Source: Bacteroidales bacterium | Lineage (GTDB): Bacteria; Bacteroidota; Bacteroidia; Bacteroidales; JAADJA01 | DNA: 64,000 bases | Reading direction: 5' to 3' | NCBI GenBank assembly: GCA_047920975.1 | Contig: JBLRXC010000001.1 | Location: forward strand, 12,220-76,219 | Shown here: one piece after another, positions 1 through 64,000 of the stretch | Layout: every line of letters begins with the position of its first letter | How positions within the stretch are numbered: position 1 is the first letter of the stretch | Notes under the pieces: generated by a model | Told to the model about the DNA's origin: nothing | Databases searched by the model: none | Seen by the model: the letters and a program-made list of their open reading frames with translations, nothing else | Position numbers and translations under genes: made by a program

Positions 1-1046
<1,046 letters not shown>

Positions 1047-1106
1047 TTATTTGTATTGATTTTCATATGTAAGTTTCCGGCAACCAGAGAAAATATAACT
1101 GGTTTG

Positions 1107-1526
1107 TCAATTTCTTTTTTGTTTACCTATGATCTGCAGTTTCAGATCTTCAATTATAAAATCAGGGATCGCTTTGTTTTGAAAATAATCCGATAGTAAA
1201 TCGTTCAATTCATCATCTTTATAATCTTCAATTCTATCAGAATCAGCATAATATAAATGGTGATGGCTTTCCAGCACGGCATCATACCGCATGATATCCC
1301 TTTCCGTCTTCACCCTGTGAATCAGCCCGAAAGCGACAAATGTGTCAAGTGCTTTGTAAACGGTGCCCGAGGCTATGTTTGGATGGTTTGTCCGAATGTA
1401 TTCGATGATCTTTTCTACAGAAGGGTGGTTATTTAACCTTGTTACGGCTTCAAGGACAGCCATCCTTTGAGGCGTCACTTTCAGCCCTTTGTCTGCAATC
1501 CGCTTGCGAATTTCTTTTAAATCCAT
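1107..1526 (-). CDS. Fur-family metalloregulator, PerR-like by its position upstream of katG; contains no cysteine
   Basis: 139 aa. It has a winged-helix N-terminus (LKVTPQRMAVLEAV...HPSVEKIIEYI), a His cluster (ESHHHLYY), and sits 72 nt upstream of katG on the same strand. Confidence 0.8.
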   Translation of the reverse strand: MDLKEIRKRIADKGLKVTPQRMAVLEAVTRLNNHPSVEKIIEYIRTNHPNIASGTVYKALDTFVAFGLIHRVKTERDIMRYDAVLESHHHLYYADSDRIEDYKDDELNDLLSDYFQNKAIPDFIIEDLKLQIIGKQKRN

Positions 1527-1543
1527 CAGGATAATTACAAAAG

Positions 1544-1554
1544 AGAATGATTCT
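1544..1554. promoter_or_regulatory. Candidate operator: 5-1-5 palindrome AGAATGATTCT just upstream of the Fur-family gene
   Basis: Perfect palindrome read directly, 18 nt upstream of the start at 1526. AT-rich inverted repeats are typical of Fur/PerR boxes. Only one copy is present. Confidence 0.25.
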
Positions 1555-1833
1555 TATTTGGTAAAGAACAAAAATAGAGATTTATTGTTTAGCCACATTG
1601 TTTTGAATTAATTTTTTTGTGCAGATCCAGGCGGGTTGCCTGGGGTCATAGCGTTACAGTCGCCACTGTCAATGCTGCCTGAAAATTTAACCTGTCCCTG
1701 CCAGTCAGATACTCTTACCGGAAAGCACTCAGGGACGTTTCAGGGAAAAAAGGAAGGACACACCATTTACTATCAAATATAATCAATTGGATGTTTACCA
1801 TTAAATCTTCACTTACCCGTTGAAATAATTCCC

Positions 1834-1841
1834 TATTTTTG
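1834..1841 (+). promoter_or_regulatory. Bacteroidota-type -7 promoter box TATTTTTG
   Basis: Matches the TAnnTTTG consensus, 49 nt upstream of the ATG at 1891. Confidence 0.35.
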
Positions 1842-1890
1842 CAGGTCTATCTGTATTTTTAAAACAAGCTGAGTCAATTCAGTATCTTAT

Positions 1891-4104
1891 ATGCAGAAGA
1901 ACAATTTCGGTACAGGCCCGGTATTTTTTACAGCCATCTCCACTATTCTGGGGGCTATTTTGTTTCTCAGGTTTGGTTTTGCCATCGGAACCCTGGGATT
2001 TTGGGGGGTGATTCTCATTATCTTACTGGGTCACCTGGTAACCATTCCCACGGCCCTCGCTATTTCTGAATTGGCAACCAACAAAAGGGTTGAGGGTGGG
2101 GGAGAATATTACCTAATCTCGCGCTCTTTCGGCTTAAATATTGGAGCTACCATTGGCATTGCCCTGTTTTTATCCCAATCCATCAGCGTTGCTTTTTATG
2201 TGATTGCCTTTACAGAAGCATTTGAGTTCTTTTTTGACTGGATAAAGAATACCCATGGAATTTTACTTCCCAGGCAGGTTATCAGCATCCCGGTTATGCT
2301 GGGATTGTCTTTATTGATCCTAAAAAAAGGCGCTAATCTGGGGGTTAAAGCTCTTTATTTTATTGTGGGTATTTTGTTTCTCTCACTGATCCTTTTTTTT
2401 GCAGGCACGACTGATCATGCCAACACTTCTGAATTCACCCTTATTTCAGCACAGTTCAGGAATATGGATCAGTTTTTCCTTGTTTTTGCAATTGTCTTTC
2501 CGGCTTTTACAGGCATGACCGCAGGAGTCGGACTTTCCGGAGATTTAAAAAAACCATCGCGCTCCATACCCATTGGAACAATAAGTGCCACGTTCATAGG
2601 AATGGTCGTTTATGTTGTTATAAGTTATAAACTGGCCCTTTCCGCTACTCCTGAGGAACTTATTGACAACCAGTTTATCATGGGGAAAATTGCCATCGGG
2701 GGTGCTTTCATAATTCCTTTTGGGTTAGCTGCATCCACTATTTCATCGGCTCTGGGCTCCGTGATGGTTGCACCACGGACACTTCAGGCTTTGAGTTATG
2801 ACTACTCACTGCCGGTGCGGAGACTGAACAGAATTTTTTCGAAGGGACGTCCCAGTGATAACGAACCTGTGAATGCTTCCCTTGTAACATGCAGTATAGC
2901 ATTGGTTTTCGTTGCTTTTGGAAATGTGAATTCGGTCGCCGGGGTCATTTCCATGTTTTTTATGGTTACCTATGGTTCCCTTTGCCTTATTTCGTTTTTG
3001 AACCATTTCGGATCTTCACCTTCTTACCGTCCTTCATTTCATTCGCGCTGGTATATTTCACTGGTTGGTTTTTTGGTGGCAGTGTGGATCATGTTCAAAA
3101 TCAGCACTTTTTATGCTTTTACAGCAGCAGCTTTGATGACAGTTCTTTATCTCTACATCGATTCGTACCATAAAAACCGCCGGGGATTACAAGGGATTTT
3201 TGCAAATGCAATTTTTCAGATCAACAGAAATCTCCAGGTGTTTCTGCAAAAGACTGCGGTCAGTAGTCAGGCCGGTGAATGGCGGCCTAGTGCCATATGC
3301 ATTTCACGATATTCATTTCAACGCATGGCTGCTTTTGAATTCCTGACCTGGATTTCCTATAAATATGGTTTTGGCACTTACCTGCATTTGATTGAGGGTT
3401 ATTATTCCAAATCAACCGGCAAAGAGGCAGGTGAGACCCTGCGAAAGCTCAGGAAAAAGTTCGATGTGATTGAAAACCATGTGTATGTCGATACCCTGAT
3501 CTCTCCTTCTTACACTTCGGCGATTGCTCAGGCTATTCAGATTCCAGGTATCGCAGGTATGGAAAACAATATGGTGATCTTTGAGTTTGATAAAGAAAAA
3601 CCTGACAATATTCACGAAATTGTTGAGAACCTGGCCCTGGTGCAGGCTGGTAATTTTGATGTGTGCATTGTAGGAAGCTCATCACGGAAGATCAATCGGA
3701 AGGAGGATATCCACATCTGGATCAGGAGCATTGATGCGGAAAATGCTAACCTTTTGATCATGCTGGGATTCATTATTCTCGCCCATCCCCAATGGGCGAA
3801 ATCGAACATCCGGATATTTGATGTTTGCAAACCCAATGAAAAAGAGAATGTACAAAAGGCTATTGAAAATCTTTTGCTTACCGGTCGGTTGCCCATTACT
3901 CTTAAGAATGTGGAATTCATAACAGATCATCAGGGCGTAAGTCTGAAATCATTGATCACTGAAAAATCAGCTTTGGCCGGGTTGACCATTATCGGCTTCA
4001 GGGAAGAAATGGTGAAACACTATGGCGCTGAACTGTTCCTGGGTTACGAAAAAATCGGTATGACACTGTTTGTTAATTCTCAGGGGCAGAAGAGTATAGA
4101 TTAG
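1891..4104 (+). CDS. APC-superfamily permease with a large cytoplasmic C-terminal domain (cation-chloride cotransporter / SLC12-like)
   Basis: 737 aa. About 12 predicted TM helices in the first ~450 aa (FGFAIGTLGFWGVILIILLGHLVTIPTALAISELATN, FPAFTGMTAGVGLSGDLKKP) are followed by a ~280-aa soluble domain, which is the architecture of bacterial CCC homologues. Confidence 0.7.
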   Translation: MQKNNFGTGPVFFTAISTILGAILFLRFGFAIGTLGFWGVILIILLGHLVTIPTALAISELATNKRVEGGGEYYLISRSFGLNIGATIGIALFLSQSISVAFYVIAFTEAFEFFFDWIKNTHGILLPRQVISIPVMLGLSLLILKKGANLGVKALYFIVGILFLSLILFFAGTTDHANTSEFTLISAQFRNMDQFFLVFAIVFPAFTGMTAGVGLSGDLKKPSRSIPIGTISATFIGMVVYVVISYKLALSATPEELIDNQFIMGKIAIGGAFIIPFGLAASTISSALGSVMVAPRTLQALSYDYSLPVRRLNRIFSKGRPSDNEPVNASLVTCSIALVFVAFGNVNSVAGVISMFFMVTYGSLCLISFLNHFGSSPSYRPSFHSRWYISLVGFLVAVWIMFKISTFYAFTAAALMTVLYLYIDSYHKNRRGLQGIFANAIFQINRNLQVFLQKTAVSSQAGEWRPSAICISRYSFQRMAAFEFLTWISYKYGFGTYLHLIEGYYSKSTGKEAGETLRKLRKKFDVIENHVYVDTLISPSYTSAIAQAIQIPGIAGMENNMVIFEFDKEKPDNIHEIVENLALVQAGNFDVCIVGSSSRKINRKEDIHIWIRSIDAENANLLIMLGFIILAHPQWAKSNIRIFDVCKPNEKENVQKAIENLLLTGRLPITLKNVEFITDHQGVSLKSLITEKSALAGLTIIGFREEMVKHYGAELFLGYEKIGMTLFVNSQGQKSID

Positions 4105-4235
4105 ATGCAAAAAACAGGAAGTCAGATTTCTATGGTCACCGTTGACATTTTTTGGAGGTGTGGGATGCAGCCACCAACCTTCGGTTGTAAAGAATTTCTG
4201 AGTCCAAGATGAACAAAAGGCGGCATTAAAATATC

Positions 4236-4251
4236 TCGTCCCTGACGGGAC
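4236..4251. repeat. Short GC hairpin TCGTCCC-TGAC-GGGAC, member of a family
   Basis: Read directly. Located in the convergent gap between the permease and the ABC gene. Related copies are at 20442, 20472 and 53781. Confidence 0.6.
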
Positions 4252-4321
4252 TATGAAATTCTATCCTCTTAAGGACGATATTCTTCACGTACCAGGGAAA
4301 ATGGTCTGAAAATAACAGGTT

Positions 4322-6124
4322 TCACCCCATCACATCAATCTGAAGGGATGTAAGGTTTTTGTAAATCCCTCCTTCAAGGTTCATCAATGCTTCGTGATTT
4401 CCGGATTCTTTAACCTCTCCTTTGTCAATCACGATGATCCTGTCTGCATTCCGGATTGTTGAGAGCCGGTGTGCAATGATGATGGATGTCCTGCCCGCCA
4501 TCAGTTTGACAAGAGCCTCCTGAACCAGCCGTTCCGATTCGGAATCGAGAGATGAAGTGGCTTCATCCAGGATCAGAATGGAAGGATCTTTGAGGATAGC
4601 CCTGGCAATGGCGATTCGCTGCCGCTGACCACCTGAAAGCTGGATTCCCCGGTCACCGACAAGTGTTTCCAATCCTTCAGGAAAGGACTCAATGAACTCA
4701 AGGGCGTTGGCCTGCTCTGCAGCACGGAGAATCTCCTTTTTGGTTGCTTTGGGCTTTCCGTATCCTATATTTTCGCGGATGGTACCACCAAAAAGAAGTA
4801 CCTCCTGCGGCACAATGGCCATGTTGTTCCTGAGACCAGTGAGATCGTAATCCATGATATCCTTCCGATCAATCATAATCTTTCCTGAATCCGGCTGATA
4901 AAATCTGAGCAGCAAACCGGAGATCGTACTTTTCCCTGCACCGGAAGGGCCAACCAGTGCCATTTGTTCCCCTTTTCTGACTTGAAAAGAGATCTTCTTC
5001 AAAACAGGTAAATCCTTCCGCGTTGGGTAAGCAAATGAAACATTCTCAAAAATTACTTCTCCGGATACACGAGTCGGAGACATATCAACACCGTCTGCAA
5101 TTATCTCTGGTTTCTCATCCAGGATATCCATCAGGTTTTCGGTAGCCCCGATCGCTTTTTGCAGCTGAGAATACAAATCAGCCATACCACTGATCGACCC
5201 GGCAATGAAAACGGTATAAAGTACAAATTTGAAAAGATCACCGGATGTCATTCCTTCACCCTGGTTCACTAGATAAACACCATACCAGATCACACCAACC
5301 ACCGATCCGAAAAGGGCAAAAAAGATAAACGAAACAAAGAGTCCTCTCCATTTGGCTCCCTTCAAAGCAACTTCCACCACCTCATTGGTCTTTTTCCTGT
5401 ACCTTGTAATCTCGAAGAGTTCATTGGCAAATGCCTTCACGCTGGCAATGGCTTGCAGGGTCTCTTCAACAATGGTGTTGGATTCAGCCACTTTGGTTTG
5501 TGCATCTTTGGAGAGCCGCCTGATAAAAGATCCGAAAAATCTCGTGATGACTGCGATAACAGGTACAAAGGCAAGCATGAACAGGGTTAGTTTGAAGGAT
5601 ATAATGGTCAGTAACGCGATGCCTCCCAGAATTGTAACAACCTGCCGGATGAACTGGGCAATCGTTGAGGTGAATGTTTCCTGTAAAAGTGCCACATCTG
5701 CAGAAATCCTGCTGTTCAGTTCACCAATTCTCCGGCTCGAAAAAAAAACCATGGGAAGTTTGATCAGATGATCATAGGTCGTTTGGCGGAGGAGAGCCAG
5801 GGTTCGCTCGGTTACGATCGCAAAAAGATATATCCTGAAATATGAAAACACTGCATTGGCAAGGAATATAGCAATGAGGATGAATCCAATCCTGTTGATG
5901 GATTCCATCGTTCCCGTCGTGGCTGCATCGAGCAGGTCGCCCATCAGTGCCGGGAATATTAATGTGGTCAGACTTGAAAGCAGGAGAAATATCAAACCTG
6001 TAATAAAAGTGCCTCGTTGGGGTCTTACAAAGCGAAATAACCGCATCAGCCGCCGAAGACCCTGCCGTGTGATTTTCTTTTTTGGTGTTTCCCTGTCGTC
6101 AGTTATCCTGTGATGTCTGGCCAT
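4322..6124 (-). CDS. ABC exporter, fused permease/ATPase (MsbA / multidrug type)
   Basis: 600 aa. Six-TM N-terminal half, Walker A GPSGAGKST, signature LSGGQRQR, Walker B ILILDEATS. Confidence 0.9.
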   Translation of the reverse strand: MARHHRITDDRETPKKKITRQGLRRLMRLFRFVRPQRGTFITGLIFLLLSSLTTLIFPALMGDLLDAATTGTMESINRIGFILIAIFLANAVFSYFRIYLFAIVTERTLALLRQTTYDHLIKLPMVFFSSRRIGELNSRISADVALLQETFTSTIAQFIRQVVTILGGIALLTIISFKLTLFMLAFVPVIAVITRFFGSFIRRLSKDAQTKVAESNTIVEETLQAIASVKAFANELFEITRYRKKTNEVVEVALKGAKWRGLFVSFIFFALFGSVVGVIWYGVYLVNQGEGMTSGDLFKFVLYTVFIAGSISGMADLYSQLQKAIGATENLMDILDEKPEIIADGVDMSPTRVSGEVIFENVSFAYPTRKDLPVLKKISFQVRKGEQMALVGPSGAGKSTISGLLLRFYQPDSGKIMIDRKDIMDYDLTGLRNNMAIVPQEVLLFGGTIRENIGYGKPKATKKEILRAAEQANALEFIESFPEGLETLVGDRGIQLSGGQRQRIAIARAILKDPSILILDEATSSLDSESERLVQEALVKLMAGRTSIIIAHRLSTIRNADRIIVIDKGEVKESGNHEALMNLEGGIYKNLTSLQIDVMG

Positions 6125-6384
6125 ATTAGAAAAGTGGCAAAGTTAGCAAAAAGCGATTGCCTGAATCAAAATTTGTGGAATTGGAGGTTTGTACAAGAGC
6201 GTATTGTGCAAAAAACAACCCTCTATGCAAATATGTTATCGGCCCGGTTAAAAATTTAGGTTTAGTCTCGTTATAAATAACGTATCAAATCACAGTTTAT
6301 CAGTGCTTTAAGAATAGCTATCGTCAACCATTTAAAAATTCAGATTTCATTTGTAAATGATTAAATATAGATAATTTCGCATAT

Positions 6385-6392
6385 TATTTTTG
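6385..6392 (+). promoter_or_regulatory. -7 promoter box TATTTTTG for the cytochrome/sulfur operon
   Basis: TAnnTTTG match 62 nt upstream of the ATG at 6455. Confidence 0.35.
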
Positions 6393-6454
6393 CGCAGATG
6401 AAAGGGCTAAGAAACACCCACACTGCTCAGGTTTGATCCTTAAAAGGTCTGGTT

Positions 6455-8041
6455 ATGGAAAATCTGAAAACCATTATCACATTTCTGCTTTCTATCATTG
6501 CTCCATTGGTGATTGTGACGCTGGTTTTGCGCGAACCGCCTGTCGATCATCAAAAGCTTGAAGAATTGCGACAGAAGTATTCTGAGGTGCATCAGCAGGT
6601 TGTTGACCATGGCAAGCATGAAATACTTCAGCAGGATTTTTCAAATCCTCATGCGATCACTGCAGCTTGTTTGTCATGTCATACAGAGCGGGGTGAGGAA
6701 GTTCTCCGCAATGCCCACTGGAACTGGGAGCGTGAGGCTTTTATTTCCGGAAAGGGTGTTACCTATCTCGGAAAGAAAACCCTGATCAATAATTTCTGCA
6801 CAGGTATTGCTTCGAATGAAGGAACCTGTAACCGCTGCCATATTGGCTACGGGTGGAAGGACAAAACCTTCGACTTCACCAATGCCTTCAATATTGACTG
6901 TCTGATCTGTCATGACAATACGCATACCTATGAAAAAGCCAAAGGGGCAGCCGGCTATCCACCGATGGGTGCGGAGGCTCCTGATTACAAATATATTCTG
7001 GCCAATGTGGGCAGGCCTGAGCGGGAGAACTGCGGCTATTGCCATTTTCACAGTGCCGGAGGCAACAATGTAAAGCATGGTGATCTTGAGATGGCATTGC
7101 TTACAGCAGATCGTACCATTGATGTGCACATGGGCGTGGATGGAATGAATTTCAATTGTATTGAATGCCATCCGGCTCAGAACCACCAGATGCTGGGCCG
7201 GTATTATGGTGTCTCCTCCTCTGACACCCAAAGAGCAACTTGTGAACAATGCCACACTTCAGTGCCTCATTCAAACAGTAAACTCAATGAGCACACCATC
7301 AAGGTAGCGTGTCAAACCTGTCATATACCGGTCTATGCAAAAGTGAACCCCACCAAGATGTTTTGGGACTGGTCAACAGCAACACGCCGAAAGGATGGAC
7401 TCCCTTACACAGAGGTCGATGCGGAAGGTGATGAGGTCTATTCCTCCATCAAGGGTGATTTTGACTGGGAACGGTTGGTACAACCGGAGTATTATTGGTT
7501 CAACGGAACTGCTGACCATCACCTGATCACTGAAAAGGTAGACCTGGATAATCTGCCGTTGAAAATAAATACCCTCTTTGGTGAGTACCGCGATCGCAAT
7601 GCTAAAATATACCCTGTAAAAGTGCACCGGGGAAAACAGCCCTATGATACCGAAAACATGAACATTATCCAACCCAAACTTTGGGATGCAGAAGCAAACA
7701 AGGGTGCGTTATGGGTTGATCTCGACTGGGCAGCAGCGCTCAGAACCGGTATGGAGTACCTCGAAATGCCTTACAGCGGAAAATATGATTTTATTCCGAC
7801 AGAAATGTTCCTGCCGGTCAACCATATGGTTTCACTCTCATCTGAATCACTGAACTGCAAGGATTGCCATACCCGCTCAGGCGGGCGGCTGGATAATCTT
7901 CGTGATTTTTACATGCCCGGACGTGATTACAATGCCGCCATCGATACCTTTGGAAGAATTTTGATATGGTTCTCAATTCTGGGGGTAGCTGTGCACGGAT
8001 CCATAAGAATTATGCATTTCAGAAAAACCAGTAAAAACTAA
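6455..8041 (+). CDS. Octaheme c-type cytochrome, resembles the tetrathionate-reductase (Otr) family; TM helices at both termini
   Basis: Eight CxxCH motifs read directly: CLSCH, CNRCH, CLICH, CGYCH, CIECH, CEQCH, CQTCH, CKDCH. The spacing and flanks (AHWNWE, INNFC, GYGW, VKHGDLE, VACQTCHIP, PTKMFWDWS) match my memory of Otr-family proteins. There is an N-terminal anchor IITFLLSIIAPLVIVTLVL and a C-terminal helix ILIWFSILGVAV. Confidence 0.75.
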   Translation: MENLKTIITFLLSIIAPLVIVTLVLREPPVDHQKLEELRQKYSEVHQQVVDHGKHEILQQDFSNPHAITAACLSCHTERGEEVLRNAHWNWEREAFISGKGVTYLGKKTLINNFCTGIASNEGTCNRCHIGYGWKDKTFDFTNAFNIDCLICHDNTHTYEKAKGAAGYPPMGAEAPDYKYILANVGRPERENCGYCHFHSAGGNNVKHGDLEMALLTADRTIDVHMGVDGMNFNCIECHPAQNHQMLGRYYGVSSSDTQRATCEQCHTSVPHSNSKLNEHTIKVACQTCHIPVYAKVNPTKMFWDWSTATRRKDGLPYTEVDAEGDEVYSSIKGDFDWERLVQPEYYWFNGTADHHLITEKVDLDNLPLKINTLFGEYRDRNAKIYPVKVHRGKQPYDTENMNIIQPKLWDAEANKGALWVDLDWAAALRTGMEYLEMPYSGKYDFIPTEMFLPVNHMVSLSSESLNCKDCHTRSGGRLDNLRDFYMPGRDYNAAIDTFGRILIWFSILGVAVHGSIRIMHFRKTSKN

Positions 8042-8058
8042 TTTCAATCTATCTTGGG

Positions 8059-8718
8059 ATGAACAACAGGAAAACAGTAAAAGCATATGTATATCAGCGA
8101 TTTGAAAGATTCTGGCACTGGACACAATCATTCCTGATCATTTTTCTTGCCATCACAGGTTTTGAAATTCATAGCAGCTATTCGCTCTTTGGGTTTGATA
8201 CAGCTGTCGACCTGCATAACAAAGCAGCCTGGGCTTTCATTGTCCTGATCATTTTTGCTTTCTTCTGGCATTTCTCAACCGGTGAATGGAAACAATATAT
8301 ACCTACAACGAAAAACTTAAAAGCACAGACTGAATACTATCTCATGGGTATATTCAGGAATGCTCCCCACCCGACAAAAAAGACCGTTCTCAGCAAACTG
8401 AATCCACTCCAGAGATTGGTTTATTTAGGCCTGAAACTGCTGGTCATACCTGTAATGTTACTCTCAGGACTTCTCTACATGTTTTACCGGTATCCGCAAT
8501 CCGGTGTCATTGAGTCTGCAAACATCGAAAGCCTTGAGATCATTGCACTGGTTCACACATTGGGCGCTTTCCTGCTGGTTGCGTTCCTGGTGGTTCATCT
8601 CTATCTGATCACAACAGGTCATACGGTTACTTCGAATCTGAAGGCCATGATCACCGGGTGGGAAGAACTGGAAACGGATGAGAAGGAGGATTTGAGAACA
8701 GGAATTAACGATTTGTGA
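8059..8718 (+). CDS. Membrane di-heme cytochrome b (Ni/Fe-hydrogenase / PhsC / FdnI-type b subunit)
   Basis: 219 aa with four TM helices and conserved His residues (RFWHWTQ, EIHS, LVHTLG, VVHLY). It starts 17 nt after the octaheme gene. Confidence 0.75.
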   Translation: MNNRKTVKAYVYQRFERFWHWTQSFLIIFLAITGFEIHSSYSLFGFDTAVDLHNKAAWAFIVLIIFAFFWHFSTGEWKQYIPTTKNLKAQTEYYLMGIFRNAPHPTKKTVLSKLNPLQRLVYLGLKLLVIPVMLLSGLLYMFYRYPQSGVIESANIESLEIIALVHTLGAFLLVAFLVVHLYLITTGHTVTSNLKAMITGWEELETDEKEDLRTGINDL

Positions 8719-8840
8719 TTAGAGAATGGTTAAATGAGGAATCAGGATAGGGTTTTGTTCATTAAATTAAAACTAAGTGTTGATCAGGTAACTTTTAAAA
8801 TCATTAAACATTGTTCGTTAATCTTAAATCACCTGGTAAT

Positions 8841-9944
8841 ATGTTTATATTAAAGTTAATAAACAGGAACAACAGAATTGCCAAACTAATCATAGCAGGG
8901 CTTGCAGCAATGGTTTTGATCTCATGCAGCCAAACCAGTGAAGAGGTTAGCTTTGATAAACCCTCAGTGGAAAACACAATGTTATTGCTTGACTGGATAG
9001 AACAAACAGGAGATTACACCAATAGCAGCGAATTTCCATCGATTTTGGACGCCGCAGAGGTCTATGCATGGCGCGATGAAAACATCCTCCTGATTGACCT
9101 CAGGCCTTATGAGCATTACCGGGCCGGGCATATTGAGCATGCTATTAACCTGAGGCCCGGAGAGGTAATGCATTTCTTCCGGAATAAGATAGATCCGCCG
9201 GCATTCAAAAGCATTATATTCACCTGTAACACCGGTATGCTTTCATCTTATGTTACCAGTGTTTTGCGTAACCTCGGTTATAACAACACCTTCGCCATGC
9301 GGTACGGCATGAGTGGTTGGGACCGCTCCATAGCTGAACAATACTGGCTGGCAAATACCGGTGATCAGTTTGAGGGGAAATTAGAGCAGACCAATAATCC
9401 GATGATGCAGGCAGGATTGCTTCCAGCCATTGAAAACAAAGGGAATGATGGTTTTATGCTGGCCGTTTCACAGGCTGAAAAGGTTCTTTCAGAATCCCCT
9501 GACGAGTTTATGATCTCCATAGATGAATTGAGTAAAGATTTGGTTAAATATTACATTGTTTGCTATTGGTCGGATGATAAATGTTCGGAAGCAGGTCATT
9601 TGCCCGGGGCAGTCCGGTATGAACCCAAAAGATCACTGACCCGTGACTCTTTTTTAAATACACTTCCGACAGATCGGCCGATTGTTATTTATTGTAACAG
9701 TGCACATCAGAGCTCTTTTGTTACCGCCTACCTGAGGATGCTCGGCTATGATGCCAGAAGCCTGATCTATGGCGCCAATGGTTTTATTTACAAAACCATG
9801 ATGCGGCTTGAACCGAATCCCAGGAGGACTTTCAAGGAGGGTTTTATTCAGAACCTTCCTCTGGTAACTGAAAAGAACCGTCAGCCGGAACCGGAATCCA
9901 AAGACATTGAAATTGAAAAAACCACCATTCAGGGCGGTTGTTGA
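8841..9944 (+). CDS. Tandem-rhodanese lipoprotein with a C-terminal GGC tail
   Basis: The ATG at 8841 gives a signal peptide plus lipobox (LAAMVLISCSQ). There are two rhodanese domains with active-site loops FTCNTGMLSS and IYCNSAHQSS. The protein ends ...DIEIEKTTIQGGC. Confidence 0.8.
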   Translation: MFILKLINRNNRIAKLIIAGLAAMVLISCSQTSEEVSFDKPSVENTMLLLDWIEQTGDYTNSSEFPSILDAAEVYAWRDENILLIDLRPYEHYRAGHIEHAINLRPGEVMHFFRNKIDPPAFKSIIFTCNTGMLSSYVTSVLRNLGYNNTFAMRYGMSGWDRSIAEQYWLANTGDQFEGKLEQTNNPMMQAGLLPAIENKGNDGFMLAVSQAEKVLSESPDEFMISIDELSKDLVKYYIVCYWSDDKCSEAGHLPGAVRYEPKRSLTRDSFLNTLPTDRPIVIYCNSAHQSSFVTAYLRMLGYDARSLIYGANGFIYKTMMRLEPNPRRTFKEGFIQNLPLVTEKNRQPEPESKDIEIEKTTIQGGC

Positions 9945-9959
9945 CAAACTAAATTGATT

Positions 9960-10484
9960 ATGATGGAAAACAGAGTGAAACCTTACATGAACTCCTACCT
10001 GGCTGGTTTTCTGCTGGGTCTGGTACTGCTCTCTGCATTTTTTGTTACCGGTCGTGGTCTCGGTGCCAGCGGAGCTGCCAAAAGTGTTGTTATCAGCACG
10101 GTTGCCGGTACTGCGCCTGAATATGCTGCTGCCAATCCGTTCTATGGGGAGTATTTCCGCGAAGGTCCCGGACCCATGAAAAACTGGCTGGTTTATCTGA
10201 CGCTTGGTGTATTGGCAGGAGCTTTCTTTTCGGGAGCTATGTCAGGACGTATGGGGTTTAAAATTGAGAAGGGTCCCCGGATAAGCTCCGGATACAGGTT
10301 GATGTTTGCTACCCTGGGCGGCCTCCTCTTTGGATTGGGTGCCCAATTCGGGAGAGGCTGTACCAGTGGTGCGGCCCTCACAGGCATGGCGATTCTTTCC
10401 ACTGCCGGGTTTGTCACAATGATGGCTATCTTCGGTTCCGGCTATGTCATCGCATGGTTTTTCAGAAAACTCTGGCTGAATTAA
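9960..10484 (+). CDS. YeeE/YedE-family sulfur-transport membrane protein, half-size subunit 1
   Basis: About 174 aa, polytopic, with the GRGCTSGAALTG motif typical of YeeE/YedE (Sulf_transp). It starts 15 nt after the rhodanese gene. Confidence 0.8.
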   Translation: MMENRVKPYMNSYLAGFLLGLVLLSAFFVTGRGLGASGAAKSVVISTVAGTAPEYAAANPFYGEYFREGPGPMKNWLVYLTLGVLAGAFFSGAMSGRMGFKIEKGPRISSGYRLMFATLGGLLFGLGAQFGRGCTSGAALTGMAILSTAGFVTMMAIFGSGYVIAWFFRKLWLN

Positions 10485-10486
10485 AA

Positions 10487-10492
10487 AGGAGG
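10487..10492 (+). promoter_or_regulatory. Strong Shine-Dalgarno AGGAGG, 6 nt before the ATG at 10499
   Basis: Read directly (ttaaaaAGGAGGtaaactATG). I saw no comparable SD upstream of the other gene starts I inspected. Confidence 0.5.
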
Positions 10493-10498
10493 TAAACT

Positions 10499-11719
10499 AT
10501 GGGACCACTGATTCCACAAGGTTTTGTCAACCCCGATCTCAATCTTTTCTTTGCCTTCGTCATCGGATTGGGATTTGGTTACGTGCTTGAACAGGCAGGT
10601 TTTTCTTCTTCACGCAAACTGGCGGGTGTCTTTTATGGTTATGATTTTGTAGTGCTTCGTGTATTCTTCACCGCAGCAATCACTGCAATGACAGGGCTTC
10701 TGATGTTCAGCTACCTGGGCTGGATAGATTATACCATGCTTTACATCAACCCGACATTTCTCTGGTCAGCCATCGTGGGCGGGGTGATCATGGGATTTGG
10801 TTTTATTCTGGGCGGTTTTTGTCCGGGAACGAGCCTTGTAGGTGCGGTCATTGGTAAGGTGGATGCCATGTTTTTCGTCCTGGGCATGTTCATCGGTATC
10901 TTCCTGTTTGGAGCGTTCTATCAGGCATTTGAGCCGATCTATCTTGGAAATAACCTGGGAGGGATTTTCGTATTCGATTCACTGGGCATGAGCCGTGAAT
11001 GGTTTGCCATTATACTGATTGTGGTTGCCCTCACTGCATTTGCCATCACTCAGCGGATTGAGGATCGTGTGAACAAAATCCCTGCGGATGTGCGCTCTTC
11101 GAGGCCCTCTTATGCGGTACCGGCATTGCTGATCTTAGCAGCCGGCACAATCTTGATCATCTTGCCGCCTCAGCCACGTAGTAAGTGGTATGAAAACGCT
11201 GCTGCTTCCATTCTCTATGAAGTAGCGGAAGGTAAACATCGTGTTTGTACCGATGAGGTGGCTTACGGAATCATCAATGGTAAGAACTATCCAATGGTGC
11301 TGGTGGATGTGAGAGAACAGGAGGATTTTCAGACGTTCGCACTGCCAGGAGCACTCAATGTGCCGGCTGACCAGGTGCTGGACCGTCGCTATGCACCGGT
11401 ATTTGAATCAAAAAATACCAAAGTCGTGCTCTACTCCTTTTCCAACACAGTGGCTGAAGAGGCATGGGTACTCCTTCGCCGATCGGGTTACGAAAATATC
11501 TTTGTGATGGATGGGGGATTGAATGATTTTTTCCATAATCTATTTGTGGAAGAAAGCGTGGTCAGTTCACCCGACTGTCTGCTGATGCACCAGGCAAGAT
11601 TCAGGGAAAAGGCCAGAGAATATTTTAAATCCGGATCAGCAGTTCAGGAGAAGACCAGATTACCAAATCCGGTCATTCAAATCATTGAAGTGGAAATGCC
11701 ATCAGGTGGCGGTTGTTAA
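10499..11719 (+). CDS. YeeE/YedE half-size subunit 2 fused to a C-terminal rhodanese-like domain (Ser at the catalytic position) with a GGC tail
   Basis: 406 aa. N-terminal polytopic part with GGFCPGTSLVGA. C-terminal domain VLVDVREQEDFQTFALPGALNVP...VVLYSFSNTVAEEA...MDGGLNDF. The protein ends ...IQIIEVEMPSGGGC. Confidence 0.8.
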   Translation: MGPLIPQGFVNPDLNLFFAFVIGLGFGYVLEQAGFSSSRKLAGVFYGYDFVVLRVFFTAAITAMTGLLMFSYLGWIDYTMLYINPTFLWSAIVGGVIMGFGFILGGFCPGTSLVGAVIGKVDAMFFVLGMFIGIFLFGAFYQAFEPIYLGNNLGGIFVFDSLGMSREWFAIILIVVALTAFAITQRIEDRVNKIPADVRSSRPSYAVPALLILAAGTILIILPPQPRSKWYENAAASILYEVAEGKHRVCTDEVAYGIINGKNYPMVLVDVREQEDFQTFALPGALNVPADQVLDRRYAPVFESKNTKVVLYSFSNTVAEEAWVLLRRSGYENIFVMDGGLNDFFHNLFVEESVVSSPDCLLMHQARFREKAREYFKSGSAVQEKTRLPNPVIQIIEVEMPSGGGC

Positions 11720-11737
11720 TCATTTAAACCAGAGATC

Positions 11738-12349
11738 ATGAATCACTCACAATATAAAATATTAAACACAGCAGCGGTTTTCTCACTCGGAGTCGTTCTC
11801 CTGGTGATGGTGATCCAATGGATCGCCGCTCCGGCATACCGGATCGGCAATCATGACCTGCTTGAAAAAACCGGTCGGGAAGAAAGATGGATTTTGCCCC
11901 ATGATCTGCACCGGATCGTCAGCGAAGGGCAAATGGAACAATATCTCCTGATTGACCTGAGACAAACAGAGGCATTTAATTCAGGAACTCTTCCTGGTGC
12001 AGTTAACATTCCCTTTGAGAACCTCCTTGACAGTAAATATCAGAGAATTCTCAGGGCAGATAAACCGATGATGTTGTTTTCAGGCAATGAGTCACTGACT
12101 GCAGTTGCAGGCATGATGCTCTATTCCAAAGGTTTTGACCAGGTTTATTTGCTGGCCAATGATTATGTCTTTGTGAAGGAAAATGTGCTTGATGGTTATG
12201 TTCCTGCCTCTGCCATGTCAAAAGGCGAAAAAGCAAGGTTTGATTACAACCGCTATTTTGAAACCAGCTCAAAAAGTAGTACAAAGACTTCGAAACAGCA
12301 GCCTGTGATCATAGAAACAGAAGTGATTCAGGCAGCAGGGGGATGCTGA
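11738..12349 (+). CDS. Membrane-anchored single rhodanese-like domain protein (Ser at the catalytic position) with a GGC tail
   Basis: 203 aa. N-terminal anchor AAVFSLGVVLLVMVIQWIAA. Rhodanese fold signature LLIDLRQTEAFNSGTLPGAVNIP...MMLFSGNESLTAVAG. The protein ends ...VIIETEVIQAAGGC. Confidence 0.7.
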   Translation: MNHSQYKILNTAAVFSLGVVLLVMVIQWIAAPAYRIGNHDLLEKTGREERWILPHDLHRIVSEGQMEQYLLIDLRQTEAFNSGTLPGAVNIPFENLLDSKYQRILRADKPMMLFSGNESLTAVAGMMLYSKGFDQVYLLANDYVFVKENVLDGYVPASAMSKGEKARFDYNRYFETSSKSSTKTSKQQPVIIETEVIQAAGGC

Positions 12350-12405
12350 TTGCTCAAAGGGTAAAAGCCTTTCAAAAGTTTTGAACAGAGAAGCCTGAAG
12401 CAGGG

Positions 12406-12481
12406 TTAAGGACTGAGCGCTTTAAGTGTGAGTCCTTAATGCAGGGAGGGTTTGTGAATCCCTTTCCGTTCTGGTTTTTTT
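12406..12481 (+). terminator. Hairpin pair plus T-run in the convergent gap after the sulfur operon
   Basis: 9-bp stem ttaaggact/agtccttaa (12406..12439), a second stem aggga/tccct (12443..12463), then a T7 run at 12475..12481. The geometry is not canonical. Confidence 0.3.
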
Positions 12482-12513
12482 GGTCATGCCACAAGGTTCC
12501 TTAACCCGCATGA

Positions 12514-14709
12514 TCAATCCAATTCAATGTTGGTCAGTTCACCGGTCAGTTCATACGCATATTCAGGGTATTCATAGACTGGTACACGCGGCTCTGTCTC
12601 GCCGATGCTGTAGCCCCAGATACTTTCATATTCCCTGGCATTTTCGCCTATCTCTTCAAGTTGACGGATATATTCGCTCACAGATTTGGATTCGATGATG
12701 ATCACCTTTCCCATTTTGTGGATGATCGGACTATGACTCCTTGTCTGATCGTGATCGAATTGCAGAACCCTCCTTCCATATCGGGTGATGCCTATAACGC
12801 GATAGGTCAGACTCTTACCTACGCCGGGGAGATTGATTACATTCCGGTCGGTCGCGATAAAAGGAAGATTTTGCTGTTGCATCATCTGCAGCAAACTCTT
12901 ATCCATCTGACCGGGATCAAGGGAAAAGTCCCGGATCATATCCACAAGTTTTTCAGGCAGGGTTCCGAAAGCCTTCTCCTCAATTTGCTCCTGCACAGCT
13001 CTTGCATTTGTGGCAAAATTGAAATAGTTCTCCATGTAACCCTTTACGGAGAAGGTATAGTAAGGAAGTATTCCAATTTCATTGAGAACCTGTCGCAATT
13101 TGGCGTTATGCCCCCTTCGGGAGGCTGCCGTTGTGAAAACGTGCTGATTGGTAATGATCCAGCCGGAATTCAGAAATGCACTGATGGCTTGTTTAACTTC
13201 CGGTGTGATCTCCATGGGCGATTCAAAATGGGTCTGAATTACGAATTGCTGAATACCCTCGTCAATCGCCTTTTCTCTGAAAGTTTTTAGAATCTTGATC
13301 AGTTCGGGTGTGATTCGCTGGGGTAGATAGGCCGGCAGCCGGGTTCCCAATCTTACGCGGACAATTTCAGCAAGTTTCTTACCGGGTGGAAGTGTCTCAT
13401 TCTGTTTTCTCTTTCGGACAGCCATCCTGAGAACAGCATCCAGCATTTTTTCCATGGATTGGTTGGAACTCATCAATGCATCACCACCGGTAATCAGGAT
13501 ATCACGCAGCTGTGCATCTTTCTCCCAGTATTCCATGATCTTTTCCAGTTGGCTCTCCCATGATCCGTCAGGCTTTAACTTATCGAGATTGAAATTGAGG
13601 TTCCCTCTCTGAAAGTCATACATTCGCTGACATGATGCACACAATCCGCCGCAGGCACGTCCCATGGTTGCCGGAATCAGTATGGCCACTTCAGGATAAC
13701 GGCGGTGAACGCTGTGATGTGTTGGTAAAACCCAGCCGGCTGCATTGGGTTTGCCGGGTTCAACCTGATCTTCCTTTTCCCAGGCAACAATGTGGCCAAA
13801 CTCGTCTACCAGTTGCTGGCTGTAAACCACGTAATACCGTATGGCCAGGTCGGCACCGATGGCAAAATAAGGAACCCTGACATGCAGGAGGGAGAGATAA
13901 TAGGGGTTGACGAAAAAGGGAATGCCTGCCTTTTCTGCCGCATAAAGGATTTTCATGGTATCCGGGTCAAGGGAATTACCCAACAGTTCATTCAGCAATT
14001 CGGGTGAGCGCACGGCAAAACTCAGGTGGAAGCGATAATCATCCCACCATTCCAGCATCTGAAGAAATTTCTGCTCATGCGATAGTTTGGGAGCAAATGA
14101 AAAACGGGTGCTGCTGATCTTCCCTTCATCCATTTTTTCGATCAGGATGTTGATGATCCGCTCTCTGTTTTCTTCCCTGAGTTTTACGATTCTCGGGTCT
14201 AAGCCGCCCGGGAACCGTTCCATCCATTCAAGCAGGTTTTCGCGCAACGGCATGCTCCTTTTGAAGGTTCCCGCAAACTGACGGAAAAGATAAAGCATAT
14301 CCTCAAAGAAATAAGGTTTTGCGCCACCGGTGCCAAAATTAACGGCTAACCATATCAGTTTAATGGGGTTACTGATGGCAATTTCTCCCCGCAGATTTAA
14401 ATCTTCATATTCCCTTCCGGCATTGTCAATATAATCCAGCAGCCGGATGGCTGCATAATCCTGCCACGAAAGCTCTTCAAACGCTTCCCTTCCTTTGCGG
14501 GTTCCTTTATAGAATCCAAAGGCGACAGGGCGCTCTGTAAGGTAGCTCAAAACCCAGTTTCGTACACCAATCAATGCTTCGGTTTCATTGCGCGCATGGC
14601 GCATGATCTCCTCAAGTTTTGGATTTTCCCTGAGCAGTTCCTTCAGCAGTTTGTGCGATTTTACAGTGATGGCAATCTTGTCAAGTTTTTGATTTTCGTT
14701 CATTTTCAA
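12514..14709 (-). CDS. KamA-family radical SAM protein (lysine-2,3-aminomutase-like) with a ~340-aa N-terminal extension
   Basis: 731 aa. CxxxCxxC cluster CGGLCASC, ITGGDALM, and LPGVGKS with the candidate PLP lysine. The core begins around residue 340. Confidence 0.8.
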   Translation of the reverse strand: MKMNENQKLDKIAITVKSHKLLKELLRENPKLEEIMRHARNETEALIGVRNWVLSYLTERPVAFGFYKGTRKGREAFEELSWQDYAAIRLLDYIDNAGREYEDLNLRGEIAISNPIKLIWLAVNFGTGGAKPYFFEDMLYLFRQFAGTFKRSMPLRENLLEWMERFPGGLDPRIVKLREENRERIINILIEKMDEGKISSTRFSFAPKLSHEQKFLQMLEWWDDYRFHLSFAVRSPELLNELLGNSLDPDTMKILYAAEKAGIPFFVNPYYLSLLHVRVPYFAIGADLAIRYYVVYSQQLVDEFGHIVAWEKEDQVEPGKPNAAGWVLPTHHSVHRRYPEVAILIPATMGRACGGLCASCQRMYDFQRGNLNFNLDKLKPDGSWESQLEKIMEYWEKDAQLRDILITGGDALMSSNQSMEKMLDAVLRMAVRKRKQNETLPPGKKLAEIVRVRLGTRLPAYLPQRITPELIKILKTFREKAIDEGIQQFVIQTHFESPMEITPEVKQAISAFLNSGWIITNQHVFTTAASRRGHNAKLRQVLNEIGILPYYTFSVKGYMENYFNFATNARAVQEQIEEKAFGTLPEKLVDMIRDFSLDPGQMDKSLLQMMQQQNLPFIATDRNVINLPGVGKSLTYRVIGITRYGRRVLQFDHDQTRSHSPIIHKMGKVIIIESKSVSEYIRQLEEIGENAREYESIWGYSIGETEPRVPVYEYPEYAYELTGELTNIELD

Positions 14710-14896
14710 TAAATTAAGTCAAACAGGGAAGCGTCCTTTTCAATCCCGTTAACATCAAATGATGATGATCATTTGCTTTGCAGGATAATCCGGAACAAAC
14801 ACCTGTTTCAGAAGGTGAATTTACAAATATAGTCAATTTTGACTGATCTTTGCGTCAACGTTTCCGGAATGAAACAGGATAAAGACTTCAAATCAG

Positions 14897-14904
14897 TAAT
14901 TTTG
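14897..14904 (+). promoter_or_regulatory. -7 promoter box TAATTTTG
   Basis: TAnnTTTG match 54 nt upstream of the ATG at 14959. Confidence 0.3.
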
Positions 14905-14958
14905 TATGATGGGGCAATAACATTACCGATTGATGTATTTTTATAAAAAAAATAAAAA

Positions 14959-15756
14959 ATGAAGACTTCCCTGCATGTTTTGATCCTTCTGGTATTTCTC
15001 TACGGGCTGCTGTGTGGTTATATTTACATGATACAGGAGAGGTTCATTTTCTTCCCGGAAAAGCTTCAAAAATCCTTCACATTTCATTTTGAACAGGCGT
15101 TTGAAGAGAAATTCATTGAAATGGCAGATGGTACTGTGTTGCATGGGGTATTGTTCAGATCGGATGAACCACAGGGAATTGTTTTCTATTTGCATGGCAA
15201 TGCCGGTTCACTGGCTTCCTGGGGCTATGTTGCAGAGGCCTATACCAGTCTGAACTATGATGTTTTTATCCCCGATTATCGTGGGTTTGGAAAAAGCGAA
15301 GGCTCCCTCAACGGTCAGAAGCAGCTTTTTCAGGATATGGAGGCACTTTACGACGTAATAAAGAGAGATTACCCTGAGGAGCAGATCATTGTTCTGGGTT
15401 ACTCTATCGGAACCGGACCGGCTGCTAAAATTGCCGCAACCAACAACCCCCGGCTGCTGATCCTGCAGGTACCATTTTATAACCTCACGGATGTCATGTC
15501 GCGATACTATCCGTTCATACCCACATTCATACTGAAATACCGGTTTCCGACCAATGAATACCTGCCCCGGTGCAAAATGCCGGTGGTTATCTTTCATGGC
15601 GACCGGGATGAGGTGATTGACTATGGCTCCTCTCTGAAACTGAAGGAGCTTTTCAAACCGGGTGATACGCTGATCAAACTCCAGGGACAGGGACACAACG
15701 GCATAACAGATAACTCTGACTATCGAATGGTATTGAGAGAAATCCTGTCACAATGA
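14959..15756 (+). CDS. Membrane-anchored alpha/beta hydrolase (BEM46-like)
   Basis: 265 aa with an N-terminal TM helix, HGNAG oxyanion motif, nucleophile elbow GYSIGTG and FHGDRDEV. Confidence 0.8.
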   Translation: MKTSLHVLILLVFLYGLLCGYIYMIQERFIFFPEKLQKSFTFHFEQAFEEKFIEMADGTVLHGVLFRSDEPQGIVFYLHGNAGSLASWGYVAEAYTSLNYDVFIPDYRGFGKSEGSLNGQKQLFQDMEALYDVIKRDYPEEQIIVLGYSIGTGPAAKIAATNNPRLLILQVPFYNLTDVMSRYYPFIPTFILKYRFPTNEYLPRCKMPVVIFHGDRDEVIDYGSSLKLKELFKPGDTLIKLQGQGHNGITDNSDYRMVLREILSQ

Positions 15757-15958
15757 AAATTAAAGATGCCGGGTCATACAATAAAGCATCTTCCACCCGA
15801 AAAACCCTGATGTGTGACAATGTTATCTGTGAACTGGCAATTTGAGGTTGTTCAGCCCTGGAACAGCAACTTTTTCTCCGGTATAGATATCTCTTTGATT
15901 GCATTTGTTTATCCCGTGCATATGATGCAATCAATTATTTTCGCAAAAAATTATTCCT

Positions 15959-16966
15959 TTGTCAAAAGCAGTTGTTTCGGTTCTTCTTCCATTCTATCAG
16001 CATGACAATGAATTGGATACTGCAATTCAGTCGGTACTCGCACAGAGTTTTCCCGGCTTTGAACTGTTGCTTATCAATAACAATGCAAATTCCCGGGCTG
16101 CTGATATTGCCGCAAAATGGGCCGGACACGACAACCGCATCAGGATCCTGTATGAAGAAAAGCAGGGGATTGCTTATGCCTTAAACAACGGTCTGGCTCA
16201 TGCACAGGCTGAATGGATCGCCCGTATGGATGCCGACGATATCGCACATCCCGAAAGGCTCGAAAAACAGCTGGCCTTTGCCTCGCAAAACCCTGGAATA
16301 GATGTTATTGCAACTCAGACCAGTTTTACATCGAAAATTGAGAGGGCAGAAGGGTACGCCAGATTTGTTGACTGGCAAAACAGCATCATCACACCCGAAC
16401 AGCATGCTATGATGCGGTTCAGGGAATCTCCGGTGGCGCACCCTACAGTCATCTTCCGGTATAGGTTGATAAAGCAGTATGGTTATTACAGTACTGAAGC
16501 GCTTCCCGAGGATTATGAACTCTGGCTTCGCTGGTTTGATCAGGGCGTCAGGTTTTATAAATTACCTGAGAAACTGTTGACCTGGAACGACCATACAGGC
16601 AGACTTTCACGCATTCATGAAAATTACAGCAAAGAGGCCTTCTTTGTGACCAAAATAAAATACATGGCAAGGTGGCTATCCCGGTCAATCCCCGGCCACA
16701 AGAAAATTATTGTTTGCGGTGCAGGTAAGATCGGGAGAAAACGGGCGGAATTGCTCCAAAAGCATGGCATTGACATTTACGGATATACCGATGTGAAAAA
16801 CCGGCGCAACAGGCAAATAAGGTTCATCCCCATTGATCAGATCAGGGATCCGGAGAAGTGGTTCGTCATCAACTTCATTGGGAAAAGGGGTGTTCCTGAG
16901 GAGATCAGCAATCATTTCTCTCACCTTGGTTTTATTGAAGCAATTGACTTCATTCATGGGGCGTGA
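15959..16966 (+). CDS. Family 2 glycosyltransferase with a C-terminal Rossmann-like extension
   Basis: TTG start in the ORF track. VSVLLPFYQ...AIQSVLAQSF..., RMDADD (DxD), and a C-terminal IIVCGAGKIGRKRA glycine-rich loop. Confidence 0.75.
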   Translation: MSKAVVSVLLPFYQHDNELDTAIQSVLAQSFPGFELLLINNNANSRAADIAAKWAGHDNRIRILYEEKQGIAYALNNGLAHAQAEWIARMDADDIAHPERLEKQLAFASQNPGIDVIATQTSFTSKIERAEGYARFVDWQNSIITPEQHAMMRFRESPVAHPTVIFRYRLIKQYGYYSTEALPEDYELWLRWFDQGVRFYKLPEKLLTWNDHTGRLSRIHENYSKEAFFVTKIKYMARWLSRSIPGHKKIIVCGAGKIGRKRAELLQKHGIDIYGYTDVKNRRNRQIRFIPIDQIRDPEKWFVINFIGKRGVPEEISNHFSHLGFIEAIDFIHGA

Positions 16967-17103
16967 TGAACACACCATCGGTTTTAAATTCCTGCAACCA
17001 GGTTAAATTTATGACAAATAAAATGAGCAATTACCTGTAACAGCCTTTTGCCACGAGTGGTTGTGACGTGGTTATTTAAAGTTTAGCGCCAGCGATCCTG
17101 AAA

Positions 17104-17853
17104 CTACAACGGGTTAGACTGGTACCAGGTAGCATCTTCCAGAACAGCGCTGTACTTGTAACCTGCGCCAAAGTCTTTATCAACGCTTAGGATCCCTTCA
17201 AAAGTCAATACATCCCCGACCTCAAAATCCGTTGGTATGACGGAAGTGATAGTCAGATCATAATGGCCCTTACTTTCAGTTCCATCCTGGATGTGTATCC
17301 AGTTGCGTTTCATAATGTTCTGGTTTATCTTCACCACCTGTCCCCTTACGATGACTTTTGTGTTCTTGAGCTGTGTTTTATTGCTGAAAATTTCAGCAAT
17401 TGTTTTGCCATCTCCCGCAGGTTCAACATGAATGTCTGTTTGTGCTTTGGTCATGGTATGGTCATGCGGGGGTGAACTGGCGACGTCGTGCTGATTTTCA
17501 GCCGATCCTTCACCAAAATCCTGAATGAACATTACCGAGTCAAATATCTTTTCCAATTCCCTGCTTTCAAAATCCTTCATTACCATCCCTTCAACATACA
17601 TATAACGCTTGCCGATTTCAAGCTGTCTGGCTGTAATGGCTGCCCAGAAAACCGTTCCGTTGTCATCAAGTTTTACGTAAGTGTAACTGCCGGCATCATG
17701 CGCTTCGAGCACTTCAGCATAGCGGGTGTTTGGTTTCCCCATTTTTTGCATCATTTCCTCAAGTGTTGTATCAGATTCTGAGGTTTTTGTTGAATTGTAA
17801 TTGCAGGAGGTCAGCACATTGACTACCAGTAAGATGATTAATAAAAATCTCAT
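17104..17853 (-). CDS. Lipoprotein of unknown function, possibly with periplasmic OB-fold-like modules
   Basis: 249 aa. Signal plus lipobox (VVNVLTSCNY), followed by two beta-rich modules. The family assignment is uncertain. Confidence 0.55.
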   Translation of the reverse strand: MRFLLIILLVVNVLTSCNYNSTKTSESDTTLEEMMQKMGKPNTRYAEVLEAHDAGSYTYVKLDDNGTVFWAAITARQLEIGKRYMYVEGMVMKDFESRELEKIFDSVMFIQDFGEGSAENQHDVASSPPHDHTMTKAQTDIHVEPAGDGKTIAEIFSNKTQLKNTKVIVRGQVVKINQNIMKRNWIHIQDGTESKGHYDLTITSVIPTDFEVGDVLTFEGILSVDKDFGAGYKYSAVLEDATWYQSNPL

Positions 17854-17930
17854 ATTAAGCTAATTAGTTGTTGTTGTATTTATTTTATACCAGGACACCC
17901 CAATGGAACCTGGCTGTAGTGAATGAGATG

Positions 17931-17938
17931 CAAAGATA
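17931..17938 (-). promoter_or_regulatory. -7 promoter box TATCTTTG (minus strand)
   Basis: The + strand reads caaagata, 77 nt upstream of the start at 17853. The same octamer recurs at 34295 and 36245. Confidence 0.3.
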
Positions 17939-18252
17939 ATAGTTCCTGGAAATGTGTTGGTTGAATATTGCCGGCCGGTAATTTGACAAAGGAGAAGGGA
18001 AGAAGTCATAGAAAAATCGAGGCAGATTCACGAATGAACCGACAGAGGCTGTGTAAAAAAACACCATTTAACAAATGCTGATTGTGTTCAGAGAACGATT
18101 AACCCTGACAGGAATATCACTGATGAGAAACCCTGCGTTCATGGAAGTTCATTTGATCAAAAAGTGCCAAACCGCGTGCGCTAAAGCTTAGCGGTGGCAC
18201 AAGATCAAGGCTTGATAAAAATTTCTTGTTTTCTGCAGATCGGATTCTTCAC

Positions 18253-18282
18253 GCCTGCCTGCCGTCAGCCTGGCAGGCAGGC
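18253..18282. repeat. Perfect 11-bp GC-rich hairpin gcctgcctgcc-N8-ggcaggcaggc
   Basis: Read directly. It lies inside the 978-bp gene-free gap. Confidence 0.7.
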
Positions 18283-18589
18283 AATACAATCCGCTCCAAC
18301 GCACCGGCCTGCCCTTACTTCTGTATTGCTTACTAAGCCCACCGCCGGAATCCTCACTTTGAAAACGTGCGAAATTTTTATAAGGCTGGTCCCTTAAGCA
18401 GGCTTGGTGGACGTTTTAGACCGACCTTAAATTCTTTTCGCAGCAAAACAAGGCAATAAACTATGTGACTTCGGCAAGCTCAGCAACCACGGTGGCCTGC
18501 GGAGCGATCCGGAAGGCAGGGCAAAAAAGCATTAACCGCTATGGAAGGTAATCCTCAGCCTGCTTTGCCGGCTTGGATCGCGCAAGAGG

Positions 18590-18631
18590 TTTGTTGGCGT
18601 AGATTTTGCGCGGAAAGAATTTTCAGTCTTG
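18590..18631. repeat. 42-nt repeat core, copy A (tttgttgGcgtagattttgcgcggaaagaattttcagtcttg)
   Basis: 41 of 42 nt are identical to 56723..56764. It is followed at 18627..18665 by tcttgat...atcaaga and gttctttttt/aaaaaagaac pairings. Confidence 0.9.
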
Positions 18632-18831
18632 ATTTTTTCGTTCTTTTTTATCAAGAAAAAAGAACAGAGTTCACTTATAAAGATAAAGGCTGCATAAAAA
18701 TTTCAATGAAAAACATGACCGAGACACCCAAATCTATAAAAAACAGATCATAAATAGCTGATTATCAGCATTCCATTTTTAGATCGTTCATGTCGCGCAC
18801 AAAACAGGAGGAGAAGTCTACAATAAGGCAT

Positions 18832-20403
18832 CTACTTCCCCCATAATCCCCTCAGTTCCTCCTCAATCTTGTCACGGAACTTTTTCAGGTCGGTTTTTTT
18901 GAGCTTTTTCACTCTTTTTTCGAGGATTTCAAACTCGGTTTTCATCTTTTTTGTCATATTGGGGATCACACGGTCGCGCACCTCATCGGAGACGTTTTGA
19001 ATGGCATGTGCCAGTTCATCGAGGTCAACCTTTTTGACCAGTTCTTTAATTTTTGCATCCGACATCCGGGCAATGTCTTCGAGCGTGTAATCTTTAACAT
19101 CATCCCACTTCTCTTTGGCCTTCTTCCGTCCTTTTTTGGCAGTTTCTCCGGCTTTCTCTTTCATATCCTCTGCAAATGCTTTGGCTTTTTCATGGAATGA
19201 ACCTACGCCGGAAGCGGCGCAGTGTTCTTCCACCCGGGAAAGGAAGTCCGAAAGCACATTCATGTAGTTGATAAAGGCTTCGTATGGCGACGGGTAGGGG
19301 TTGAAGTAACGGTGCACATCGCCATCGGAGAACCACTTGGTCGACATATAATAGAAATGGTCACTGGCCTGAAGATAGCTCCAGTCTTTCAGGATGGCAG
19401 GATCAGTGCAGCCGGCTATCCGCTGCTCAACCTGGTAGAGCTTGTCGAACGCTTCGTTCTGCATCTCGTTACCGAGCCAGGCCGTAACATCGCGCTCGGC
19501 ATCCGCCCAGGAGATTGGGTAGGGGACGTTGATTCCGCTCCTGGGTTTGAGTTTTTGTATCAGCTCTTTTGGTTTGGTGAACTCAAACCCGGCAATTTTC
19601 AATACATGGGCAGGGAGTGCCTCCATGAAATCAAATATCCCGGTGTCGGCCCACTGGTGCTCACCAAAGGTTTCATAGTCAACGAACAGATTGACCACCT
19701 CCTGCTCATGGTCAATCTCTTTGAGCCACGAAGCAAAACGTTCGGCTGTCAAAGGCCACTCACTCCAGTCCTTGTTTGAGAATCTGAATGCTATATCGTC
19801 GCTCAGCCGGAAATTTTTTAACAGCAACTTCAGGTGCGGATTACAGTCGGCATGGTAGAGAAAGTTGGGGCTTCTCCAGCCCAGCACATGTTTTGCACCT
19901 TCGGTGAGCATCCCTTTGTATCCCATATCATACACCCATTCACCGATGGTGTCGGAATAGATCAACTCTGTGTTGCGGAATGTAACCGGTTTTTGCCCGA
20001 ACAGGGCTTCTGTTTTTTCACTGTGTTGCTCCACCTGCCGCCTGAATTCATCTTTATTTTTAAGGGAAACAAGCGAATGGGAATAGGTCTCAGCAAGGAA
20101 TTCCACGTTGCCTGTTTTCGCCAGATCCTGAAAACTTTTCAAGACCTCTGGTGCATATTTTTCAAACTGATCCAATGCCGTTCCAGATATGGAGTAGGCA
20201 ATATTGAATTTTTTGCCATGTTTTTTGATCAGTTTGAGCATCAGTTCATTGGCTGGCAGGTAACATTTATTTGCAATCCGTTGCATGATGGAGCGGTTCA
20301 GGTAGTCGTCGTAGTAATAATGATCTACACCCATATCAAAAAACCTGTAGGTTCGGAGTCTGAAAGGTTGGTGCACCTGGAAATAAAAACAGATTGATCT
20401 CAT
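18832..20403 (-). CDS. GH57 alpha-amylase-family glycoside hydrolase with a C-terminal Lys-rich linker and a FliG_C / MgtE_N-like helical domain
   Basis: 523 aa. GH57 N-terminus ICFYFQVHQPFRLR, catalytic-region motifs VDYETFGEH and WADAERD. The tail at residues ~441-520 resembles the FliG C-terminal domain. Confidence 0.85.
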   Translation of the reverse strand: MRSICFYFQVHQPFRLRTYRFFDMGVDHYYYDDYLNRSIMQRIANKCYLPANELMLKLIKKHGKKFNIAYSISGTALDQFEKYAPEVLKSFQDLAKTGNVEFLAETYSHSLVSLKNKDEFRRQVEQHSEKTEALFGQKPVTFRNTELIYSDTIGEWVYDMGYKGMLTEGAKHVLGWRSPNFLYHADCNPHLKLLLKNFRLSDDIAFRFSNKDWSEWPLTAERFASWLKEIDHEQEVVNLFVDYETFGEHQWADTGIFDFMEALPAHVLKIAGFEFTKPKELIQKLKPRSGINVPYPISWADAERDVTAWLGNEMQNEAFDKLYQVEQRIAGCTDPAILKDWSYLQASDHFYYMSTKWFSDGDVHRYFNPYPSPYEAFINYMNVLSDFLSRVEEHCAASGVGSFHEKAKAFAEDMKEKAGETAKKGRKKAKEKWDDVKDYTLEDIARMSDAKIKELVKKVDLDELAHAIQNVSDEVRDRVIPNMTKKMKTEFEILEKRVKKLKKTDLKKFRDKIEEELRGLWGK

Positions 20404-20441
20404 ATTGCTTTGTGTTCTAATTTCTTTATTCTCTTTATGTC

Positions 20442-20483
20442 GTCCCCGAGGGACTTATATCAACAAATTTCGTCCTTCCGGAC
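20442..20483. repeat. Two short hairpins of the TCGTCC(C)-N3/4-(G)GGAC family
   Basis: gtccc-cga-gggac at 20442..20454 and gtcc-ttcc-ggac at 20472..20483, in the leader region of the GH57 gene. Confidence 0.6.
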
Positions 20484-20584
20484 ATATACTAATAAATATC
20501 ATCATATTCCCTTATTTCATTTTCATCCCATCAAAACCATTGGTCACCCACCAAAAGCTATAGACCAACAGTAAAAAGCCAAAG

Positions 20585-20609
20585 GCTAACAGCTAACAGC
20601 TAATAGCTG
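20585..20609. repeat. 7-nt tandem repeat gctaaca x3.5
   Basis: gctaaca gctaaca gctaata gctg, read directly just downstream of the GT4 stop. Confidence 0.7.
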
Positions 20610-20614
20610 TCATT

Positions 20615-21898
20615 CTATCTCACCGCATCCCTGTAAACCTTCATGATCTTCACGGCTGCATATTCCCACTTGAGACTATCCACTTCATCTTTTCCATATT
20701 TGATAAATGTATCAGAGAGTGCGTGATAGTGCAGGAGTCCCCAGATGGCATCAGCAGTTCCGTGTACATCCCAAAAATCAACCTTGATGGCATGTTTGAG
20801 AACCTCTGCCACACCAGATTGCCTGGATACGATTACCGGTACGTTGGTGCGCATGGCTTCCAGCGGTACAAGCCCAAATGGTTCCGATACCGAAGGCATC
20901 ACGAACACATCACTCAAAGCAAACATCCGGTCAACATCTTCACCCTGTAAAAAACCTGTAAAGTGGAACCTGTCGGCGATCTTCAACTGGGCCACCCGGC
21001 GGATCATTTTGTGGAGCATATCTCCCGAGCCGGCCATCACAAAGCGTATATTCCTGTCACGTTTTAAAACAAGGTGGGCAGTTTCGATGAAATATTCCGG
21101 ACCTTTCTGGAAGGTGATCCTTCCCAGGAAGGTGACAACCTTCTCTTTCAGCACTTTTTTTATCTGCACTGCTTCCGTTCTGTCAACCGGTTCAATGGCG
21201 TTATGAACGGTGAACACTTTGGAGGCATCAATTCCATGCTTTTCAATCACGGTCCTGCGGGTGAGATTACTCACTGCAATAACCCTGTCGGCTGCTGTCA
21301 TGCCGGCTTTTTCAATGTCAAAGACAATCGAATTTACGTTTTCACCCGTCCTGTCGAACTCAGTGGCATGGATATGCACCACCAGTGGTTTCCCACTGGC
21401 TCTTTGAGCCGCAATGCCGGCATAATAAGTCAGCCAGTCGTGTGCATGGATTACGTCAAATTCATATTGCGTAGCGATGGTTGCGGCAACCAGTGCATAG
21501 CGTGAAACTTCTTCCATCAGGTCGGGACCGTATTTCCCTGAGAATTCGTATTTTCTGGAAAAGACAGAGCGTTTGCGCTGCTCCATTTCTGTTTTCGATT
21601 CTGTAAGGATCTTTTCAAATTCTTCAGGATCCAGGTAGGGAACAAGGTTTGAACCTACCTCCATATAAGTGAAGTTTTGGGTAAACCGGAAAAAATCAGA
21701 ATCCTCAATATTCACTACTACATCACTGGCATTCACAATTCTGACAGCTCGCTGATCCTCGTCTCCGTATGCTTTGGGAACCACAAAAAGGACTTCGGCG
21801 CCCTGCTTCAGTAGTCCCTTTGTCATACCGTAGCAGGCTGTTCCTAGCCCTCCTGTGATGTGAGGAGGAAATTCCCACCCGAACATCAATACTTTCAT
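20615..21898 (-). CDS. GT4-type glycosyltransferase, alpha-glucan (glycogen) synthase-like
   Basis: 427 aa. MKVLMFGWEFPPHITGGLGTACYG N-terminus and E-x7-E region PSVSEPFGLVPLEAM. It lies in an operon between GDE and GH57. Confidence 0.8.
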   Translation of the reverse strand: MKVLMFGWEFPPHITGGLGTACYGMTKGLLKQGAEVLFVVPKAYGDEDQRAVRIVNASDVVVNIEDSDFFRFTQNFTYMEVGSNLVPYLDPEEFEKILTESKTEMEQRKRSVFSRKYEFSGKYGPDLMEEVSRYALVAATIATQYEFDVIHAHDWLTYYAGIAAQRASGKPLVVHIHATEFDRTGENVNSIVFDIEKAGMTAADRVIAVSNLTRRTVIEKHGIDASKVFTVHNAIEPVDRTEAVQIKKVLKEKVVTFLGRITFQKGPEYFIETAHLVLKRDRNIRFVMAGSGDMLHKMIRRVAQLKIADRFHFTGFLQGEDVDRMFALSDVFVMPSVSEPFGLVPLEAMRTNVPVIVSRQSGVAEVLKHAIKVDFWDVHGTADAIWGLLHYHALSDTFIKYGKDEVDSLKWEYAAVKIMKVYRDAVR

Positions 21899-23859
21899 CC
21901 GTTTTGGTTGGTGTTATGGTCGTATTGGTTTAACAAATGATGAATTCTCAGGAGTTCAGCCACACTCCAGGCCTGTGAAATAGCACCTTTCCCGGTATAG
22001 GGAGGGTTTCCGTAATACAATTCTGAAATGGTGCCAATGCCTCCCTCTGTGATCTCTTCTTCAAAATCATGGAACAGCCGCTTAATCAGAGAGAGCCCTG
22101 AGCGACCGTGTATCTTCAGATATCCCTCAGCAAAATGTCCCAGTAGCCAGGGAAAGGCAGTTCCCTGGTGATAAGCCACGTCACGGCAGGTTATATCACC
22201 ACCATAAGAACCCATATAATCAGGACTTTTGGGTGTAAGTGTCCGGATTCCCCTTGGTGTCAGTAATTCCTGTTGCACATGGTGAAGTACAAGGTATTTG
22301 ATCTCATCGGTTACCGGAGAATAGGGCATTGAAGCAACCATCAACTGGTTGGGGCGAAGGGTCATGTCTTTGAAATCTCCTCTCACAACATCAGCAAGGT
22401 AGCCCGATTGAACATCCCAAAACGTATCCGTAAAACTGAATTCAATCTTCCCGGCGATGATTCCCCAATATTCAGCCTTTTTCTTTTTCCCTTTTTTATG
22501 AAGGATCTCTGCATAAAACCTGACGGCATTGTACCAAAGGGCATTTACTTCCACTGCCAGACCATGGCGGTCTACTACAGGTTTTCCATCTATCCGTGAG
22601 TTCATCCATGTAAGTGTGTCGTTTTCATCGCCTGCCCACAGCAACCCATTATCCTGCATGAAGATACGGAATGATGTTCCCTTTTCGAACCTGGTGAGGA
22701 TATGCTCCATTGTTTTCCCGTGTTTTTTCCAAATGGTATCATAATCGCCGGTGAAAATAGTAAATTGCTGAAGTGCCCAGAAAAACCACAGGGGTGTATC
22801 CACCGAATTATAAACGAACTGATTTCCTATGCGGTCATTTGGGAAAAAAACATCATCCATCATACTCACCATGAAGTCAACGGAGTTAAGGAACCGCTCA
22901 TGATTTCCTTCGGGAAGTGTTAAGCCGGGGAGGGCTATAAAAGTATCCCGGCCATGAACATTGAACCAGTGATATCCGGCAATCATCTGAATCTGTCCAT
23001 TGCGTTGTATAAAAAACTGACGGGCAGAATTCCGGAGGCAATTAACAAAATTATCTCTTGGAATGCGACTTTTTATATTCCGGTTAAACAAGGTATTTAA
23101 TCGCTCCGACCCAACCTCTTTCAATCCTGCTGAGAAAAGGACAGAATCTCCTTTTTTTATGTCAATTTCAAAGTATCCCGGCGTAAACAGGTCTTCCAGA
23201 TATTCGTAACCTCTGGTCTTTTCTTTTGTATATTCAACATTGTAGTACCAGTCAGGTTGATGCTGGTAAACCGGTTTTCTCGAAAACTGTAGAAAAAGTG
23301 GCTCATAGGGCTCGTACATCTTCAAACGGATACCATTTTTTACAGGCGTATAGCCGGTATTCGCATCGGAATTATACTTACTGAGGGCATGAACGCTTCT
23401 GAATGCTGCAAGCGGCCTGAATCTAAGTTTTGTGGGTGAATTGGCTTCCAAAAGGGAATACCGGATAAGAATCCTGTCCTCTTCATCTGTAAAAACTATT
23501 TCACTCGAAAGAACGACTCCTCCCACACGGTAAATGATTTTCGGTACAGGATCTGCAAAAAACTCCCTGGCATATTTATGACCACCAGGTTCATACTGGT
23601 TATCGGAATATTTGTGAAGCCCGAGGTTAAACGCTTCATTCTGCTGAATGATCGTTACATCAAGACTGGAAAGAAACACATGATGGTGATGGTCTATTTG
23701 CGGTTGAAGTGAGACCAGCAATCCATGATATTTACGTGTATTACATCCAATAATGGACGTACTCGAATAAGAACCTGCATAGTTGGCCCGCAAAATTTCT
23801 CTGGTCAGTGAGAATTCCAGATTGATCAATTGCTTCTTGTCAAATGTAATATAACCCAT
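21895..23859 (-). CDS. Glycogen debranching enzyme (GDE_N + amylo-alpha-1,6-glucosidase, archaeal/bacterial type)
   Basis: 654 aa. N-terminus REILRANYAGSYSSTSIIGCNTRKYHGLLV. (alpha/alpha)6 C-terminal part with GYHWFNVHGRDTFIALPGL and ISELYYGNPP. It overlaps the GT4 gene by 4 nt. Confidence 0.85.
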   Translation of the reverse strand: MGYITFDKKQLINLEFSLTREILRANYAGSYSSTSIIGCNTRKYHGLLVSLQPQIDHHHHVFLSSLDVTIIQQNEAFNLGLHKYSDNQYEPGGHKYAREFFADPVPKIIYRVGGVVLSSEIVFTDEEDRILIRYSLLEANSPTKLRFRPLAAFRSVHALSKYNSDANTGYTPVKNGIRLKMYEPYEPLFLQFSRKPVYQHQPDWYYNVEYTKEKTRGYEYLEDLFTPGYFEIDIKKGDSVLFSAGLKEVGSERLNTLFNRNIKSRIPRDNFVNCLRNSARQFFIQRNGQIQMIAGYHWFNVHGRDTFIALPGLTLPEGNHERFLNSVDFMVSMMDDVFFPNDRIGNQFVYNSVDTPLWFFWALQQFTIFTGDYDTIWKKHGKTMEHILTRFEKGTSFRIFMQDNGLLWAGDENDTLTWMNSRIDGKPVVDRHGLAVEVNALWYNAVRFYAEILHKKGKKKKAEYWGIIAGKIEFSFTDTFWDVQSGYLADVVRGDFKDMTLRPNQLMVASMPYSPVTDEIKYLVLHHVQQELLTPRGIRTLTPKSPDYMGSYGGDITCRDVAYHQGTAFPWLLGHFAEGYLKIHGRSGLSLIKRLFHDFEEEITEGGIGTISELYYGNPPYTGKGAISQAWSVAELLRIHHLLNQYDHNTNQNG

Positions 23860-23893
23860 AAATAAAAGTGATGCAAGATGAGGAAACGGAACG

Positions 23894-23901
23894 CAAAGGT
23901 A
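23894..23901 (-). promoter_or_regulatory. -7 promoter box TACCTTTG (minus strand) for the GDE-GT4-GH57 operon
   Basis: The + strand reads caaaggta, 34 nt upstream of the start at 23859. Confidence 0.3.
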
Positions 23902-23961
23902 GGTTTTTTATCAATTGCCTTAAATCCAAACAGGTAGTTTAGGAAAATTTAACATCCAGTC

Positions 23962-23996
23962 ATAAAAAAAGGCTTCACAGAGAATGCAAAGCCTTT
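23962..23996 (-). terminator. Rho-independent terminator of the small Gly/Pro-rich protein gene
   Basis: 8-bp stem aaaggctt/aagccttt with a 13-nt loop, followed on the minus strand by a U-run (+ strand A-run at 23964..23970). Confidence 0.55.
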
Positions 23997-24021
23997 CCAT
24001 AATCCTCAAAAAATTCTAAAC

Positions 24022-24246
24022 CTATTTTTCCTTTCTAAAATTGACTATTTTTTTTGTTCCGTAAGCAGCGGCAAGTGTCAAAGTGATCAAAAACCCGCTT
24101 CCAACCGGTGATCCACCTCCAACAGGGGTCCCTCCTCCAGGTCCCGGATCACCGCCCGGATCCGGTGGAGCATCTGCATAAATTGAGGGAATTAGCATAA
24201 AGAGTAACATTGCTGCAAGCAGATGCTTTAGTATAGATTTTTGCAT
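24022..24246 (-). CDS. Small secreted Gly/Pro-rich protein with a C-terminal TM helix plus basic tail (sorting-signal-like)
   Basis: 74 aa: signal peptide, then DAPPDPGGDPGPGGGTPVGGGSPVGSG, then FLITLTLAAAYG, then TKKIVNFRKEK. It has its own terminator. Confidence 0.55.
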   Translation of the reverse strand: MQKSILKHLLAAMLLFMLIPSIYADAPPDPGGDPGPGGGTPVGGGSPVGSGFLITLTLAAAYGTKKIVNFRKEK

Positions 24247-24328
24247 GTCTTCAATTTTTTAAATTCAATTACATGGCATTTAAGGTTCGGTTATACTTAA
24301 CTCTTAGAGAAAGGATACAGTTTTTATA

Positions 24329-24336
24329 TATTTTTG
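24329..24336 (+). promoter_or_regulatory. -7 promoter box TATTTTTG for the TonB-receptor operon
   Basis: TAnnTTTG match 35 nt upstream of the ATG at 24372. Confidence 0.35.
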
Positions 24337-24371
24337 TTGGCAAATGTGATTTTTTTTCAAAAACAAGGGAT

Positions 24372-26735
24372 ATGAAAAGGTTGGCCGCGATTGCCGGGCT
24401 TACATTTTTTAGTCTGTCAGTATTTACACAGAGCCTGGGGCTAATTTCAGGTATTGTGACCGACGGATCAACTGAGCAGCCCTTATCCGGAGTACTGGTC
24501 AGGCTGAATGATGGAAAAAATACCATTACAACTGACCAAAACGGATATTTTGCATTTGAGGATCTGCCCGAAGGTAACCATCTTTTTGGCTTCAGTTGTG
24601 CCGGTTATTCAGAACAAAGCATGACAGTGAGCCTGGCTGCCGGTGGAACAGCAGGGGTTACCATGGTAATGTTACCCGCGGTCATTGATTTGGAGGGGAT
24701 CACTGTCGAAGAGTCAAGGATCATACCTGATATGATCAGCGAACTTCCTTATATCCTGGTAAAAATTAGCCGTGATCAGATTTATGAAACCTCAGTGCGG
24801 GATGTGGGAGATTTGCTGCGTTCTTCTCTGAATATCAGCGGGATAAGAAAGGGGGGCGCAAACATTGACCCGGTGGTGAGAGGCTTTAAATCCAGTCAGT
24901 TAAACATAAACCTTAATCAGGGTGTCAAGGTGGAGGGTGGTTGTCCGAACCGAATGGATCCGGCGACCGCTCACATTGAGCCTGAAGATATAAGAGCCGT
25001 TGAAGTAATCAAGGGGCCTTATTCCCTGCGCTATGGTCCTGCCATGGGTGCAGTGGTCCATGTGCAAACATTTGATATTGATGACGGAAATGTGCCATTT
25101 ATACGCATCAATGCCATGAAGGGCTATGAAACGAACTGGAATGGCCATCGCGAATATCTGTCAGTCGCTGCAGGAAACAGGACAGGTTTTCTCAATTTCT
25201 CAGGAAGCCGGAAAGATTACGGAAATTACAAGGATGGATATGGAAACCAGGTCTTTTCCTCCTTCATGAAGACCAATTTCAGAGGGCAGGTCGGCATAAG
25301 GCCATGGAAGCATCACTTAATGCAGTTCACAGCGGAGGATCTCAAAGGAAGAGATGTCAGATTTCCTTCCCTGCCTATGGATGAAAGAAGCGACGACACA
25401 AAGCTGTTCTCTCTGAATTATCAGATAAGACCCGTAACCGGATTTTTTGAGTTTCTTACCCTCCATGCTTACCGGTCAGATGTTCTTCATGAAATGGACA
25501 ACAAAGAGAGGCCGGTATCAGATACAGTAGTCGCTATAACCATTGTGGATGCATTGAACAGGGGCGCAAGATTCGAAGGCGGTATTAACATGGGAAAGAG
25601 AAAAATTATTGCCGGATTTGATCTTGAAGACATACATAAAGATGGTGACCGGACCAAGTATTTTATCCGGCAACCCGGGTTGTCGGTTCATGTTGAAACA
25701 ATCTGGAACAATGCACGCATTACAAATGCAGGATTTTTTGTCCAGTTTACGGCTGATTTTGGATCGCTTGACATGGTTGCTTCGGCCCGGATTGATCTGA
25801 ACCAGGCCACCTCTGATGAAGTGGTCGTTAAAAATCCAATGCAGGCCGAGATCTACCGTTATTCGACTGATTCAATCAGCTCCGGCTATGCAAATTTCAG
25901 CATCAGCGCCGGCGCAACACAGAAATTGTCAGAAAGTCTGTCCGTATCATTTGCCATGGGTCGCGGTACCCGAAGCCCTGATATGACTGAACGGTTTATC
26001 GTCCTGCTGCCGATTGGATATGACCGGTTTGACTATCTGGGTGATCCTAAGCTGAAACCGGAGACAAACAACCAGGTCGACCTGACACTGAAGTTTCTGA
26101 AAAGTCAATGGGGGGCATTCCAGCTCAATGGATTTTTCTCACTTGTGACGGATTATATAACCGGCAAAAGAGTTCCCCCAGCGGTTCAGAAACCGTTAAC
26201 GGCTGGTGTTTTGGGTGTCAAACAATTTTGCAACGCCGGAACCGCGCTTCTGCATGGTTTTGAATTTTCCTATACAACTTCCCCTCTGAAACATCTGGGT
26301 GTTGATCTAAATGCTGCACTTACCCGTGGGACATTAAAGGAGGCGTTTCAGTACGTGCTCAATGATGCCGGGCAGATAGTTGATGACCGGCTGATTGATC
26401 ATGATCCGCTTACTGAGATTCCTCCATTTGAAGCAACAATGGGTGTTTATTACAAATACTTTCACAACAGATTGATCCCAAGGATCAACCTGCGGTCAGT
26501 AGCAAAACAGAATCACGTTTCAGAAGCACAATATGAACCAACAACACCCGGCTTTTTTCTTGCAGGAGTGTCGGTTCAATACAAACACAATACCCATCTG
26601 AATATAACTGCAGGGGTGAACAATCTCTTTAACAAAGGATATTTTGAGCACCTCAACAGGGCAATCATCGGGCAAATTGGTAATTTAACCGAACCCGGAA
26701 GGTCTTTTTATATTAACCTGTTTTTTAAAATTTAA
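24372..26735 (+). CDS. TonB-dependent outer-membrane receptor with an N-terminal CarboxypepD_reg domain
   Basis: The internal ATG at 24372 gives the signal peptide MKRLAAIAGLTFFSLSVFTQS. Then GIVTDGSTEQPLSGVLVRL (CarboxypepD_reg), plug motifs (ISGIRKGGANIDPVVRGF, VEVIKGPYSLRYG) and a terminal ...YINLFFKI. Confidence 0.85.
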   Translation: MKRLAAIAGLTFFSLSVFTQSLGLISGIVTDGSTEQPLSGVLVRLNDGKNTITTDQNGYFAFEDLPEGNHLFGFSCAGYSEQSMTVSLAAGGTAGVTMVMLPAVIDLEGITVEESRIIPDMISELPYILVKISRDQIYETSVRDVGDLLRSSLNISGIRKGGANIDPVVRGFKSSQLNINLNQGVKVEGGCPNRMDPATAHIEPEDIRAVEVIKGPYSLRYGPAMGAVVHVQTFDIDDGNVPFIRINAMKGYETNWNGHREYLSVAAGNRTGFLNFSGSRKDYGNYKDGYGNQVFSSFMKTNFRGQVGIRPWKHHLMQFTAEDLKGRDVRFPSLPMDERSDDTKLFSLNYQIRPVTGFFEFLTLHAYRSDVLHEMDNKERPVSDTVVAITIVDALNRGARFEGGINMGKRKIIAGFDLEDIHKDGDRTKYFIRQPGLSVHVETIWNNARITNAGFFVQFTADFGSLDMVASARIDLNQATSDEVVVKNPMQAEIYRYSTDSISSGYANFSISAGATQKLSESLSVSFAMGRGTRSPDMTERFIVLLPIGYDRFDYLGDPKLKPETNNQVDLTLKFLKSQWGAFQLNGFFSLVTDYITGKRVPPAVQKPLTAGVLGVKQFCNAGTALLHGFEFSYTTSPLKHLGVDLNAALTRGTLKEAFQYVLNDAGQIVDDRLIDHDPLTEIPPFEATMGVYYKYFHNRLIPRINLRSVAKQNHVSEAQYEPTTPGFFLAGVSVQYKHNTHLNITAGVNNLFNKGYFEHLNRAIIGQIGNLTEPGRSFYINLFFKI

Positions 26736-26744
26736 TGGTTCATC

Positions 26745-27104
26745 ATGCTTAGAACAATTTATCTGTCATTGCTTATAATCGTGGCTGCCGGGTGTGAGAA
26801 AATGTCTGATCCTGTAAAGGTCACTTACAGGGTCAGCCGGGCATATTCATCAGTTGAAGTAACCTGGCGTGATTCGGAAAATGACCTGCAAGCACAAACC
26901 ATCCCGTTTGAGAGCATACAGGATTTATGGCAGAAGAGTTTGACCATGCAACCGGGACAAATTGTGTATTTGTCAGCTATTTATGCCGATTCAGCATCTT
27001 CAGCCAACGTCCAGGTTTTGATGAATGGAAAGGTTTACAAAGAGGCTTTTTCCTCAAATGAGCCTGACAAATATATTATTGTTTCAGGCGTTATCCCTTA
27101 TTGA
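26745..27104 (+). CDS. Small lipoprotein, unknown function
   Basis: 119 aa with lipobox IIVAAGCEK. Tightly packed in the operon, 9 nt after the receptor and 1 nt before the next gene. Confidence 0.5.
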   Translation: MLRTIYLSLLIIVAAGCEKMSDPVKVTYRVSRAYSSVEVTWRDSENDLQAQTIPFESIQDLWQKSLTMQPGQIVYLSAIYADSASSANVQVLMNGKVYKEAFSSNEPDKYIIVSGVIPY

Positions 27105-27105
27105 A

Positions 27106-27912
27106 ATGAATACGAAAGTTCCCATATCCATCATTGTGATACTGATCCTTGTCTATGCAGGCTGTAATGACAAGACAGATACTCCTGAGCCCAAAAAGTT
27201 CGGCAAAATTACCATAAGCTTCAACCACGTTGAAAACGGCCTGCCAGTTTTGTTTGACACTTTGTTGTATGCGAATGAAGCTGGAAATCCTTACCTGGTC
27301 AACGAAATCCAGTACTTCATATCCGATGTGACCCTTTTCAGGCATGATGGATATCAGAAGCTGATCAGCGATTGGCAGGATATTTATTACGTGGATACTG
27401 ACATCCAGGAGACCCTGCAGTGGGAAGTCTATGATAAGATTGAACCTGGAAATTATGACTCCGTCGGTTTCAGATTTGGTATCAGTGCTGAAAAGAACAA
27501 GTCATTCATGTATGTGAACCCACCTGAGCGGGATATGTTCTGGCCTGAGTTTTTAGGAGGCGGATACCATTATCTCAAAATGAACGGTAAATGGCTTCCT
27601 GAAGGTCAGACTTTTCAGACGAATCCGTTTGACTTTCATTTGGGTATTGGTCAGGTCTATCTCAGTTATCCTGATTCGATCACCGGATTTACTCACAATG
27701 ATTTTTGGGTATCTTTGCCAGGCTCGGATTTAAGTATTTCAGAAGGTGAAAATCTTCAACTTGAAATAACCATGCATGTCGAAAACTGGTTCCGTAATCC
27801 GCATGTTTATGATCACGATGAATACGGGGGCGACATCATGCAGAATCAGGAGGCCATGCAAATGGGCAGGGAGAATGGCTGGGATGTGTTTTCGGTGAAT
27901 GTGAAGAAGTGA
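27106..27912 (+). CDS. MbnP-like lipoprotein (partner of di-heme MbnH-like peroxidases)
   Basis: The ATG at 27106 gives MNTKVPISIIVILILVYAGCND. Segments such as LLYANEAGNPYLVNEIQYFISDVTLFRHDG match my memory of the MbnP family. Confidence 0.55.
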   Translation: MNTKVPISIIVILILVYAGCNDKTDTPEPKKFGKITISFNHVENGLPVLFDTLLYANEAGNPYLVNEIQYFISDVTLFRHDGYQKLISDWQDIYYVDTDIQETLQWEVYDKIEPGNYDSVGFRFGISAEKNKSFMYVNPPERDMFWPEFLGGGYHYLKMNGKWLPEGQTFQTNPFDFHLGIGQVYLSYPDSITGFTHNDFWVSLPGSDLSISEGENLQLEITMHVENWFRNPHVYDHDEYGGDIMQNQEAMQMGRENGWDVFSVNVKK

Positions 27913-27928
27913 GAGGAAGGAATTGTTG

Positions 27929-28621
27929 ATGATTCCCGGCTTTATAAAAAGAATTTTTGGTTACATTATGTGGATGAGGATTTATAATTTTTTCAGTTGT
28001 CTGGCTCTGGGAATTGCGGTTCTGAGTTTTCCCGCTTGCAAAGAGGTGGATGAGATTCCTCCGGTGATCACTTTGATCGGGCCGGATTCAGTGATCCATG
28101 TTTTGAATCAACCCTACATTGATCAGGGAGCAAAAGCTTTGGATGATTTGGAAGGTGATATAACTTCAAAGTTGTATATCAAAGTGAACGTTAACGAAAA
28201 CAAAGTGGGTGACTATTCGGTAAATTTCAGGGTGGTGGATGAATCAGGAAATGAAGCGGCACCTGTCTCCAGATTTGTCCGGGTAGTGAATACTTCCTGG
28301 AAATATTCCGGACTTTATGATGGTTACGAAACCGGGGTTTTTCCCCTGCAGGACGAATGCTCCTATACCTCATTCGTCAGGATTGACTCTGCAGTGAATG
28401 ACCGGATCATATTTGAGAGATTTGCATGTGATACTCTTGTGAATTGCATAGCCGACATATCAGATACAATCATTATATTGCCGTTTCAGATCTTCAAAAA
28501 GGGGGATGTGGATGTTTCTGTCCAGGGAAGCGGATGGTTGAACGACTCCGTTGTTTCAGTTGAATATACCAGGAAGTCGTCCGGCGAAACTGTATACAAA
28601 AATGCTGTATTTAACAGATAA
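27929..28621 (+). CDS. Ig-like (DUF5011-type) lipoprotein; start uncertain (27929, 27968 or 27974)
   Basis: Lipobox AVLSFPACKE. PPVITLIGPDSVIHVLNQPYIDQGAKALDDLEGDIT...GDYSVNFRVVDESGNEA is typical of DUF5011 / HYR-like Ig domains. Confidence 0.55.
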   Translation: MIPGFIKRIFGYIMWMRIYNFFSCLALGIAVLSFPACKEVDEIPPVITLIGPDSVIHVLNQPYIDQGAKALDDLEGDITSKLYIKVNVNENKVGDYSVNFRVVDESGNEAAPVSRFVRVVNTSWKYSGLYDGYETGVFPLQDECSYTSFVRIDSAVNDRIIFERFACDTLVNCIADISDTIIILPFQIFKKGDVDVSVQGSGWLNDSVVSVEYTRKSSGETVYKNAVFNR

Positions 28622-29774
28622 CAAACGTGTCTTTTATCTCGCTCTTGTAATACTGGCTCTGAAGGTGATCATCTCCTGTGATCCAAACAAGGAACCTGAC
28701 CTGTCGCCTGTATACAAGCCAACACCTTATAGTATTCCGATCCCGCAGGGTTTTCCGACCAAAATGAATATTCCTTCTGATAATCCAATGACAATCGAGG
28801 GTATTGAACTGGGACGTTATCTCTTTTATGATGGCAGGTTGTCGGGCAGAACACATCCCGACTCCCTGATGAGTTGCGCAACATGCCATCTGCAGGACCG
28901 CTCATTTGAATGCGGGATTGATCATCCGGTTTACTTAAACGGATTCACACACGGACTTACAGGAAAGCCGACTCCGCATGTCATGCTTCCACTGATCAAC
29001 CTTGTCTGGAACCAGAACGGTTATCTTTGGAATGGGCGGATTTCGGAAAGTAATCCGGACCTGCGGTTCAGAAACATTGAGGATCTGGTGTGGATGGGTG
29101 TGCTGGCCGAACACGAAATGCACGGGGATACCAACCGGGTGAAGGATCTTTTTGGAAATATTCCTGAATACAGGGAACTCTTCAGGAAAGCATTTGGTAC
29201 GGATGGTGTTACTATGAAAAGGATTTCAATGGCTGTTGCACAGTTTATCAGAACACTTATCTCCTCCGGCTCAAAATTCGACCGCTATATCAGGGGTGAG
29301 GTTCAGCTTGCTCCATCTGAACTGCGGGGGTATGTGCTCTTTATGACCGAAGAGGGTGCTGATTGTTTTCATTGTCATGGAGGTGCCGGGAATCCGCTCT
29401 TTACAACCAACCTCTTTTACAACAATGGAAAAGACGCTGAGTTTGAAGGTGAAAAGGACCGGTATTCTTACACCGGGAATCAGATGGACAAAGGTGCCTA
29501 CAAAGCTTCAACCCTGAGAAATATAGAATTTACCGGACCCTATATGCACGATGGAAGGTTTTCGACCCTGGAGCAGGTCATTGATTTTTATGCCCATGAC
29601 CTCGTCTGGACGCCATATATTGATCCCCTGATGCATCACATTGCCAATGGCGGGAATCAGCTCATACCATCAGAAAAAGAGGATTTACTGGCCTTTCTCC
29701 TTTCACTATCCGATACAACTTTTATAACCAATCCGGCTTTCGGGAAGCCGGATAAATTTCCGGATGGACAATGA
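28602..29774 (+). CDS. Di-heme cytochrome c peroxidase family protein (MauG / MbnH-like)
   Basis: Two CxxCH motifs (CATCH, CFHCH) and CCP-family segments (LGRYLFYD, FTGPYMHDGRFSTLEQVIDFY). The ATG at 28602 gives a lipoprotein signal and overlaps the previous gene by 20 nt. Confidence 0.85.
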   Translation: MLYLTDNKRVFYLALVILALKVIISCDPNKEPDLSPVYKPTPYSIPIPQGFPTKMNIPSDNPMTIEGIELGRYLFYDGRLSGRTHPDSLMSCATCHLQDRSFECGIDHPVYLNGFTHGLTGKPTPHVMLPLINLVWNQNGYLWNGRISESNPDLRFRNIEDLVWMGVLAEHEMHGDTNRVKDLFGNIPEYRELFRKAFGTDGVTMKRISMAVAQFIRTLISSGSKFDRYIRGEVQLAPSELRGYVLFMTEEGADCFHCHGGAGNPLFTTNLFYNNGKDAEFEGEKDRYSYTGNQMDKGAYKASTLRNIEFTGPYMHDGRFSTLEQVIDFYAHDLVWTPYIDPLMHHIANGGNQLIPSEKEDLLAFLLSLSDTTFITNPAFGKPDKFPDGQ

Positions 29775-29846
29775 AAGTAAAAGGACTTGTTTTCTTCGGC
29801 TTTCTAAGCAACAACTCGTTATAAACATGATTTTCTTAAATCCGGG

Positions 29847-31568
29847 TTAATGATTTTCGAACCAGTCATTCACCTCTTCAATTTTGAGTGGCGGGATGTC
29901 GAGTTTCATTTTTTTTCTCAAACCGCTCAGGTCGTTGATCAGTTTGTTGGGATTGGCCTTCAGAAGTTCCTCAACCAGATTAAAACCTGCTTTCCTGATA
30001 GCCGGGATCCATTCACCCGGAATGCCCAATGCAATAAATTCATCATCGGCTGAAGCTAGGGATTTTTTCTCAGGACGCATTTGAGGAAAAAACAGGACAT
30101 CCTGAATAGATGGCTGGTTGGTCATGATCATGGTTAACCTGTCAATGCCAATGCCTAGTCCGGCAGTGGGAGGCAAACCATATTCCAGCGCCCGGAGGAA
30201 ATCTTCATCCAGCACCATGGATTCCGTATCTCCCCGTTTACCCAGTTCTAACTGGTCTTCGAAGCGTTTTCGCTGGTCAATGGGGTCGTTAAGTTCAGTA
30301 AAAGCATTGCATATCTCTTTTCCATTGCAAATGGCTTCAAACCGTTCGGCTAATCCTTCAGTATTCCGGTGTTTCTTTGCCAGGGGCGACATCTCCACAG
30401 GATAATCGGTGATGAAAGTCGGTTGAATGAGGTTGGGTTCTACCGTTTCACCAAAAATTTCATCAATCAGCTTTCCCTTTCCCATGCTTGGGTCAACCTT
30501 AACTCCTACCTGCTTTGCAACTTCAATGAGGGCGTTCTCATTCATCTCTGAAATGTCAATGGTGGTATATTCTCTGATGGCTTCGTACATGGTATATCTT
30601 TTCCATGGCCGTTTGAAATCAATCTCATGTTTGCCTGCCTTTAGCCGGGTGGTTCCATGCATTTCAACAGCAATCTTCTCGACCATCTCTTCCACCAGAT
30701 CCATCATCCAGTGATAATCCTTGTAAGCTACATACAGTTCCATCTGGGTGAATTCGGGATTGTGGAACCTGTCCATCCCTTCATTCCTGAAGTCTTTTGC
30801 AAATTCAAACACCCCATCGTAACCACCGACAATCAGCCTTTTCAGGTAAAGTTCATTCGCTATCCTCAGATAGAGGGTTGTGTCAAGTGCATTGTGGTGG
30901 GTTTTGAAAGGTCTGGCCGCGGCGCCACCGTACAAGGGCTGAAGGATCGGCGTTTCAACCTCCAGATAACCACGTGTATTCAGGAAGTTACGCATCGTAT
31001 TCACAAGGACGGCTCTTTGCTGAAAAACCTCTTTCACATGCGGGTTGACGATCAGGTCAAGATAGCGCTGCCGGTATCGCTGCTCAGGATCAGTAAAAGC
31101 ATCCCATACCTTCGCGTCTTTCTCTTTAACGTTGGGTAAAACCTTTAGACATTTGCTCAGCAATTTGAATTCAGTGACATGAATGGTTATTTCCCCCATC
31201 TGGGTTGTGAAAACAAATCCTTTCACACCTATGATATCACCAATGTCGAGCAGTTTCTTAAAAACCGTATTGTAATGTGTTTTGTCATCTCCCGGGCAAA
31301 TGTCATCCCTTTTCAGGTATAGTTGCACCCTGCCGGTCGAATCCTGGATTTCAGTGAAGGAGGCTGCACCCATGATTCTGCGTTGCATGATTCTTCCGGC
31401 TATGCTCACATTCCGGAACTTTTCCGGATTGCCGGGATATTCTGAATTGATCAGTGCTGTTGTTGTGGTTACTTCATAAGGGTCAGACGGATACGGGTCT
31501 ATCCCCAGTTTCCTGAGTTCAGTAAGTGATGCCCTGCGTACGACCTCTTGTTCGCTGAATTCATTCAT
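29847..31568 (-). CDS. lysS: Lysine--tRNA ligase, class II
   Basis: 573 aa with an OB anticodon-binding domain, class II motifs ([16 protein letters not shown]) and a C-terminal extension. Confidence 0.95.
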
Positions 31569-31648
31569 AACGTCTTTACATTAAATGGTTGACAATATTT
31601 GGGTTGCAAAGATAGAGAAGAAGATGAATCGGGGAAAGTTCTTACCTG

Positions 31649-33307
31649 TCAATAGAGAACAATTTTATGAACCTGGGTTTCCGTGCCGACTTCGAGGTAA
31701 ATAAAATAGAGGCCTGGTGAACAGTTTGAAAGGTTAATCTGCAAAGTACTGCCATTCACCTGCTCATAGTCAGAAGGTGCAACCGGTATGCCTGTTATGT
31801 CGAACACGGTTACTGATGATCTATCAGGGAGATGTTCCTGCAGTTCAATAGTAATTTTTCCTGAAGCAGGGTTGGGAAATAATTTCATGTTGCGTTCACC
31901 GGTTTCATGGAAGCCACTAACATAAGTTTGGGTTGTCGCTAAAGGACCATTCCCGCCTCCGATAAAAACTGATTGGACGTGATACGTGTGATCACCGGGA
32001 GGTACATCTTCATCTGTCAGTTGCAGGCCGGTGACAATGGATTCATTCAAAAGCTGCTGGTTTCGGAATACGTTGTACCCAATGAGTTCCAGAGAGCTCG
32101 TAAAACCCGGCTGGGTCCACGACAGGGATACAGTTCTCAAGTCGACCTCTGCCTGGAGGTTTTCGGGTGGGTAAAGTGATTGTGATGCCGGTATGTCAGG
32201 TCGGATACCGGTTATGGCATCATGGAAATAATCAAAATGATAATTGCCTGCAATCAGTGAGTCGAGGTAGAAATAACCGTTATACTGCCCACCCCAGCCC
32301 CAGTTGATATGGAAGAAAGCAGGTTCCTGGAACCCGTCAATAATAAAGGTGTGGCCTGCACCGGTGGCCTGTTCTAACCCTCCGTAGATCACGGGCCTCC
32401 CTGAATCAAGTTCGGAAATGATCAATGCATTCCAGTCCCCGGAATAGTTGTGCCGCAAGCGAAACTGTGCACCAGGGTGGTACCCGAAATAATTTACCAA
32501 AGCATGACGCGCATCAATATCATAAGCACCGGTTCCATAAGGAAAAAACTGCGAATTGACAGCAACAGCGCAGTGGAGCATCAATTCAGCTACCACCGGA
32601 TTTTCTTCCTGCAGGTTCAGTTGCATATCTGCCCATTCATAGGTTGTGTTCTCAAAGTTGGCCTCCACCGTGCCATAAGGCGTGCTCAGGGAGTGATTTC
32701 CGCTACCCTGCTTGGGATAATGATAATAATTCAGAATCTGGGCAAGTGCAGTAGCAACACATCCTGTGTAGAGATGCCCGCATGGTCCTTCAGGTTCTAA
32801 AGGAAGTGCGCTGTTGTAATAGCAGCCCTGATTCCAGGTTGTATTCAACATGGGCTCAATTATGTTGAATTTGTTGGAATAGGAACCATTGCTATCATTA
32901 TAAGCTATCCATGCTTCCGCAATATGGGCTGGAGGTTTTTTGCTATGCTGAATGTTTGTCAGGATCTGACTGGCATACATGTCAATCCAGAATTTAACAG
33001 AAGGAACAACAGATGCAGATTGAAAAGTGCTCCTAAGAGAATAAGCCAGAACAGGATAGCATGATTTATTAGCAGAGACGAGCACAAAACCGGTTTCGAA
33101 CCTGAAAAGATGAATGACCGGCGTGTCTGATTTTTCAATCAGATAATAATGCAATCCCTTGAGAGGATGGGTTTCAATGCTTCTTTCTCTGAGAAAACCG
33201 GCAACAACTCTGGCAGCTTCTGTCTCCGAGACACTCTGTCCGGAGGTATCATGCATCATAATTATAGAAATAAGAAGTAGCACAAGTGTGACAGTCAGTT
33301 TGTACAT
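31649..33307 (-). CDS. C10 (streptopain-like) cysteine peptidase with an N-terminal inhibitor-like propeptide and a T9SS C-terminal sorting domain
   Basis: The internal ATG at 33307 gives the signal MYKLTVTLVLLLISIIM. Nucleophile region GCVATALAQILNYYHYP and His region GAGHTFIIDG. C-terminus KLFPNPASGKITIEL...LYFIYLEV...HKIVLY. Confidence 0.8.
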   Translation of the reverse strand: MYKLTVTLVLLLISIIMMHDTSGQSVSETEAARVVAGFLRERSIETHPLKGLHYYLIEKSDTPVIHLFRFETGFVLVSANKSCYPVLAYSLRSTFQSASVVPSVKFWIDMYASQILTNIQHSKKPPAHIAEAWIAYNDSNGSYSNKFNIIEPMLNTTWNQGCYYNSALPLEPEGPCGHLYTGCVATALAQILNYYHYPKQGSGNHSLSTPYGTVEANFENTTYEWADMQLNLQEENPVVAELMLHCAVAVNSQFFPYGTGAYDIDARHALVNYFGYHPGAQFRLRHNYSGDWNALIISELDSGRPVIYGGLEQATGAGHTFIIDGFQEPAFFHINWGWGGQYNGYFYLDSLIAGNYHFDYFHDAITGIRPDIPASQSLYPPENLQAEVDLRTVSLSWTQPGFTSSLELIGYNVFRNQQLLNESIVTGLQLTDEDVPPGDHTYHVQSVFIGGGNGPLATTQTYVSGFHETGERNMKLFPNPASGKITIELQEHLPDRSSVTVFDITGIPVAPSDYEQVNGSTLQINLSNCSPGLYFIYLEVGTETQVHKIVLY

Positions 33308-33313
33308 AGTGTA

Positions 33314-33321
33314 TATTTTTG
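33314..33321 (+). promoter_or_regulatory. -7 promoter box TATTTTTG
   Basis: TAnnTTTG match 25 nt upstream of the ATG at 33347. Confidence 0.35.
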
Positions 33322-33346
33322 CATTACAGTTTTCAAAAATAGCAAA

Positions 33347-33958
33347 ATGGTGAAATTGAGAAGCGCTTTTTATCTGCAGGAAGATGTATTGAATGTGGCC
33401 AGGGAACTGCTGGGCAAGATAATATTCACCCAAATAAATAATGAGATTACAGGTGGAATGATTACGGAAACAGAAGCTTATGCCGGAACAACCGACCGGG
33501 CATCACATGCATGGAATCACCGCCGGACATCGCGCACCGGGATTATGTACAGGGCCGGCGGAGTGGCTTATGTTTACCTTTGCTATGGGATTCACCCCCT
33601 CTTCAATTTCGTGACAGCTAAACCCGAGATACCCCATGCCGTTCTGCTGCGTGGCATATACCCTTTGTTTGGTTGTGACGCGATGGAAAACAGAACCGGG
33701 AAAAAGTCAACCGGCAAATCCTTTTCCGATGGCCCTGGCAAAGTAACAAAAGCGCTGGGAATTTCAGTATCAGACAATGGGATCAGCCTCACAGGCAACC
33801 GGATCTGGGTTGAGGATCACGGAATCGTGGTGAAAGATGAGGGTGTGCTGATTACTCCAAGGATTGGAGTGGCTTACGCAGGTTCAGATGCCAGTCTTCC
33901 GTACAGGTTTTTGATTGCTGACCCCGGGAAAATATACGGACAAAAAAAAACCTCCTGA
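33347..33958 (+). CDS. mpg: DNA-3-methyladenine (alkylpurine) glycosylase, Mpg/AAG family
   Basis: 203 aa. FYLQEDVLNVARELLGK, ITETEAYAG..DRASHA, AYVYLCYGIH. Confidence 0.85.
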   Translation: MVKLRSAFYLQEDVLNVARELLGKIIFTQINNEITGGMITETEAYAGTTDRASHAWNHRRTSRTGIMYRAGGVAYVYLCYGIHPLFNFVTAKPEIPHAVLLRGIYPLFGCDAMENRTGKKSTGKSFSDGPGKVTKALGISVSDNGISLTGNRIWVEDHGIVVKDEGVLITPRIGVAYAGSDASLPYRFLIADPGKIYGQKKTS

Positions 33959-33983
33959 TTTCAGGAGGTTCTTTTTGTTTTTT
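33942..33983. terminator. Bidirectional rho-independent terminator between mpg and hup
   Basis: An A9 run, then stem aacctcctga/tcaggaggtt, then ctttttgtttttt. It serves both convergent genes. Confidence 0.8.
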
Positions 33984-33991
33984 GTCCACGC

Positions 33992-34264
33992 TTATTTTAC
34001 ATGGCCAGAAAGTTCGCTACCTGGTTTGAATTTAACTACTTTTTTAGCAGCAATCTTGATCTCTTTTCCGGTTTGCGGATTTCTTCCAGTTCTGGCAGCA
34101 CGTTTTGCAACGGAGAATGATCCGAAGCCTACCAATGCTACGCGATCGCCCTTTTTGAGAGCTTTTGATGTGGTTGTCACGAAGGCATCCAGTGCCCTTT
34201 TAGCGTCAGCTTTTGTTATTTTAGCGTCGGCTGCAATTGCGTCAATTAATTCTGCTTTGTTCAT
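33992..34264 (-). CDS. hup: HU-family DNA-binding protein
   Basis: The internal ATG at 34264 gives [29 protein letters not shown]...[25 protein letters not shown]. Confidence 0.9.
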
Positions 34265-34294
34265 ATTATAAAAATTTAAAAGGTTAATACGCTG

Positions 34295-34302
34295 CAAAGA
34301 TA
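34295..34302 (-). promoter_or_regulatory. -7 promoter box TATCTTTG (minus strand) for hup
   Basis: The + strand reads caaagata, 30 nt upstream of the start at 34264. Confidence 0.35.
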
Positions 34303-34477
34303 AGCTAATTCTAAGAAAAGTCAAGTATAAATCGCTAAAACCATTGATTTTGTTAATAATTTGAGAGATTTGTTAATAACTTGAACGCTGAAACCCTTTT
34401 GCTGCAGGACTTATAAATATATTTATATAAGATGAATGTTTTCGGTAAAGCATTTGTTGTAATTTATTCGTTCAACG

Positions 34478-35470
34478 CTAAAGTTCTCTGGAAGTAAATG
34501 TGTCTGCATGCAAAAGGTGATTTGAATTAAATCCTCTCAGAAATTCCTGAATGGTCATCTTTTTTTTTCCCTCCAGTTGCACGGTGTAAAGGTTGATAAA
34601 TCCGTCACCACAGGCAATCTTCAAATATGATTTTCCATCGGTTGAACATGTCCCGGGTTGCACCGGTATCCAGGGGTCATGGTTTATCCGGGTCTCATAA
34701 ACTTTTAAAAGCCACCGGAGGTCACCCTTCATAAAGAGATAAGTAAATGCACCTGGAGAAGGACTTAAACCCCGGATGAAATTGTGGAGTTCTGTACTGC
34801 TTTGCTTCCAGTTGATCCGGCAATGCTCCCTGAATAATTTGGGCGCTGCCTTGAGTGCTTTAATTTGGTTTCCCGGGAATGATTGTGGTGTTGGCATAAG
34901 ATTGCCCTGGCTGATGCCTTCAACGGTTTTTAAAACGAGGCTGGCGCCTGTCATCATGAGCCGGTCGTGCAGTTCACCTGCATTTTCATTGAAACCTATC
35001 TCAACCTTTTCTTTCAGAAGGATCGGACCGGTATCAATGTGCTCATTGATAAAAAAAGTTGTCACACCGGTCACTTTATCACCATTGATGATGGCGTGGT
35101 TGATCGGTGCAGCACCTCTGTAATCGGGGAGGAGGGAGGCATGCAGGTTAATAGTTCCCAGCGGAGGAAGTGACCAAACCTCTTTGGGCAGCATTCTGAA
35201 TGCGACGACAACCTGGAGATCAGGGCTGAGTTGCTTCAACGTGTTCAGGAATGAATCATCCCTGAGGTTTTCGGGTTGGAAAATGCGGAGTTCATGCTCC
35301 AGGGCACATGTTTTGACAGCAGATTGCCTCAACTTTTGTCCCCTGCCGGCAGGTTTATCAGGAGCAGTAATGACTCCGGCAATCGGATATCCACTGTTCA
35401 TCAACAGTTTAAGCGTCGGAACTGCGAATGGAGCAGTACCCATAAATACGATGGAAGGTTTGCTCAACAT
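34478..35470 (-). CDS. fmt: Methionyl-tRNA formyltransferase
   Basis: 330 aa. IVFMGTAPFAVPTL, GRGQKL, INLHASLLPDYRGAAPI. Confidence 0.9.
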   Translation of the reverse strand: MLSKPSIVFMGTAPFAVPTLKLLMNSGYPIAGVITAPDKPAGRGQKLRQSAVKTCALEHELRIFQPENLRDDSFLNTLKQLSPDLQVVVAFRMLPKEVWSLPPLGTINLHASLLPDYRGAAPINHAIINGDKVTGVTTFFINEHIDTGPILLKEKVEIGFNENAGELHDRLMMTGASLVLKTVEGISQGNLMPTPQSFPGNQIKALKAAPKLFREHCRINWKQSSTELHNFIRGLSPSPGAFTYLFMKGDLRWLLKVYETRINHDPWIPVQPGTCSTDGKSYLKIACGDGFINLYTVQLEGKKKMTIQEFLRGFNSNHLLHADTFTSREL

Positions 35471-35531
35471 GATAATATTGACAAAAACTATGTCGGAACG
35501 CTGGACCGGATACGGTAAGGCTTAGGGCTGA

Positions 35532-36224
35532 CTACAATTCGCCCAGTTCAGCCTTAGCCCTTGCGATGTATCTATCTATATCACGGGCTTCTCTTGATTT
35601 TGGGAACTGTGTTCTCAGTTGTTCATAGACTTCCAGGGCTTCACGGTATGAATTTCTGGCCTCATAAGCCCATCCGGCCTTTAGCAGAAAAGGAGGAGAT
35701 GTAAAATCATTCTTATTTCTACCGGCAGCTTTGAGGTAGTGATCAGTAGCTTTCCTGAATTCCCCCAGTTGCATATATGCATCCCCCATTGCACCATATG
35801 CCATAGCACTTACAATAACATCCCTGCTCTTGAATTTCCTGAAATGCCGGAGAGCATTCTCATAGTCGCCCTGATCCATATAACAGACACCGGCATAATA
35901 CCTGGCCAGGTTTCCTGCTTTGGTTGAGCCATAGTCATCGATCACGTCAATAAATCCGTAGCTTTCACCGTCTCCGAAAAGCGCAAGGTGTAGTGAATCC
36001 TGTTCAAAATAATATTCTGCCTTAAACAGAGCCTTTAAAGCTGCGGTCTCCTTTGGCTGATGGATGTACTTCCTGTATCCGAAAAACAACAGAACAACCA
36101 ATATCAGTCCGCCAACGAGATAGGTGATGATCTTCTGGTTGCGTTCAATAAACTGTTCCGATTTACTAAGGGCCTGTTCAACAGCCTCTATCCGGTCTTC
36201 AGCTTTATCTTTCTTTTTTGCCAT
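35532..36224 (-). CDS. Membrane-anchored tetratricopeptide-repeat protein (YfgM-like)
   Basis: The ATG at 36224 gives MAKKKDKAEDRIEAVEQ. One TM helix (LVGGLILVVLLFFGY) is followed by TPR-like repeats. Confidence 0.7.
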   Translation of the reverse strand: MAKKKDKAEDRIEAVEQALSKSEQFIERNQKIITYLVGGLILVVLLFFGYRKYIHQPKETAALKALFKAEYYFEQDSLHLALFGDGESYGFIDVIDDYGSTKAGNLARYYAGVCYMDQGDYENALRHFRKFKSRDVIVSAMAYGAMGDAYMQLGEFRKATDHYLKAAGRNKNDFTSPPFLLKAGWAYEARNSYREALEVYEQLRTQFPKSREARDIDRYIARAKAELGEL

Positions 36225-36244
36225 TGTCGATTGAAATTTGGGCG

Positions 36245-36252
36245 CAAAGATA
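36245..36252 (-). promoter_or_regulatory. -7 promoter box TATCTTTG (minus strand)
   Basis: The + strand reads caaagata, 20 nt upstream of the start at 36224. Confidence 0.3.
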
Positions 36253-36417
36253 TATTTTATTGCAATTAACTGATTCAATTATTCAGATAATTTTAATCAG
36301 AAAAACCGGTGAGGCTGAACCTGCCCAAACCGAAACTTCAGGAATTTGTTCTTGCAGGGAAAAAATTTCAATTCTATGCAGATTGTCTTATCCACAATTT
36401 TACGCAAATGAAAACGC

Positions 36418-36464
36418 AACAATTTAGCAATTTAACCATCTAACCATTTAACAATTTAACCATG
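36418..36464. repeat. Degenerate 8-9-nt tandem repeat (caatttaac-like units)
   Basis: aacaatttag caatttaac catctaac catttaac aatttaac catg, read directly. An inverted relative lies at 50256..50282. Confidence 0.6.
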
Positions 36465-36581
36465 ACCCTCCCCAACTCTTTCCAATAAACTCTCCACCCT
36501 CAGCTCTCTGCCTTTTTACTTTCAACTTTGATTATTTCCTATTTGCACTTACCCAAAGAATGCGTTCGCAAATGAGAGATA

Positions 36582-37829
36582 TCACACGATCATTCCATTT
36601 AAAATGGTTGTCTCCACTTTGTTTGATCCGTAATAGTAGGGCATGAATTCGATGGTAGGGATTTCTTTTGTGATAAAGAGATTGGCTTTTTTCCCAATGG
36701 CAATTGAGCCGAGTTCTTCGCTCAATCCCATGGCGTAAGCACTGTTTATCGTGCAGGCGTTTACAGCTTCTTCGGGTATGAGCCGGTAGAGAATACAGGC
36801 CATAGACATGATCAGTTGCATGTTTCCTGATGGAGAGGATCCCGGATTGAAATCGCTGGCCATGGCTACCGGAAGCCCGGCATCAATCATACGGCGGGCA
36901 GGAGCAAGTGGCATGTTCAGAAAAAAGGCAGCACCCGGAAGGATGGTCGGCATGGTATCAGAATCAAGCAGTGCCTTTATCTCTTCATCTCCAGTATATT
37001 CCAGGTGGTCAACGGAAAGTGCGCCATATTTTACACCTGTCTGTATGCCGCCGGAATTGGCCAGCTCATTGGCGTGGATTTTCGGAATAAGCCCGTATTT
37101 CAATCCCGCCATCAATATCCGTTCGGTATCCTCTACCGTAAAAAATCCTTTGTCACAAAACACATCAATATAATCAGCCAGTCCTTCACCGGCAACCATC
37201 GGGATCATTTCATTGATCACTAAGTCAACATATTCCTCTTGTTTGCCTTTGAATTCAGCAGGGATGGCATGTGCTCCTAAAAAAGTGGAACAAATAGTAA
37301 GTGGAGATTTCTCTTTCAATTTTCGAATAGCATAGAGCATCCTGAGTTCCTGCTCAGTGTTAAGACCATATCCGCTTTTTATTTCAACCGCCCCGGTTCC
37401 ATAGCTGATGATCTCATCAAGCCTTTCTGCAGCACTATCCACAAGTTGCGAAACGCTGACCTCCTTCATCTTTCGGGCGGAATTGAGAATACCACCGCCG
37501 CGGCGGGCGATCTCTTCATAAGAAAGGCCCCTGATCTTGTCAATATACTCAATCTCACGGCTGGCCGGGTAAACCAGGTGTGTATGGGAATCGCAGAATG
37601 CCGGGAACACCATTTTGCCGGTGGCATCTATGGTTACTTCCCGTGATCCCGGACTTAAAATATTTTCTTTCAATGCATCCATCCGGCCAAATTTTTCTAT
37701 CCGGCTATCTTTAATAAACAAGAAAGCATCATCAATGACAGGCAGATGGCTCATCTCTTTCCCGCATTTCTTTAATACGGTTTTTTCTTCTGCTACGAGC
37801 TTTTTAATGTTTGTGATCAGGATTGACAT
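36582..37829 (-). CDS. hutI: Imidazolonepropionase
   Basis: 415 aa amidohydrolase with FCDSHTHLVY, HANEL and ASDFNPGSSP. Confidence 0.85.
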   Translation of the reverse strand: MSILITNIKKLVAEEKTVLKKCGKEMSHLPVIDDAFLFIKDSRIEKFGRMDALKENILSPGSREVTIDATGKMVFPAFCDSHTHLVYPASREIEYIDKIRGLSYEEIARRGGGILNSARKMKEVSVSQLVDSAAERLDEIISYGTGAVEIKSGYGLNTEQELRMLYAIRKLKEKSPLTICSTFLGAHAIPAEFKGKQEEYVDLVINEMIPMVAGEGLADYIDVFCDKGFFTVEDTERILMAGLKYGLIPKIHANELANSGGIQTGVKYGALSVDHLEYTGDEEIKALLDSDTMPTILPGAAFFLNMPLAPARRMIDAGLPVAMASDFNPGSSPSGNMQLIMSMACILYRLIPEEAVNACTINSAYAMGLSEELGSIAIGKKANLFITKEIPTIEFMPYYYGSNKVETTILNGMIV

Positions 37830-38078
37830 GTTTGTTTTTTTGGCGAAATTAATGAATTCAGCAAATTAGAGTGAGTATAAATAAGATAAAGGACTTGTTG
37901 TAAAATATTAAAAATCAATCAATAATAGTTTTTTCTGGCTTAATTTGCAAGCACTGCAAAAATTGTGTTTGAGGTTGAATGGATTAAATTTCTAAATTAG
38001 CCCCACATTTGATAACTTTTTACCGGCGTCATGAGATTTTTGAAAAAGTTGAAATAATTCATTAATTCTTAATTACTT

Positions 38079-39098
38079 ATGGAAAATATTGAATGGGGGA
38101 AATTACCATTTGGTTACTACAAAACCGATTATAATGTAAGGTGTTATTACCGGAATGGTCAGTGGGGGGCGGTTGAAACATCCACATCCGAATACGTTGA
38201 TATCCATATTGCGGCAACTTGTCTGCATTACGGGCAGGAGTGCTTTGAGGGTATGAAGGTATTCAGGGGTAAAGATGGAAAGATCAGGTTGTTTCGCTGG
38301 GAAGAGAATGCCAAACGTATGCAACGCTCCTGTGAAGGGATTATGATGGCTGAACCACCGCTGGAATTATTTAAAGAGATGGTACTAAAGGTAATCAAAC
38401 TCAATGAACGGTTTATCCCACCACCCGGACTTGGGGCGGCACTTTATCTCAGGCCGCTGACCATTGGAACAGGGCCACAAGTGGGGGTTAAGCCGGCCGA
38501 AGAGTACCTTTTTATGATCTTTGCCGGACCTGTTGGTCCCTATTTTAAAGAAGGATTCAACCCGGTGGATGTACAGATCGTTCGCGATTACGACCGCACA
38601 GCACCTCATGGTACCGGCCATATCAAAGTTGGCGGTAATTATGCAGCCAGCCTTAAACCCGCTGCCAGGGCGAAGAAAGAAGGATTCTCTACCGTCCTTT
38701 TTGTGGATGCCAAAGAAAACAGGTACATCGACGAAGCCGGACCCGCTAATTTCTTCGGTATCAGAGGAAAAAATTATATCACACCCGATTCTAAAACCAT
38801 TCTTCCCTCCATCACCAATATGAGCCTGCGCGCACTTGCCGCTGACCTGGGAATGGTTGTTGAGCACCGGCCAGTGCTGGTTGAGGAACTGGAAACTTTC
38901 GACGAAGTAGGTGCCTGTGGCACTGCCGCTGTTATCTCTCCCATCAAAAGGATCGTCGACAGGCAAACCGGGAAAGAATATACCTATTGTTGCGAGGGGA
39001 AAGCCGGACCTATCTCAACGAAACTTTACCATACCCTGAAAGGAATCCAGGAAGGTGAGCTTGAAGACAAGTACGGCTGGACTACAATTGTGGAATAA
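38079..39098 (+). CDS. ilvE: Branched-chain amino acid aminotransferase (fold type IV)
   Basis: 339 aa. YGQECFEGMKVFRGKDG, YLRPL, GHIKVGGNYAASL, GACGTAAVISP. Confidence 0.85.
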   Translation: MENIEWGKLPFGYYKTDYNVRCYYRNGQWGAVETSTSEYVDIHIAATCLHYGQECFEGMKVFRGKDGKIRLFRWEENAKRMQRSCEGIMMAEPPLELFKEMVLKVIKLNERFIPPPGLGAALYLRPLTIGTGPQVGVKPAEEYLFMIFAGPVGPYFKEGFNPVDVQIVRDYDRTAPHGTGHIKVGGNYAASLKPAARAKKEGFSTVLFVDAKENRYIDEAGPANFFGIRGKNYITPDSKTILPSITNMSLRALAADLGMVVEHRPVLVEELETFDEVGACGTAAVISPIKRIVDRQTGKEYTYCCEGKAGPISTKLYHTLKGIQEGELEDKYGWTTIVE

Positions 39099-39140
39099 AG
39101 TTTTTGTCGGGAAATGCATCTGACAACGGCTAAAATTTGA

Positions 39141-39917
39141 TCATGCATATGCTCTTGCGCAAAAACTCCTGATGAATTCGAGGGTTTTATTGTGTGCTTC
39201 TACAAACCCCATATGACCGGTGTGGTCAATGATAAGGGCCTCGGTATGCGCAGCCAGCGCTAATTGAGGCATGATGATCTCAGCCGGTATCCGTTTATCC
39301 CTCTTACCGACAATAAATAAAACAGGTATTTCCATGTTTTTAAGTATCTGGATATGATCCCTTCTGTCTTTCATGCCTTTCAGTGATGCGGTAATTCCTT
39401 CTTTTGGTGTGCCGGCCGCGATTTGTTTGAGCCGCCTGATCTCATCAGGGTATATGGAAATATTTTCCGGAGCAAATAGGTCGGGGATGAATTGTTGGAT
39501 AAAACCTGCCTTGTCTTGCTCAACAATTTGTATGGTCCGGGTGCGGTTCATCTTTGCCTCTTCATTGTCATCCGCTGCCTGTGAATGGAACAAACCCAAT
39601 CCTTTCAGAAACCCGGGATAAAGGCTTGCAAAGGCGAGAGCAACATATCCTCCCATTGAATGGCCGATCATAACGGCGTTCTGAATTTTGAGGGTATCAA
39701 GAACATCTTTCACGGTTCCGGCCATAAAATCCATGGAGTGGACTTCGGAAAAACAACCAGTATTGCCATGGCCGGGCAGATCGATGCAGATCACCCTGAA
39801 GTTCATTGACAGTGAGTCAGCAAACTTGTTCCATATCTCGAGAGACCCCAGAAATCCATGCAATAAAACAACCGGATTGCCGGAGCCTGTATCGCGATAA
39901 TTGACCTTATGATTCAT
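39141..39917 (-). CDS. Alpha/beta hydrolase
   Basis: 258 aa. VVLLHGF, nucleophile elbow GHSMGG, C-terminal His (HTGHM). Confidence 0.8.
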   Translation of the reverse strand: MNHKVNYRDTGSGNPVVLLHGFLGSLEIWNKFADSLSMNFRVICIDLPGHGNTGCFSEVHSMDFMAGTVKDVLDTLKIQNAVMIGHSMGGYVALAFASLYPGFLKGLGLFHSQAADDNEEAKMNRTRTIQIVEQDKAGFIQQFIPDLFAPENISIYPDEIRRLKQIAAGTPKEGITASLKGMKDRRDHIQILKNMEIPVLFIVGKRDKRIPAEIIMPQLALAAHTEALIIDHTGHMGFVEAHNKTLEFIRSFCARAYA

Positions 39918-40048
39918 ATCATCAATTTTGAAAGGCTTTAAATATAGTAGCTTTTCATAAGTTTATCCCTGCAGGTTTTTGTATTTAAACCCTTTAGTGC
40001 ATTGGTTGCAAGGTATAATTATTTTTCTTGCACAGGAAATTTATTTAT

Positions 40049-40056
40049 TAACTTTG
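40049..40056 (+). promoter_or_regulatory. -7 promoter box TAACTTTG for tRNA-His
   Basis: TAnnTTTG match ending 13 nt before the tRNA 5' end. Confidence 0.4.
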
Positions 40057-40069
40057 CCCCTTGGTTTAT

Positions 40070-40144
40070 GGTGGTTGTAGCTCAGTTGGTTAGAGCGTCA
40101 GATTGTGGCTCTGAAGGTCGTGGGTTCGAATCCCATCTTCCACC
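40070..40144 (+). tRNA. tRNA-His (anticodon GTG) with an encoded G-1; no encoded CCA
   Basis: Manual cloverleaf. G-1 (40070) opposes C73 (40144). D stem gctc/gagc. Anticodon stem tcaga/tctga with loop ttGTGgc. T arm gtggg-ttcgaat-cccat. The acceptor stem gtggttg/cttccac has two adjacent U-U mismatches. Confidence 0.8.
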
Positions 40145-40154
40145 CGAAGCATGA

Positions 40155-40191
40155 TTGGAAACTGGCAACTGACCGGTTTCCAATTTTTTTT
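40155..40191 (+). terminator. Rho-independent terminator after tRNA-His
   Basis: 8-bp stem ttggaaac/gtttccaa with a 13-nt loop, then a T8 run at 40184..40191. It overlaps the stop codon of the convergent 1413-aa gene. Confidence 0.7.
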
Positions 40192-43100
40192 AAATCCATT
40201 TCAGCAACGGAAAATCCTGCCGGTGGGGAAGATCTTCATGCACCGGATAAATTCTGAAGGCAAAGTCGAACACTCCGGCTTCAACCAGGTTTATGGAGCA
40301 TCCGAATGTAGCTTTTGAACCATTGGCCCTCAATAATTCCAGGTCATAGTGCTTGTAAATTTCTGTCACCTGATCCATGACCTTCTGCCCGAAAATTATC
40401 TCAATTCCGAGATATTCGGGATCAATACCATTGGTGCCAACCACAAGTTCCACCTCAAAATGTTCTCCGAGGTCAAGCGGTCTTGTATTTGAATCAGGCA
40501 ATCTGACGGAAATAATCTCAATACCATTCCACCTTTCGAGAATTCCCTTTTTCCAGGCCTCCATTTCAAAGGCAAGTTTCAGGTTTTCATTGCGAACTTT
40601 TTTTATTCTTTCAAAGAGTTTGTTGTAGAACTTTTCATAATAGTCCTCCAGCATCCGCTTCATCGTGAAATGCGGAATAATTCCTGTGATATTTTGTTTG
40701 AGGTATCCGATCCACTTGTGGGGAACCTCCTGTTTATCCCGTTCGAAATAGAGTGGCAAAATCTCATCGCTGATCATCCGGTAAATGATTTTGGCATCAA
40801 GTTCATCCTGAAAGGTCTGATTGGCATATGTTTTAGCTTCCTGGATGGCCCATCCGGCCCTGGGAACGTATCCTTCAGCCCACCATCCGTCGAGGACGCT
40901 CAGGTTGAGCACACTGTTCATCGCTGCCTTTTCACCGCTGGTGCCTGATGCTTCCATTGGTCTGGCTGGAGTGTTCAGCCATACATCAACACCTGAAACT
41001 AGATAGCGAGCAACGTGCATGTCGTAATTTTCAAGGAAGAATATCTTCCCGATGAAAGCAGGCATCTTGGAAATTTCGATGATCCGCTTAATCATATCCT
41101 GGCCAGGCTTGTCATTTGGATGAGCTTTCCCTGCAAACACAAACCGGAGCGGATGATCATCACGATTGACAAGCTCTTCCAGGGTTTCCAGGTTTGTGAA
41201 CAGCAGATGTGCTCTTTTATAAGTGGCAAACCGTCGTGCAAAACCAAAATAGAGCGGCTTTTCGCTGATGCCGTCCAGTGTTTTGGCAATGATCCCGGGC
41301 GATTCCTGCCTGTTGGTCAGGTCAGTTTCCATTTTTTGCCTCAGATAATTTACGAAGTCACTTTTAGCCCGGAGCCGTTGCTCCCAGATCTCTTCATTGG
41401 AAACTTCCGCCATTTGCATCCATAGCCTGGCATCAGTCTGATTGTCCATGATTTCATGACCCAGTTTGGATAGGTGGAATTTTTGCCAGTGGATGGTAGT
41501 CCAGGTCGGGTAATGTACGCCGTTGGTAACATGGCCGATATGCAGTTCTTCAGGATAATAGCCGGGATAAAGTCCGGCAAACATCTCCCGGGAGACCCTG
41601 CCATGAATTTTACTAACGGCATTCATTTCCTGTGAGAGGTTGGCAGCCAGCACACTCATGGAGAACTTTTCATCAGGTACATTTTTTCTGTATCTGCCAA
41701 GATTCATAAATTCATCCCACGACATATTCAGACGGTCGGCATAGTGTGGGATATAGGTCCTTAGTGTGTCTTCTGAAAATGTATCATGTCCTGCAGGAAC
41801 CGGTGTATGGGTGGTGAAAAGGGATGACGCCCTCACAACTTCAATGGCTGCCTGTACACCAATACCCCGGGATTCGACAAGATGCCTGAGTCTCTCCAAT
41901 CCGGCAAAAGCAGCGTGACCTTCATTGAGGTGATAAATATCTGGTTTTTTATGGATAGCCCTGAGAAGCCTCACGCCTCCCACACCCAGCAAAAGCTCCT
42001 GTTTAAACCGGTTATGCCAGTCACCTCCGTAGAGATGATGGGTTATTGCCTTGTCCTCGCTTGTGTTGCCTTCAATATCGGTGTCGAGCAGATACAGGTC
42101 AATTCGTCCGACACAGACTTTCCATGCTTTTGCCACCAGGGTCCGGCCTGGAAGTGCAAGCATCACATGGATCCACTCGCCTTTTTCATCCCTTACCGGG
42201 ATCAGTGGCAGGTCGGTATATTTGTGAGGCCTGCTTTCGGCGATCTGATCACCTGAAATCGAAATACCCTGTGTAAAATAGCCATAACGATAAAGCAGGC
42301 CGACACCTGCAATGTTTTTATTGGAATCACTGGCCTGTTTCAAAAAATCGCCGGCCAGGACACCAAGTCCTCCTGAATAGATCTTTAGTGATTCGTGTAA
42401 CCCGAATTCCATACTGAAGTACCCGACTTTTTGATCGGACATGTGCGCCTTTTCAGCCATATAAGCTTTGAATTCAGCATGGATGGATGTCAACACGTTC
42501 ATAAATTGACCATCCCGCTTCAATTTGTTCAACCTGTCATAGGAGAGCCTGTTCAGAACAGCAACAGGATTATGGTCTGTTTCAGCCCACAATTTTTCAT
42601 CCATGGAAGCAAACAGGTCAGCTGCCTCATGATGCCATGTCCACCAAAGGTTCATGGAGAGTATTCTCAAAGGCTCAAGCTCAGGGGGTAATGTGCTCGC
42701 AACAAATATTTTTTTCCATTCGGGCTTGTCATAAACTCCGTTACCATGAATAGGATACTCCCGGGAGGCCCGTCGTTTAAACCCTGCAGAACGGCTGTCA
42801 AGTTTACTCAGAGCAACCGTGTAAAGTTCCATATACTTAGATGAAAGATGCTTCCATTCAAGCTTTTCTGCGATCACCAGACTTTCTTCCCGCGATTTTT
42901 CCAGGTCAATTGCAGAGCAGTTTGTAAAATATCCGAACCGGTTAAAAATCTCATCAACGAAGGTTTCGAAATTGTCCTCTGTCCGCTCTATGACCGATAC
43001 CGAGTGATGGGGCATTTGGTAGAAGGATTTTACCCACGCTCCGAATCCTGCAAGTGTGGTTGTGAGGGTAGGTACACCAAAAGCAATGCTTTCAAGTGGT

Positions 43101-44431
43101 GTATATCCCCAGGGTTCATAAAATGAGGGAAAGGCCGACAGGTCGCATCCTTTCAGGAACTGATAATAATCAATGTTGAAAATTCCATCATGTCCATCGA
43201 GGTACACCGGAACAAACAGGATTTTTACCCTGCTGTCAGGACTGTTGGTTAGTTCATTTTGCTGAATCCTGCTGATGACAGAATCATCGTTGTAATCATA
43301 AAGTGAGTGGGTAAGGTATTCGCCGGTCAACGGGTATTGAAAATCCGGTTCTTCAATCCTTTTCTTAACCTCTTTTTTTGGACCTGAATGGTTTGCCGGG
43401 ACTGCAATGATGGCCAGCACATGTCGTTTCGGGCTGTTCTCACGGTTCAGTCTGCCAAGGGCATCAATGAAGGCATCCAAGCCTTTGTTTCTGAACTCAT
43501 ATCGTCCACTGGTGATGATAATCAGGGTATCATCAGGCAGCTTCTGGTTGAACACCCCGCTGGCTACCTGCAGTATTTTTTCCCGGTTCTTCTCACGTTC
43601 CTTTTTGAGGGATACGTCATTCATTTCAACCGAAGCTGAAAACCCGTTGGGTGTGACCACATCAGGTTGTCTGTCCAGGAAATGAGCACATTCCGCGGCT
43701 GTGATCTCGCTTACGGTTGAGAAACTATCTGCCTCGCAGGCTGAATTGCGTTCAAGGGAATGTTTTGAGATGATACCAAGTCTCCTGGCTGTGTCAACCG
43801 GATCGATATGCTCCAGGCCGGAATACAGGGTAAGGTTATTCCCCGCCATACTTCTGCCGAGAGAGGTCGCATGCGTTGTAAATACGGTACCAATATGGGG
43901 TGCAAATTCTTTGAGGTAAAGAATTCCTGCCCCGGTCATCCATTCATGAAAATGGCCAATCAGTTTTTCACCGGAAGTCAGGTAAAAGTTTGTAAAACTC
44001 TCGATCACTTTACCGGCCGCATACCCGAAAAGTGCAGGTTCAATGTAATCCCATCCCCCTGAAAGTGAGTCGAGCTTGTAGGTTTCCCAGAATCCTGATA
44101 AAATCTTATCCTTGAGTGCAAAATAGGTCGTGAAATCCACCAGTACAGCCACTGGCTTGCCTGGAATGTTCCAGTGTCCGATCCTTACACGAAGGTCTTC
44201 CTTTTCAGTGTGTTCAACCCACTGACGGAAAATACTTTTGTCTTCTATGAAGTCGGGATTTTCCCGGGTCTCTTTCCAGACATCGGGTCCGATGAATATA
44301 TATTTGTTACCAAAATCACCCTTTACTGACGGGTATTTTGAAGAGAGAACGGTGTAAATGCCTCCGACTTTGTTGCAAACTTCCCAACTTACTTCAAACA
44401 AATAATCGGGGCCTGTTTTGTGTTCTGACAT
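40190..44431 (-). CDS. Fusion protein: N-terminal GT3 (eukaryote-type) glycogen synthase plus C-terminal alpha-glucan phosphorylase (DUF3417 + GT35)
   Basis: 1413 aa. N-terminal half: LFEVSWEVCNKVGGIYTVL, FHEWMTGAG, FPSFYEPWGYTPLES. From about residue 580: NLWWTWHHEA, YFSMEFGLHESLKIYSGGLGVLAGD, EASGTSGEKAAMN. It is one uninterrupted ORF. Confidence 0.85.
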   Translation of the reverse strand: MSEHKTGPDYLFEVSWEVCNKVGGIYTVLSSKYPSVKGDFGNKYIFIGPDVWKETRENPDFIEDKSIFRQWVEHTEKEDLRVRIGHWNIPGKPVAVLVDFTTYFALKDKILSGFWETYKLDSLSGGWDYIEPALFGYAAGKVIESFTNFYLTSGEKLIGHFHEWMTGAGILYLKEFAPHIGTVFTTHATSLGRSMAGNNLTLYSGLEHIDPVDTARRLGIISKHSLERNSACEADSFSTVSEITAAECAHFLDRQPDVVTPNGFSASVEMNDVSLKKEREKNREKILQVASGVFNQKLPDDTLIIITSGRYEFRNKGLDAFIDALGRLNRENSPKRHVLAIIAVPANHSGPKKEVKKRIEEPDFQYPLTGEYLTHSLYDYNDDSVISRIQQNELTNSPDSRVKILFVPVYLDGHDGIFNIDYYQFLKGCDLSAFPSFYEPWGYTPLESIAFGVPTLTTTLAGFGAWVKSFYQMPHHSVSVIERTEDNFETFVDEIFNRFGYFTNCSAIDLEKSREESLVIAEKLEWKHLSSKYMELYTVALSKLDSRSAGFKRRASREYPIHGNGVYDKPEWKKIFVASTLPPELEPLRILSMNLWWTWHHEAADLFASMDEKLWAETDHNPVAVLNRLSYDRLNKLKRDGQFMNVLTSIHAEFKAYMAEKAHMSDQKVGYFSMEFGLHESLKIYSGGLGVLAGDFLKQASDSNKNIAGVGLLYRYGYFTQGISISGDQIAESRPHKYTDLPLIPVRDEKGEWIHVMLALPGRTLVAKAWKVCVGRIDLYLLDTDIEGNTSEDKAITHHLYGGDWHNRFKQELLLGVGGVRLLRAIHKKPDIYHLNEGHAAFAGLERLRHLVESRGIGVQAAIEVVRASSLFTTHTPVPAGHDTFSEDTLRTYIPHYADRLNMSWDEFMNLGRYRKNVPDEKFSMSVLAANLSQEMNAVSKIHGRVSREMFAGLYPGYYPEELHIGHVTNGVHYPTWTTIHWQKFHLSKLGHEIMDNQTDARLWMQMAEVSNEEIWEQRLRAKSDFVNYLRQKMETDLTNRQESPGIIAKTLDGISEKPLYFGFARRFATYKRAHLLFTNLETLEELVNRDDHPLRFVFAGKAHPNDKPGQDMIKRIIEISKMPAFIGKIFFLENYDMHVARYLVSGVDVWLNTPARPMEASGTSGEKAAMNSVLNLSVLDGWWAEGYVPRAGWAIQEAKTYANQTFQDELDAKIIYRMISDEILPLYFERDKQEVPHKWIGYLKQNITGIIPHFTMKRMLEDYYEKFYNKLFERIKKVRNENLKLAFEMEAWKKGILERWNGIEIISVRLPDSNTRPLDLGEHFEVELVVGTNGIDPEYLGIEIIFGQKVMDQVTEIYKHYDLELLRANGSKATFGCSINLVEAGVFDFAFRIYPVHEDLPHRQDFPLLKWI

Positions 44432-44483
44432 AGTGCTCTGATAACTTAAACCAAATAATTACATTACTACAGATTTCAACCGG

Positions 44484-44491
44484 CAAAGTTA
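44484..44491 (-). promoter_or_regulatory. -7 promoter box TAACTTTG (minus strand) for the synthase-phosphorylase gene
   Basis: The + strand reads caaagtta, 52 nt upstream of the start at 44431. Confidence 0.3.
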
Positions 44492-44664
44492 TTTTTTTGT
44501 AACGTTTTTCAATGAGATAATTGTTACTTACTTTTTCACAACCTTATGCAGCAAGTTAAAATTAACGCTTAAGGAACAGTAAACCAGTTTTTTGAGTCAC
44601 TTTTCAAGTTCTTTATGCAGGAATGTACAATTTTTTTCTACGGAAATAATTGTTGATCATTTGA

Positions 44665-44680
44665 AATTCATTTCGTTATT
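44665..44680. promoter_or_regulatory. Candidate ArsR operator, copy 1 (AATTCATTTCGTTATT)
   Basis: A 16-nt sequence identical to 45609..45624, 33 nt upstream of the arsR ATG. Confidence 0.4.
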
Positions 44681-44713
44681 TTGCAAAATAAAAAAATAAT
44701 AGATCGATTTTTA

Positions 44714-45037
44714 ATGGCAAAGAAAGTAGCATTTGAACCGGATGTCCTTGAACTGGCCAGGTACGCCAAGGCACTAAGCCACCCTGTAAGGGTTTATATC
44801 CTGCGGAAACTCTCGAAAATGAATGCCTGTTGCTACAGTGGTGACCTCGTAGATGAACTGCCGATCGGGCGTTCGTCTCTGTCACAGCATTTAAAAGAAC
44901 TAAAACATGCCGGATTGATAAAAGGCGAAACCGAACCGCCCTTCATTAAATATTGTATCAACCGGGATAATTGGGAGGCTGCAAAAAATTTGCTGGCTGA
45001 TCTCATCGATGATGGTGAAACTGCTATTAAATGTTGA
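44714..45037 (+). CDS. arsR: ArsR/SmtB-family transcriptional repressor
   Basis: The ATG at 44714 gives MAKKVAFEPDVLELARYAKALSHPVRVYILRKL...NACCYSGDLVDELPIGRSSLSQHLKELKHAGLI, a wHTH with a vicinal Cys pair. Confidence 0.85.
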   Translation: MAKKVAFEPDVLELARYAKALSHPVRVYILRKLSKMNACCYSGDLVDELPIGRSSLSQHLKELKHAGLIKGETEPPFIKYCINRDNWEAAKNLLADLIDDGETAIKC

Positions 45038-45092
45038 GCATTAATATGTGTTAAAAAACAGATAATCAAATAATTATTAAAAAATTCCGGGT

Positions 45093-45488
45093 ATGAAAAG
45101 ATCAATTGTGTTTTTAATGGTATTTGCCCTCTTTACGGGTATTGAAAGCATTGCACAAAAAGCAGAGGTTTTGTACTTTAAAGCCAACCTTGCCTGTTGC
45201 CAGGCTCGTTCGTGCAATGCCCTTGAAACGGATGTGAAAGCGGCTGTTGAGAAAAGCTTCACAAATGGTGATGTTTCATTTAAAGTTCTGAAACTGGCTG
45301 ATGAAGCAAATAAAAAGCTGGTTGAAAAATACCATGCCAAGTCGCAAACTGTGGTTGTTGTTGCAACCAAAAGGAAAAAGGAAACCTCTGTTGATATTTC
45401 CGACATCATTCGTGATTATTCACGCAACCGGAACAAGGATCTCCTTGAGCAAAATCTTATTGCCAAAGTGAAAGAGTGTATGAAGTAG
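45093..45488 (+). CDS. Small secreted Cys-motif protein, possibly thioredoxin-fold; unknown role in the ars island
   Basis: 131 aa. Signal peptide, then AEVLYFKANLACCQARSCN...KSQTVVVVATK. I vaguely recall a family named ArsF-like for such proteins but cannot verify this. Confidence 0.5.
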   Translation: MKRSIVFLMVFALFTGIESIAQKAEVLYFKANLACCQARSCNALETDVKAAVEKSFTNGDVSFKVLKLADEANKKLVEKYHAKSQTVVVVATKRKKETSVDISDIIRDYSRNRNKDLLEQNLIAKVKECMK

Positions 45489-45608
45489 TCCGACAAGATT
45501 ATTTCTCATCAATCACAGGCGCGCTTCTTGCTTTCCGGGTACTGCACAATGATGAGGAGTACCTTTCTTCAAAATCAAGCAGGTTATGATGAGAATTTTT
45601 TTTGCATG

Positions 45609-45624
45609 AATTCATTTCGTTATT
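45609..45624. promoter_or_regulatory. Candidate ArsR operator, copy 2 (AATTCATTTCGTTATT)
   Basis: Identical 16-mer, 25 nt upstream of the permease ATG at 45650. Confidence 0.4.
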
Positions 45625-45649
45625 ACGTGAAATAGTAAATTAATTTTTT

Positions 45650-46969
45650 ATGGATTATAAAAGGGAATTCAAGATACTGTTCTGGATGATCGCCATTTTT
45701 CTTGGTGTGTTTTTTCTCCCTCTTGACAGCAAGGTCTTCAACACGGCGATTGATGCCACACTTGACCTTTCAAAATGGTATGCACAGGAACATGTGATCC
45801 TCTGTCTGCTACCCGCATTTCTGATTGCCGGGGTCATCTCCGTTTTTGTCAGCCAGGGGTCAGTCATCAAATATTTTGGAGCAAAAGCTAAAAAATGGGT
45901 TGCCTATTCAGTGGCTTCTGTCTCAGGAACAATCCTGGCAGTCTGCTCATGCACGATTTTGCCCCTTTTCTCAAGTATTCACAAGCGTGGTGCAGGATTG
46001 GGCCCGGCCATAGCCTTCTTGTACTCAGGACCTGCCATCAACATCCTGGCTATCATTCTGACGGCCAGAATCCTTGGGTTTGAAATGGGATTGGCAAGGG
46101 TTATCGGAGCCGTTGTATTCGCTGTGCTCACCGGCAGCATCATGGCCATTATCTATCGCAAGGAGGAACGCGCGAAGGCCAAAGAACAGCTTGATTTTCC
46201 GGATGTTCCCGAAACAAGACCTCTATGGCAGACCTCCCTCCACTTTTTTACCCTTGTGCTCATTCTGGTATTTGCAAACTGGGGAAAACCGGAAGCGGGA
46301 GATACAGGAAGTATATGGTATCTTCTATGGGCCAACAAATGGTATATAACCGGAGCTTTTGGCCTGATCCTCGTCTATTCCATGATCAGTATCCTGAAAA
46401 TGAAGGGATGGCAGGTGCTGCTGGGTGCGGTGATCACTATGGTCTCGGCTTTTCTCTTTGGGAACCCCTTGATAACCATGGTGATTGGGATGGCCGCAGT
46501 GAGTACCATTGCACTTATGGATAAGGCCGACCACGGCGAAAACAGGGAGTGGATCATCTCAAGCTGGGATTTTACAAAGCAGATCGTTCCGCTGCTCGCC
46601 ATTGGGGTTGTCATTGCAGGATTTCTGCTTGGCTCAACACATGACGATACCAGCATTCCCGGCGTCATCCCCAATGAATGGGTAGCATGGCTGGTGGGCG
46701 GCAACTCAATTGCAGCAAACTTCTTTGCATCCATTGTCGGAGCCTTCATGTATTTTGCAACCCTGACAGAGGTCCCGATTTTGCAGGGCTTACTGGCTTC
46801 CGGGATGGGAAAGGGGCCTGCACTGGCACTTTTATTGGCCGGACCGTCACTCTCGCTGCCTAACATGCTGGTGATCAGGGGTGTGATCGGAACGCAGAAA
46901 ACACTGGTCTATATTGGGATTGTGGTGGTTTTGTCAACTGTCGCCGGATTAATTTATGGAAGTCTGTAA
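45650..46969 (+). CDS. Permease of the ArsP / YraQ (DUF318) family
   Basis: 439 aa, polytopic, with a vicinal-Cys motif in a TM helix (LAVCSCTILPLF) as in organoarsenical permease ArsP. It is followed by its usual small thioredoxin-like partner. Confidence 0.75.
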   Translation: MDYKREFKILFWMIAIFLGVFFLPLDSKVFNTAIDATLDLSKWYAQEHVILCLLPAFLIAGVISVFVSQGSVIKYFGAKAKKWVAYSVASVSGTILAVCSCTILPLFSSIHKRGAGLGPAIAFLYSGPAINILAIILTARILGFEMGLARVIGAVVFAVLTGSIMAIIYRKEERAKAKEQLDFPDVPETRPLWQTSLHFFTLVLILVFANWGKPEAGDTGSIWYLLWANKWYITGAFGLILVYSMISILKMKGWQVLLGAVITMVSAFLFGNPLITMVIGMAAVSTIALMDKADHGENREWIISSWDFTKQIVPLLAIGVVIAGFLLGSTHDDTSIPGVIPNEWVAWLVGGNSIAANFFASIVGAFMYFATLTEVPILQGLLASGMGKGPALALLLAGPSLSLPNMLVIRGVIGTQKTLVYIGIVVVLSTVAGLIYGSL

Positions 46970-47003
46970 ACATCAAATTCATAAAAAAATGGAAGAAACA
47001 CCC

Positions 47004-47246
47004 ATGCTTGAAATTAAGGTTTTGGGGCCTGGTTGCCCCAATTGCATAAGGCTTGAAATTTTATGCCGTGAGGTTATTTCAGAGAAGAATCTGGAAGCTA
47101 ACCTCACAAAAATTACGGATATAGATGAAAACGGAAAGTATGGTGTTATGCTGACACCCGGCCTGCTTGTGAATGGAAAAACGCTGTTGCAAGGCAAACT
47201 ACCTACTAAGTCAACACTGGAAAGATGGCTCTTAAAAGAGATTTAA
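47004..47246 (+). CDS. Small thioredoxin-fold protein (redox-active disulfide protein 2 / TM0996-like)
   Basis: The ATG at 47004 gives MLEIKVLGPGCPNCIRLE...TPGLLVNGK. An alternative ATG is at 46989. Confidence 0.8.
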   Translation: MLEIKVLGPGCPNCIRLEILCREVISEKNLEANLTKITDIDENGKYGVMLTPGLLVNGKTLLQGKLPTKSTLERWLLKEI

Positions 47247-47339
47247 ATTATGAAAGGTTAAATTTGCACAGATTTCCCGGGAACTGTTTCCAGGTGAAAT
47301 CAGAAAGAACAACAGTCTATTAACTTAATTTTATAAAAA

Positions 47340-47846
47340 ATGAAAACATCCTTAGCTTTAATCACAGTATTTACGCTTTTTTTCCTGTTTTCGTGTAATT
47401 CATCAGACAAAGATCCCAGACGAACACAAAAAGCGCCTCAGGCAAAGCCAAACAAAGAGCAAATCGCTCCGGTGAGTTCAGAACAAGCTCAGCCTGCTGA
47501 GGCTGAAACAGCTGAACAATCTTCAACAGAACAAAACCAGGCAGAGGTAATGCTCAATCCTCCGCATGGCCAACCCTATCACCGGTGCGATATTCCCGTT
47601 GGTGCGCCTCTTAACACTCCTCCGGCAAATGCCGGCAGTCAAACATCCGGCAATTCTGCTGTAAACACAGCAACCCGGACGACAAAGAACCCAACTGCCC
47701 CAACCATTGAAAATGCAATGAAGGTAAATCCTTCGCAGACACAAAATGCGGGGACTGCAGACAAAGGGACCAAACCAAAGCTGAATCCGGCACATGGACA
47801 ACCATACCACCGGTGTGATATCCCGGTGGGTAGTCCACTGCCATAA
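47340..47846 (+). CDS. Lipoprotein with a disordered Q/A/E/T-rich body and two copies of an LNPxHGQPYHRCDIPVGxPL motif
   Basis: 168 aa with lipobox FLFSCNS. Motif copies at residues 72-91 (nt 47553..47612) and 148-167 (nt 47781..47840) are 18/20 identical in protein but differ at most synonymous sites. Confidence 0.7.
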   Translation: MKTSLALITVFTLFFLFSCNSSDKDPRRTQKAPQAKPNKEQIAPVSSEQAQPAEAETAEQSSTEQNQAEVMLNPPHGQPYHRCDIPVGAPLNTPPANAGSQTSGNSAVNTATRTTKNPTAPTIENAMKVNPSQTQNAGTADKGTKPKLNPAHGQPYHRCDIPVGSPLP

Positions 47847-47890
47847 AAATCATTGTGATAGATCCTGTGAAAGTAAATAAAAGTGTTTTT

Positions 47891-48316
47891 ATGAATATTT
47901 TAATTTTATGCACAGGCAATAGTTGCCGCAGTCAAATGGCACACGGTTTTTTGCATAGCTTTGACAAAAACATAACTGTTCGTTCGGCAGGAACGGAACC
48001 CGCCATGCAGGTGAACCATACTGCCGTAAAAGTGATGAAAGAAGTCGGAATTGACATCGGCCATCATACCCCCAAATTGGTTGATCAATACCTGAATGAC
48101 GAGTGGGATTTTGTGATCACCGTTTGCGATCATGCCAATGAAACATGTCCGGTGTTTATGGGAAAAGTCAAACATCGCTTACACATCGGGTTTGAGGACC
48201 CTTCGCTTGCGAAAGGTTCAGATGAATTTATTGTAAGCGAATTCTACAGAATACGGGACCAGATCAGAAATGAATTTTACAAGTTTTACATCCAACAAAT
48301 TAAGCCTCAATTATGA
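47891..48316 (+). CDS. arsC: Arsenate reductase, LMW-PTP / thioredoxin-coupled type
   Basis: The ATG at 47891 gives MNILILCTGNSCRSQMAHGF (CX5R P-loop), plus downstream Cys residues (VCDHANETCP). Confidence 0.9.
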   Translation: MNILILCTGNSCRSQMAHGFLHSFDKNITVRSAGTEPAMQVNHTAVKVMKEVGIDIGHHTPKLVDQYLNDEWDFVITVCDHANETCPVFMGKVKHRLHIGFEDPSLAKGSDEFIVSEFYRIRDQIRNEFYKFYIQQIKPQL

Positions 48317-49122
48317 AAGCAGATGATCTAAAATTTATCGTGAAAGAAAAGTACAGCCAGATTGCCAGGCAGAGCGGACTCCGGAGGGAATCATCCTGCT
48401 GCGGTCCGTCATCCTGCTGTGGAGACCAGGAATTAAGCATGATCGGTGATGAATACCAGAACATTGAAGGCCACATGCCCGATGCCGATTTGGGTTTAGG
48501 ATGCGGAATACCTACACAATTTGCCGGTATCGAAAAGGGACACTATGTGCTGGATCTGGGCAGCGGAGCCGGAAACGACTGTTTTGTGGCACGCGCTATT
48601 GTCGGTGAGACCGGAAAAGTAACCGGACTTGATTTTTCGGATGATATGCTTGAAATGGCACGACAGAATGCCCTGAAACTGGGTTATTCCAATGTTGAGT
48701 TTATAAGGGGCGACATTGAGGATATCCCATTGCCGGATTCAGTTTTTGATGTAGTTGTTTCCAATTGTGTTCTGAACCTGGTTCCGGACAAAAAGAAGGC
48801 CTTTGCTGAGATCATCCGGGTGATCAAACCCGGCGGTCATTTCTGCATTTCGGATGTGGTGGTGAAGGGAGAACTCCCTGAAAAACTGAAAAAGGATGCA
48901 GAGATGTATGCGGGATGTGTTTCCGGAGCATTGCCAATTCAGGAATATCTTGATCTGATCACACTGGCAGGATTCAAGGACCTTCAGGTTCACAAGCAGA
49001 AAAGCATTCATATTCCCAAAGAGATATTGAAGCAATATCTGAAAGAGGATGAATTGGAAAACTATCTGGCTGGAGATTTTGGGATTTTGTCCATCACGGT
49101 CAGTGGCAAAAAAGGAATATAA
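48313..49122 (+). CDS. arsM: Arsenite S-adenosylmethionine methyltransferase
   Basis: 269 aa. Cys pairs SSCCGPSSCCG, SAM motif VLDLGSGAGND, later Cys (FCISD, AGCVSGA). ATGA overlap with arsC. Confidence 0.85.
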   Translation: MKADDLKFIVKEKYSQIARQSGLRRESSCCGPSSCCGDQELSMIGDEYQNIEGHMPDADLGLGCGIPTQFAGIEKGHYVLDLGSGAGNDCFVARAIVGETGKVTGLDFSDDMLEMARQNALKLGYSNVEFIRGDIEDIPLPDSVFDVVVSNCVLNLVPDKKKAFAEIIRVIKPGGHFCISDVVVKGELPEKLKKDAEMYAGCVSGALPIQEYLDLITLAGFKDLQVHKQKSIHIPKEILKQYLKEDELENYLAGDFGILSITVSGKKGI

Positions 49123-49149
49123 TTCAATCAATTTTAAACCGGTTCATTT

Positions 49150-50211
49150 ATGAGCAGTCAATTCAGGAAAGTGGTGATTCCGGATAGACCCAGGAAAACC
49201 ATCGGATTTTTTGAAAAGTACCTCACCCTGTGGGTTGCATTGTGTATCCTTGGCGGTATAGGGATTGGTCTTTTGGCAGGTGATCACATGAATGTGATTA
49301 GCAATATGGAAATAGCCCGGGTGAATATACCTGTTGCCATTCTGATCTGGCTGATGATCTACCCGATGATGCTGCAGGTTGACTTCTCCAGCATCAAACA
49401 AATCGGTAAAAAGCCAAAAGGGGTGGTATTAACGCTTGTTATCAACTGGTTGATCAAACCATTTACAATGGCCTTTTTTGCCTGGATATTTTTCTCAAAG
49501 CTCTATGCCGCCTGGATAGATCCGGCATTGGCCGGTGAATACATTGCGGGCGCCATTATCCTCGGCGCTGCTCCCTGTACGGCTATGGTTTTTGTGTGGT
49601 CGTACCTTACTGATGGTGATCCGAACTATACCCTTGTTCAGGTCTCTGTCAACGACCTGATCATCCTGATTGCGTTTGTCCCGATCGTTGGATTGTTGCT
49701 TGGGATCACCGATGTTACGATCCCTTATGATACACTTGTGGCCAGTGTTGTAATTTTCGTGGTTGTTCCTTTGGTTGCCGGCGTAATTACACAGCAAATC
49801 CTTCTGAAATCGCACGGGGTTGACTGGTTCAAACAGCAGTTTCTTCCCAAACTCAAGCCGGTAAGTATCCTTGCTTTGCTTATTACCCTTGTGCTGCTTT
49901 TTGCGTTCCAGGGACAAAACATCATGAATAATCCGCTCATTATTCTAATGGCAGCCATTCCTTTAGTGATCCAAACCTATTTTATCTTTTTCCTGGCCTG
50001 GTATGGAGGACGGTGGCTAAAACTCCCCCACAATGTTTGCTCGCCGGCGGCCATGATCGGCGCCAGTAACTTTTTTGAACTGGCTGTTGCCGTTGCCATC
50101 GCGCTATTCGGACTGCAATCACCCGCTGCATTGGTAACAGTCGTCGGGGTGCTCGTGGAGGTACCGGTGATGCTGTCGCTGGTGGCGCTGGCGAACCGGT
50201 GGAGATATTAG
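49150..50211 (+). CDS. acr3: ACR3-family arsenite efflux transporter
   Basis: 353 aa, ten-TM BART-superfamily pattern. [23 protein letters not shown]. Confidence 0.9.
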
Positions 50212-50255
50212 CGCGTTTCGGCTCACCACTAAGGCAGATTAAATCAGAGGGGAGT

Positions 50256-50282
50256 GGTTAATGGTCAAATTGTTAAATTGCG
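50256..50282. repeat. Low-complexity ttaaat/ttgttaaat element, inverted relative of the 36418 repeat
   Basis: ggttaatggtcaaattgttaaattgcg. Its reverse complement, cgcaatttaacaatttgaccattaacc, resembles 36415..36440. Confidence 0.45.
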
Positions 50283-50405
50283 TATAATATGTCTAAGATA
50301 TTAACCGGAAATTCTTTTAGGTATACGCCATTTAACCGGGGTTCGCGTTAAGATCTTTGACATTCGCGAAAAGTAACGATTCAAAAAATCAGAAAATGAA
50401 ACGAA

Positions 50406-50457
50406 GCATGACTGAAAATTTATTAAGACACACACGACAATGATTATTCAGTCATGC
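50406..50457. promoter_or_regulatory. Perfect 11-bp inverted repeat gcatgactgaa-N30-ttcagtcatgc upstream of the GDCCVxC gene
   Basis: Read directly. The right arm ends 39 nt before the ATG at 50497. Confidence 0.4.
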
Positions 50458-50496
50458 GGAGTTCCATCTGACCATTGAAAATTAAATTATAAACAC

Positions 50497-50691
50497 ATGA
50501 AAATATTTTTATCCACCATCACCTGTCCTCATTGCGGTCACCGAAAAGAAGAACGCATGCCGGAGGAGAGTTGTCAGTTTTATTATGAATGTGAGAAATG
50601 TCATGTCTTGTTAAAACCCAAACCGGGTGATTGTTGCGTGTTCTGCTCGTATGGGTCGGAAAAATGCCCGCCGGAGCAGATGCGTTATTGA
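50497..50691 (+). CDS. Small Cys-rich zinc-ribbon-like protein with a GDCCVFC motif (GDCCVxC family)
   Basis: 64 aa. CPHCGH...CQFYYECEKCH...GDCCVFCSYGSEKCP, ten Cys in total. Confidence 0.7.
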   Translation: MKIFLSTITCPHCGHRKEERMPEESCQFYYECEKCHVLLKPKPGDCCVFCSYGSEKCPPEQMRY

Positions 50692-50833
50692 TTGGCTGTC
50701 CTGTAATAAAGCGTTGGTAAGTATAACACCTTTTTAGTCGGCGATACAAAATTGAGTCAGGCAATTGCATTACTGAGAACTACTATTCCAATGGTTCAAT
50801 TTTAAGCAGAGGCTGCATCTTCTGTGATCGTTT

Positions 50834-51043
50834 TCAGTTTTCTGTAAGTTCTTCCTGATGTATTGATGCCCATTCCACAACAAGTCCCATAGCGCGCGGG
50901 GGCAGTTTGCCATCAATCACAACAAGATCGGAAATTCTTATCTGGGCCTTGAACTCGCTATACAATGCATGAAAATGAGGTGGGGTGTGATCATCATAAT
51001 ACATGAAGATCAGAATGCCAAAAAAACTGCTAATTTGAGGCAT
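50834..51043 (-). CDS. DUF4160 domain protein
   Basis: MPQISSFFGILIFMYYDDHTPPHFHALYSEFKAQI is the characteristic DUF4160 signature. The start at 51043 overlaps the upstream gene by 14 nt. Confidence 0.75.
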   Translation of the reverse strand: MPQISSFFGILIFMYYDDHTPPHFHALYSEFKAQIRISDLVVIDGKLPPRAMGLVVEWASIHQEELTEN

Positions 51044-51317
51044 GGATTTGGTCTTTTTTCTTCCATTCATTGAAAGTCAGTCCCTTGATCTTGAGATAAA
51101 GTGAATCCGGGCACATTTCAATTTCATCATTCCACCTTATGGCAAATGTCTCGCTATGAAGATGAACTTTGTCAAACAGACCTTCGCTATCCCAGGCTGT
51201 AAAAACACCTTTTCCCGCAAGATGCGATAAATCCACATCACCTTTGGTGCCATCTGAATATTCAATATGGATGATGTATTTACCAATAGTTAAAACCCTT
51301 TTAGGAACAGGAAACAT
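51030..51317 (-). CDS. DUF2442 domain protein
   Basis: 95 aa. IHIEYSDGTKGDVDLS...FAIRWNDEIEMCPDSLY, the usual partner of DUF4160. Confidence 0.75.
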   Translation of the reverse strand: MFPVPKRVLTIGKYIIHIEYSDGTKGDVDLSHLAGKGVFTAWDSEGLFDKVHLHSETFAIRWNDEIEMCPDSLYLKIKGLTFNEWKKKDQIHASN

Positions 51318-51466
51318 AATTTAACAATTTTAGCACAAATGTACGATATTATGATGTAAAGCAGGACATCTTTTTAGAAGAAATCACTAAAATTAAACAT
51401 TAAACAATGCGGAGGTTGCCATAAACCGGAGGCCAAAAACTAAAGGCTAAGAATCGATGCGGTGCA

Positions 51467-53572
51467 TTACATCTTAATGAGTTTTCCTGATAACACCTGC
51501 TCTGTGGATATTACCTTTAAAAAATAGACACCATTGGCCAATGAACCCAGTTCAAGCAACGCCTTAGGTTGCAGTGGATCTTCAATGTTGTACTCAAATT
51601 GCACAACCCCGTTGATGTCATAGATTTCAATCCGCTTGTAACCGGGCTTCAGCTCAATTGAAACTGAGGTTCTGAATGGGTTGGGAATCAGATTGATCTG
51701 GTAATCTGATATAAGATCAATACCAAACGGGTCTTTGATGGTAATCCATACTGTATCTGTAACAACACAGGTTCCACTGGTTACTGTTACCCACACTTCT
51801 ATCACACCTGTTCCTGCTTCAGAACCGATGATAAGGATGCTGTTTTCCGTTGAACCATTGAACCATAAATAGGAGTCGTATCCATGCGGGATGGACAAAA
51901 TCAGTGTGTCGCTCAGAAAGAGCGTTGTATCCGGACCCAGGCTGATCTCAAACAGCGGATCAATGGTGACATGTATCGTGTCGTACATCCAGCAGCCATC
52001 ATCGTTTGCACAGGCAAATGTGTAAACTCCTGATTCAGTTACTTTATACCAGTTTTGTTGCATTAAGCTGTCATTCCACTGGTAATATTTGAATCCTTCA
52101 GGAGCGGTAATCACATATTCATCGCAGACTGTTGTATCATTTCCAATAGATATTTCACCGGGGGCATTTCTGATCAGTTTGGCCACAAACCCATCTGAGA
52201 CATTGGGATATTTGGAGGTAATGGTGTCGCTTCCAAAGACTGATGTTCCCTTAAAACCGCCGCCTATTATGAGATTCATGCAATTATCCAGGGCACTGTA
52301 GAAGGTGAACATATTTCCAGAACACTGTGACGCCAGGAAGTTTATTAACTGGCCGTCTGCATTAAATTCCCCTGCCGTAATCTGGTTTTGGCTACCCAGA
52401 TTAAACGTGGTATCGCCTATCTGCACAGCGCTACCGGTTGATCCGACAAAAAGCAGATTGTCCTCATCAGGAAAAATCCGAAAGAAAGAGGCGCCAATCC
52501 CTATCTGATACCAGACAGGCTCCAGTTGAGGTGTAACCCTACCTGCAACCATATAGGTTTCACCGGATGGTACGACGATGGTATCGGTTCCGATCACAGC
52601 TGTATCCTTGATTGAACCTGAAATAAAAATATCTCCCGAACTGCTTGTCTGTGTTTCCCACAACCAGATATTCCAGTCGAACAAAAACCCTTGGAGAAAT
52701 TCGCCGGAGGGATTAAAAATAGTCATGTAGTGCATCAGTTTAACCTCACTCAAATAGGGGTGAATAATGGTATCATTTCCAATGATCAGGTCGCCATAAG
52801 AACGTCCTAAAAAGTAAATCAATCCATTGTCACCGATATAAAATTGCCGGCCACTATTGCCGAGATATGGACATTTGATCTCATTTTTCCATATTAAATT
52901 ACCGTCCAGATCAATTTTAATAACAGAGATCGTATTGGTAATGAAATATTCTGAAGTGTCCTGGCTCAGGTAATTAACATTTCCGGGTGTTTGGTTGAAC
53001 ATGTGAACACTGGAAATATAAATATAGTTGTCTTCTGAAATGACCATCCCATGCAGTTGATCCTGGTTATAACTGGAAATCAGACCACTCCATACCAGGT
53101 CGTATTCGGGCGTCAGCTTTGCGATAAAAATATCCGGCTGGTTTGGATTGGAGTTTGGCGAAATGGTTAAATAGGCATCTTTGATAAAAACTCCCACCCT
53201 GAAAGGAGCTGCAAGATAGATATTCATCAGTGAGTCGGTAACAATTCGCGGATCTTGAATAAAACCATGTGTTAAAAGATCAAGGGCATTGATGAAATTA
53301 CCGCGGCTATCGTATTTTGAAATCGCGCTGTTCGAATTATTCGCGTAGTTGGGGTGTATAAACACAGTGTCCGGGAAGTAAATGGCGCTGTCATACATGG
53401 TCCGGCAATAGGCATGATTGGTGAAATTGGTGTGTAAAGCGCTGGTATATCCGTCCTTTCCGTTTTTTGTACTGGTACTTGCCCATTCCCAATACCACTC
53501 CTGGCATTGAAGCAGGTTGGAATTAAAGCAGTAGCCGGTTGTCAGCAGTGTGATGATGATCCATGTTTTCAT
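51467..53572 (-). CDS. Large secreted beta-rich protein with a T9SS type A C-terminal sorting domain
   Basis: 701 aa with a signal peptide. C-terminus LIPNPFRTSVSIELKPG...IYDINGVV...GVYFLKVISTEQVLSGKLIKM. Confidence 0.7.
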   Translation of the reverse strand: MKTWIIITLLTTGYCFNSNLLQCQEWYWEWASTSTKNGKDGYTSALHTNFTNHAYCRTMYDSAIYFPDTVFIHPNYANNSNSAISKYDSRGNFINALDLLTHGFIQDPRIVTDSLMNIYLAAPFRVGVFIKDAYLTISPNSNPNQPDIFIAKLTPEYDLVWSGLISSYNQDQLHGMVISEDNYIYISSVHMFNQTPGNVNYLSQDTSEYFITNTISVIKIDLDGNLIWKNEIKCPYLGNSGRQFYIGDNGLIYFLGRSYGDLIIGNDTIIHPYLSEVKLMHYMTIFNPSGEFLQGFLFDWNIWLWETQTSSSGDIFISGSIKDTAVIGTDTIVVPSGETYMVAGRVTPQLEPVWYQIGIGASFFRIFPDEDNLLFVGSTGSAVQIGDTTFNLGSQNQITAGEFNADGQLINFLASQCSGNMFTFYSALDNCMNLIIGGGFKGTSVFGSDTITSKYPNVSDGFVAKLIRNAPGEISIGNDTTVCDEYVITAPEGFKYYQWNDSLMQQNWYKVTESGVYTFACANDDGCWMYDTIHVTIDPLFEISLGPDTTLFLSDTLILSIPHGYDSYLWFNGSTENSILIIGSEAGTGVIEVWVTVTSGTCVVTDTVWITIKDPFGIDLISDYQINLIPNPFRTSVSIELKPGYKRIEIYDINGVVQFEYNIEDPLQPKALLELGSLANGVYFLKVISTEQVLSGKLIKM

Positions 53573-53780
53573 GATGTTGGGTATTGGTTTTTTAACTCAT
53601 GTGTCGCACTTTCTTAAATAATTTTATAAATCAAACCTTTATCTATTTCATTGAAAAACACGTAACTAATTATCAGGTGCTTGAAAATTCAATTTTTCAA
53701 AATTAATGAAATTTATATCAATTGGCAATTTCTCCCTAAAGGACTTAACTGCGGAGGGGCTTCTTTTCTACCATAATTTC

Positions 53781-53874
53781 GTCCCTCCGGGACTGTATTC
53801 CAACCACCCTTTACCCAAATGCTAATACCTCATTGCGAGGGAGTTCCGATGGCGATCGGAACGATCGAAGCAAT
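53781..53874. repeat. Cluster of intergenic hairpin repeats
   Basis: gtccc-tcc-gggac at 53781..53793. The block cattgcgagg...gttccgat-ggcg-atcggaac...cgaagcaatc at 53831..53875 contains a perfect 8-bp inner stem at 53843..53862. Confidence 0.6.
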
Positions 53875-54032
53875 CCCAAACTCAAGCAACGGGATCCATG
53901 TTGGGGCATTCCTCCTTTATGCGCTTTACGAACTTGATGCATTAGACGTTCAGGATTGTGAAGGGAGTAGTGACCTTTCTCATCAGGATATTATTTCAGA
54001 TTTTTATCATGGAGATCAATTATTTTTTGTAT

Positions 54033-54040
54033 TAATTTTG
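54033..54040 (+). promoter_or_regulatory. -7 promoter box TAATTTTG
   Basis: TAnnTTTG match 22 nt upstream of the ATG at 54063. Confidence 0.35.
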
Positions 54041-54062
54041 GTAGATCAAACAGAAACAAAAG

Positions 54063-55469
54063 ATGAAAAAAGCATTACCGCTCCTTTTGGCACTGTGCAT
54101 CAACCAGATTGCCTTTTCACAAAATGCCTACTTTGATGTCCGATTCTTCTTAGAAGGCCCATATCAAAACGGCCAGATGGCCACAACCCTGAATTCAACA
54201 GGAAATTTACCACTCAATCAGCCTTTCAGTGGTCCTCCCTGGAATTATGAAGGATTGGAGAGTGTAGCGACAATTCCTAATAGCACAATTGTTGACTGGG
54301 TTTTGGTGGATCTGGTCAAAATTTACTGGAACAGCGATGTGCCTGTTCTTGAATTGCTGCATCGGGAAGCATGTTTCCTAAAGAACAACGGTCAGCTTAC
54401 AGCTCTCAGCGGATCATTCTATCCACTGTTTCAATTTTTGGACAACCCTCCGCCTTTTCATCTGAGGATACATCACCGGAATCACCTGAGCATTCTTTCT
54501 TCGGATGTCGTACCGCAGGTGTCCGGGGTGTATACCTGGTATTTTTCAGAGGATGCCACCAGCGCGATGGGAGGTGAATTATCCCAAAAAGAGGTCGCTC
54601 CCGGCGTGTGGGTGATGATCGCGGCAGATGCCAATACCAGTGAACAAGTTGACAATACTGACAAAAATGAAGTCTGGTTGCCTGATCTGTCCTTGTCAGG
54701 TTACCATCCGGGCGACTTCAATATGGATTCTTATGTGGATTATACCGATAAATTCTTATTCTGGAAGGAGAATGCCGGCAGGAGCGCCATAGCCACCCGG
54801 GACTCCATTTTCCTTCCACCGGATTGTCCCGATCAGGTCGTTGATGTTGAAGGAAATGTTTATGCTACAGTGATGATAGCAGACAGATGCTGGATGAAGG
54901 AAAATTTGCGGACTGTGCATTATAAAAATGGAACACCCATAACGAATGTTTCTGATGGCACTGCCTGGGCAAACCTCACTACCGAAGCTTACGCCTGGTT
55001 TGGGAATGACAGCACCTGGAAAGACGAATACGGCCCATTGTACAATTGGTGGGTTGTTGCTGATCCGAATGGTCTCTGTCCTGAGGGATGGAAAATGCCG
55101 GTAAATAGCGACTGGATAGCCCTCTCCGATCTGGCTGGTGGAACCTCATCGCCCAATGGCAACAAGCTGAAATCCTGTCGGCAGGTCAATTCGCCTTTTG
55201 GTGGTTTATGCAACACATCGGTGCACCCCAGGTGGGATTATAGCAGTCTGCACCATGGGACAGATGATTTCGGCATTTCCGCCCTCCCGGGTGGTTATCG
55301 TGGATGGAGTGGAGATTTCTATGATGTAGGTAAATATGGCGGTTGGTGGTCAGCTACGGAAGATTGGAATTCTGCCTATTCGCGTATGCTGGATTATTCA
55401 GTAGGCTACATTATTGCGAATGCCGTCAATAAACGTTTTGGCCTGAGCGTAAGGTGCATAAAAGAATGA
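54063..55469 (+). CDS. Secreted protein with a C-terminal FISUMP (Fibrobacter succinogenes major paralogous) domain
   Basis: 468 aa with a signal peptide. C-terminal third: VVDVEGNVYATVMIADRCWMKENL...GPLYNWW...CPEGWKMPVNSDW...GGYRG...GGWWSATE...FGLSVRCIKE. Confidence 0.8.
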   Translation: MKKALPLLLALCINQIAFSQNAYFDVRFFLEGPYQNGQMATTLNSTGNLPLNQPFSGPPWNYEGLESVATIPNSTIVDWVLVDLVKIYWNSDVPVLELLHREACFLKNNGQLTALSGSFYPLFQFLDNPPPFHLRIHHRNHLSILSSDVVPQVSGVYTWYFSEDATSAMGGELSQKEVAPGVWVMIAADANTSEQVDNTDKNEVWLPDLSLSGYHPGDFNMDSYVDYTDKFLFWKENAGRSAIATRDSIFLPPDCPDQVVDVEGNVYATVMIADRCWMKENLRTVHYKNGTPITNVSDGTAWANLTTEAYAWFGNDSTWKDEYGPLYNWWVVADPNGLCPEGWKMPVNSDWIALSDLAGGTSSPNGNKLKSCRQVNSPFGGLCNTSVHPRWDYSSLHHGTDDFGISALPGGYRGWSGDFYDVGKYGGWWSATEDWNSAYSRMLDYSVGYIIANAVNKRFGLSVRCIKE

Positions 55470-55554
55470 GTGTCCTTTATCCGTTTTCTCCTGATCAAGG
55501 GTCTTTTAACGGTATTTTATCATCGGTCGAAATAATTACTAAAAATCACTTAAC

Positions 55555-56082
55555 ATGAAAACCCTCACTATACTTATTATTTTATTAGTAGCTTCCTCTG
55601 ATTCATGCAGAGAGCCCAAAGCAGCCGGAACACGGGTAAAAGAAGTTATGACGGCATCCTCGACAATAACCTTGGATTCAACGAACGGTTACTTCACAAT
55701 GATCCGGGCCACATCGCAGGAGTGGGTAGCAGGGATCAGAGGAGGTGGCAGGGGAACCGATTATTCTTTCAGGTTGGAGATCACCACAGACAAGGAACTG
55801 CAATTTGACACTGTCTGGATGAAGAATCGGGCTTATCCTCTTTTTGTTACCAAAGACAAACCAGGTGATCCATCACAGCCTGGTGTATTTTCGAAAGGCG
55901 ATGTGATTGTACTCACCGCTTCTGATGTGGAATATGAGCAGGATCAAAGTCAGGGGTATATTGAGCAGTCTCCGCCTCAGAGATTTGATGGGGAGGCATT
56001 GATCGGATTCAGGGTGGATGGGAATAGAATGTTTTTTATTATTCAGGAGATTGAAGTCCTTGAGCCATCATACCGGCCTTGA
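55555..56082 (+). CDS. Hypothetical secreted protein or lipoprotein
   Basis: 175 aa with signal peptide LIILLVASSDSC. I recognise no motif. Confidence 0.5.
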   Translation: MKTLTILIILLVASSDSCREPKAAGTRVKEVMTASSTITLDSTNGYFTMIRATSQEWVAGIRGGGRGTDYSFRLEITTDKELQFDTVWMKNRAYPLFVTKDKPGDPSQPGVFSKGDVIVLTASDVEYEQDQSQGYIEQSPPQRFDGEALIGFRVDGNRMFFIIQEIEVLEPSYRP

Positions 56083-56157
56083 TTTTTTTTCTTCAAATCA
56101 TAATATTACGAAGGCTACGGGCCATATCGGTAAGAACTCAAAAAAAGACCAGGCAGG

Positions 56158-56188
56158 AAAAAAAGCCCCACTGAATGTGTGAGGCTTT
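56158..56188 (-). terminator. Rho-independent terminator retained downstream of the pseudogene
   Basis: On the minus strand: aaagccucac-acauuca-guggggcuuu (10 bp including one G-U pair) followed by a U-run. It begins 10 nt after the stop at 56198. Confidence 0.6.
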
Positions 56189-56197
56189 ATTCGATGT

Positions 56198-56722
56198 TTA
56201 TTTTTTAAGGTTGTGTTTCTCCACAAATTCACCAATGATCTCATCCAGGTTGGGATAGCCAATCTCCTGCAGATCTTAATACACCCGTGTGTTGGGTTTA
56301 TTGATTTTGATCAGTCTGTTGAGGTCAATGGGTGTACCAATTACAACGGATTCACACTGCGTGTTGTTGATGGTTGTCTCCAGGTCTTTCAATTACTGTT
56401 CACTGTAGCCCATCGCCGGCAGCAAAGTGCCGATATTGGGATAGATTTTGAATGTTTCTGACAATTTTCCAACTTTGTAGGGTCCTGGATCCACCAGTTC
56501 GGCAGCACCAAATTTCCGGGTGGCAACCGTTCCGGCACCGATTTTCATTTCACCGTGGGTAAGTGTCGGTCCATCTTCCACCACATGTACCTTTTTGCCC
56601 TTGATCACCGAAGGATTATCCACCTTGATAGGCGAAGCGCCATCAACAACGATTGCTTTAGGGGCAACCTTTGCAATGGATTCTCTGACAATCTGAATAC
56701 CTTCTGGTCCGGCAGTATCCAT
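56198..56722 (-). pseudogene. 5'-truncated, doubly nonsense-mutated remnant of a P-loop GTPase (cyclic-2,3-diphosphoglycerate-synthetase-like family)
   Basis: Only the C-terminal ~174 codons remain, starting at the NKxD motif (NKMDTAGPE...HVVEDGPTLTHGEMKIGAG...GTLLPAMGYSEQ). The frame continues through TAA at 56393..56395 (*LKDLETTINNTQCESVVIGTPIDL...NTRVY) and TAA at 56276..56278 (*DLQEIGYPNLDEIIGEFVEKHNLKK) to the stop at 56198..56200. Confidence 0.8.
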
Positions 56723-56764
56723 TTTGTTGCCGTAGATTTTGCGCGGAAAGAATTTTCAGTCTTG
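56723..56764. repeat. 42-nt repeat core, copy B (tttgttgCcgtagattttgcgcggaaagaattttcagtcttg)
   Basis: 41 of 42 nt identical to 18590..18631. It abuts the truncation point of the pseudogene. It is followed by palindrome tccggca-tg-tgccgga (56765..56780) and pairings gtcttg/caagac and cttcttttgt/acaaaagaag (to 56833). Confidence 0.9.
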
Positions 56765-56897
56765 TCCGGCATGTGCCGGATTGCTTCTTTTGTGCCTGTG
56801 CTGAGTGAAACCGAAGCATCAAGACAAAAGAAGAAGTCATTTAATTCTAAAAATATGTATCTCCAAAACCTTACATGTATAAATTGGTGATGGATGG

Positions 56898-58121
56898 TTA
56901 CGAAAATGACAGTATTGACTTTTTGATCAGGCTGCAGGCTTCCCGCAGTTGTTCTTCTGAAATAACAAGAGGCGGTGCAAACCGGATGATATGCCCATGT
57001 GTGGGTTTGGCCAGCACACCATTGTCTCTCATTTCAAGGCATACATCCCATGCCTCTTTGCCGTTCATCGGTTTGATCACGACAGCATTGAGGAGGCCTT
57101 TCCCGCGCACCAGTTCGATCATCGGAGAGTTAATTTTCCGCATCTCTTCACGGAATATCTTACCAAGATATTCGGAACGCTCTGCCAGTTTTTCATCCCT
57201 TACCACTTCCAGCGCTGCCACGGCAACCTTTGCGGCAACGGGGTTTCCTCCGAAAGTAGATCCGTGCTCTCCCGGCTTGATGCACAGCATGATATCATCG
57301 TCAGCCAATACTGCCGAAACAGGATATACACCCCCGGAAAGGGCTTTGCCAAGGATGACAATATCCGGACGAACCTCTTCATGGTCGCAGGCCAACAGTT
57401 TCCCGGTACGGGCGATACCTGTCTGAACCTCATCGGCGATGAAAAGGACATTCTTTGCTTTACACATGGTGTATGCCTTCTTCAGATAGCCTTCATCGGG
57501 AACAAACACGCCTGCTTCACCCTGGATTGGTTCAACCAGGAAACCTGCTACATGCGGATCTTTCAGGGCTTCCTCAAGCGCTTTCAGATCGTTGTACGGG
57601 ATAGTGATAAACCCTGGGGTATAGGGACCAAAATCTTTCCGGGCAACCGGGTCGGTTGACATGGAGATGATGGTAATGGTTCTGCCATGAAAATTCTGAT
57701 CACAAACAATGATTTTGGCCTGGTTTTCAGGCACTCCTTTTTTTAAATAGGCCCATTTCCGGCAAAGCTTCAGCGCTGTTTCGTCGGCTTCTGCACCCGT
57801 GTTCATCGGGAGTACTTTATCATACCCGAAAAACCGGGTAATAAATTTTTCGTAAGGGCCTAAAGCATCATTGTAAAAAGCACGTGAAGTCAGGGTGAGT
57901 GTATTGGCCTGATCTGTGAGTGCCTGAATAATTTTTGGGTGGCAATGCCCCTGATTTACAGCTGAGTAAGCCGAAAGAAAATCAAAATATTTTTTCCCTT
58001 CCACGTCCCACATAAACGGGCCCTCTCCGCGCGCGAGCACAACCGGCAACGGGTGGTAATTGTGTGCTCCGTACTTATCTTCCAGTTGCATAATTGCGGC
58101 TGATGTCATTGTATCTTGCAT
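56898..58121 (-). CDS. rocD: Ornithine--oxo-acid aminotransferase
   Basis: 407 aa class-III aminotransferase. [50 protein letters not shown]. Confidence 0.9.
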
Positions 58122-58343
58122 GATATTAACTATTTAAGCGATTTTTTGTGCAAAGGTATAACATATACCCTATCTGCAAAATTTTTAGAGCAATTCCTTC
58201 TATTTTTATTTAGATTGCAGATGAATTAGTTTTGTAAGTTCCTAAAAATAGGAGTCATACTCAATTTTCTGTTTTTTTTCTTTTCGCGCATGTAATTGTT
58301 TATACATTTGCACAGTGTTTTTATAACTTTTAATTTATTGGTT

Positions 58344-58514
58344 ATGGCTTACGTAATAAATGATGATTGTACCGCATGTGGTACTTGTCTTGATGAATGT
58401 CCGGTTGATGCTATTTCTGAGGGTGATATCTATGTGATTGATCCTGATATCTGCACCGATTGCGGTGCCTGTGCTGATGTGTGTCCCGTGGAGGCAATTC
58501 ATCCGGCCGAATAG
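58344..58514 (+). CDS. 2x[4Fe-4S] ferredoxin
   Basis: The ATG at 58344 gives a 56-aa protein with CTACGTCLDECP and CTDCGACADVCP. Confidence 0.9.
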   Translation: MAYVINDDCTACGTCLDECPVDAISEGDIYVIDPDICTDCGACADVCPVEAIHPAE

Positions 58515-58540
58515 CACCGGATCATCCGACTCATAAAGAA

Positions 58541-58574
58541 AGAGACTGTCTCCTAAGGGCAGTCTCTTTTTTTT
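58541..58574. terminator. Bidirectional rho-independent terminator shared by the ferredoxin and flavodoxin genes
   Basis: A-rich run, stem agagactg/cagtctct with an 11-nt loop, then a T7 run. It overlaps the flavodoxin stop codon. Confidence 0.7.
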
Positions 58575-59076
58575 ATTGAAACTCTTTTTTGAGCTGTGTA
58601 ACCCATTTTTTAACCCGTTCTGCTGTTTTATCGGATTGCTGATCCTGATCAATGGCGAGACCAACAAATTTTCCATCTTTTTCGGCAGAGGAAAAGTAGT
58701 ACTGATAACCCCTGGTTGAAGTAAATCCAACAATATTTTCCTTATCGGGTAACCGGCAGTAAAGGGTTCCCAATGCATCCACAAAACTACCCGGGTATTC
58801 AACCTGATCGCCAAGTCCGAAGAGGGCAATCCGTTTTTTTGACAGGTCAAGTTCAACAAGTTCCTCGATGAACATTTCCCAGTCATCCTGCATATCACCA
58901 ATCCCCCAGGCTGAGGTTCCAAAAATCAGGTTATCATAGGCCAGAACATCTTCCGGTTTTATGTTTTTTATATCAAAAATATCAAGAGATTTAGCAGTGA
59001 ACTCTTTTTGAATGAGTTCAGACACCTTTTTTGTTTTTCCGTGTGTGGTTCCGTAGAACAATCCTATTTTCTTCAT
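58573..59076 (-). CDS. fldA: Flavodoxin
   Basis: The ATG at 59076 gives MKKIGLFYGTTHGKTKKVSELI (FMN phosphate loop), then GTSAWGIGDMQDDW. Confidence 0.85.
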   Translation of the reverse strand: MKKIGLFYGTTHGKTKKVSELIQKEFTAKSLDIFDIKNIKPEDVLAYDNLIFGTSAWGIGDMQDDWEMFIEELVELDLSKKRIALFGLGDQVEYPGSFVDALGTLYCRLPDKENIVGFTSTRGYQYYFSSAEKDGKFVGLAIDQDQQSDKTAERVKKWVTQLKKEFQ

Positions 59077-59127
59077 TGTTGTTTTTTGATTTGAATTCGA
59101 TTGCAAAATTAGGAAATTTGGTTCAGG

Positions 59128-59928
59128 TTATCGGGGAAGACGCCATGCAAATCCTGCGTTCAGCATCAGCCGTGTCACCTCACTATCAAGTCCCCACCCG
59201 GCTGTAACATCCACCTGAAAATTGTTTGCGATCAGATAGGTCAGGCCACCATTGAGCCTGTGGTTGGGATGATCGCCGTTGTCAAAATTCCCGTAAGCCT
59301 CAGCAAATGACCATAGATTATCAGTAATCAGGTATCCCAGGCTGCCTGTATAGATAAAAAACCCATCAGGATTTTCGCCATTGTAAGCGAAACCAAAATT
59401 GTATCCCAGCGACCACCGTTTGCCCAGTGAATGTGAAGCAATAAATAGTCCCACAGGATAACTGTATGTAGGTGCAAAATCCTCGCCTCCCAAATGACGA
59501 AAAGTGATGGATCCGGCTATGGCCATCTGGGGCCTGATTCCTTTTTCATCAGCAATCCTGACCTTGAAGGCGGCTGAAACCGGTCCAAAGCCCTCCATGG
59601 TTGATATTGATCCGTCATTAAGTTCTTTCTCAGTCCAGTGCTCATAGGAGGAATTGATACTCACTTCAAAATGGTCATATACCCCGTACCGAAGGTTGGT
59701 TGTCGCAATACTCCATTTTTCCCAGTTCCGTGTTTGGTCTTTGCGATCCACAAAGATGGCACCCGATTCGAGTTGAAAAAATCCTTTTTCAACAGTGAAT
59801 GGTGAGAGTCCCTGAGTCGGCCTGTCTGTATTTATTCCCGGAATCGGATCCGTTTGTGCAAAAACGATCCGGGTCATAATGATGGCACCGGTAAACATCA
59901 GAAGGATACAGGTTGTCAGTTTTTTCAT
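59128..59928 (-). CDS. Outer-membrane beta-barrel 'transporter' (MetA-pathway-of-phenol-degradation-like family)
   Basis: 266 aa with a signal peptide, TDRPTQG near the N-terminus, an alternating beta pattern and a terminal aromatic region (AGFAWRLPR). The family is assigned from memory. Confidence 0.55.
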   Translation of the reverse strand: MKKLTTCILLMFTGAIIMTRIVFAQTDPIPGINTDRPTQGLSPFTVEKGFFQLESGAIFVDRKDQTRNWEKWSIATTNLRYGVYDHFEVSINSSYEHWTEKELNDGSISTMEGFGPVSAAFKVRIADEKGIRPQMAIAGSITFRHLGGEDFAPTYSYPVGLFIASHSLGKRWSLGYNFGFAYNGENPDGFFIYTGSLGYLITDNLWSFAEAYGNFDNGDHPNHRLNGGLTYLIANNFQVDVTAGWGLDSEVTRLMLNAGFAWRLPR

Positions 59929-59937
59929 GCTGTGGAG

Positions 59938-60753
59938 TTATATAAACATTAATAAACTAAATGCCATTACAATCATTCCGCCCATCAATCCATAGACCGA
60001 CAGGTGTGGTTCGCCATATTCCCTTGCAGCAGGCAGCAACTCATCAAGTGATATAAAAACCATGATACCGGCTACTGCTGCAAATAAAATCCCCATCAAA
60101 ACCGGGCTGAGAAATGGCATCAGGATAAGGTATCCAACCAGCGCTCCAACCGGTTCAGCAAGGCCTGATAAAAAAGAAAGTGTAAAGGCTTTTCGCCTGC
60201 TGCCGGTGGCATAATAAATCGGAACTGAAACAGCAATCCCTTCAGGTATGTTATGAATGGCAATGGCAACGGCAATGGCTATGCCAAGGTTCGGGTCGTG
60301 AAGGGCTGCAATAAAAGTGGCAAGACCTTCCGGGAAATTGTGAATGGCAATAGCCAAGGCTGTCATCAGTCCCATGCGCATCAGCCTGGGATTTTTTCCA
60401 TTCACCTTTTTTTTCATGTCTTCCACCAGTCTGATTTCATGCGGGTTTTCCACTTCAGGAACAAGTCTGTCGATGACTGCAATCAGTAAAAACCCGGCGA
60501 AAAATGCAGCAACCGTTATCCAGTGTCCCTCTTTCATCCCTAAATCGAGCATCAGCTGATCACGGGCTTTGACCATGATTTCAACAAAGGCAACATAAAT
60601 CATAACCCCGGCTGAGAAACCAAGAGAAACAGCAAGGAATTTGGTATTGGTGTGCCGGGCAAAAAAAGCAATGGCACTGCCGATTCCCGTTGAAAGACCT
60701 GCAAAAAGGGTCAGACCAAAGGCAAACAGTATGACGGGAAACTCATGACTCAT
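59938..60753 (-). CDS. zupT: ZIP-family zinc transporter ZupT
   Basis: 271 aa. Repeated [12 protein letters not shown] and [13 protein letters not shown] motifs. Confidence 0.9.
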
Positions 60754-60804
60754 AAAATTGATATAAGATTCGGTGAAGCAGGATTGGTTTTCGGAAATAA
60801 TTCT

Positions 60805-61008
60805 TTAGACATAATGTTCATAATCATTCCTGTCGGTTACGATCATTGTTTTACGGATTTGAACTTTCTCTAATATTTCCATTTTTTTGGTATCGGTCAT
60901 AAAGATCCAACCGGTGATCTCCTCCATAGACCTGTAACAGCCTTCACAAATTCCATTTTTGTCATATTTGCAAATCTGGATGCAGGGGCTTTTGACCTCA
61001 TTCCTCAT
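60805..61008 (-). CDS. DUF1289 small Cys-motif protein
   Basis: SPCIQICKYDKNGICEGCYRSMEEITGW. The ATG at 61008 forms an ATGA overlap with the upstream methyltransferase stop. The ORF track offers an alternative start at 61029. Confidence 0.7.
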   Translation of the reverse strand: MRNEVKSPCIQICKYDKNGICEGCYRSMEEITGWIFMTDTKKMEILEKVQIRKTMIVTDRNDYEHYV

Positions 61009-61598
61009 GGTTTTCTTTTCATCAGGCATATCCAGATTTTTGAAGGTATTTCATCATTTGAGTCGAACCGGCCCTGAACCATGGACAGTATCTCAAAAAA
61101 AGGTTCAACAGCTTTTGTTATTTCAGAAGCCCTGCGCTTTGGTGGTCCCACATCGAGCCTGCCGTCATCGTAATTCCCGATCAGTGAGAGCCATCGTCCG
61201 CCGGCTTCAAGGATTTCACTGACCCTGGCAGCAAATTTCTTTCGCTTTTTTTTCCTGTCAAAGGTATGAAAACATCCCCTGTCGAAAACGAAACTGAAGG
61301 GATGGCCGGGTATTTCTTCCGAAAGAAAATCAGCAGCATAAAAGTCTGCAACAATATTTTCTGATTCCGCCTTATTGCGGGCCATTCCGATGGCAGTCTC
61401 AGAAAGATCAACACCGGTCATGTTAAATCCATTTTTGCTCAGCCAGATCACATTGTCACCTGTGCCACAACCAATATCAAGGGCTTTTCCGGGTCTTATG
61501 TCAAAGGCCTCAATTGCATTGACCAGGTTATAATCCGGCCGTTTGATATCCCATGGCAGGTCTCCTGTTTTATATCTGTTCTCGAATCGCTTCTTCAT
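61005..61598 (-). CDS. Class I SAM-dependent methyltransferase (TPMT-like)
   Basis: 197 aa. ALDIGCGTGDNVIWLSKNGFNMTGVDLSETAI. Confidence 0.8.
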   Translation of the reverse strand: MKKRFENRYKTGDLPWDIKRPDYNLVNAIEAFDIRPGKALDIGCGTGDNVIWLSKNGFNMTGVDLSETAIGMARNKAESENIVADFYAADFLSEEIPGHPFSFVFDRGCFHTFDRKKKRKKFAARVSEILEAGGRWLSLIGNYDDGRLDVGPPKRRASEITKAVEPFFEILSMVQGRFDSNDEIPSKIWICLMKRKP

Positions 61599-62400
61599 TA
61601 TTTTCTTCTATGTTCCGGAATTTTTCCATAAAGTTTTTAACCCTGTCAGGGTCCATCCTGTTAGTTGCCAATCCATTTTCCTTAAAATAGCTGCCAACAA
61701 TGAACCCATCAACGATGGAATATAAGTCCTGAAGGTTTTCCGGGTTTGTTCCGCTCCCAATGAAAACAGGCAACCGGGATATTTGTTTAACCCTTCTTGC
61801 TTCTCCGGGATTTGTTGCTCCTCCTGTAAAATCACCCGTTACAATGAGTGCATCGGCTGATCCCCTCTCTGCCAGATCTCTGGCCTCAAGCTCAATCCCT
61901 CTGTCAACAAGGGGCCTGGAGTGTTTTACATGGACATCGGCGAATATAAGAATACGGGCGCCCAGGTTCTTCCTCAACCGGATAGTTTGATGCGCTTCTC
62001 CCGCGATGATTCCCTGGTCGGTAATGGCTGCACCTGTGTGTATATTCACCCTGATAAAATCGGCTTCGGCTGCCAGGGCAATGGAAAGGGCCGCCGTTGC
62101 GTCATTCCGCAAGGCATTTACTCCTACAGGCGCCTTAAAAACTTTTCTGATCTCCCTGGTCACGGTAGCCATGGCAGCAATGGTTTCAGGAGGAACCCTG
62201 CCGGGATAGAACGGATTGTCCCTGAAATTTTCAACAATCAGTCCGTCAAGCTTGTTTTTAAGCAAAATGTTCGTCTCTTCCAGGGCTGATTCGTAAATCT
62301 TCTGCATATTCCCACCGTATCCTGGTGATCCCGGAAGCGATAGCAGGTGAATACAGCCAATGACCGGTTTTGAAGTCCCGAAAATTTCTTTTGTGTTCAT
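61570..62400 (-). CDS. BtpA/SgcQ-family TIM-barrel protein
   Basis: 276 aa. PVIGCIHLLSLPGSPGY, GLIVENFRDNPF, VGVNALRND, FIRVN. Confidence 0.8.
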   Translation of the reverse strand: MNTKEIFGTSKPVIGCIHLLSLPGSPGYGGNMQKIYESALEETNILLKNKLDGLIVENFRDNPFYPGRVPPETIAAMATVTREIRKVFKAPVGVNALRNDATAALSIALAAEADFIRVNIHTGAAITDQGIIAGEAHQTIRLRKNLGARILIFADVHVKHSRPLVDRGIELEARDLAERGSADALIVTGDFTGGATNPGEARRVKQISRLPVFIGSGTNPENLQDLYSIVDGFIVGSYFKENGLATNRMDPDRVKNFMEKFRNIEENNEEAIREQI

Positions 62401-62403
62401 TGA

Positions 62404-63273
62404 TTATGCTTGTTTTCCTGATATATAGGGATAAACGGCTGTAAAATCTTTTTCCCCAAGGCCAGCCTTTCTGGCAAGCGCAAATATCTCTTTGATCACA
62501 TTGGTTCCGGGCAGTGCAATTCCATGCTCGTAGGCTGTCTGTGCGGCAAGTTGCAGATCCTTTTGAAGCCATTGCAAGGGAAATTCAGGGTTGAAATTGC
62601 CATTTATAATTTTCTCCTTTTTGAGGCCAACCATTGGAGGAGCAACGGGAGAGCCTTCCATGAGGTCAAAAATCTGTTCCTTTTGAATGCCAAGAGACTC
62701 GCCCAAGAGCAAACCTTCAATAAACCCATACATCGCAAGCCCCATGACCAGATTGTTGACAAGTTTCATGGAAGAACCCTTGCCATGATCCCCAACGTGG
62801 ATGACTTTTTTACCCATTGCACCAAAAAGTGGTTTGCAATAATTAACGATGGATTTTTTCCCACCTACCAGAAATACAAGCTCTCCGCTTTCAGCCGGTG
62901 CCAGAGATCCGGCAACGGGGGCGTCCAAAAAATTAAACCCGAGTTCTTCGGTTATTTCAGCCATTTGCATGGAGAAAGAGGGGTTGACAGTGGAGCAGTT
63001 TACCCAAACGGAACCTTTTTTCATGGAATGCAGGAAACCTCCCTCACCCAGCGCAAGTTCCTGTACCACTTCGGGTGTTGAAACCATGGTAATGATGACA
63101 TCTGATTTAATGGCCAGTACCGCTGGTGATGACTCAAGGGATGATTTTTCCGAAACCAAAGATTGCGCTTTAACAGCAGTGCGGTTGTAAAGGTGAAGCG
63201 GGTATCCTGCCTTGATCAGGTTAGCAGCCATTCTGCTGCCCATGATGCCCAGTCCGATAAATCCTATTTTCAT
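62404..63273 (-). CDS. NAD(P)-dependent oxidoreductase, 3-hydroxyisobutyrate / tartronate-semialdehyde reductase family
   Basis: The ATG at 63273 gives MKIGFIGLGIMGSRMAANL (Rossmann GxGxxG), then DAPVAGS and GSSMKLVNN. Confidence 0.85.
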   Translation of the reverse strand: MKIGFIGLGIMGSRMAANLIKAGYPLHLYNRTAVKAQSLVSEKSSLESSPAVLAIKSDVIITMVSTPEVVQELALGEGGFLHSMKKGSVWVNCSTVNPSFSMQMAEITEELGFNFLDAPVAGSLAPAESGELVFLVGGKKSIVNYCKPLFGAMGKKVIHVGDHGKGSSMKLVNNLVMGLAMYGFIEGLLLGESLGIQKEQIFDLMEGSPVAPPMVGLKKEKIINGNFNPEFPLQWLQKDLQLAAQTAYEHGIALPGTNVIKEIFALARKAGLGEKDFTAVYPYISGKQA

Positions 63274-63292
63274 AATGCTGCGATGTATGAAC

Positions 63293-63961
63293 CTATTGTG
63301 TAAAGACAAACTGTATGATGTTGGCACCCATTTTCAATGCCCTGAGATGTGTCTCCTTTGAGTTATTGTGCACAACCGGGTCTTCCCAGCCATCGCCGAG
63401 ATCACATTCGTAATCATAGAAACATACCATCCGGCCTTCATGAAAAATCGCAAATCCCTGAGGCGGCTTTCCGTCATGCTCGTGTATTTTGGGTAACCCA
63501 TTGTTAAAAGTGTATTTCTGATGGAAAATGGGATGGTTAAACGGAAGCTCAACAAAGTCAGCTTCGGGAAAAACCTTTTTCATTTCACGCCTGATGTACT
63601 GATCAAGCCCGTAATTGTCAGATACATGCAAAAACCCTCCCCCAATTAAATAATCACGAAGGTTCCGGACCTCCTGGCCCGAAAGAACGATGTTTCCGTG
63701 ACCCGTTATGTGAATAAAAGGGTAGTTGATGATCTCCGGACTTCCGACATCAACCGTGGCTGTCTCAGAATGGATATTGGTACCCAGATTCTCATTACAG
63801 AATTTAATGAGATTGGGTAGGGAGGTAGGATTGGCATACCAGTCACCTCCACCGGCATATTTAACCACGGCTATCTGAACTGATGTCTGTACCTGTGCTG
63901 CTGAAAACAAGACCAGTAAAACAAATGTTGTCAATAGCTTTTTGAAAGTTTTCGTCATCAT
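63293..63961 (-). CDS. DUF4159 domain protein (secreted)
   Basis: The ATG at 63961 gives a signal peptide. VVKYAGGGDWYANPTSLPNLI...FIHITGHGNIVLSGQEVRNLRDYLIGGGFLHVSDNYG matches my memory of DUF4159. Confidence 0.7.
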   Translation of the reverse strand: MMTKTFKKLLTTFVLLVLFSAAQVQTSVQIAVVKYAGGGDWYANPTSLPNLIKFCNENLGTNIHSETATVDVGSPEIINYPFIHITGHGNIVLSGQEVRNLRDYLIGGGFLHVSDNYGLDQYIRREMKKVFPEADFVELPFNHPIFHQKYTFNNGLPKIHEHDGKPPQGFAIFHEGRMVCFYDYECDLGDGWEDPVVHNNSKETHLRALKMGANIIQFVFTQ

Positions 63962-64000
63962 TATGAGCTTTTTTAAAATTGATCGCATTTTGCTGCCCTG

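Follow-up and report, generated by a model that had tools for sequence, protein, structure and literature searches.

The natural role of the octaheme cytochromes of the Otr family is unsettled, and the soluble Shewanella-type enzyme reduces free tetrathionate without carriers. In Wolinella succinogenes the quinol-linked periplasmic reductase PsrABC is fed by Sud, a periplasmic rhodanese-fold carrier of sulfane sulfur that uses the cysteine of its rhodanese active site and not a C-terminal tail cysteine. For Desulfurivibrio dismutans a model with Psr, a rhodanese lipoprotein, a porin and YeeE has been put forward (PMC12142623). The Geobacter extHIJKLMNOPQS cluster encodes a multiheme cytochrome that is an essential polysulfide reductase, together with the rhodanese-like lipoprotein ExtH and the porin ExtI; the cytochrome, MccSep, is a pentaheme selenoprotein essential for S0 respiration (PMC13510729, PMC5877670). 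SoxYZ is a covalent sulfur carrier with a flexible C-terminal arm that ends in Gly-Gly-Cys (canonical VTIGGC) (PMC11582611, PMC11237559). A hand-off of sulfur from SoxY to the YeeE-like SoxT (SoxT1A) has been proposed (PMC11582611), lucinid symbionts carry an otr-soxY-soxZ arrangement (PMC11237559), and characterised YeeE imports thiosulfate (PMC7449682, PMC11073785). Here we describe a six-gene cluster in which an Otr-family cytochrome stands with a cytochrome b, three rhodanese proteins and a split YeeE channel; no description of it was found in the searchable literature or in curated families, in agreement with the earlier note on this DNA, which had not recognised it as a described system.

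The window, i.e. the whole stretch of DNA analysed, is 64 kb long. Positions 6455-12349 hold six ORFs on the + strand, with both flanking genes on the opposite strand. The features of the cluster, in order, are as follows.

6385..6392, + strand: TATTTTTG, a match to TAnnTTTG (Bacteroidota -7 box), 63 nt upstream of the Otr start
6455..8041, + strand: Otr-family octaheme cytochrome c, 528 aa (TIGR04315, 1SP3 alignment)
8059..8718, + strand: four-helix cytochrome b of the PhsC/FdnI/HydC type (PF01292, 105 bits)
8811..9944, + strand: tandem-rhodanese lipoprotein, predicted periplasmic (two PF00581 stretches behind an L-I-S-C lipobox)
9933..9941, + strand: terminal Gly-Gly-Cys codons of the lipoprotein, then TGA
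9954..10484, + strand: half-size YeeE/YedE protein, C-terminal half, PmpA-like (PF04143 profile positions 176-308)
10499..11719, + strand: fusion of a YeeE N-half and a rhodanese (PF04143 positions 10-155 and PF00581)
11708..11716, + strand: terminal Gly-Gly-Cys codons of the fusion protein, then TAA
11738..12349, + strand: rhodanese-fold protein anchored by a single TM helix (PF00581 behind that helix)
12338..12346, + strand: terminal Gly-Gly-Cys codons of the anchored rhodanese, then TGA

These assignments bear out what the earlier note had read from the six proteins, namely an Otr-like cytochrome with TM anchors at both ends, a cytochrome b of the PhsC/FdnI type, a tandem-rhodanese lipoprotein, two half-size YeeE/YedE proteins of which the second is fused to a rhodanese, and an anchored rhodanese-like protein. 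Profile searches with the six proteins gave no family match beyond TIGR04315, PF01292, PF00581 and PF04143, and the cluster therefore contains no TusA/YeeD or DsrE domain, as had also been stated. The intergenic gaps measure 9-92 nt, or up to 122 nt when the first ATG of the lipoprotein is taken as its start; of the range of 14-122 nt given before, the lower end has to be corrected to 9 nt and the upper end holds with that start alone. The genes had further been placed behind a single TAnnTTTG box. The copy at 6385 is the sole one in the upstream intergenic region, and other + strand copies lie within the cluster area at 7945, 8948 and 11497; since the motif occurs in the window at chance frequency (51 copies observed against 49.6 expected), the box at 6385 is a candidate promoter only.

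The octaheme protein scored 550.6 bits against TIGR04315 (cut-off 375) and 426 bits against Shewanella oneidensis Otr (PDB 1SP3) over residues 56-480, and it contains eight CxxCH motifs; it belongs with the Otr family and not with HAO, ONR or MccA. Lys107 (codon 6773-6775) and Cys115 (codon 6797-6799), which align with 1SP3 residues 56 and 64, are invariant in 80 sequences. Whereas its Shewanella homologue is a soluble protein of about 460 aa, the window Otr is anchored by an N-terminal TM helix and by a C-terminal one that carries the invariant His514 and Arg518 (His-x3-Arg), a motif that sets it apart from its Shewanella counterpart; the K+R counts on its two terminal tails are 1.8 and 4.1. 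The neighbourhoods differ as well: window-type Otr genes are always followed by a cytochrome b and a GGC-tailed rhodanese, whereas the inspected loci of Shewanella-type relatives had neither a cytochrome b nor a rhodanese, YeeE or GGC-tailed protein nearby. Because the Shewanella-type enzyme acts on free tetrathionate and has no such rhodanese, YeeE or GGC neighbours, dependence on carriers is not family-wide for Otr. The adjoining cytochrome b has conserved histidines at positions 20, 38, 53, 71, 104, 166 and 180 and is presumed to be the quinol-oxidising membrane partner of Otr.

The neighbourhood survey used 60 informative genome loci, defined as those with 5 kb or more downstream. Cytochrome b lies directly 3' of Otr in all 60, and all 60 combine Otr and cytochrome b with at least one GGC-tailed rhodanese. 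Six genes, complete and in order, were found at 36 of the 60 loci, and the others comprise two five-gene, 14 four-gene and eight small-rhodanese variant loci; the co-occurrence that the earlier note had anticipated is thus observed. The same gene order recurs in dozens of genomes at 49-78% identity to the window Otr while the genes flanking the cluster are not conserved, and the arrangement is therefore far beyond chance. The cluster occurs in many anaerobic Bacteroidota; most of the hosts are MAGs of anaerobic Bacteroidales and Ignavibacteria.

All three rhodanese proteins of the cluster end exactly in Gly-Gly-Cys, as does the SoxY swinging arm, and no other ORF of the 64 kb window ends in this way; this terminus is the cluster's most informative feature. 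A stop codon follows it in all three genes, which rules out read-through, and, in contrast to the variable tail before it, it is essentially invariant. In the lipoprotein, which has its lipobox at Cys39 and its catalytic loops at CNTGMLS (Cys139) and CNSAHQS (Cys295), Gly-Gly-Cys closes a tail of about 50 residues; conservation across 41 sequences is 100% for C39, 83% for C139, 93% for C295 and 100% for the terminal C377. The fusion protein consists of the YeeE N-half, two extra TM helices, a rhodanese fold without catalytic cysteine, a disordered tail and Gly-Gly-Cys. Its AF2 model has a pLDDT of 85-92 in the rhodanese and below 50 in tail residues 387-406, Foldseek returned rhodanese folds, and the terminal cysteine is its only conserved one outside the YeeE motif. 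The anchored rhodanese has C203, its C-terminal residue, as sole cysteine (97% in 40 sequences), and in its family the 150 best-scoring representatives include 102 proteins of 150-260 aa, of which 93 end in GGC. Of the four rhodanese domains, the fused one and the membrane-anchored one have lost the catalytic cysteine. Unlike SoxYZ, these proteins have neither a SoxY nor a SoxZ fold, PF00581 being the only family detected, their tails are 30-50 residues long and end exactly at the cysteine, and one of them is fused to a channel. The earlier note did not mention the Gly-Gly-Cys ends.

Homology, charge bias, the lipobox and the helix count predict that all three tails lie in the periplasm. The crystal structure shows YeeE with its N-terminus outside (PMC7449682), and the fusion protein has six TM helices ahead of its rhodanese domain; mean K+R is 0.0, 0.0 and 1.3 for the loops predicted to be outside and 1.9 and 3.0 for the inner ones, a positive-inside pattern, and the unfused homologues have a strongly basic N-terminus before the anchor (N-in). 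AF2 modelled the half transporter poorly (pLDDT 66). The rhodanese domains had been thought to take the place of TusA/YeeD, a role that we no longer assign to them: with tails predicted to be periplasmic they are no stand-in for cytoplasmic proteins, and the fused and anchored domains lack the catalytic cysteine.

The two YeeE genes match the C- and N-halves of PF04143 in the manner of PmpA/PmpB, and both fall far below all TsuA/YedE equivalog cut-offs. The half-size protein, predicted N-in and C-in, has a single invariant cysteine, Cys136 in GRGCTSGA, which is equivalent to the third conserved YeeE cysteine (Cys293 in PMC11582611), and the PmpB-like half has the invariant Cys108 in GGFCPGTS. 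Equivalents of Cys91 and Cys293 of YeeE are kept in the halves, whereas that of Cys22 is a serine. Further differences from YeeE/YeeD (TsuA/TsuB) are that the cluster has no YeeD/TusA partner and that its N-half bears two extra TM helices and a rhodanese domain predicted to be periplasmic.

A reverse search recovered the YeeE and GGC-rhodanese module in unfused form directly behind PsrABC/PhsABC-like molybdoenzymes, in all 13 loci with an upstream flank long enough for all three subunits. Where the flank allows, cytochrome b precedes the fused form at all of 42 loci and Otr precedes it at all of 31, and no locus among these fused- and unfused-form sets mixes the two associations. The accessory set is swapped between Otr-cytochrome b and PsrABC-like enzymes, and its unfused occurrence suggests that it is a portable add-on to those sulfur reductases of the periplasm that are linked to quinol. 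The window cluster differs from PsrABC systems in that its catalytic subunit is a multiheme cytochrome, not a molybdoenzyme, and its membrane subunit is of PF01292, not NrfD. In four loci Psr/Phs-like and Otr clusters stand side by side, which argues for different substrates and not for interchangeable enzymes.

We favour, at an even balance of belief, a self-contained periplasm-facing sulfur redox module in which electrons pass from menaquinol through cytochrome b to Otr, S-S bonds are cleaved on GGC arms and sulfur is handed to YeeE. By homology, the four-helix cytochrome b would oxidise menaquinol, and the electrons would cross the eight hemes of the anchored Otr to a Lys-ligated active-site heme beside the invariant cysteine. 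Otr would then reductively cleave an S-S bond, the likely substrate being sulfane/polysulfide sulfur, a tetrathionate-derived thiosulfonate or tetrathionate itself. To judge from the anatomy, this substrate would be offered to Otr while bound covalently to the very last, C-terminal cysteine of a long and flexible tail. The GGC ends on all rhodaneses of the cluster suggest that the enzyme acts on sulfur held by flexible protein arms; since every rhodanese-fold protein of the module has this tail, they would work as tethered carriers with swinging arms, in analogy to SoxY and Sud. The lipoprotein, which has catalytic rhodanese cysteines, may load the arms with sulfane sulfur that it removes from polysulfide or thiosulfate. 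The arm of the fusion protein would lie where the split YeeE channel opens to the periplasm and deliver sulfur to the cysteines of the channel, to be imported. We infer the docking of arms to Otr and to YeeE, the identity of the substrate and the direction of electron flow, the last being assumed from menaquinone, which the hosts presumably use. A purely respiratory role gives no explanation for the YeeE channel within the four-gene core. As precedents, the Geobacter polysulfide reductase, the proposed SoxY-to-SoxT transfer, the otr-soxY-soxZ genes of lucinid symbionts and the Desulfurivibrio model speak for this reading. The Geobacter extHIJKL system shares with the cluster a multiheme cytochrome c, a chalcogen residue beside the active-site heme, for what would here too be S-S cleavage, a rhodanese lipoprotein and, at Carboxylicivirga-type variant loci, an ExtI-like porin; MccSep, however, is not homologous in architecture, with five hemes, a His/Cys-ligated heme and Sec, and the MccSep paper makes no mention of cytochrome b, YeeE or GGC tails.

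The scheme of the earlier note, in which quinol reduces tetrathionate through cytochrome b and Otr, YeeE imports the thiosulfate and the rhodaneses replace TusA/YeeD, now appears unlikely, though worth keeping in view. With menaquinol as donor, the reduction of tetrathionate is strongly favourable, and the four side-by-side loci would permit a chain from tetrathionate to thiosulfate to sulfide; Otr-family membership and thiosulfate import by YeeE (PMC7449682, PMC11073785) fit as well. For tetrathionate as the specific substrate, however, the evidence is the family name, and the identical YeeE/GGC module accompanies Psr/Phs-like enzymes, whose product is not thiosulfate. Rhodaneses predicted to be periplasmic could not take cargo on the cytoplasmic side, two of their domains lack the catalytic cysteine, and the invariant terminal cysteine is left unexplained. 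An oxidative mode is improbable, thiosulfate oxidation with menaquinone as acceptor being uphill. Otr would here act like SoxXA/TsdA, coupling thiosulfate or sulfide to the carrier cysteine, with electrons going to quinone and YeeE importing sulfur for cytoplasmic use; the SoxY-like GGC arm, otr-soxY-soxZ in sulfur-oxidising symbionts (PMC11237559) and the SoxYZ-to-SoxT import model (PMC11582611) speak for it. Against it stand the mostly anaerobic hosts, an accessory set common to Psr/Phs-type reductases, and the finding of no SoxB, Dsr or Hdr genes among the gene products inspected around the loci.

Chances are slighter still for a selenium/tellurium oxyanion module that reduces selenite and takes up selenium through a YedE-like channel. 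The YeeE halves weakly match YedE selenium-transporter models, but these matches lie far below curated cut-offs and are no better than those to thiosulfate models. Carboxylicivirga-type variant loci encode a porin similar to ExtI, which belongs to the selenite/tellurite operon, TIGR04315 includes a selenoprotein member, and MccSep oxidises methyl viologen with selenite too (PMC13510729, PMC5877670); the Psr/Phs-like linkage nevertheless points to sulfur, and no selenium-utilisation genes occurred among the scanned window genes (a subset of large ORFs). That Otr is a nitrite/hydroxylamine reductase with sulfur genes as unrelated neighbours is already disfavoured and very improbable: in vitro reduction of nitrite and hydroxylamine by Shewanella Otr, cited in PMC11237559 and PMC7509429, supports it, but the linkage of Otr to GGC-rhodaneses in 60/60 loci and the reciprocal linkage of the fused YeeE to Otr in 31/31 are incompatible with a chance neighbourhood of sulfur genes.

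From sequence and by analogy, the plus-strand gene cluster at 6455-12349 appears to encode a quinol-linked sulfur reductase of the periplasm, with rhodanese-type proteins as its carriers. What sets it apart is a catalytic core of Otr and cytochrome b, a YeeE channel split in two, and a carrier family, as yet unnamed, with Gly-Gly-Cys (GGC) tails. The six open reading frames lie where an earlier note on this DNA had placed them, and all of its domain calls were confirmed by profile searches; overall, its observations hold and its interpretation stands in part. The six genes and their downstream neighbour are:

6455-8041, plus strand, octaheme cytochrome of 528 aa (Otr)
8059-8718, plus strand, cytochrome b
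8811-9944, plus strand, tandem-rhodanese lipoprotein
9954-10484, plus strand, YeeE C-half
10499-11719, plus strand, YeeE N-half joined to a rhodanese domain (fusion protein)
11738-12349, plus strand, single-TM anchored rhodanese
12514-14709, minus strand, 731-aa ORF with a CxxxCxxC motif (CGGLCASCQR), reminiscent of radical-SAM aminomutases

The gaps between the genes, given previously as 14-122 nt, reach 122 nt only when the first ATG of the lipoprotein is used and otherwise span 9-92 nt. A TAnnTTTG sequence is present in the upstream intergenic region (6385-6392), with three further plus-strand copies inside the cluster; the idea that it forms a single box falls away, as the window holds 51 copies against 49.6 expected. 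Generic promoter and terminator scans gave counts at chance level, and an alignment of the roughly 300 nt that precede Otr in the window and in three relatives revealed no conserved operator, nothing beyond the start codon being conserved. The cluster is bordered by an ABC transporter gene upstream and the 731-aa ORF downstream, both on the opposite strand, and these flanking genes were rejected as members of the system. The 731-aa ORF, for which Pfam gave no match at E up to 1e-5, was found in none of about 160 loci, while the ABC transporter recurs closely only on a contig of the same species, with weak homologues in two other loci.

Otr scored 550.6 bits against TIGR04315, the tetrathionate reductase family octaheme cytochrome c model (cut-off 375, positions 1-440 of 440). 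Its eight CxxCH motifs (C72, C125, C149, C193, C235, C263, C286 and C468) were 100% conserved across 80 sequences. Alignment to the Shewanella oneidensis Otr structure 1SP3 (426 bits) placed Lys107 on residue 56 and Cys115 on residue 64, both invariant in the alignment. We take residue 56 of 1SP3 to be the lysine that ligates the active-site heme axially and residue 64 to be a cysteine close by, roles that reportedly go back to the structure paper of Mowat et al. (2004). The branch to which the window protein belongs is anchored by an additional C-terminal TM helix, in which His514 and Arg518 are invariant over the 80 sequences (residues 514-518, window 7994-8008). The partner gene product matched PF01292 at 105.2 bits (cut-off 30.1), with four hydrophobic segments and with His20, 53, 166 and 180 conserved at 99-100%. 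Its best NCBIfam match was the PhsC equivalog NF011582, at 106.2 bits and below the cut-off of 204, and by sequence it is thus related to PhsC without being its equivalog. Seven histidines are conserved in this cytochrome b, more than the four needed for two hemes; together with His514 and Arg518, the surplus could possibly form an inter-subunit heme or quinone site.

A feature missed in the earlier note is the terminal Gly-Gly-Cys. All three rhodanese-containing proteins end in it (TIQGGC, SGGGC and AAGGC), and no other ORF of the 64 kb window ends in GGC. Across loci the final GGC is all but invariant, and the 30-50 residues before it vary freely. The lipoprotein carries two PF00581 rhodanese domains after an L-I-S-C lipobox; the cysteines of its catalytic loops, CNTGMLS and CNSAHQS, were conserved in 83% and 93% of 41 sequences, and its conserved cysteines are those of the lipobox, the two loops and the terminus. 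It is the only one of the three to combine the rhodanese fold with active-site-loop cysteines. The fusion protein and the anchored rhodanese keep the fold and have serine at the loop position, so that the catalytic cysteine has been lost from two of the four rhodanese domains, although the terminal one is retained: in 59 sequences of the fusion protein the only conserved cysteines are Cys108 of the YeeE motif and the terminal Cys406, and in 40 sequences of the anchored rhodanese the terminal cysteine is the sole one. With the anchored rhodanese as query, a search of 1.84 billion representatives at 50% identity yielded 816 matches at E up to 0.001. Among the best 150 of these, 102 were of similar size (150-260 aa), 93 of the 102 ended in GGC, and 50 of those 93 had no other cysteine. 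None of the NCBIfam models reaches its cut-off on these proteins, and no paper in the literature searched pairs a rhodanese with a terminal GGC-type motif.

Several other readings of the tail were considered and set aside. Selenocysteine read-through past GGC was ruled out, the stops after the cysteine being TAA (165), TGA (56) and TAG (36). A CysO/Mec-type Gly-Gly-Cys adduct, GlyGly-CTERM and other sorting signals were rejected because the tail follows a periplasmic rhodanese fold with nothing after the cysteine, and because no processing enzyme is co-conserved. SoxY is defined by its own fold and a C-terminal GGCGG swinging arm, whereas the window tails end in GGC, and no SoxY domain was detected in the tailed proteins at E up to 0.01. 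They are therefore not SoxY members, and by analogy may work like SoxY.

The fourth and fifth genes matched PF04143 at 60.5 and 53.4 bits (cut-off 27) as complementary halves, covering positions 176-308 and 10-155, respectively. The channel cysteines equivalent to Cys91 and Cys293 are Cys108 and Cys136, both invariant. The TsuA/YeeE models NF041049 and NF052577 gave only 25-30 bits against cut-offs of 400-645. TsuA/YeeE-YeeD consists of a single nine-TM polypeptide with an adjacent TusA-like YeeD, whereas the window protein is split into two genes without a TusA-like product; in agreement with the earlier note, none of the six proteins matches the TusA/YeeD or DsrE families in profile searches. 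Half-size PmpB and PmpA likewise align to the N- and C-halves of YeeE (PMC11582611), and the YeeE crystal structure has its N-terminus out, its C-terminus in and its two halves inverted (PMC7449682).

In the fusion protein the YeeE N-half is followed by two further hydrophobic helices, and its AF2 model shows six long helices before the rhodanese domain, which would put that domain and the N-terminus on one side of the membrane. The predicted topology agrees with mean K+R counts over 59 homologues, which are 0.0, 0.0 and 1.3 in the predicted outer segments and 1.9 and 3.0 in the inner ones. The AF2 model gives helix counts and no independent evidence of sidedness, because the half transporter is poorly modelled (pLDDT 66) and Foldseek returned rhodanese folds only. 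The rhodanese domain itself has pLDDT 85-92, and the values below 50 over residues 387-406 would fit a flexible arm. In unfused homologues the rhodanese carries its own anchor behind a strongly basic N-terminus. A lipoprotein is exported by definition, and Otr, whose terminal tails are both basic, has to lie on the periplasmic side for its hemes to be attached. The three GGC tails are thus all predicted to share the periplasm with the Otr heme domain.

An identical Otr gene was found on a Logan contig and an NCBI Bacteroidales MAG has an annotated protein identical to the fusion protein; the closest genome loci among the matches listed belong to Lentimicrobiaceae (78% identity), and thousands of relatives matched the Otr query. 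An alignment-based scan using one genome per species gave at least 587 confirmed stretches, from which 80 loci were kept. ORFs were called in these and searched with the six window proteins, and loci were treated as informative if 5 kb or more followed Otr, which left 60. Co-conservation of the six genes, proposed earlier as a test, is clear: 36 of the 60 loci retain all six in the same order, and two more lack the lipoprotein alone. A four-gene core of Otr, cytochrome b, YeeE C-half and fusion protein was found in 14/60, from Ignavibacteria, Melioribacteraceae, Kapaibacterium, LCP-89 and other hosts. As this core always holds both Otr and YeeE, reduction and channel seem to be linked in one function that is neither respiration only nor uptake only.

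A third variant, with a small rhodanese lipoprotein after Otr and cytochrome b, accounts for eight of the 60 loci, including the cultured Carboxylicivirga. It comprises 12 loci in all, four having too little flank to enter the 60. A small-rhodanese-lipoprotein homologue of 167-201 aa ending in GGC stands directly after cytochrome b in 12/12, with its CKKGxRS loop kept in nine, and nine loci of this variant carry an ExtI/Porin_O_P-like porin. Because the third variant is also GGC-tailed, the triad of anchored Otr, cytochrome b and GGC-tailed rhodanese is common to all 60 informative loci. In two loci a tandem rhodanese and a further rhodanese gene come next:

Carboxylicivirga locus L072, 12223-15761, Otr, cytochrome b, small rhodanese lipoprotein, tandem rhodanese, Porin_O_P/ExtI-like porin and further rhodanese
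MAG locus L050, 12399-16984, the same genes

A gene resembling Crp/Fnr-type regulators lies upstream of this arrangement in Carboxylicivirga and relatives. The variant occurs in cultured isolates, among them Carboxylicivirga sediminis JR1 and Carboxylicivirga sp. RSCT41, which makes experiments possible.

Four loci of soluble, Shewanella-type Otr had no cytochrome b, rhodanese, YeeE or GGC-ending ORF as neighbours. On these grounds an association with carriers across the whole Otr family was rejected, and it is ascribed to the anchored branch. In the Shewanella algae locus (L082, 3814-7401) a monoheme cytochrome c and a DUF3373 protein precede the soluble Otr, which adjoins a divergently oriented Psr/Phs-like molybdoenzyme operon, a context unlike that of the anchored branch.

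Metagenome contigs were also scanned with an alignment of the fusion protein. The fused form was recovered in 56 loci, with cytochrome b in all 42 that have at least 1.4 kb upstream, Otr in all 31 that have at least 3 kb, and Psr in none of the 56. In the unfused form (23 loci) separate genes encode the YeeE C-half, the YeeE N-half (196 aa) and either one anchored GGC-ending rhodanese or two; Otr was absent from all 23. Thirteen of them, with flanks long enough, show three PsrABC/PhsABC-like subunits directly upstream, and those with shorter flanks show the nearer Psr subunits only, or none. The 13 loci are:

L107, L110, L111, L117, L121, L127, L130, L135, L139, L143, L146, L148 and L155, PsrABC/PhsABC-like subunits (for example L121, 3703-9997)

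The L121 catalytic subunit scored 472 bits on the PhsA model (cut-off 694), and its partners are a Fer4_11 protein and an NrfD protein. At one unfused locus there are also tandem-rhodanese lipoproteins, a regulator of the Crp type and the porin that the Carboxylicivirga variant has. This exchange of modules marks the YeeE and GGC-rhodanese set as a portable accessory of two unrelated quinol-linked periplasmic enzymes. The analysis also defines an unnamed, well-populated family of membrane-anchored rhodanese folds that lack the catalytic cysteine, bear an invariant terminal Gly-Gly-Cys and also accompany Psr-like enzymes. A Psr-like cluster adjoins an Otr cluster in four genome loci (L011, 4010-15753; L050; L057; L066), and each of the two has a YeeE/GGC-rhodanese set to itself, so the two enzymes are not simple alternatives and may take different substrates. 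Such a pairing looks like a larger sulfur island.

Related arrangements have been reported. In Desulfurivibrio, periplasmic rhodanese lipoproteins, a porin and YeeE are drawn around Psr (PMC12142623), and clusters joining multiheme and rhodanese genes have been suggested to serve sulfur respiration in Dethiobacter (PMC10376724). A pentaheme selenoprotein of Geobacter, shown in August 2026 to be the polysulfide reductase essential for sulfur respiration, is encoded in extHIJKLMNOPQS together with the rhodanese-like lipoprotein ExtH and the porin ExtI (PMC13510729, PMC5877670). SoxY has been proposed to hand sulfur to the cysteines of the YeeE-like SoxT1A (PMC11582611). The six-gene cluster and the GGC tails are described in none of these papers, nor in two others that mention otr genes, in an Ignavibacteria genome (PMC7509429) and in lucinid symbionts (PMC11237559).

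We outline a mechanism that, taken whole, has in our judgement about an even chance of being right. Menaquinol would be oxidised by cytochrome b, and the Otr hemes would conduct the electrons to a site made up of the Lys-ligated heme and Cys115. There an S-S bond would be reductively cleaved in a sulfur species bound to the terminal thiol of a GGC arm, be it a persulfide, a polysulfide or the thiosulfonate arising when the thiol meets tetrathionate. The catalytic rhodanese domains of the lipoprotein would load sulfane sulfur from thiosulfate or polysulfide, and the YeeE-tethered arm would pass sulfur for import to the split channel, first to Cys136 and then to Cys108. Sequence, conservation and analogy underlie all of these functional statements. 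More tentatively, and with somewhat poorer than even prospects, we propose that the natural substrate of the anchored Otr branch is sulfur held covalently on the GGC terminal cysteine, not a free anion, and that the tailed proteins are an unrecognised class of periplasmic carriers, convergent with SoxY, which shuttle between a sulfurtransferase, a quinol-driven reductase (Otr-cytochrome b or Psr-like) and the split YeeE channel. If this is true, the Sox pathway would have a reductive counterpart that works with carriers.

Four other readings compete with the mechanism outlined above. The scheme of the earlier note, in which tetrathionate is reduced to thiosulfate and then imported, agrees with the family name of Otr; its further step, that rhodanese domains replace the cytoplasmic TusA/YeeD, is contradicted by the predicted periplasmic sidedness of all three tails. 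Nitrite reduction is named in an Ignavibacteria genome paper, which read an Otr and cytochrome b561 pair as a tetrathionate or nitrite reductase (PMC7509429), and has to be set beside the GGC-tailed rhodanese present at every informative locus. For an oxidative, SoxXA-like role one may point to lucinid symbionts, where otr adjoins divergent soxY and soxZ genes (PMC11237559); the sharing of the accessory set with Psr-like reductases speaks against it. A role in selenium metabolism could draw on the listing of TIGR04315 with a selenoprotein member (PMC13188914), but the linkage of the accessory set to Psr-like enzymes points to sulfur.

Ever since the structure of Otr was determined, its physiological role has stayed unsettled, and the conserved context offers a concrete, testable answer for the anchored branch. 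In sediments, digesters and aquifers this branch is carried by many anaerobic Bacteroidota, by Ignavibacteria and by relatives. Should the carrier model hold, it would change the view of how periplasmic sulfur reduction is coupled to sulfur import, and would improve metagenome annotation, in which these genes are now separately called 'tetrathionate reductase', 'thiosulfate transporter' and 'sulfurtransferase'.

Elsewhere in the window, a TonB-dependent receptor, MbnP, an Ig-like surface protein and a MauG-type di-heme cytochrome c peroxidase are encoded in a row (24273-29774); the set resembles the copper-acquisition MbnPH type and contains a second predicted c-type cytochrome gene of the window. 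An arsenic-resistance-like set (45650-50211) comprises an ArsP-type permease, a low-molecular-weight phosphatase/ArsC-like protein, a SAM methyltransferase and an SBF/ACR3-type transporter. A 1413-aa protein encoded on the minus strand (40190-44431) fuses a glycogen synthase-like domain, DUF3417 and a glycogen phosphorylase domain, and further glycogen genes, for a GH57 protein, a glycosyltransferase and a debranching enzyme, are located at 18832-23859.

What the first reader, a model, noticed from the sequence alone, without database searches (positions are those of the whole stretch)
9903..12346. Three consecutive proteins of the module end in the same 'acidic beta-strand + Gly-Gly-Cys' C-terminal tail
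Read directly from the translations. 8841..9944 ends ...NRQPEPESKDIEIEKTTIQGGC*. 10499..11719 ends ...KTRLPNPVIQIIEVEMPSGGGC*. 11738..12349 ends ...TSKQQPVIIETEVIQAAGGC*. In each case a polar low-complexity linker precedes an alternating hydrophobic/Glu stretch (IEIE, IIEVE, IIETE), then 4-5 residues, then GGC as the very last residues. Codon usage differs between the three tails (ggc ggt tgt tga; ggt ggc ggt tgt taa; ggg gga tgc tga), so this is conserved at the protein level rather than a recent DNA duplication. A terminal Cys on a flexible arm recalls the sulfur-carrying C-terminal arm of DsrC/TusE. A Gly-Gly terminus recalls the ThiS/MoaD sulfur carriers. I know of no described rhodanese or YeeE tail of this kind. 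It could be a swinging persulfide carrier, a docking peptide for the cytochrome or the YeeE channel, or a site of post-translational modification.
Basis: partly seen in the sequence, partly recalled or inferred. Interest (0 to 1): 0.82.

Follow-up and report, generated by a model that had tools for sequence, protein, structure and literature searches.

The report
Cysteine-tipped carrier arms on periplasmic rhodaneses
Three exported rhodanese-domain proteins in a sulfur-respiration operon end in a floppy tail tipped with Gly-Gly-Cys, a widely conserved and apparently undescribed look-alike of the SoxY sulfur-carrying arm that always sits beside a periplasmic sulfur reductase, so it probably ferries sulfur to that enzyme.

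Summary
The three tails are the only GGC termini in the 64 kb window. The tail is kept in 120/120 close homologues of the YeeE-rhodanese fusion and, as GGC, GGCG, GGCGG or xEGC, down to about 29% identity in several phyla. In 80 species-level loci, 121 of 133 rhodanese-cluster ORFs carry it, against 1 of 1040 other ORFs.

The conserved core is hydrophobic-x-Gly-Gly-Cys within 0-2 residues of the C-terminus, after a disordered linker. The 'acidic strand' is lineage-specific; most lineages have Lys there. All tailed proteins are exported. The tailed single rhodanese domains have lost the catalytic Cys, and the tail Cys is usually their only Cys.

The tail tracks a periplasm-facing, quinol-linked reductase: either an OTR-family octaheme cytochrome with cytochrome b, or a PsrABC/PhsABC-like molybdoenzyme. 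Tail-less members of the same fusion family sit beside persulfide-dioxygenase-type genes instead (0/6 against 5/5, p = 0.002). Near other OTR genes the same arm sits on DUF302 and on a small exported protein.

My best reading is a SoxY-like swinging-arm cysteine that carries sulfane sulfur to the reductase and the YeeE channel. This is convergent with SoxY, not homologous. No chemistry is shown. I rate it a new variant of a known kind.

The parts
6455..8041 (+). Octaheme c-type cytochrome of the tetrathionate-reductase (OTR) family, with 8 CxxCH motifs, an N-terminal signal/anchor and a C-terminal membrane anchor.
   Evidence: TIGR04315 at 550 bits against a cutoff of 375. PDB 1SP3 at E 1.8e-126 over residues 56-480. 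In 41 orthologues, all have an N-terminal hydrophobic segment and 39 have a C-terminal one.
8059..8718 (+). Membrane cytochrome b (PhsC / Ni_hydr_CYTB type). It is the presumed quinol-oxidising partner of the cytochrome c.
   Evidence: PF01292 at E 4e-30; thiosulfate reductase cytochrome b model at 106 bits, below its cutoff. It follows the OTR gene in 43 loci.
8841..9944 (+). Lipoprotein with two rhodanese domains. Both keep an active-site Cys loop (CNTGMLS, CNSAHQS). It ends in the arm ...IEIEKTTIQGGC. An alternative start lies at 8811.
   Evidence: PF00581 matched twice. The lipobox is LISC, and its Cys is invariant in 91 sequences. AlphaFold pLDDT is 91.8 for the body. The fold matches tandem rhodaneses.
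9876..9941 (+). Arm 1: the last ~22 residues of the lipoprotein. The Gly-Gly-Cys codons are at 9933-9941.
   Evidence: pLDDT about 51-53 with no secondary structure. Of 120 homologues, 80 end in GGC and 7 in GGCx.
9954..10484 (+). YeeE/YedE N-type half (PmpB/YedE-like) with the pore motif GRGCTSG. It has no tail.
   Evidence: PF04143 at E 2.7e-16. Present in 77 of 80 loci; the motif is present in 62 of 80.
10499..11719 (+). YeeE C-type half (pore motif GGFCPGT), followed by an extra transmembrane helix, a rhodanese domain without catalytic Cys (YSFSNT), a helix, and the arm ...IIEVEMPSGGGC.
   Evidence: PF04143 plus PF00581. C108 and G404-G405-C406 are invariant in 81 sequences. The catalytic Cys is replaced throughout the family.
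11651..11716 (+). Arm 2: the last ~22 residues of the fusion. The Gly-Gly-Cys codons are at 11708-11716.
   Evidence: Residues 385-406 have pLDDT below 50 and are coil. All 120 close homologues end in GGC. Of 149 50%-identity representatives, 31 end GGC, 48 end GGCx(x) and 18 end xxC.
11738..12349 (+). Signal-anchored single rhodanese domain without catalytic Cys (FSGNES), ending in the arm ...IIETEVIQAAGGC. It is a paralogue of the C-terminal half of the fusion.
   Evidence: PF00581. It is 27% identical end to end with fusion residues 201-406, tail included, at E 4e-18. The family's N-termini look like signal peptides.
12275..12346 (+). Arm 3: the last ~24 residues of the single-domain protein. 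The Gly-Gly-Cys codons are at 12338-12346.
   Evidence: 9 of 10 homologues end in GGC. Of 65 genome orthologues, 62 end in GGC or GGCS. The tail Cys is the sole Cys of the mature protein in 44 of 62.

Best explanation
The Gly-Gly-Cys tails are flexible, periplasmic, cysteine-tipped carrier arms. They are functionally analogous to the C-terminal swinging arm of SoxY but are built on membrane-tethered rhodanese-fold scaffolds.

Proposed mechanism. Sulfane sulfur from polysulfide, elemental sulfur, thiosulfate or tetrathionate is bound covalently to the terminal thiol as a persulfide, polysulfide or thiosulfonate. Where a catalytic rhodanese is present (the lipoprotein), that enzyme loads the arm. 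The slim Gly-Gly neck lets the loaded Cys reach into the buried active site of a periplasm-facing, quinol-linked reductase. In this window that reductase is the OTR octaheme cytochrome with cytochrome b. In sister operons it is a PsrABC/PhsABC-like molybdoenzyme. The reductase reduces the bound sulfur and frees the thiol. Because one arm is fused to the YeeE channel, the arms can also exchange sulfur with the Cys relay of the split YeeE/YedE1E2-type transporter.

What is shown: the motif, its conservation, its disorder in the models, its export, the loss of the catalytic Cys, and the strict gene-neighbourhood link to the two reductase types.

What is inferred: covalent sulfur carriage, the identity of the cargo, the direction of electron flow, and the hand-off to YeeE.
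For: 1. The motif is conserved at depth and sits on rhodanese proteins almost exclusively.

2. Distant members end in GGCG or GGCGG. This is the sulfur-binding C-terminus of SoxY (PMC6067878; 'GGC functional motif' and VTIGGC in PMC11237559). Here the consensus is V/I/A-x-G-G-C.

3. Both models give confident bodies and unstructured tails with low pLDDT.

4. Everything faces the same compartment. The lipobox Cys is invariant. The single-domain proteins have signal-peptide-like N-termini. All 28 Mo subunits have TAT signals, and the OTRs have signal and anchor segments.

5. In the fusion and single-domain families the rhodanese catalytic Cys is replaced by S, G, A or D, and the tail Cys is usually the only Cys.

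6. Synteny in 80 species: 39 loci have OTR plus cytochrome b, 28 have Mo-FeS-NrfD (4 have both), and every complete locus has at least one tail.

7. The pattern holds across phyla. GGCG(G) fusions follow OTR, and xEGC fusions follow Psr-like operons.

8. Negative control. Six tail-less members of the same fusion family all follow a Lactamase_B-rhodanese gene and none has OTR or Psr, against 5 of 5 tailed members. Fisher exact p = 0.0022.

9. The same arm occurs on unrelated scaffolds next to OTR: DUF302 proteins in L124 and L141, and a 101-aa exported protein in L120.

10. Precedents exist. Split YedE1E2 imports zero-valent sulfur through two essential Cys (PMC10812762). Secreted rhodanese sulfurtransferases are encoded in Psr operons (PMC12142623).
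Against: - No chemistry is shown. Nothing here demonstrates a sulfur adduct on the Cys.
- AlphaFold disorder is also what any low-complexity tail would give.
- No multimer docking could be run, so entry of the arm into the OTR, Psr or YeeE sites is untested.
- The role of YeeE in a purely periplasmic reduction is unclear, and no cytoplasmic acceptor (TusA, DsrE) recurs in the loci.
- Some cytochrome-b-coupled OTR loci have no GGC arm (L127, L130, L133, L135).
- Shewanella-type soluble OTR stands alone (L093-L107), so the arm is not a general requirement of the OTR family.
- The flanking charge flips between acidic and basic lineages. This is unexplained if the arm docks in one conserved site.
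- A lone thiol in the periplasm of an organism with DsbA-type oxidants would need protection. Thioredoxin/DsbD genes are nearby in only about 4 loci.
Confidence: 0.6

Rival explanations
1. The arms are electron shuttles, not sulfur carriers. They act as periplasmic protein thiols whose arm-arm or arm-enzyme disulfides are reduced by OTR or Psr. The free thiols then reduce external substrates (S8, tetrathionate, selenite, disulfides) non-enzymatically, or keep the YeeE pore cysteines reduced.
For: - There is a single reactive Cys per domain, and up to three arms per operon, so disulfide pairing is possible.
- The arms co-occur with quinol-linked reductases.
- Thioredoxin/DsbD genes lie upstream in a few loci.
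Against: - Dedicated thiol-disulfide shuttles normally use CxxC pairs in a thioredoxin fold. A lone terminal Cys on a rhodanese scaffold points to sulfur chemistry.
- The lipoprotein keeps a catalytic sulfurtransferase loop.
- Many operons have only one arm.
Confidence: 0.14
2. The architecture is the same but the cargo is selenium or tellurium. The arms carry selenotrisulfide or perselenide species to a selenite-type respiratory reductase.
For: - YedE-family proteins and rhodaneses are linked to selenium handling (weak NCBIfam hits to selenium-type YedE and to rhodanese selenoproteins; PMC13188914).
- The selenite reductase operon of Bacillus selenitireducens encodes a Psr-like SrrABC plus two rhodanese-domain proteins of 38 and 45 kDa (PMC12481199). 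These are close to the sizes of the window's lipoprotein (367 aa) and fusion (406 aa).
Against: - The best Mo-subunit match is thiosulfate reductase PhsA, and the cytochrome is OTR-family.
- No Sec variant of the arm Cys was found in 80 loci.
- The hosts are abundant anaerobes of sediments and digesters, where sulfur is the obvious substrate.
Confidence: 0.1
3. The tail is a metal-binding tag. A terminal Gly-Gly-Cys could chelate a soft metal through amide nitrogens and the thiolate, for delivery to or protection of the cytochrome, the Mo enzyme or the channel.
For: - Gly-Gly-Cys peptides are used as synthetic metal chelators (several radiolabelling papers).
- A MerR-family regulator precedes the OTR gene in 8 loci.
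Against: - No metal transporter, chaperone or resistance gene recurs in the loci.
- The tail tolerates 0-2 extra residues and xEGC variants.
- Every constant neighbour is a sulfur-handling protein.
- MerR-family proteins also sense redox signals.
Confidence: 0.05
4. The tail is a processing, lipidation or sorting signal, or a site of enzymatic modification. Examples would be modification by the neighbouring KamA-like radical SAM enzyme, or ThiS-like exposure of Gly-Gly.
For: - The position is strictly C-terminal.
- A 731-aa KamA-family radical SAM gene lies convergent at 12514-14709.
- A Gly-Gly pair precedes the Cys.
Against: - The radical SAM gene has no counterpart in any of the 80 related loci.
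- No protease, E1-like enzyme, transferase or sortase recurs.
- There is no beta-grasp fold and no ATP in the periplasm.
- There is no hydrophobic sorting segment.
- The proteins already carry N-terminal anchors.
Confidence: 0.05

Closest known systems
SoxY carrier arm of the periplasmic Sox thiosulfate-oxidation system
   Same: - A periplasmic protein whose flexible C-terminal peptide ends in Gly-Gly-Cys.
- The Cys carries sulfur intermediates into the active sites of partner enzymes (PMC5336275, PMC6067878, PMC11237559).
- Some distant members here end in exactly GGCGG.
- A hydrophobic residue precedes the Gly-Gly.
   Different: - There is no SoxY fold or homology (PF13501 is not detected).
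- The scaffold is rhodanese (or DUF302, or a small beta-rich protein) and is tethered to the membrane.
- No SoxZ, SoxAX or SoxB genes are nearby.
- The partners are quinol-linked OTR or Psr-like enzymes plus a YeeE channel.
- In the window the Cys is the very last residue.
Sud, the periplasmic polysulfide-sulfur transferase that serves Wolinella polysulfide reductase (PDB 1QXN)
   Same: - A periplasmic rhodanese-fold protein with a single Cys that binds polysulfide sulfur and hands it to Psr (from my knowledge of the Klimmek/Kroger work).
- The type B operons here pair a Psr-like enzyme with single-Cys rhodanese-fold proteins.
- The fusion-family profile hits 1QXN at E 1e-4.
   Different: - In Sud the Cys sits in the rhodanese active-site loop. 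Here that Cys is lost and a new one sits on a C-terminal arm.
- The sequence relationship is only at superfamily level.
- Sud is soluble and is not linked to YeeE.
DsrC / TusE C-terminal arm
   Same: A flexible C-terminal arm with a Cys at or next to the terminus. It carries sulfur and serves as co-substrate of a respiratory sulfur reductase (from my knowledge).
   Different: DsrC is cytoplasmic, has a different fold, and has two arm cysteines. No DsrC/TusE domain is detected here, and its partner is sirohaem DsrAB.
YeeE/TsuA with YeeD/TsuB, and split YedE1E2/PmpAB sulfur importers
   Same: The same channel family, with conserved pore cysteines. These channels need or use a Cys-bearing partner protein (PMC11582611) and import zero-valent sulfur through a Cys relay (PMC10812762).
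   Different: The known partner TsuB is a cytoplasmic TusA-like protein. Here the partner domain is periplasmic, fused through an extra transmembrane helix, and tipped with an arm. Tail-less fusions also exist.
Shewanella octaheme tetrathionate reductase OTR (1SP3)
   Same: The cytochrome in the window is a full-length homologue (E 1.8e-126).
   Different: Shewanella-type OTR is soluble and its gene stands alone, with no cytochrome b, YeeE or arm within 8 kb in 12 informative loci. The enzyme here is membrane-anchored and coupled to cytochrome b.

Membership tests
SoxY (PF13501) | SoxY immunoglobulin-like domain detectable by the family profile | tested here: not met
   Pfam scans of the full proteins and of seven tails at E up to 10 give no SoxY hit.
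SoxY (PF13501) | C-terminal Gly-Gly-Cys(-Gly-Gly) peptide | tested here: met
   GGC in the window. GGCG and GGCGG in distant homologues. The motif is documented for SoxY in PMC6067878 and PMC11237559.
SoxY (PF13501) | Periplasmic location | tested here: met
   Lipobox with an invariant Cys; signal-peptide-like N-termini. This is inferred from sequence, not measured.
SoxY (PF13501) | SoxZ partner and SoxAX/SoxB/SoxCD enzymes encoded nearby | tested here: not met
   The recurrent neighbour families in 80 loci are OTR, cytochrome b, Mo-FeS-NrfD, YeeE halves, MerR and MobA. No Sox-type family recurs.
SoxY (PF13501) | Covalent sulfur adducts on the arm Cys | not testable with these tools
   This needs mass spectrometry.
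Rhodanese sulfurtransferase (PF00581) | Rhodanese fold | tested here: met
   PF00581 is found in all three proteins. The model matches tandem rhodaneses. PDB rhodaneses are hit.
Rhodanese sulfurtransferase (PF00581) | Catalytic Cys in the active-site loop | tested here: inconclusive
   Met in the lipoprotein (CNTGMLS, CNSAHQS; C285 is at least 90% conserved). Not met in the fusion and the single-domain protein (Ser).
DsrC/TusE | DsrC-like fold, cytoplasmic location, two-Cys C-terminal arm | tested here: not met
   No DsrC domain is found. The proteins are exported. There is a single arm Cys.
ThiS/MoaD sulfur carriers | Beta-grasp fold, a terminal Gly-Gly activated by an E1-like enzyme, and a protease if residues follow | tested here: not met
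   No beta-grasp domain is found. MoeB-model hits are weak rhodanese-domain matches (30-46 bits against cutoff 449). No E1 or JAMM gene recurs.
YeeE/YedE (PF04143) split transporter | Two half-proteins, each with a conserved pore Cys | tested here: met
   PF04143 is found in both halves. GRGCTSG is present in 62 of 80 and GG(F/Y)CPG in 85 of 85. C108 is invariant.
OTR-family octaheme cytochrome (TIGR04315) | Score above the family cutoff, eight CxxCH motifs, homology to 1SP3 | tested here: met
   550.6 bits against cutoff 375. Eight CxxCH are read in the translation. 1SP3 at E 1.8e-126.
Sud polysulfide-sulfur transferase | Specific orthology to Wolinella Sud, with the Cys in the active-site loop | tested here: not met
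   1QXN is hit only at E 1e-4, among generic rhodaneses. The loop Cys is absent.

The most novel reading that the evidence does not exclude
The cytochrome-b-coupled OTR cytochromes and the Psr-like enzymes of these operons do not act on free sulfur anions. They act on protein-bound sulfur presented on the Gly-Gly-Cys arms, making the arms a periplasmic counterpart of the DsrC cycle in which they are obligatory co-substrates. This would give the OTR family, whose physiological function 'has never been established' (PMC12949373), its real substrate. It would also define a modular carrier-arm system reused on at least four unrelated scaffolds.
Probability: 0.3. Interest if true: 0.85.

Novelty: new variant of a known kind. 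Interest (0 to 1): 0.68.

Why it matters
Swinging-arm cysteines are known from SoxY in periplasmic oxidation and DsrC in cytoplasmic reduction. A third system would add a missing piece to anaerobic sulfur respiration: convergent, periplasmic, membrane-tethered, and attached to quinol-linked reductases and a YeeE channel.

It is widespread. Hosts are Bacteroidota, Ignavibacteriota, Planctomycetota, a gammaproteobacterial MAG and others.

It offers a concrete, testable hypothesis for what membrane-bound OTR cytochromes do. It also explains why these rhodanese domains have lost their catalytic Cys.

It flags annotation problems. Public names are only generic: 'YeeE/YedE family protein', 'rhodanese-like domain-containing protein', and a mistaken 'MoeB'.

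Tried and rejected
- Chance or recent DNA duplication. Rejected by codon differences, depth of conservation and the background rate of 1 in 1040.
- Modification by the adjacent KamA-like radical SAM enzyme. Rejected because the gene is absent from all 80 related loci.
- Selenocysteine variants or read-through. The lipoprotein's TGA stop is in frame with the next gene. No GG-TGA variant was found in any locus, and the second tail ends in TAA.
- Homology of the tail to SoxY. None was found.
- YeeE as the tail's defining partner. I held this view after and revised it. Tail-less fusions exist with YeeE but without a reductase, and tailed non-rhodanese proteins exist next to OTR without YeeE.
- A SoxS/V/W-like thiol-reactivation system. 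ArsR, thioredoxin and DsbD genes are seen in L002, but only about 4 loci have nearby thioredoxins. This is too sparse to include.
- Literature. Searches for a natural C-terminal GGC motif or a rhodanese swinging arm gave only synthetic-peptide and SoxY papers. The Srr paper (PMC6416917) is not held, so the SrrE and SrrF C-termini could not be checked.
- Structure. The YeeE half folded poorly as a monomer, and no multimer prediction is available.

Full report
**Observation.** The window carries a co-directional gene set with short gaps:
- 6455-8041: an OTR-family octaheme cytochrome c (TIGR04315, 550 bits).
- 8059-8718: a cytochrome b of the PhsC / Ni_hydr_CYTB type.
- 8841-9944: a lipoprotein with two rhodanese domains.
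- 9954-10484: a YeeE half.
- 10499-11719: the other YeeE half, fused through an extra transmembrane helix to a rhodanese domain.
- 11738-12349: a signal-anchored single rhodanese.

The third, fifth and sixth proteins end in ...TTIQGGC...PSGGGC and ...QAAGGC, with different codons. No other ORF of 30 aa or more in the window ends in GGC. The three are not strictly consecutive, because the untailed YeeE half lies between the first two.

**Conservation.**
- All 120 listed homologues of the fusion, down to 52% identity, end in GGC.
- An exhaustive search of 50%-identity representatives extends this to about 29% identity. Of 149 representatives, 31 end in GGC, 48 in GGCx(x) (mostly GGCG, some GGCS, three GGCGG), and 18 in another xxC ending, mostly xEGC. 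The remainder are mostly fragments or a tail-less subfamily.
- Nine of ten homologues of the third tailed protein end in GGC; the tenth is truncated.
- Of 120 lipoprotein homologues, 80 end in GGC and 7 carry one extra residue. More distant ones, such as a Maribellus protein, simply stop before the linker.
- The third tailed protein and the C-terminal half of the fusion are paralogues end to end, tail included (27% identity, E 4e-18). The lipoprotein tail is not alignable to them.

**Anatomy of the tail.** I anchored the sequences on the Cys. The invariant part is G-G-C, with V, I or A at position -4, a polar residue at -3, and 0-2 residues after the Cys. The preceding 8-10 residues are Lys-rich in most fusion and single-domain lineages. 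They are acidic or Thr-rich only in the window's close relatives and in the lipoprotein family. The 'acidic beta-strand' is therefore lineage-specific.

AlphaFold2 with family alignments gives confident rhodanese bodies. The lipoprotein has mean pLDDT 91.8, and the fusion's rhodanese domain scores 85-92. The last ~20 residues are unstructured at pLDDT 40-53.

In the fusion family the rhodanese active-site Cys is replaced by S, G, A or D, and the tail Cys is usually the only Cys of the whole C-terminal domain. In 44 of 62 tailed single-domain proteins it is the only Cys of the mature protein. The lipoprotein keeps a conserved catalytic loop in its second domain (CYSGQHS type) and often one in the first.

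**Location.**
- The lipobox Cys is invariant.
- The single-domain proteins start with signal-peptide-like segments, and one has a lipobox.
- The fusion's extra helix follows a basic loop.
- All 28 Mo subunits of the sister operons have (S/T)RRxFIK twin-arginine signals.
- All 41 OTRs have an N-terminal hydrophobic segment, and 39 have a C-terminal one.

Arms and redox enzymes therefore share the periplasm. This rests on sequence signals, not on measurement.

**Gene neighbourhood.** A scan of one genome per species returned 80 loci. They are mostly Bacteroidota and Ignavibacteriota, with Pirellulaceae, LCP-89 and two cultured Marinilabiliales. ORF mapping and clustering gave three architectures:
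- **Type A:** OTR, cytochrome b, (lipoprotein with tail), YeeE_N, YeeE_C::rhodanese with tail, (single rhodanese with tail).
- **Type B:** a PhsA/PsrA-like Mo subunit (458 bits to the PhsA model, below its cutoff), a 4Fe-4S subunit, an NrfD anchor, YeeE_N, unfused YeeE_C, then one or two single rhodaneses with tail.
- **A rarer form:** OTR, cytochrome b, single rhodanese with tail, tandem rhodanese.

Of the 80 loci, 76 carry at least one tail. The four without are contig ends or a frameshift that hides ...KKVAGGC*. In these loci 121 of 133 rhodanese-cluster ORFs have the tail, against 1 of 1040 others, and that one is a truncated lipoprotein copy.

Distant GGCG and GGCGG fusions also follow an OTR and a cytochrome b. 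The xEGC fusions follow Mo-FeS-NrfD operons.

**Negative control.** Six tail-less members of the same fusion family were looked up. All follow a Lactamase_B-rhodanese (persulfide-dioxygenase-type) gene, and none has an OTR or a Psr-like enzyme. A seventh, on a short contig, was uninformative. Against 5 of 5 tailed members with a reductase, Fisher's exact p is 0.0022. The tail tracks the reductase, not YeeE as such.

**OTR survey.** I rebuilt the 1SP3 sequence from its alignment and used it to fetch 63 metagenomic OTR loci.
- Shewanella-type OTR genes (at least 67% identical) stand alone.
- In the cytochrome-b-coupled branch, four loci repeat type A with GGCG tails.
- Two loci have a membrane-anchored DUF302 protein ending in a Gly-rich linker plus GGC.
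- One locus has a 101-aa exported protein ending in ...KKAGGC, 14 nt after the OTR gene.
- Three loci have OTR, cytochrome b, a monoheme cytochrome c ending in ...A(S/G)C(S/R), a full-length YeeE and a triple rhodanese.
- Several loci have no arm at all.

The arm is thus a portable element found on at least four unrelated scaffolds. It is enriched with membrane-coupled OTRs but is not universal to the family.

**Interpretation.** The closest known device is the SoxY arm. SoxY is periplasmic, carries pathway intermediates on a Cys in a swinging arm (PMC5336275), and ends in GGCGG (PMC6067878). It has a 'GGC functional motif' and a canonical VTIGGC (PMC11237559). There is no SoxY homology here, so the resemblance is convergent.

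Sud of Wolinella is a functional precedent for a periplasmic single-Cys rhodanese-fold protein serving Psr (from my knowledge). The family profile hits its structure 1QXN only at superfamily level. Split YedE1E2 channels import zero-valent sulfur through two essential Cys (PMC10812762), and both pore motifs are conserved here.

I therefore propose that the arms bind sulfane sulfur covalently and present it to the OTR or Psr-like active site, and that they can exchange it with the YeeE relay. The steps shown are the motif, its conservation, disorder, export, loss of the catalytic Cys, and the gene linkage. Cargo, direction and hand-offs are inferred.

**Rivals and novelty.** The rivals are thiol electron shuttles, selenium cargo, metal binding, and a processing or modification signal. 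Each is weighed in its own section. The neighbouring KamA-like radical SAM gene is not part of the module.

Literature searches found no description of such a tail. Public names for these proteins are generic or wrong. Because the physiological role of OTR is unsettled (PMC12949373), the protein-bound-substrate reading is worth testing.

Noticed in passing
window 12514-14709 (-): A 731-aa KamA-family radical SAM protein (CxxxCxxC at ACGGLCASC) with an N-terminal extension of about 200 aa. It is convergent with the module. It scores far below the cutoffs of all the aminomutase equivalogs and is not conserved next to the module in related loci.
   Followed up: partly
window 9942-9962: The TGA stop of the lipoprotein gene is in frame with the start of the next gene 12 nt downstream. 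I considered Sec read-through and found no support.
   Followed up: yes
L124:599-1177 and L141:11289-11834: Membrane-anchored DUF302-domain proteins next to OTR and cytochrome b genes end in a long Gly-rich linker plus GGC (...GGGGSGGGGGGGC, ...SSGGGGGSLGGGC). This is the same arm on an unrelated scaffold of unknown function.
   Followed up: partly
L120:9370-9675: A 101-aa exported, beta-rich protein with no Pfam family ends in ...YLKKAGGC. It starts 14 nt after an OTR gene, behind a strong ribosome-binding site. It may be a minimal stand-alone carrier.
   Followed up: partly
L136:7107-7520, L142:6693-7142, L126:4738-5127: Small exported monoheme cytochromes c encoded between the cytochrome b gene (or directly after the OTR gene in L142) and a full-length YeeE gene end in ...DAPASCS, ...DAPTGCR and ...DNPAGCS. 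This penultimate Cys recalls the DsrC terminus.
   Followed up: no
L002:884-3748: Upstream of a GGCG-type module lie an ArsR-type regulator, three thioredoxin-like genes and a DsbD-like membrane protein. This arrangement recalls soxR/S/V/W beside soxYZ. Only about 4 of the loci examined show nearby thioredoxins.
   Followed up: partly
L025:6576-7037 and 7 other loci: A MerR-family regulator lies directly upstream of the OTR gene in 8 type A loci. No such gene is present upstream in the window, where a divergent ABC transporter gene (4322-6124, -) lies instead.
   Followed up: no
L002:5219-7474, L087:3737-6442, L108: In GGCG-type loci the cytochrome b is fused to a multiheme cytochrome c domain, giving a protein of 739-901 aa instead of about 220 aa.
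   Followed up: no
L047 and L049, downstream of the untailed tandem rhodanese: The next ORFs begin with signal peptides ending in ...SAQGCG and ...KAQGCGGG. This puts a Cys followed by glycines at the N-terminus of the mature protein, a mirror image of the C-terminal arm.
   Followed up: no
P0408 (cluster of P0303): A tailed YeeE-rhodanese fusion is named 'molybdopterin biosynthesis protein MoeB' in public databases. This error arises from the rhodanese domain shared with MoeB.
   Followed up: yes

Follow-up and report, generated by a model that had tools for sequence, protein, structure and literature searches.

A predicted lipoprotein of a Bacteroidales arsenic cluster carries a repeated His/His/Cys box that defines a large Bacteroidota family

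An arsenic resistance cluster of a Bacteroidales bacterium contains an open reading frame for a 168-aa protein; the identical protein (P0001), from a Bacteroidales MAG at NCBI, is annotated as hypothetical. What might such a protein contribute to the cluster, and is its task confined to arsenic? The locus was analysed within a stretch of 64,000 nucleotides, here called the window, and the protein was followed through genome and metagenome loci. A preliminary description had taken it for a candidate periplasmic chaperone or buffer of As(III) or metal.

The gene, its operon and its two boxes

The gene belongs to a co-directional cluster headed by an ArsR/SmtB-family regulator (Table 1), whose match to the NCBIfam metalloregulator ArsR/SmtB model scores 52.7 bits, just below the 55-bit cut-off. 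The thioredoxin-like gene lies directly upstream with a gap of 93 bp, and arsC directly downstream with a gap of 44 bp; judged from these short gaps, the lipoprotein gene is probably co-transcribed with the arsR-arsP-trx-arsC-arsM-acr3 cluster. In an independent assembly (L088) the gene is called in the same operon, and the window, L088, L025, L027, L029 and L033-L035 all have it co-directional in an ArsR-headed cluster with arsC, arsM and acr3. A sigma-70 promoter and terminator scan of the operon, based on a model ill-suited to Bacteroidota promoters, performed no better than on shuffled sequence.

Table 1 Features of the arsenic cluster and of the lipoprotein gene in the window.
Feature	Position	Strand	Evidence or remark
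ArsR/SmtB-family regulator, first of the co-directional cluster	44681..45037	+	Pfam HTH_5
Secreted 131-aa Cys-rich protein, ArsF-like below threshold	45093..45488	+	NCBIfam NF040494, 47.5 bits against a cut-off of 60
ArsP_1-family permease	45650..46969	+	Pfam PF03773, E = 3e-68
MTH895/ArsE-family thioredoxin-like protein	46956..47246	+	Pfam Thioredoxin_3; NCBIfam TIGR00412, 79.8 bits against a cut-off of 62
Whole lipoprotein gene	47340..47846	+	ORF; 168 aa, two His/His/Cys boxes
Signal peptide with lipobox L-F-S-C	47340..47396	+	Cys19 is the predicted lipidated N-terminus; sequence rules
Tether 1, disordered low-complexity, Q/A/E/P/S-rich	47397..47552	+	AlphaFold2 pLDDT <50, residues 27-67
Box 1, LNPPHGQPYHRCDIPVGAPL (His76, His81, Cys83, Asp84), aa 72-91	47553..47612	+	Conservation in 120 homologues; box profile
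Third conserved motif, APTIENAMKVN (aa 120-130), short predicted helix	47697..47729	+	Alignment A1 and AlphaFold2
Box 2, LNPAHGQPYHRCDIPVGSPL (His152, His157, Cys159, Asp160), aa 148-167	47781..47840	+	One residue from the C-terminus
LMW-phosphatase-type arsenate reductase ArsC	47891..48316	+	Pfam LMWPc; L088 gene call agrees
ArsM-like SAM methyltransferase	48313..49122	+	Pfam Methyltransf_31/11/25; N-terminal Cys pairs visible in translation
Acr3-type arsenite efflux permease	49150..50211	+	Pfam SBF
GDCCVxC-domain Cys-rich small protein, cluster end	50497..50691	+	NCBIfam NF041374, 104 bits against a cut-off of 40

The N-terminus of the product reads MKTSLALITVFTLFFLFS followed by the Cys of the lipobox, with Ser18 and Cys19 invariant in an alignment of 25 homologues (A1), and the product is predicted to be a membrane-anchored lipoprotein of the cell envelope. 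Bacteroidota lipoproteins exported to the surface carry a signal (LES), K-(D/E)2 or Q-A-(D/E)2, right after the lipidated Cys (PMC5080379). The LES is absent from the window protein, which reads C-NSSDKD after the predicted lipidated Cys, and Marinilabiliales members mostly read C-[SNGT]-P-A-[KQ]-x-[DE]-S. It was matched in 5 of 70 scored homologues, for example in Chryseobacterium-type members with C-KKDE; Flavobacterium members with C-KKEE, which fell outside the 70 scored (lipobox missed), match it by eye. These residues make surface exposure of some members plausible.

AlphaFold2 models, built without metal, gave a mean pLDDT of 51.8 for the full protein (120 sequences), predicted to be disordered, and a pLDDT of 65 with no secondary structure for the box alone; no autonomous fold is predicted for either. 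The sequence of tether 1 shows no conservation among homologues. A helix is predicted at residues 123-128, inside a third conserved element that the preliminary description had missed, APTIENAxxxN, whose P121, T122, E124, N125 and N130 are invariant in A1.

The two boxes conform to the 20-residue consensus [LIM]-N-P-x-H-G-x-P-x-H-R-C-[D/E]-[I/V]-x-V-G-x-P-L, and a 20-24-mer peptide of the box reads EVMLNPPHGQPYHRCDIPVGAPLN; only Pro168 and the stop codon follow Box 2. They are identical at 18 of 20 residues, and their DNA differs at 16 of 60 positions, with 11 codons differing only synonymously and 2 changing the residue. By the Nei-Gojobori method, 12.7 synonymous differences over 15.3 sites (pS 0.83, saturated) stand against 3.3 non-synonymous differences over 44.7 sites (pN 0.075), which shows that the boxes stem from an old duplication and that the peptide is under strong purifying selection. 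N73, P74, H76, G77, P79, H81, R82, C83, G88, P90 and L91 of Box 1 are invariant in 120 homologues, and the box is almost invariant across the 205 distinct boxes of these close homologues and across 245 boxes from metagenome members, unlike the linkers between boxes, which diverge freely. Each box has a single Cys and the window lipoprotein has no CxxC motif; Met ligands are missing from the boxes, the sole nearby Met lying in an EVML flank. Six-frame translation revealed no further copy of the box motif in the window.

Much of this had been claimed in the preliminary description: a lipoprotein gene placed between a thioredoxin-like gene and arsC, and a low-complexity product rich in Q/A/E/T/N/P around two near-identical boxes, the second at the extreme C-terminus, both under purifying selection. 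These claims stand. The frame translates to 168 aa with a lipobox at the N-terminus and is flanked by a Thioredoxin_3 gene and an arsC of the LMW-phosphatase type, and the composition outside the boxes is as described, with disorder predicted there by AlphaFold2.

An unnamed family and its genomic contexts

The lipoprotein is not a one-off, and its box defines a large unnamed Bacteroidota family. A search with the box profile yielded 1,628 representatives at 50% identity and at least 509 matches in species genomes, with members from Marinilabiliales, Flavobacteriales, Sphingobacteriaceae and one Ignavibacteria MAG. The architecture is constant: a lipobox Cys, low-complexity disordered linkers, one to seven boxes separated by 20-60 aa, and no other domain, in proteins of 146-398 aa (150 best representatives). 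Nearly all members combine the lipobox Cys with a terminal box, a box at the end being the rule in homologues. By sequence rules and regular expressions ([LVI][ASTVI..][GAS]C after a basic, hydrophobic N-terminus), at least 70 of 79 genome homologues have a lipobox-like Cys, as do 69 of 78 metagenome homologues. An aromatic residue is common inside the box (P-H-G-Q-P-W/Y/F-H). The APTIENAxxxN element occurs in 52 of the 79 genome homologues, its carriers being almost all Marinilabiliales-type records and MAGs, and in none of the named Flavobacteriales among them.

Pfam and NCBIfam hold no family for the window protein (none at E <= 0.1) or for four distant multi-box members; weak NCBIfam matches to mycoplasma lipoproteins, far below cut-off, were dismissed as signal-peptide or low-complexity noise. 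PDB sequences gave no meaningful match to the full-length profile (A1) or to the box-only profile (A3), and the sole match, a coronavirus spike protein at E = 0.7, was attributed to chance. Some members carry the JGI label 'cytoskeletal protein RodZ', which was likewise rejected as a low-complexity artefact. A tblastn search of PLSDB plasmids gave no match, and literature searches by motif and by topic returned no description of the box family. The earlier statement that no characterised ars component resembles the lipoprotein agrees with the lack of any matching named family in Pfam, NCBIfam and PDB.

Two samples of loci were compared, the first comprising 79 species-representative loci from the 80 best genome matches, and thus biased toward relatives of the query. 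Linkage was scored within six genes of the lipoprotein gene; the resulting counts are not independent events, since related species share synteny. By this measure arsC, arsM, acr3 or arsP is linked at 17 of 79 species loci (20 counting ArsR), HMA, HMBD-CusB, HYC_CC_PP, Cys-rich or HMA-TonB genes at 14 of 79, and structural ars or HMA/HMBD-type metal genes at 30 of 79. The ars linkage takes at least five different arrangements, which, with X as the lipoprotein gene, are Trx-X-ArsC (the window), ArsR-X-DUF1573-Acr3-ArsC-ArsM, ...Acr3-X, X-ArsR-ArsC-ArsM-Acr3 and ArsP-DUF1573-X-IscA-like-ArsR-ArsC; stand-alone ArsR/SmtB-X-DUF1573 units occur at L014 and L020. Many ars operons do not have the gene inside them, and at L003 it lies 4 kb off, behind unrelated genes. 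In the X-ArsR arrangement a conserved inverted repeat, a candidate ArsR operator, is found upstream of arsR only, and no operator common to the upstream regions of the lipoprotein gene and arsR was found; since the candidate operator comes after X and not upstream of it, co-regulation there is putative.

At efflux loci a CusA/CzcA-family pump (match to TIGR00914 above cut-off, 784 bits) has a CusB with HMBD and HMA domains; the lipoprotein gene comes right behind the outer-membrane factor of this pump, and genes for YnfA, HYC_CC_PP and HMA proteins come next. Chryseobacterium-type loci have the order HK-RR-X-Cys-rich protein-TonB receptor, the receptor with an HMA domain. The commonest immediate neighbours are exported thiol proteins, namely DUF1573 with an invariant CGC (10 loci, always adjoining the lipoprotein gene) and a membrane-anchored thioredoxin. 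Recurrent thiol or sulfur neighbours include thioredoxin at 10 loci, DsbD_2 at 6 and DsrE at 5, besides a rhodanese-ArsR fusion and a cysteine desulfurase.

The second sample, made up of 78 GHRCD-type loci from metagenomes with mostly soil- and rhizosphere-type record names, gave a different picture. Usable flanks were available for about 45 loci, some 30 of which have in common one housekeeping synteny (SnoaL-like, ammonium transporter, TrmB-like methyltransferase, ribosome hibernation factor) that contains no metal genes. Only 2-3 of those loci are metal-linked, and the 78 loci include no ars operon and a single ArsM-like neighbour. Given the ars and metal linkage in the first sample and the housekeeping synteny that dominates the second, linkage of the box family to metal(loid) loci is a feature of some lineages and is not restricted to arsenic. 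The enrichment of the motif at ars and metal loci that the preliminary description proposed to look for was seen in part of the family, at 30 of 79 species loci, but not in the metagenome sample, and an ars association is not consistent across the family (17 of 79 species loci; none as an operon in 78 metagenome loci). An arsenic-specific role did not hold up, as the same box with the same candidate ligands occurs in Cu/Ag/Zn-type RND clusters and in the two-component-system/TonB-receptor operon; no context-specific ligand variants were found among ars, RND and TonB loci.

A candidate metal(loid) binder and the alternatives

As the function of the lipoprotein we infer, at a probability of roughly 45%, a membrane-tethered, multivalent binder or buffer of metal(loid)s in the envelope, the binding, the ligands and the location all being part of that inference. 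His-x4-His-x-Cys is a typical metal ligand set. The disordered tether would bear two 20-residue modules (one to seven in other members), each wrapping one soft or borderline metal(loid) ion through residues equivalent to His76, His81 and Cys83 and possibly, as a fourth ligand, Asp84, and folding only once the ion is bound; the bead-on-a-string architecture suits multivalent binding. Tethered in this way, the binder would act as a buffer for thiophilic metal(loid)s, either periplasmic or at the cell surface. It might hand them off to exporters (Acr3 or ArsP in the window, CusCBA-type pumps elsewhere) or, alternatively, to a TonB-dependent receptor. Through its probable co-transcription with the ars cluster, the lipoprotein would be made when arsenic is sensed. 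Against metal binding, no structure supports a metal site, and residues other than the candidate ligands (Asn, Pro, Gly, Arg, Val, Leu) are conserved almost completely, more so than in metal sponges like SilE/PcoE, which could reflect recognition by a partner or an enzyme instead. A broader proposal, which we regard as doubtful, sees in the NPxHGxPxHRC[D/E] box a module for metal(loid) binding that is widespread in Bacteroidota and had gone unrecognised; one to seven copies on a lipid-anchored, disordered tether would make up an envelope buffer or relay recruited to ars, CusCBA-type and HMA-TonB loci. In its other form, the box would be the substrate of an unknown modifying enzyme.

Several known systems resemble the proposed binder in part. 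SilE and PcoE, from silver and copper resistance islands, act as metal sponges in the periplasm and are soluble proteins with His/Met motifs and no Cys. Like the box family, they are small, exported and encoded in resistance clusters, carry repeated short ligand motifs, are disordered without metal (predicted for the box family) and are presumed to buffer metal in the envelope beside a CusCBA-type pump. They have no sequence relationship to it (no Pfam match at E <= 0.1), and HxxM-type motifs are absent from the boxes, which, unlike SilE/PcoE, set His-x4-His-x-Cys-Asp in a rigid Pro/Gly frame, belong to predicted lipid-anchored proteins and are conserved at all 20 positions. CopL of Staphylococcus aureus and YdhK of Bacillus (DUF1541) are membrane-anchored copper-binding lipoproteins, encoded like members of the box family with metal-resistance genes and thought to bind metal extracytoplasmically, limiting its entry; CopL has folded DUF1541 domains, whereas the window lipoprotein has no Pfam domain and is predicted to be disordered. 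The octarepeats of the prion protein (PHGGGWGQ) bind copper and zinc multivalently and, like the boxes, consist of tandem P-H-G repeats, many with an aromatic residue, carried by a disordered tether that is anchored in the membrane. They are a useful model for the working of such a tether; the boxes are of unrelated origin, with units of 20 aa, linkers of 20-60 aa, an invariant Cys and a second His.

Cytoplasmic ArsD has a thioredoxin fold with Cys12, Cys13 and Cys18, and HMA proteins carry MxCxxC in a ferredoxin-like fold. ArsD and HMA chaperones such as CopZ and MerP are, as proposed for the lipoprotein, small accessories of resistance operons that hand a metal(loid) to a transporter. The window lipoprotein differs from ArsD in having no Pfam or NCBIfam match, one Cys per box and an export signal, and from HMA, CopZ and MerP in having no PF00403 match at E <= 0.1 and no CxxC. 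A Sod_Ni gene lies near locus L001. The likeness of HRCDIPVG to the NiSOD nickel hook (HCDLPCG), considered on account of that gene, was rejected: a nickel hook depends on a second Cys and on a free N-terminal His.

An arsenic-specific periplasmic chaperone or buffer, in line with the As(III) candidate of the preliminary description, would use the box Cys and perhaps His to bind As(III) or methylarsenite, the two-coordinate product of ArsM, and would protect the envelope or feed ArsP/Acr3. Its appeal lies in the gene's tight embedding in the window ars operon (gaps of 93 and 44 bp), its position between ArsR and Acr3 at L025 and L027, the proximity to ars structural genes in several arrangements, and the two thiols of a two-box protein, as MAs(III) prefers Cys pairs (ArsR(M), ArsP, ArsI). 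As(III) sites in known arsenic proteins consist of three thiolates, however, so that one Cys per box fits poorly and the invariant His pair would have no role. Moreover, boxes do not sort by context, the motif being shared by CusCBA/HMA, TonB-HMA and housekeeping members, copy number ranges from 1 to 7, and the core ars operon of L003 to L005 lacks the lipoprotein gene; we consider this reading quite unlikely. A general envelope function apart from metals is unlikely too: each box would act as a short linear motif on which a conserved partner docks (an outer-membrane protein, a peptidoglycan-associated factor or a TonB-dependent transporter, for example), with linkage to resistance islands arising only secondarily. 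This would account for conservation of the entire 20-mer beyond its potential ligands, and for the gene standing alone in a conserved housekeeping neighbourhood throughout a large lineage known mostly from soil and rhizosphere metagenomes. It also fits the TonB-dependent receptors next to the gene in Chryseobacterium-type loci, as Bacteroidota surface lipoproteins commonly partner such receptors (Sus-like, BtuG and XusB systems). It sits badly with the invariant His-x4-His-x-Cys, with re-association in at least five gene orders, and with ars or metal genes near 30 of 79 species loci, far above the 1-2% that we roughly estimate for chance because an ars operon and metal pumps occupy less than 1% of a genome.

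Two further readings turn on the chemistry of the box Cys, and both are very unlikely. In one, the lipoprotein would be a RiPP-like precursor or scaffold whose Cys is modified by an enzyme encoded elsewhere to give a lipidated metallophore, with box conservation reflecting enzyme recognition. The layout parallels NedA, whose SPII lipoprotein signal precedes EGKCG repeats converted to Cu-binding groups (PMC13056109), and bufferins and oxazolins, secreted peptides that bind Cu, come into play under metal stress (PMC11626156, PMC11252979). Lipidated oxazolins and bufferins (DAG-RiPPs) share with the box family an SPII or Sec signal followed by repeated, strictly conserved Cys motifs, a link to metal stress and proposed metal sequestration at the membrane; nearly every box position is conserved, the final copy sits at the C-terminus, the site of action of ChrH-type enzymes, and four loci have a DoxX protein with a weak HvfX-like match nearby. 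The box motif nevertheless differs from EGKCG, CPxCGxG and the bufferin cores and conserves His as well. The family has the signal and conserved Cys core motifs of an MNIO-RiPP precursor but not the adjacent MNIO (PF05114), which makes the Cys heterocycles of oxazolins and bufferins together with a partner protein, usually of the DUF2063 or RRE type, and in known systems the enzyme adjoins the precursor. In the window, no maturase (MNIO/DUF692, DUF2063 or other) is encoded within 10 kb, and none was found in the Pfam-annotated loci L001, L003 and L006 or among the annotated recurrent neighbour clusters of the 79 and 78 loci; this annotation took in most clusters common to at least four loci (c11, c29, c33 and c36 without a Pfam match; c28, d8-d11 and d14-d17 unscanned). 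In the other, the box Cys would be a thiol-redox or sulfur-relay client, cycled by the neighbouring exported thioredoxins, DsbD-like proteins and DUF1573 (CGC) through persulfide or mixed disulfides and not metal. The recurrence of these genes, and of DsrE, the rhodanese-ArsR fusion and cysteine desulfurase, beside the lipoprotein gene suggests as much, but such genes are common in Bacteroidota ars and metal islands anyway, DsrE, rhodanese and cysteine desulfurase are cytoplasmic, the housekeeping synteny has no such neighbours, and the invariant His pair and Pro/Gly frame would be left unexplained.

Meaning for envelope metal handling in Bacteroidota

Although Bacteroidota abound in soils, sediments, oceans and guts, little is known of how they handle metals in the envelope. 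The window lipoprotein matches none of the classical periplasmic chaperones and sponges (CusF, SilE/PcoE, CopC/K). With more than 1,600 clusters at 50% identity, a near-invariant motif and repeated recruitment to ars and metal loci, the box family is a candidate for a missing envelope metal layer, and a cheap one to test because a 20-mer peptide suffices for first binding experiments. It merits a name and a profile, which would give consistent annotation to thousands of 'hypothetical proteins', some of them mislabelled 'RodZ'. Were the box the substrate of an unknown modifying enzyme, lipidated metallophores of a new class would be defined. Binding of Cu, Zn or Cd would go some way toward explaining what supplies CusCBA-type pumps and HMA-bearing TonB receptors in Bacteroidota. 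If the family binds As(III) or methylarsenite, an extracytoplasmic step would be added to arsenic resistance, and the ars-operon member could be the first extracytoplasmic component that binds arsenic or methylarsenite.

The box lipoprotein and its family

Translation of the ORF lying in the ars cluster of the window gave a protein (X) with a typical N-terminal lipoprotein signal, MKTSLALITVFTLFFLFS|C, and two copies of a 20-residue His/His/Cys module, here called the box. The two boxes are identical at 18/20 residues and differ at 16/60 bases, with 11 codons differing synonymously only and two altering the residue. Since the Nei–Gojobori proportions were pS = 0.83 (saturated) and pN = 0.075, the duplication is old and the peptide is under strong purifying selection. 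The preliminary description had proposed such selection, together with two near-identical boxes, the second at the C-terminus, in a mostly low-complexity protein; all of this is borne out, the remainder being Q/A/E/T/N/P-rich. Six-frame translation revealed no further copies of the motif in the window. AlphaFold2, run with a 120-sequence alignment, modelled nothing but the signal helix and one short helix (residues 123-128; mean pLDDT 51.8), and found no autonomous fold for the protein or the box. The short helix falls within a third motif, APT[ILV]ENAxRLN, which 52/79 homologues, nearly all of Marinilabiliales type, carry between their last box and the one before it; none of the named Flavobacteriales among them has it. 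The motif could serve for docking in that lineage specifically.

Coordinates of features in the window and at homologous loci (L-numbers, on other genomes or contigs)
Feature	Coordinates	Strand	Remarks
tRNA-His	40071-40145		just upstream of ars cluster
1,413-aa ORF	40190-44431	-	just upstream of ars cluster
Secreted Cys-rich protein	45093-45488		weak ArsF-family match, 47.5 bits (cut-off 60)
MTH895/ArsE-family thioredoxin-like protein	46956-47246		79.8 bits, above cut-off
Box lipoprotein (X)	47340..47846	+	168 aa
Box 1	47553..47612	+	LNPPHGQPYHRCDIPVGAPL
APT[ILV]ENAxRLN motif	47697-47729
Box 2	47781..47840	+	LNPAHGQPYHRCDIPVGSPL; then just Pro168 and stop codon
GDCCVxC-domain Cys-rich protein	50497-50691		64 aa; NCBIfam NF041374, 104 bits
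Lipoprotein-arsR gap containing 48-aa ORF	L001:8610-8860, L022:10325-10557, L049:10577-10846, L058:10583-10837		ORF uncalled

A search with the window protein returned 1,623 homologues at E <= 0.01, none with a Pfam domain and all annotated as 'hypothetical' or, because of their low complexity, wrongly as 'RodZ'. A box-only profile of 26 positions, scored against 1.84 billion representatives, gave 1,628 proteins at E <= 1e-3 and 1,399 at E <= 1e-10; the best 150 of the 1,628 are 146-398 aa long, with 3-7 matched stretches each and no sign of other domains. Box number ranges from 1 to 7 across the family; one member has seven, with S/T/P/A/N-rich linkers between them. N73, P74, H76, G77, P79, H81, R82, C83, G88, P90 and L91 are invariant in alignments of 25 and 120 homologues, as are the equivalent positions of the terminal box, but linker sequences have diverged. 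As a consensus the box reads [LIM]-N-P-x-H-G-x-P-x-H-R-C-[D/E]-[I/V]-x-V-G-x-P-L, with an aromatic residue (W/Y/F) or N/H/G at position 8 in members of the Marinilabiliales type and Gly there in the metagenome type described below. The boxes, with an invariant His-x4-His-x-Cys usually followed by an acidic residue, appear to be the sole conserved elements.

Scanning one genome per species yielded at least 509 confirmed loci. The best 80 of these (the species loci) came from Marinilabiliales (Mariniphaga, Sunxiuqinia, Draconibacterium, Marinilabilia, Tangfeifania, Maribellus), Flavobacteriales (Chryseobacterium, Flavobacterium, Myroides, Capnocytophaga, Kaistella, Epilithonimonas), and a third group of Sphingobacteriaceae and one Ignavibacteria MAG. 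Their proteins have two boxes in 56 cases and three in 21, and nearly all have a C-terminal box and nearly all a lipobox Cys. The family had no match in Pfam, NCBIfam, PDB sequences or PLSDB plasmids, and no description was found in the literature by motif strings and topics, in line with the earlier statement that no characterised ars component like it is known.

The Bacteroidota surface-export signal, K-(D/E)2 or Q-A-(D/E)2 after the lipidated Cys (PMC5080379), is not matched by the window protein (C-NSSDKD) or by most Marinilabiliales members (C-x-P-A-K-x-[DE]-S). It is present in 5/70 scored homologues, mostly Chryseobacterium-type with C-KKDE, and Flavobacterium members with C-KKEE, outside the 70, fit it by eye. 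Periplasmic versus surface orientation may differ between lineages.

Arsenic, metal and thiol neighbourhoods

The co-directional cluster in the window comprises arsR, genes for an ArsF-like secreted protein, an ArsP_1 permease and a thioredoxin-like protein, X, arsC, an arsM-like gene, acr3 and a gene for a GDCCVxC protein. X lies 93 bp after the Thioredoxin_3/ArsE-family gene and 44 bp before the LMW-phosphatase-type arsC, embedded as first described, and the gene order is repeated on an independent assembly (L088). With neither an integrase nor a transposase seen within 10 kb, nothing obvious places the cluster on a mobile element. ArsP_1 and the ArsF- and ArsE-like genes flanking it look like an arsEFG-type module for nitroaromatic arsenicals that has been joined into a classical arsRCM-acr3 operon. 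The GDCCVxC gene ends the cluster after a 285-bp gap, and the 1,413-aa ORF upstream looks, judging by its translation, like a glycogen synthase-glucan phosphorylase fusion.

Resistance loci for arsenic and of the Cu/Ag/Zn type, as well as units headed by a metalloregulator, have frequently recruited the box lipoprotein. ORFs were called crudely in the 80 species loci and six neighbours per side were clustered, followed by naming of recurrent clusters from the Pfam/NCBIfam match of a single representative each; counts refer to the 79 loci in which a gene was called. Within six genes of X, arsC, arsM, acr3 or arsP occurred in 17/79 loci (20 with ArsR included), HMA, HMBD-CusB, an HMA-bearing TonB receptor, HYC_CC_PP or a secreted Cys-rich protein in 14, an ars structural or strict metal class in 30, and these two classes together with ArsR, RND/OEP/YnfA, thioredoxin, DsbD, DsrE and DUF1573 in 43, in a sample biased towards the query's relatives. 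The ars-linked loci fall into at least five gene orders, and this repeated re-association argues for a selected linkage beyond inherited synteny.

Gene orders and neighbours around the box lipoprotein (X)
Arrangement	Loci
Trx-X-ArsC	window
ArsR-X-DUF1573-Acr3-ArsC-ArsM	L025, L027
ArsR-ArsP-...-ArsC-ArsM-Acr3-X	L018, L019
X-ArsR-ArsC-(...)-ArsM-Acr3	L001, L017, L022, L047, L049, L058
ArsP-DUF1573-X-IscA-like-ArsR-ArsC-ArsM-Acr3	L029, L033-L035
X 2-4 kb off the ars operon, unrelated genes between	L003, L009, L015, L044
ArsR/SmtB-X-DUF1573, stand-alone	L014, L020
DUF1573 adjacent to X (+1 or -1)	L010, L015, L018, L020, L025, L027, L029, L033, L035, L051
HK-RR-X-Cys-rich secreted protein-TonB receptor with HMA	L060, L067, L074, L076, L081, L083, L086; metagenomes L164, L166
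X after sulfur-trafficking-like cluster	L038, L043, L055
X directly after ~1,135-aa protein	L069, L071, L077, L085

In Marinilabilia-type loci, the conserved 48-aa gap ORF has a signal peptide, a lipobox and a ~21-aa mature peptide ending ...HK-x-[AV]-P-C-P-C-S-Q-[GR]-R, with a CxC motif (SCSCAHRR in L058), and may encode another small envelope thiol lipoprotein of these islands. In the six X-ArsR-ArsC loci, the last ~70 bp before arsR contain a conserved inverted repeat, TGACGTATAATTACGT ... TTTGACGTATATTTGCGTCAAA, as a candidate operator for ArsR. These six loci lack the repeat upstream of X, and it is likewise missing upstream of the window arsR, which belongs to a different, arsP-linked subgroup.

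A recurrent metal module reads CusB(HMBD+HMA)-CusA/CzcA-OEP-X-YnfA-HYC_CC_PP-HMA, often with a second RND set after it; its pump scored 784 bits against TIGR00914, above cut-off. The HK-RR-X operon is also conserved, and it is unusual for a TonB receptor to carry an HMA domain. Its RR is RprY-like, below cut-off, and its Cys-rich protein (124 aa, secreted, pattern CC..CC..C..C..C, ending IWQPPKIG) had no Pfam/NCBIfam match. The most faithful immediate neighbour of X, always adjacent in its 10 loci, is a DUF1573/OS_HP2-like protein (secreted, Ig-like, ~131 aa, invariant ASCGCT (CGC) motif), pointing to a functional pair. Thioredoxins with a CxxC motif and a membrane anchor are likewise common near X. 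The sulfur-trafficking-like cluster contains DoxX, an ArsR-rhodanese fusion, a class-V aminotransferase (cysteine desulfurase-like), two DsrE and a thioredoxin; the conserved ~1,135-aa protein, from Flavobacterium and Paenimyroides loci, follows an amino-acid kinase and had no Pfam/NCBIfam match.

For a second sample, a profile made from multi-box proteins of the GHRCD type was run over metagenome contigs, and 80 loci were kept. The 78 with a called gene mostly have three boxes in the same architecture, 69 with a lipobox-like Cys. Of the ~45 loci whose flanks were usable, about 30 have a common synteny, with X standing alone on the strand opposite to its neighbours (SnoaL-like, ammonium transporter, TrmB-like methyltransferase, LysE, MGMT-like, ribosome hibernation factor), probably one lineage counted many times. 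No ars operon surrounded X in this sample, and two loci had the HK-RR-X operon; the proposed enrichment of the motif in ars and metal loci was found in the species loci and not here. This housekeeping synteny shows that residence in resistance islands is not obligatory for the family. Linkage to metal(loid) loci is genuine, though it depends on the lineage, and with arsenic it is partial.

Proposed function and alternatives

The window protein appears to be exported and disordered, and is very probably lipid-anchored. We favour, at a probability of about 0.45, a general model in which X is a tethered, multi-site envelope binder or buffer of metal(loid)s. Each box would be a small knuckle for a metal(loid), acquiring its fold upon binding, and the tether would hold out several of these sites at the membrane surface. 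In the envelope X would serve as a buffer for thiophilic ions, which it may pass on to efflux pumps or a TonB receptor; the window copy would be induced together with the ars operon. Since the box does not vary with genomic context among the species loci, its ligand chemistry gives no hint of the ion bound. An arsenic-specific version, in which two-box proteins could clamp methylarsenite between both Cys residues, is quite unlikely: known proteins bind As(III) through three thiolates, and the His2Cys(Asp) set suits Cu, Zn, Cd or Ni better.

Conservation along the full length of the box and the housekeeping synteny of the metagenome loci would also fit a metal-independent docking role, which we consider unlikely. 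That every box position is conserved would likewise fit recognition by an enzyme, and lipidated RiPPs are the closest architectural analogue in the literature: these newly described precursors have SPII signals and repeated Cys motifs, such as the EGKCG repeats of NedA, and are turned into copper-binding lipopeptides by MNIO (DUF692) enzymes (PMC13056109), with bufferins (PMC11626156) and oxazolins (PMC11252979) as related cases. Modification of the boxes by an unlinked MNIO-type or other maturase is nevertheless very unlikely, as no maturase occurs within 10 kb in the window, in the Pfam-annotated contexts or in the recurrent neighbour clusters annotated (most of those that recur; a few others had no Pfam match). 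A thiol-redox or sulfur-relay role with the adjoining thioredoxin, DsbD and DUF1573 proteins has a similarly slim chance.

Nearest to the general binder/buffer model in proposed function are the periplasmic metal sponges SilE/PcoE and CopL, a membrane-anchored copper-binding lipoprotein, whereas lipidated oxazolins resemble X in architecture; none is homologous, and where compared X fails the defining features of all three. What is new here is an unnamed, widespread family and motif whose job is probably a familiar one; it is a worthwhile and cheap experimental target.
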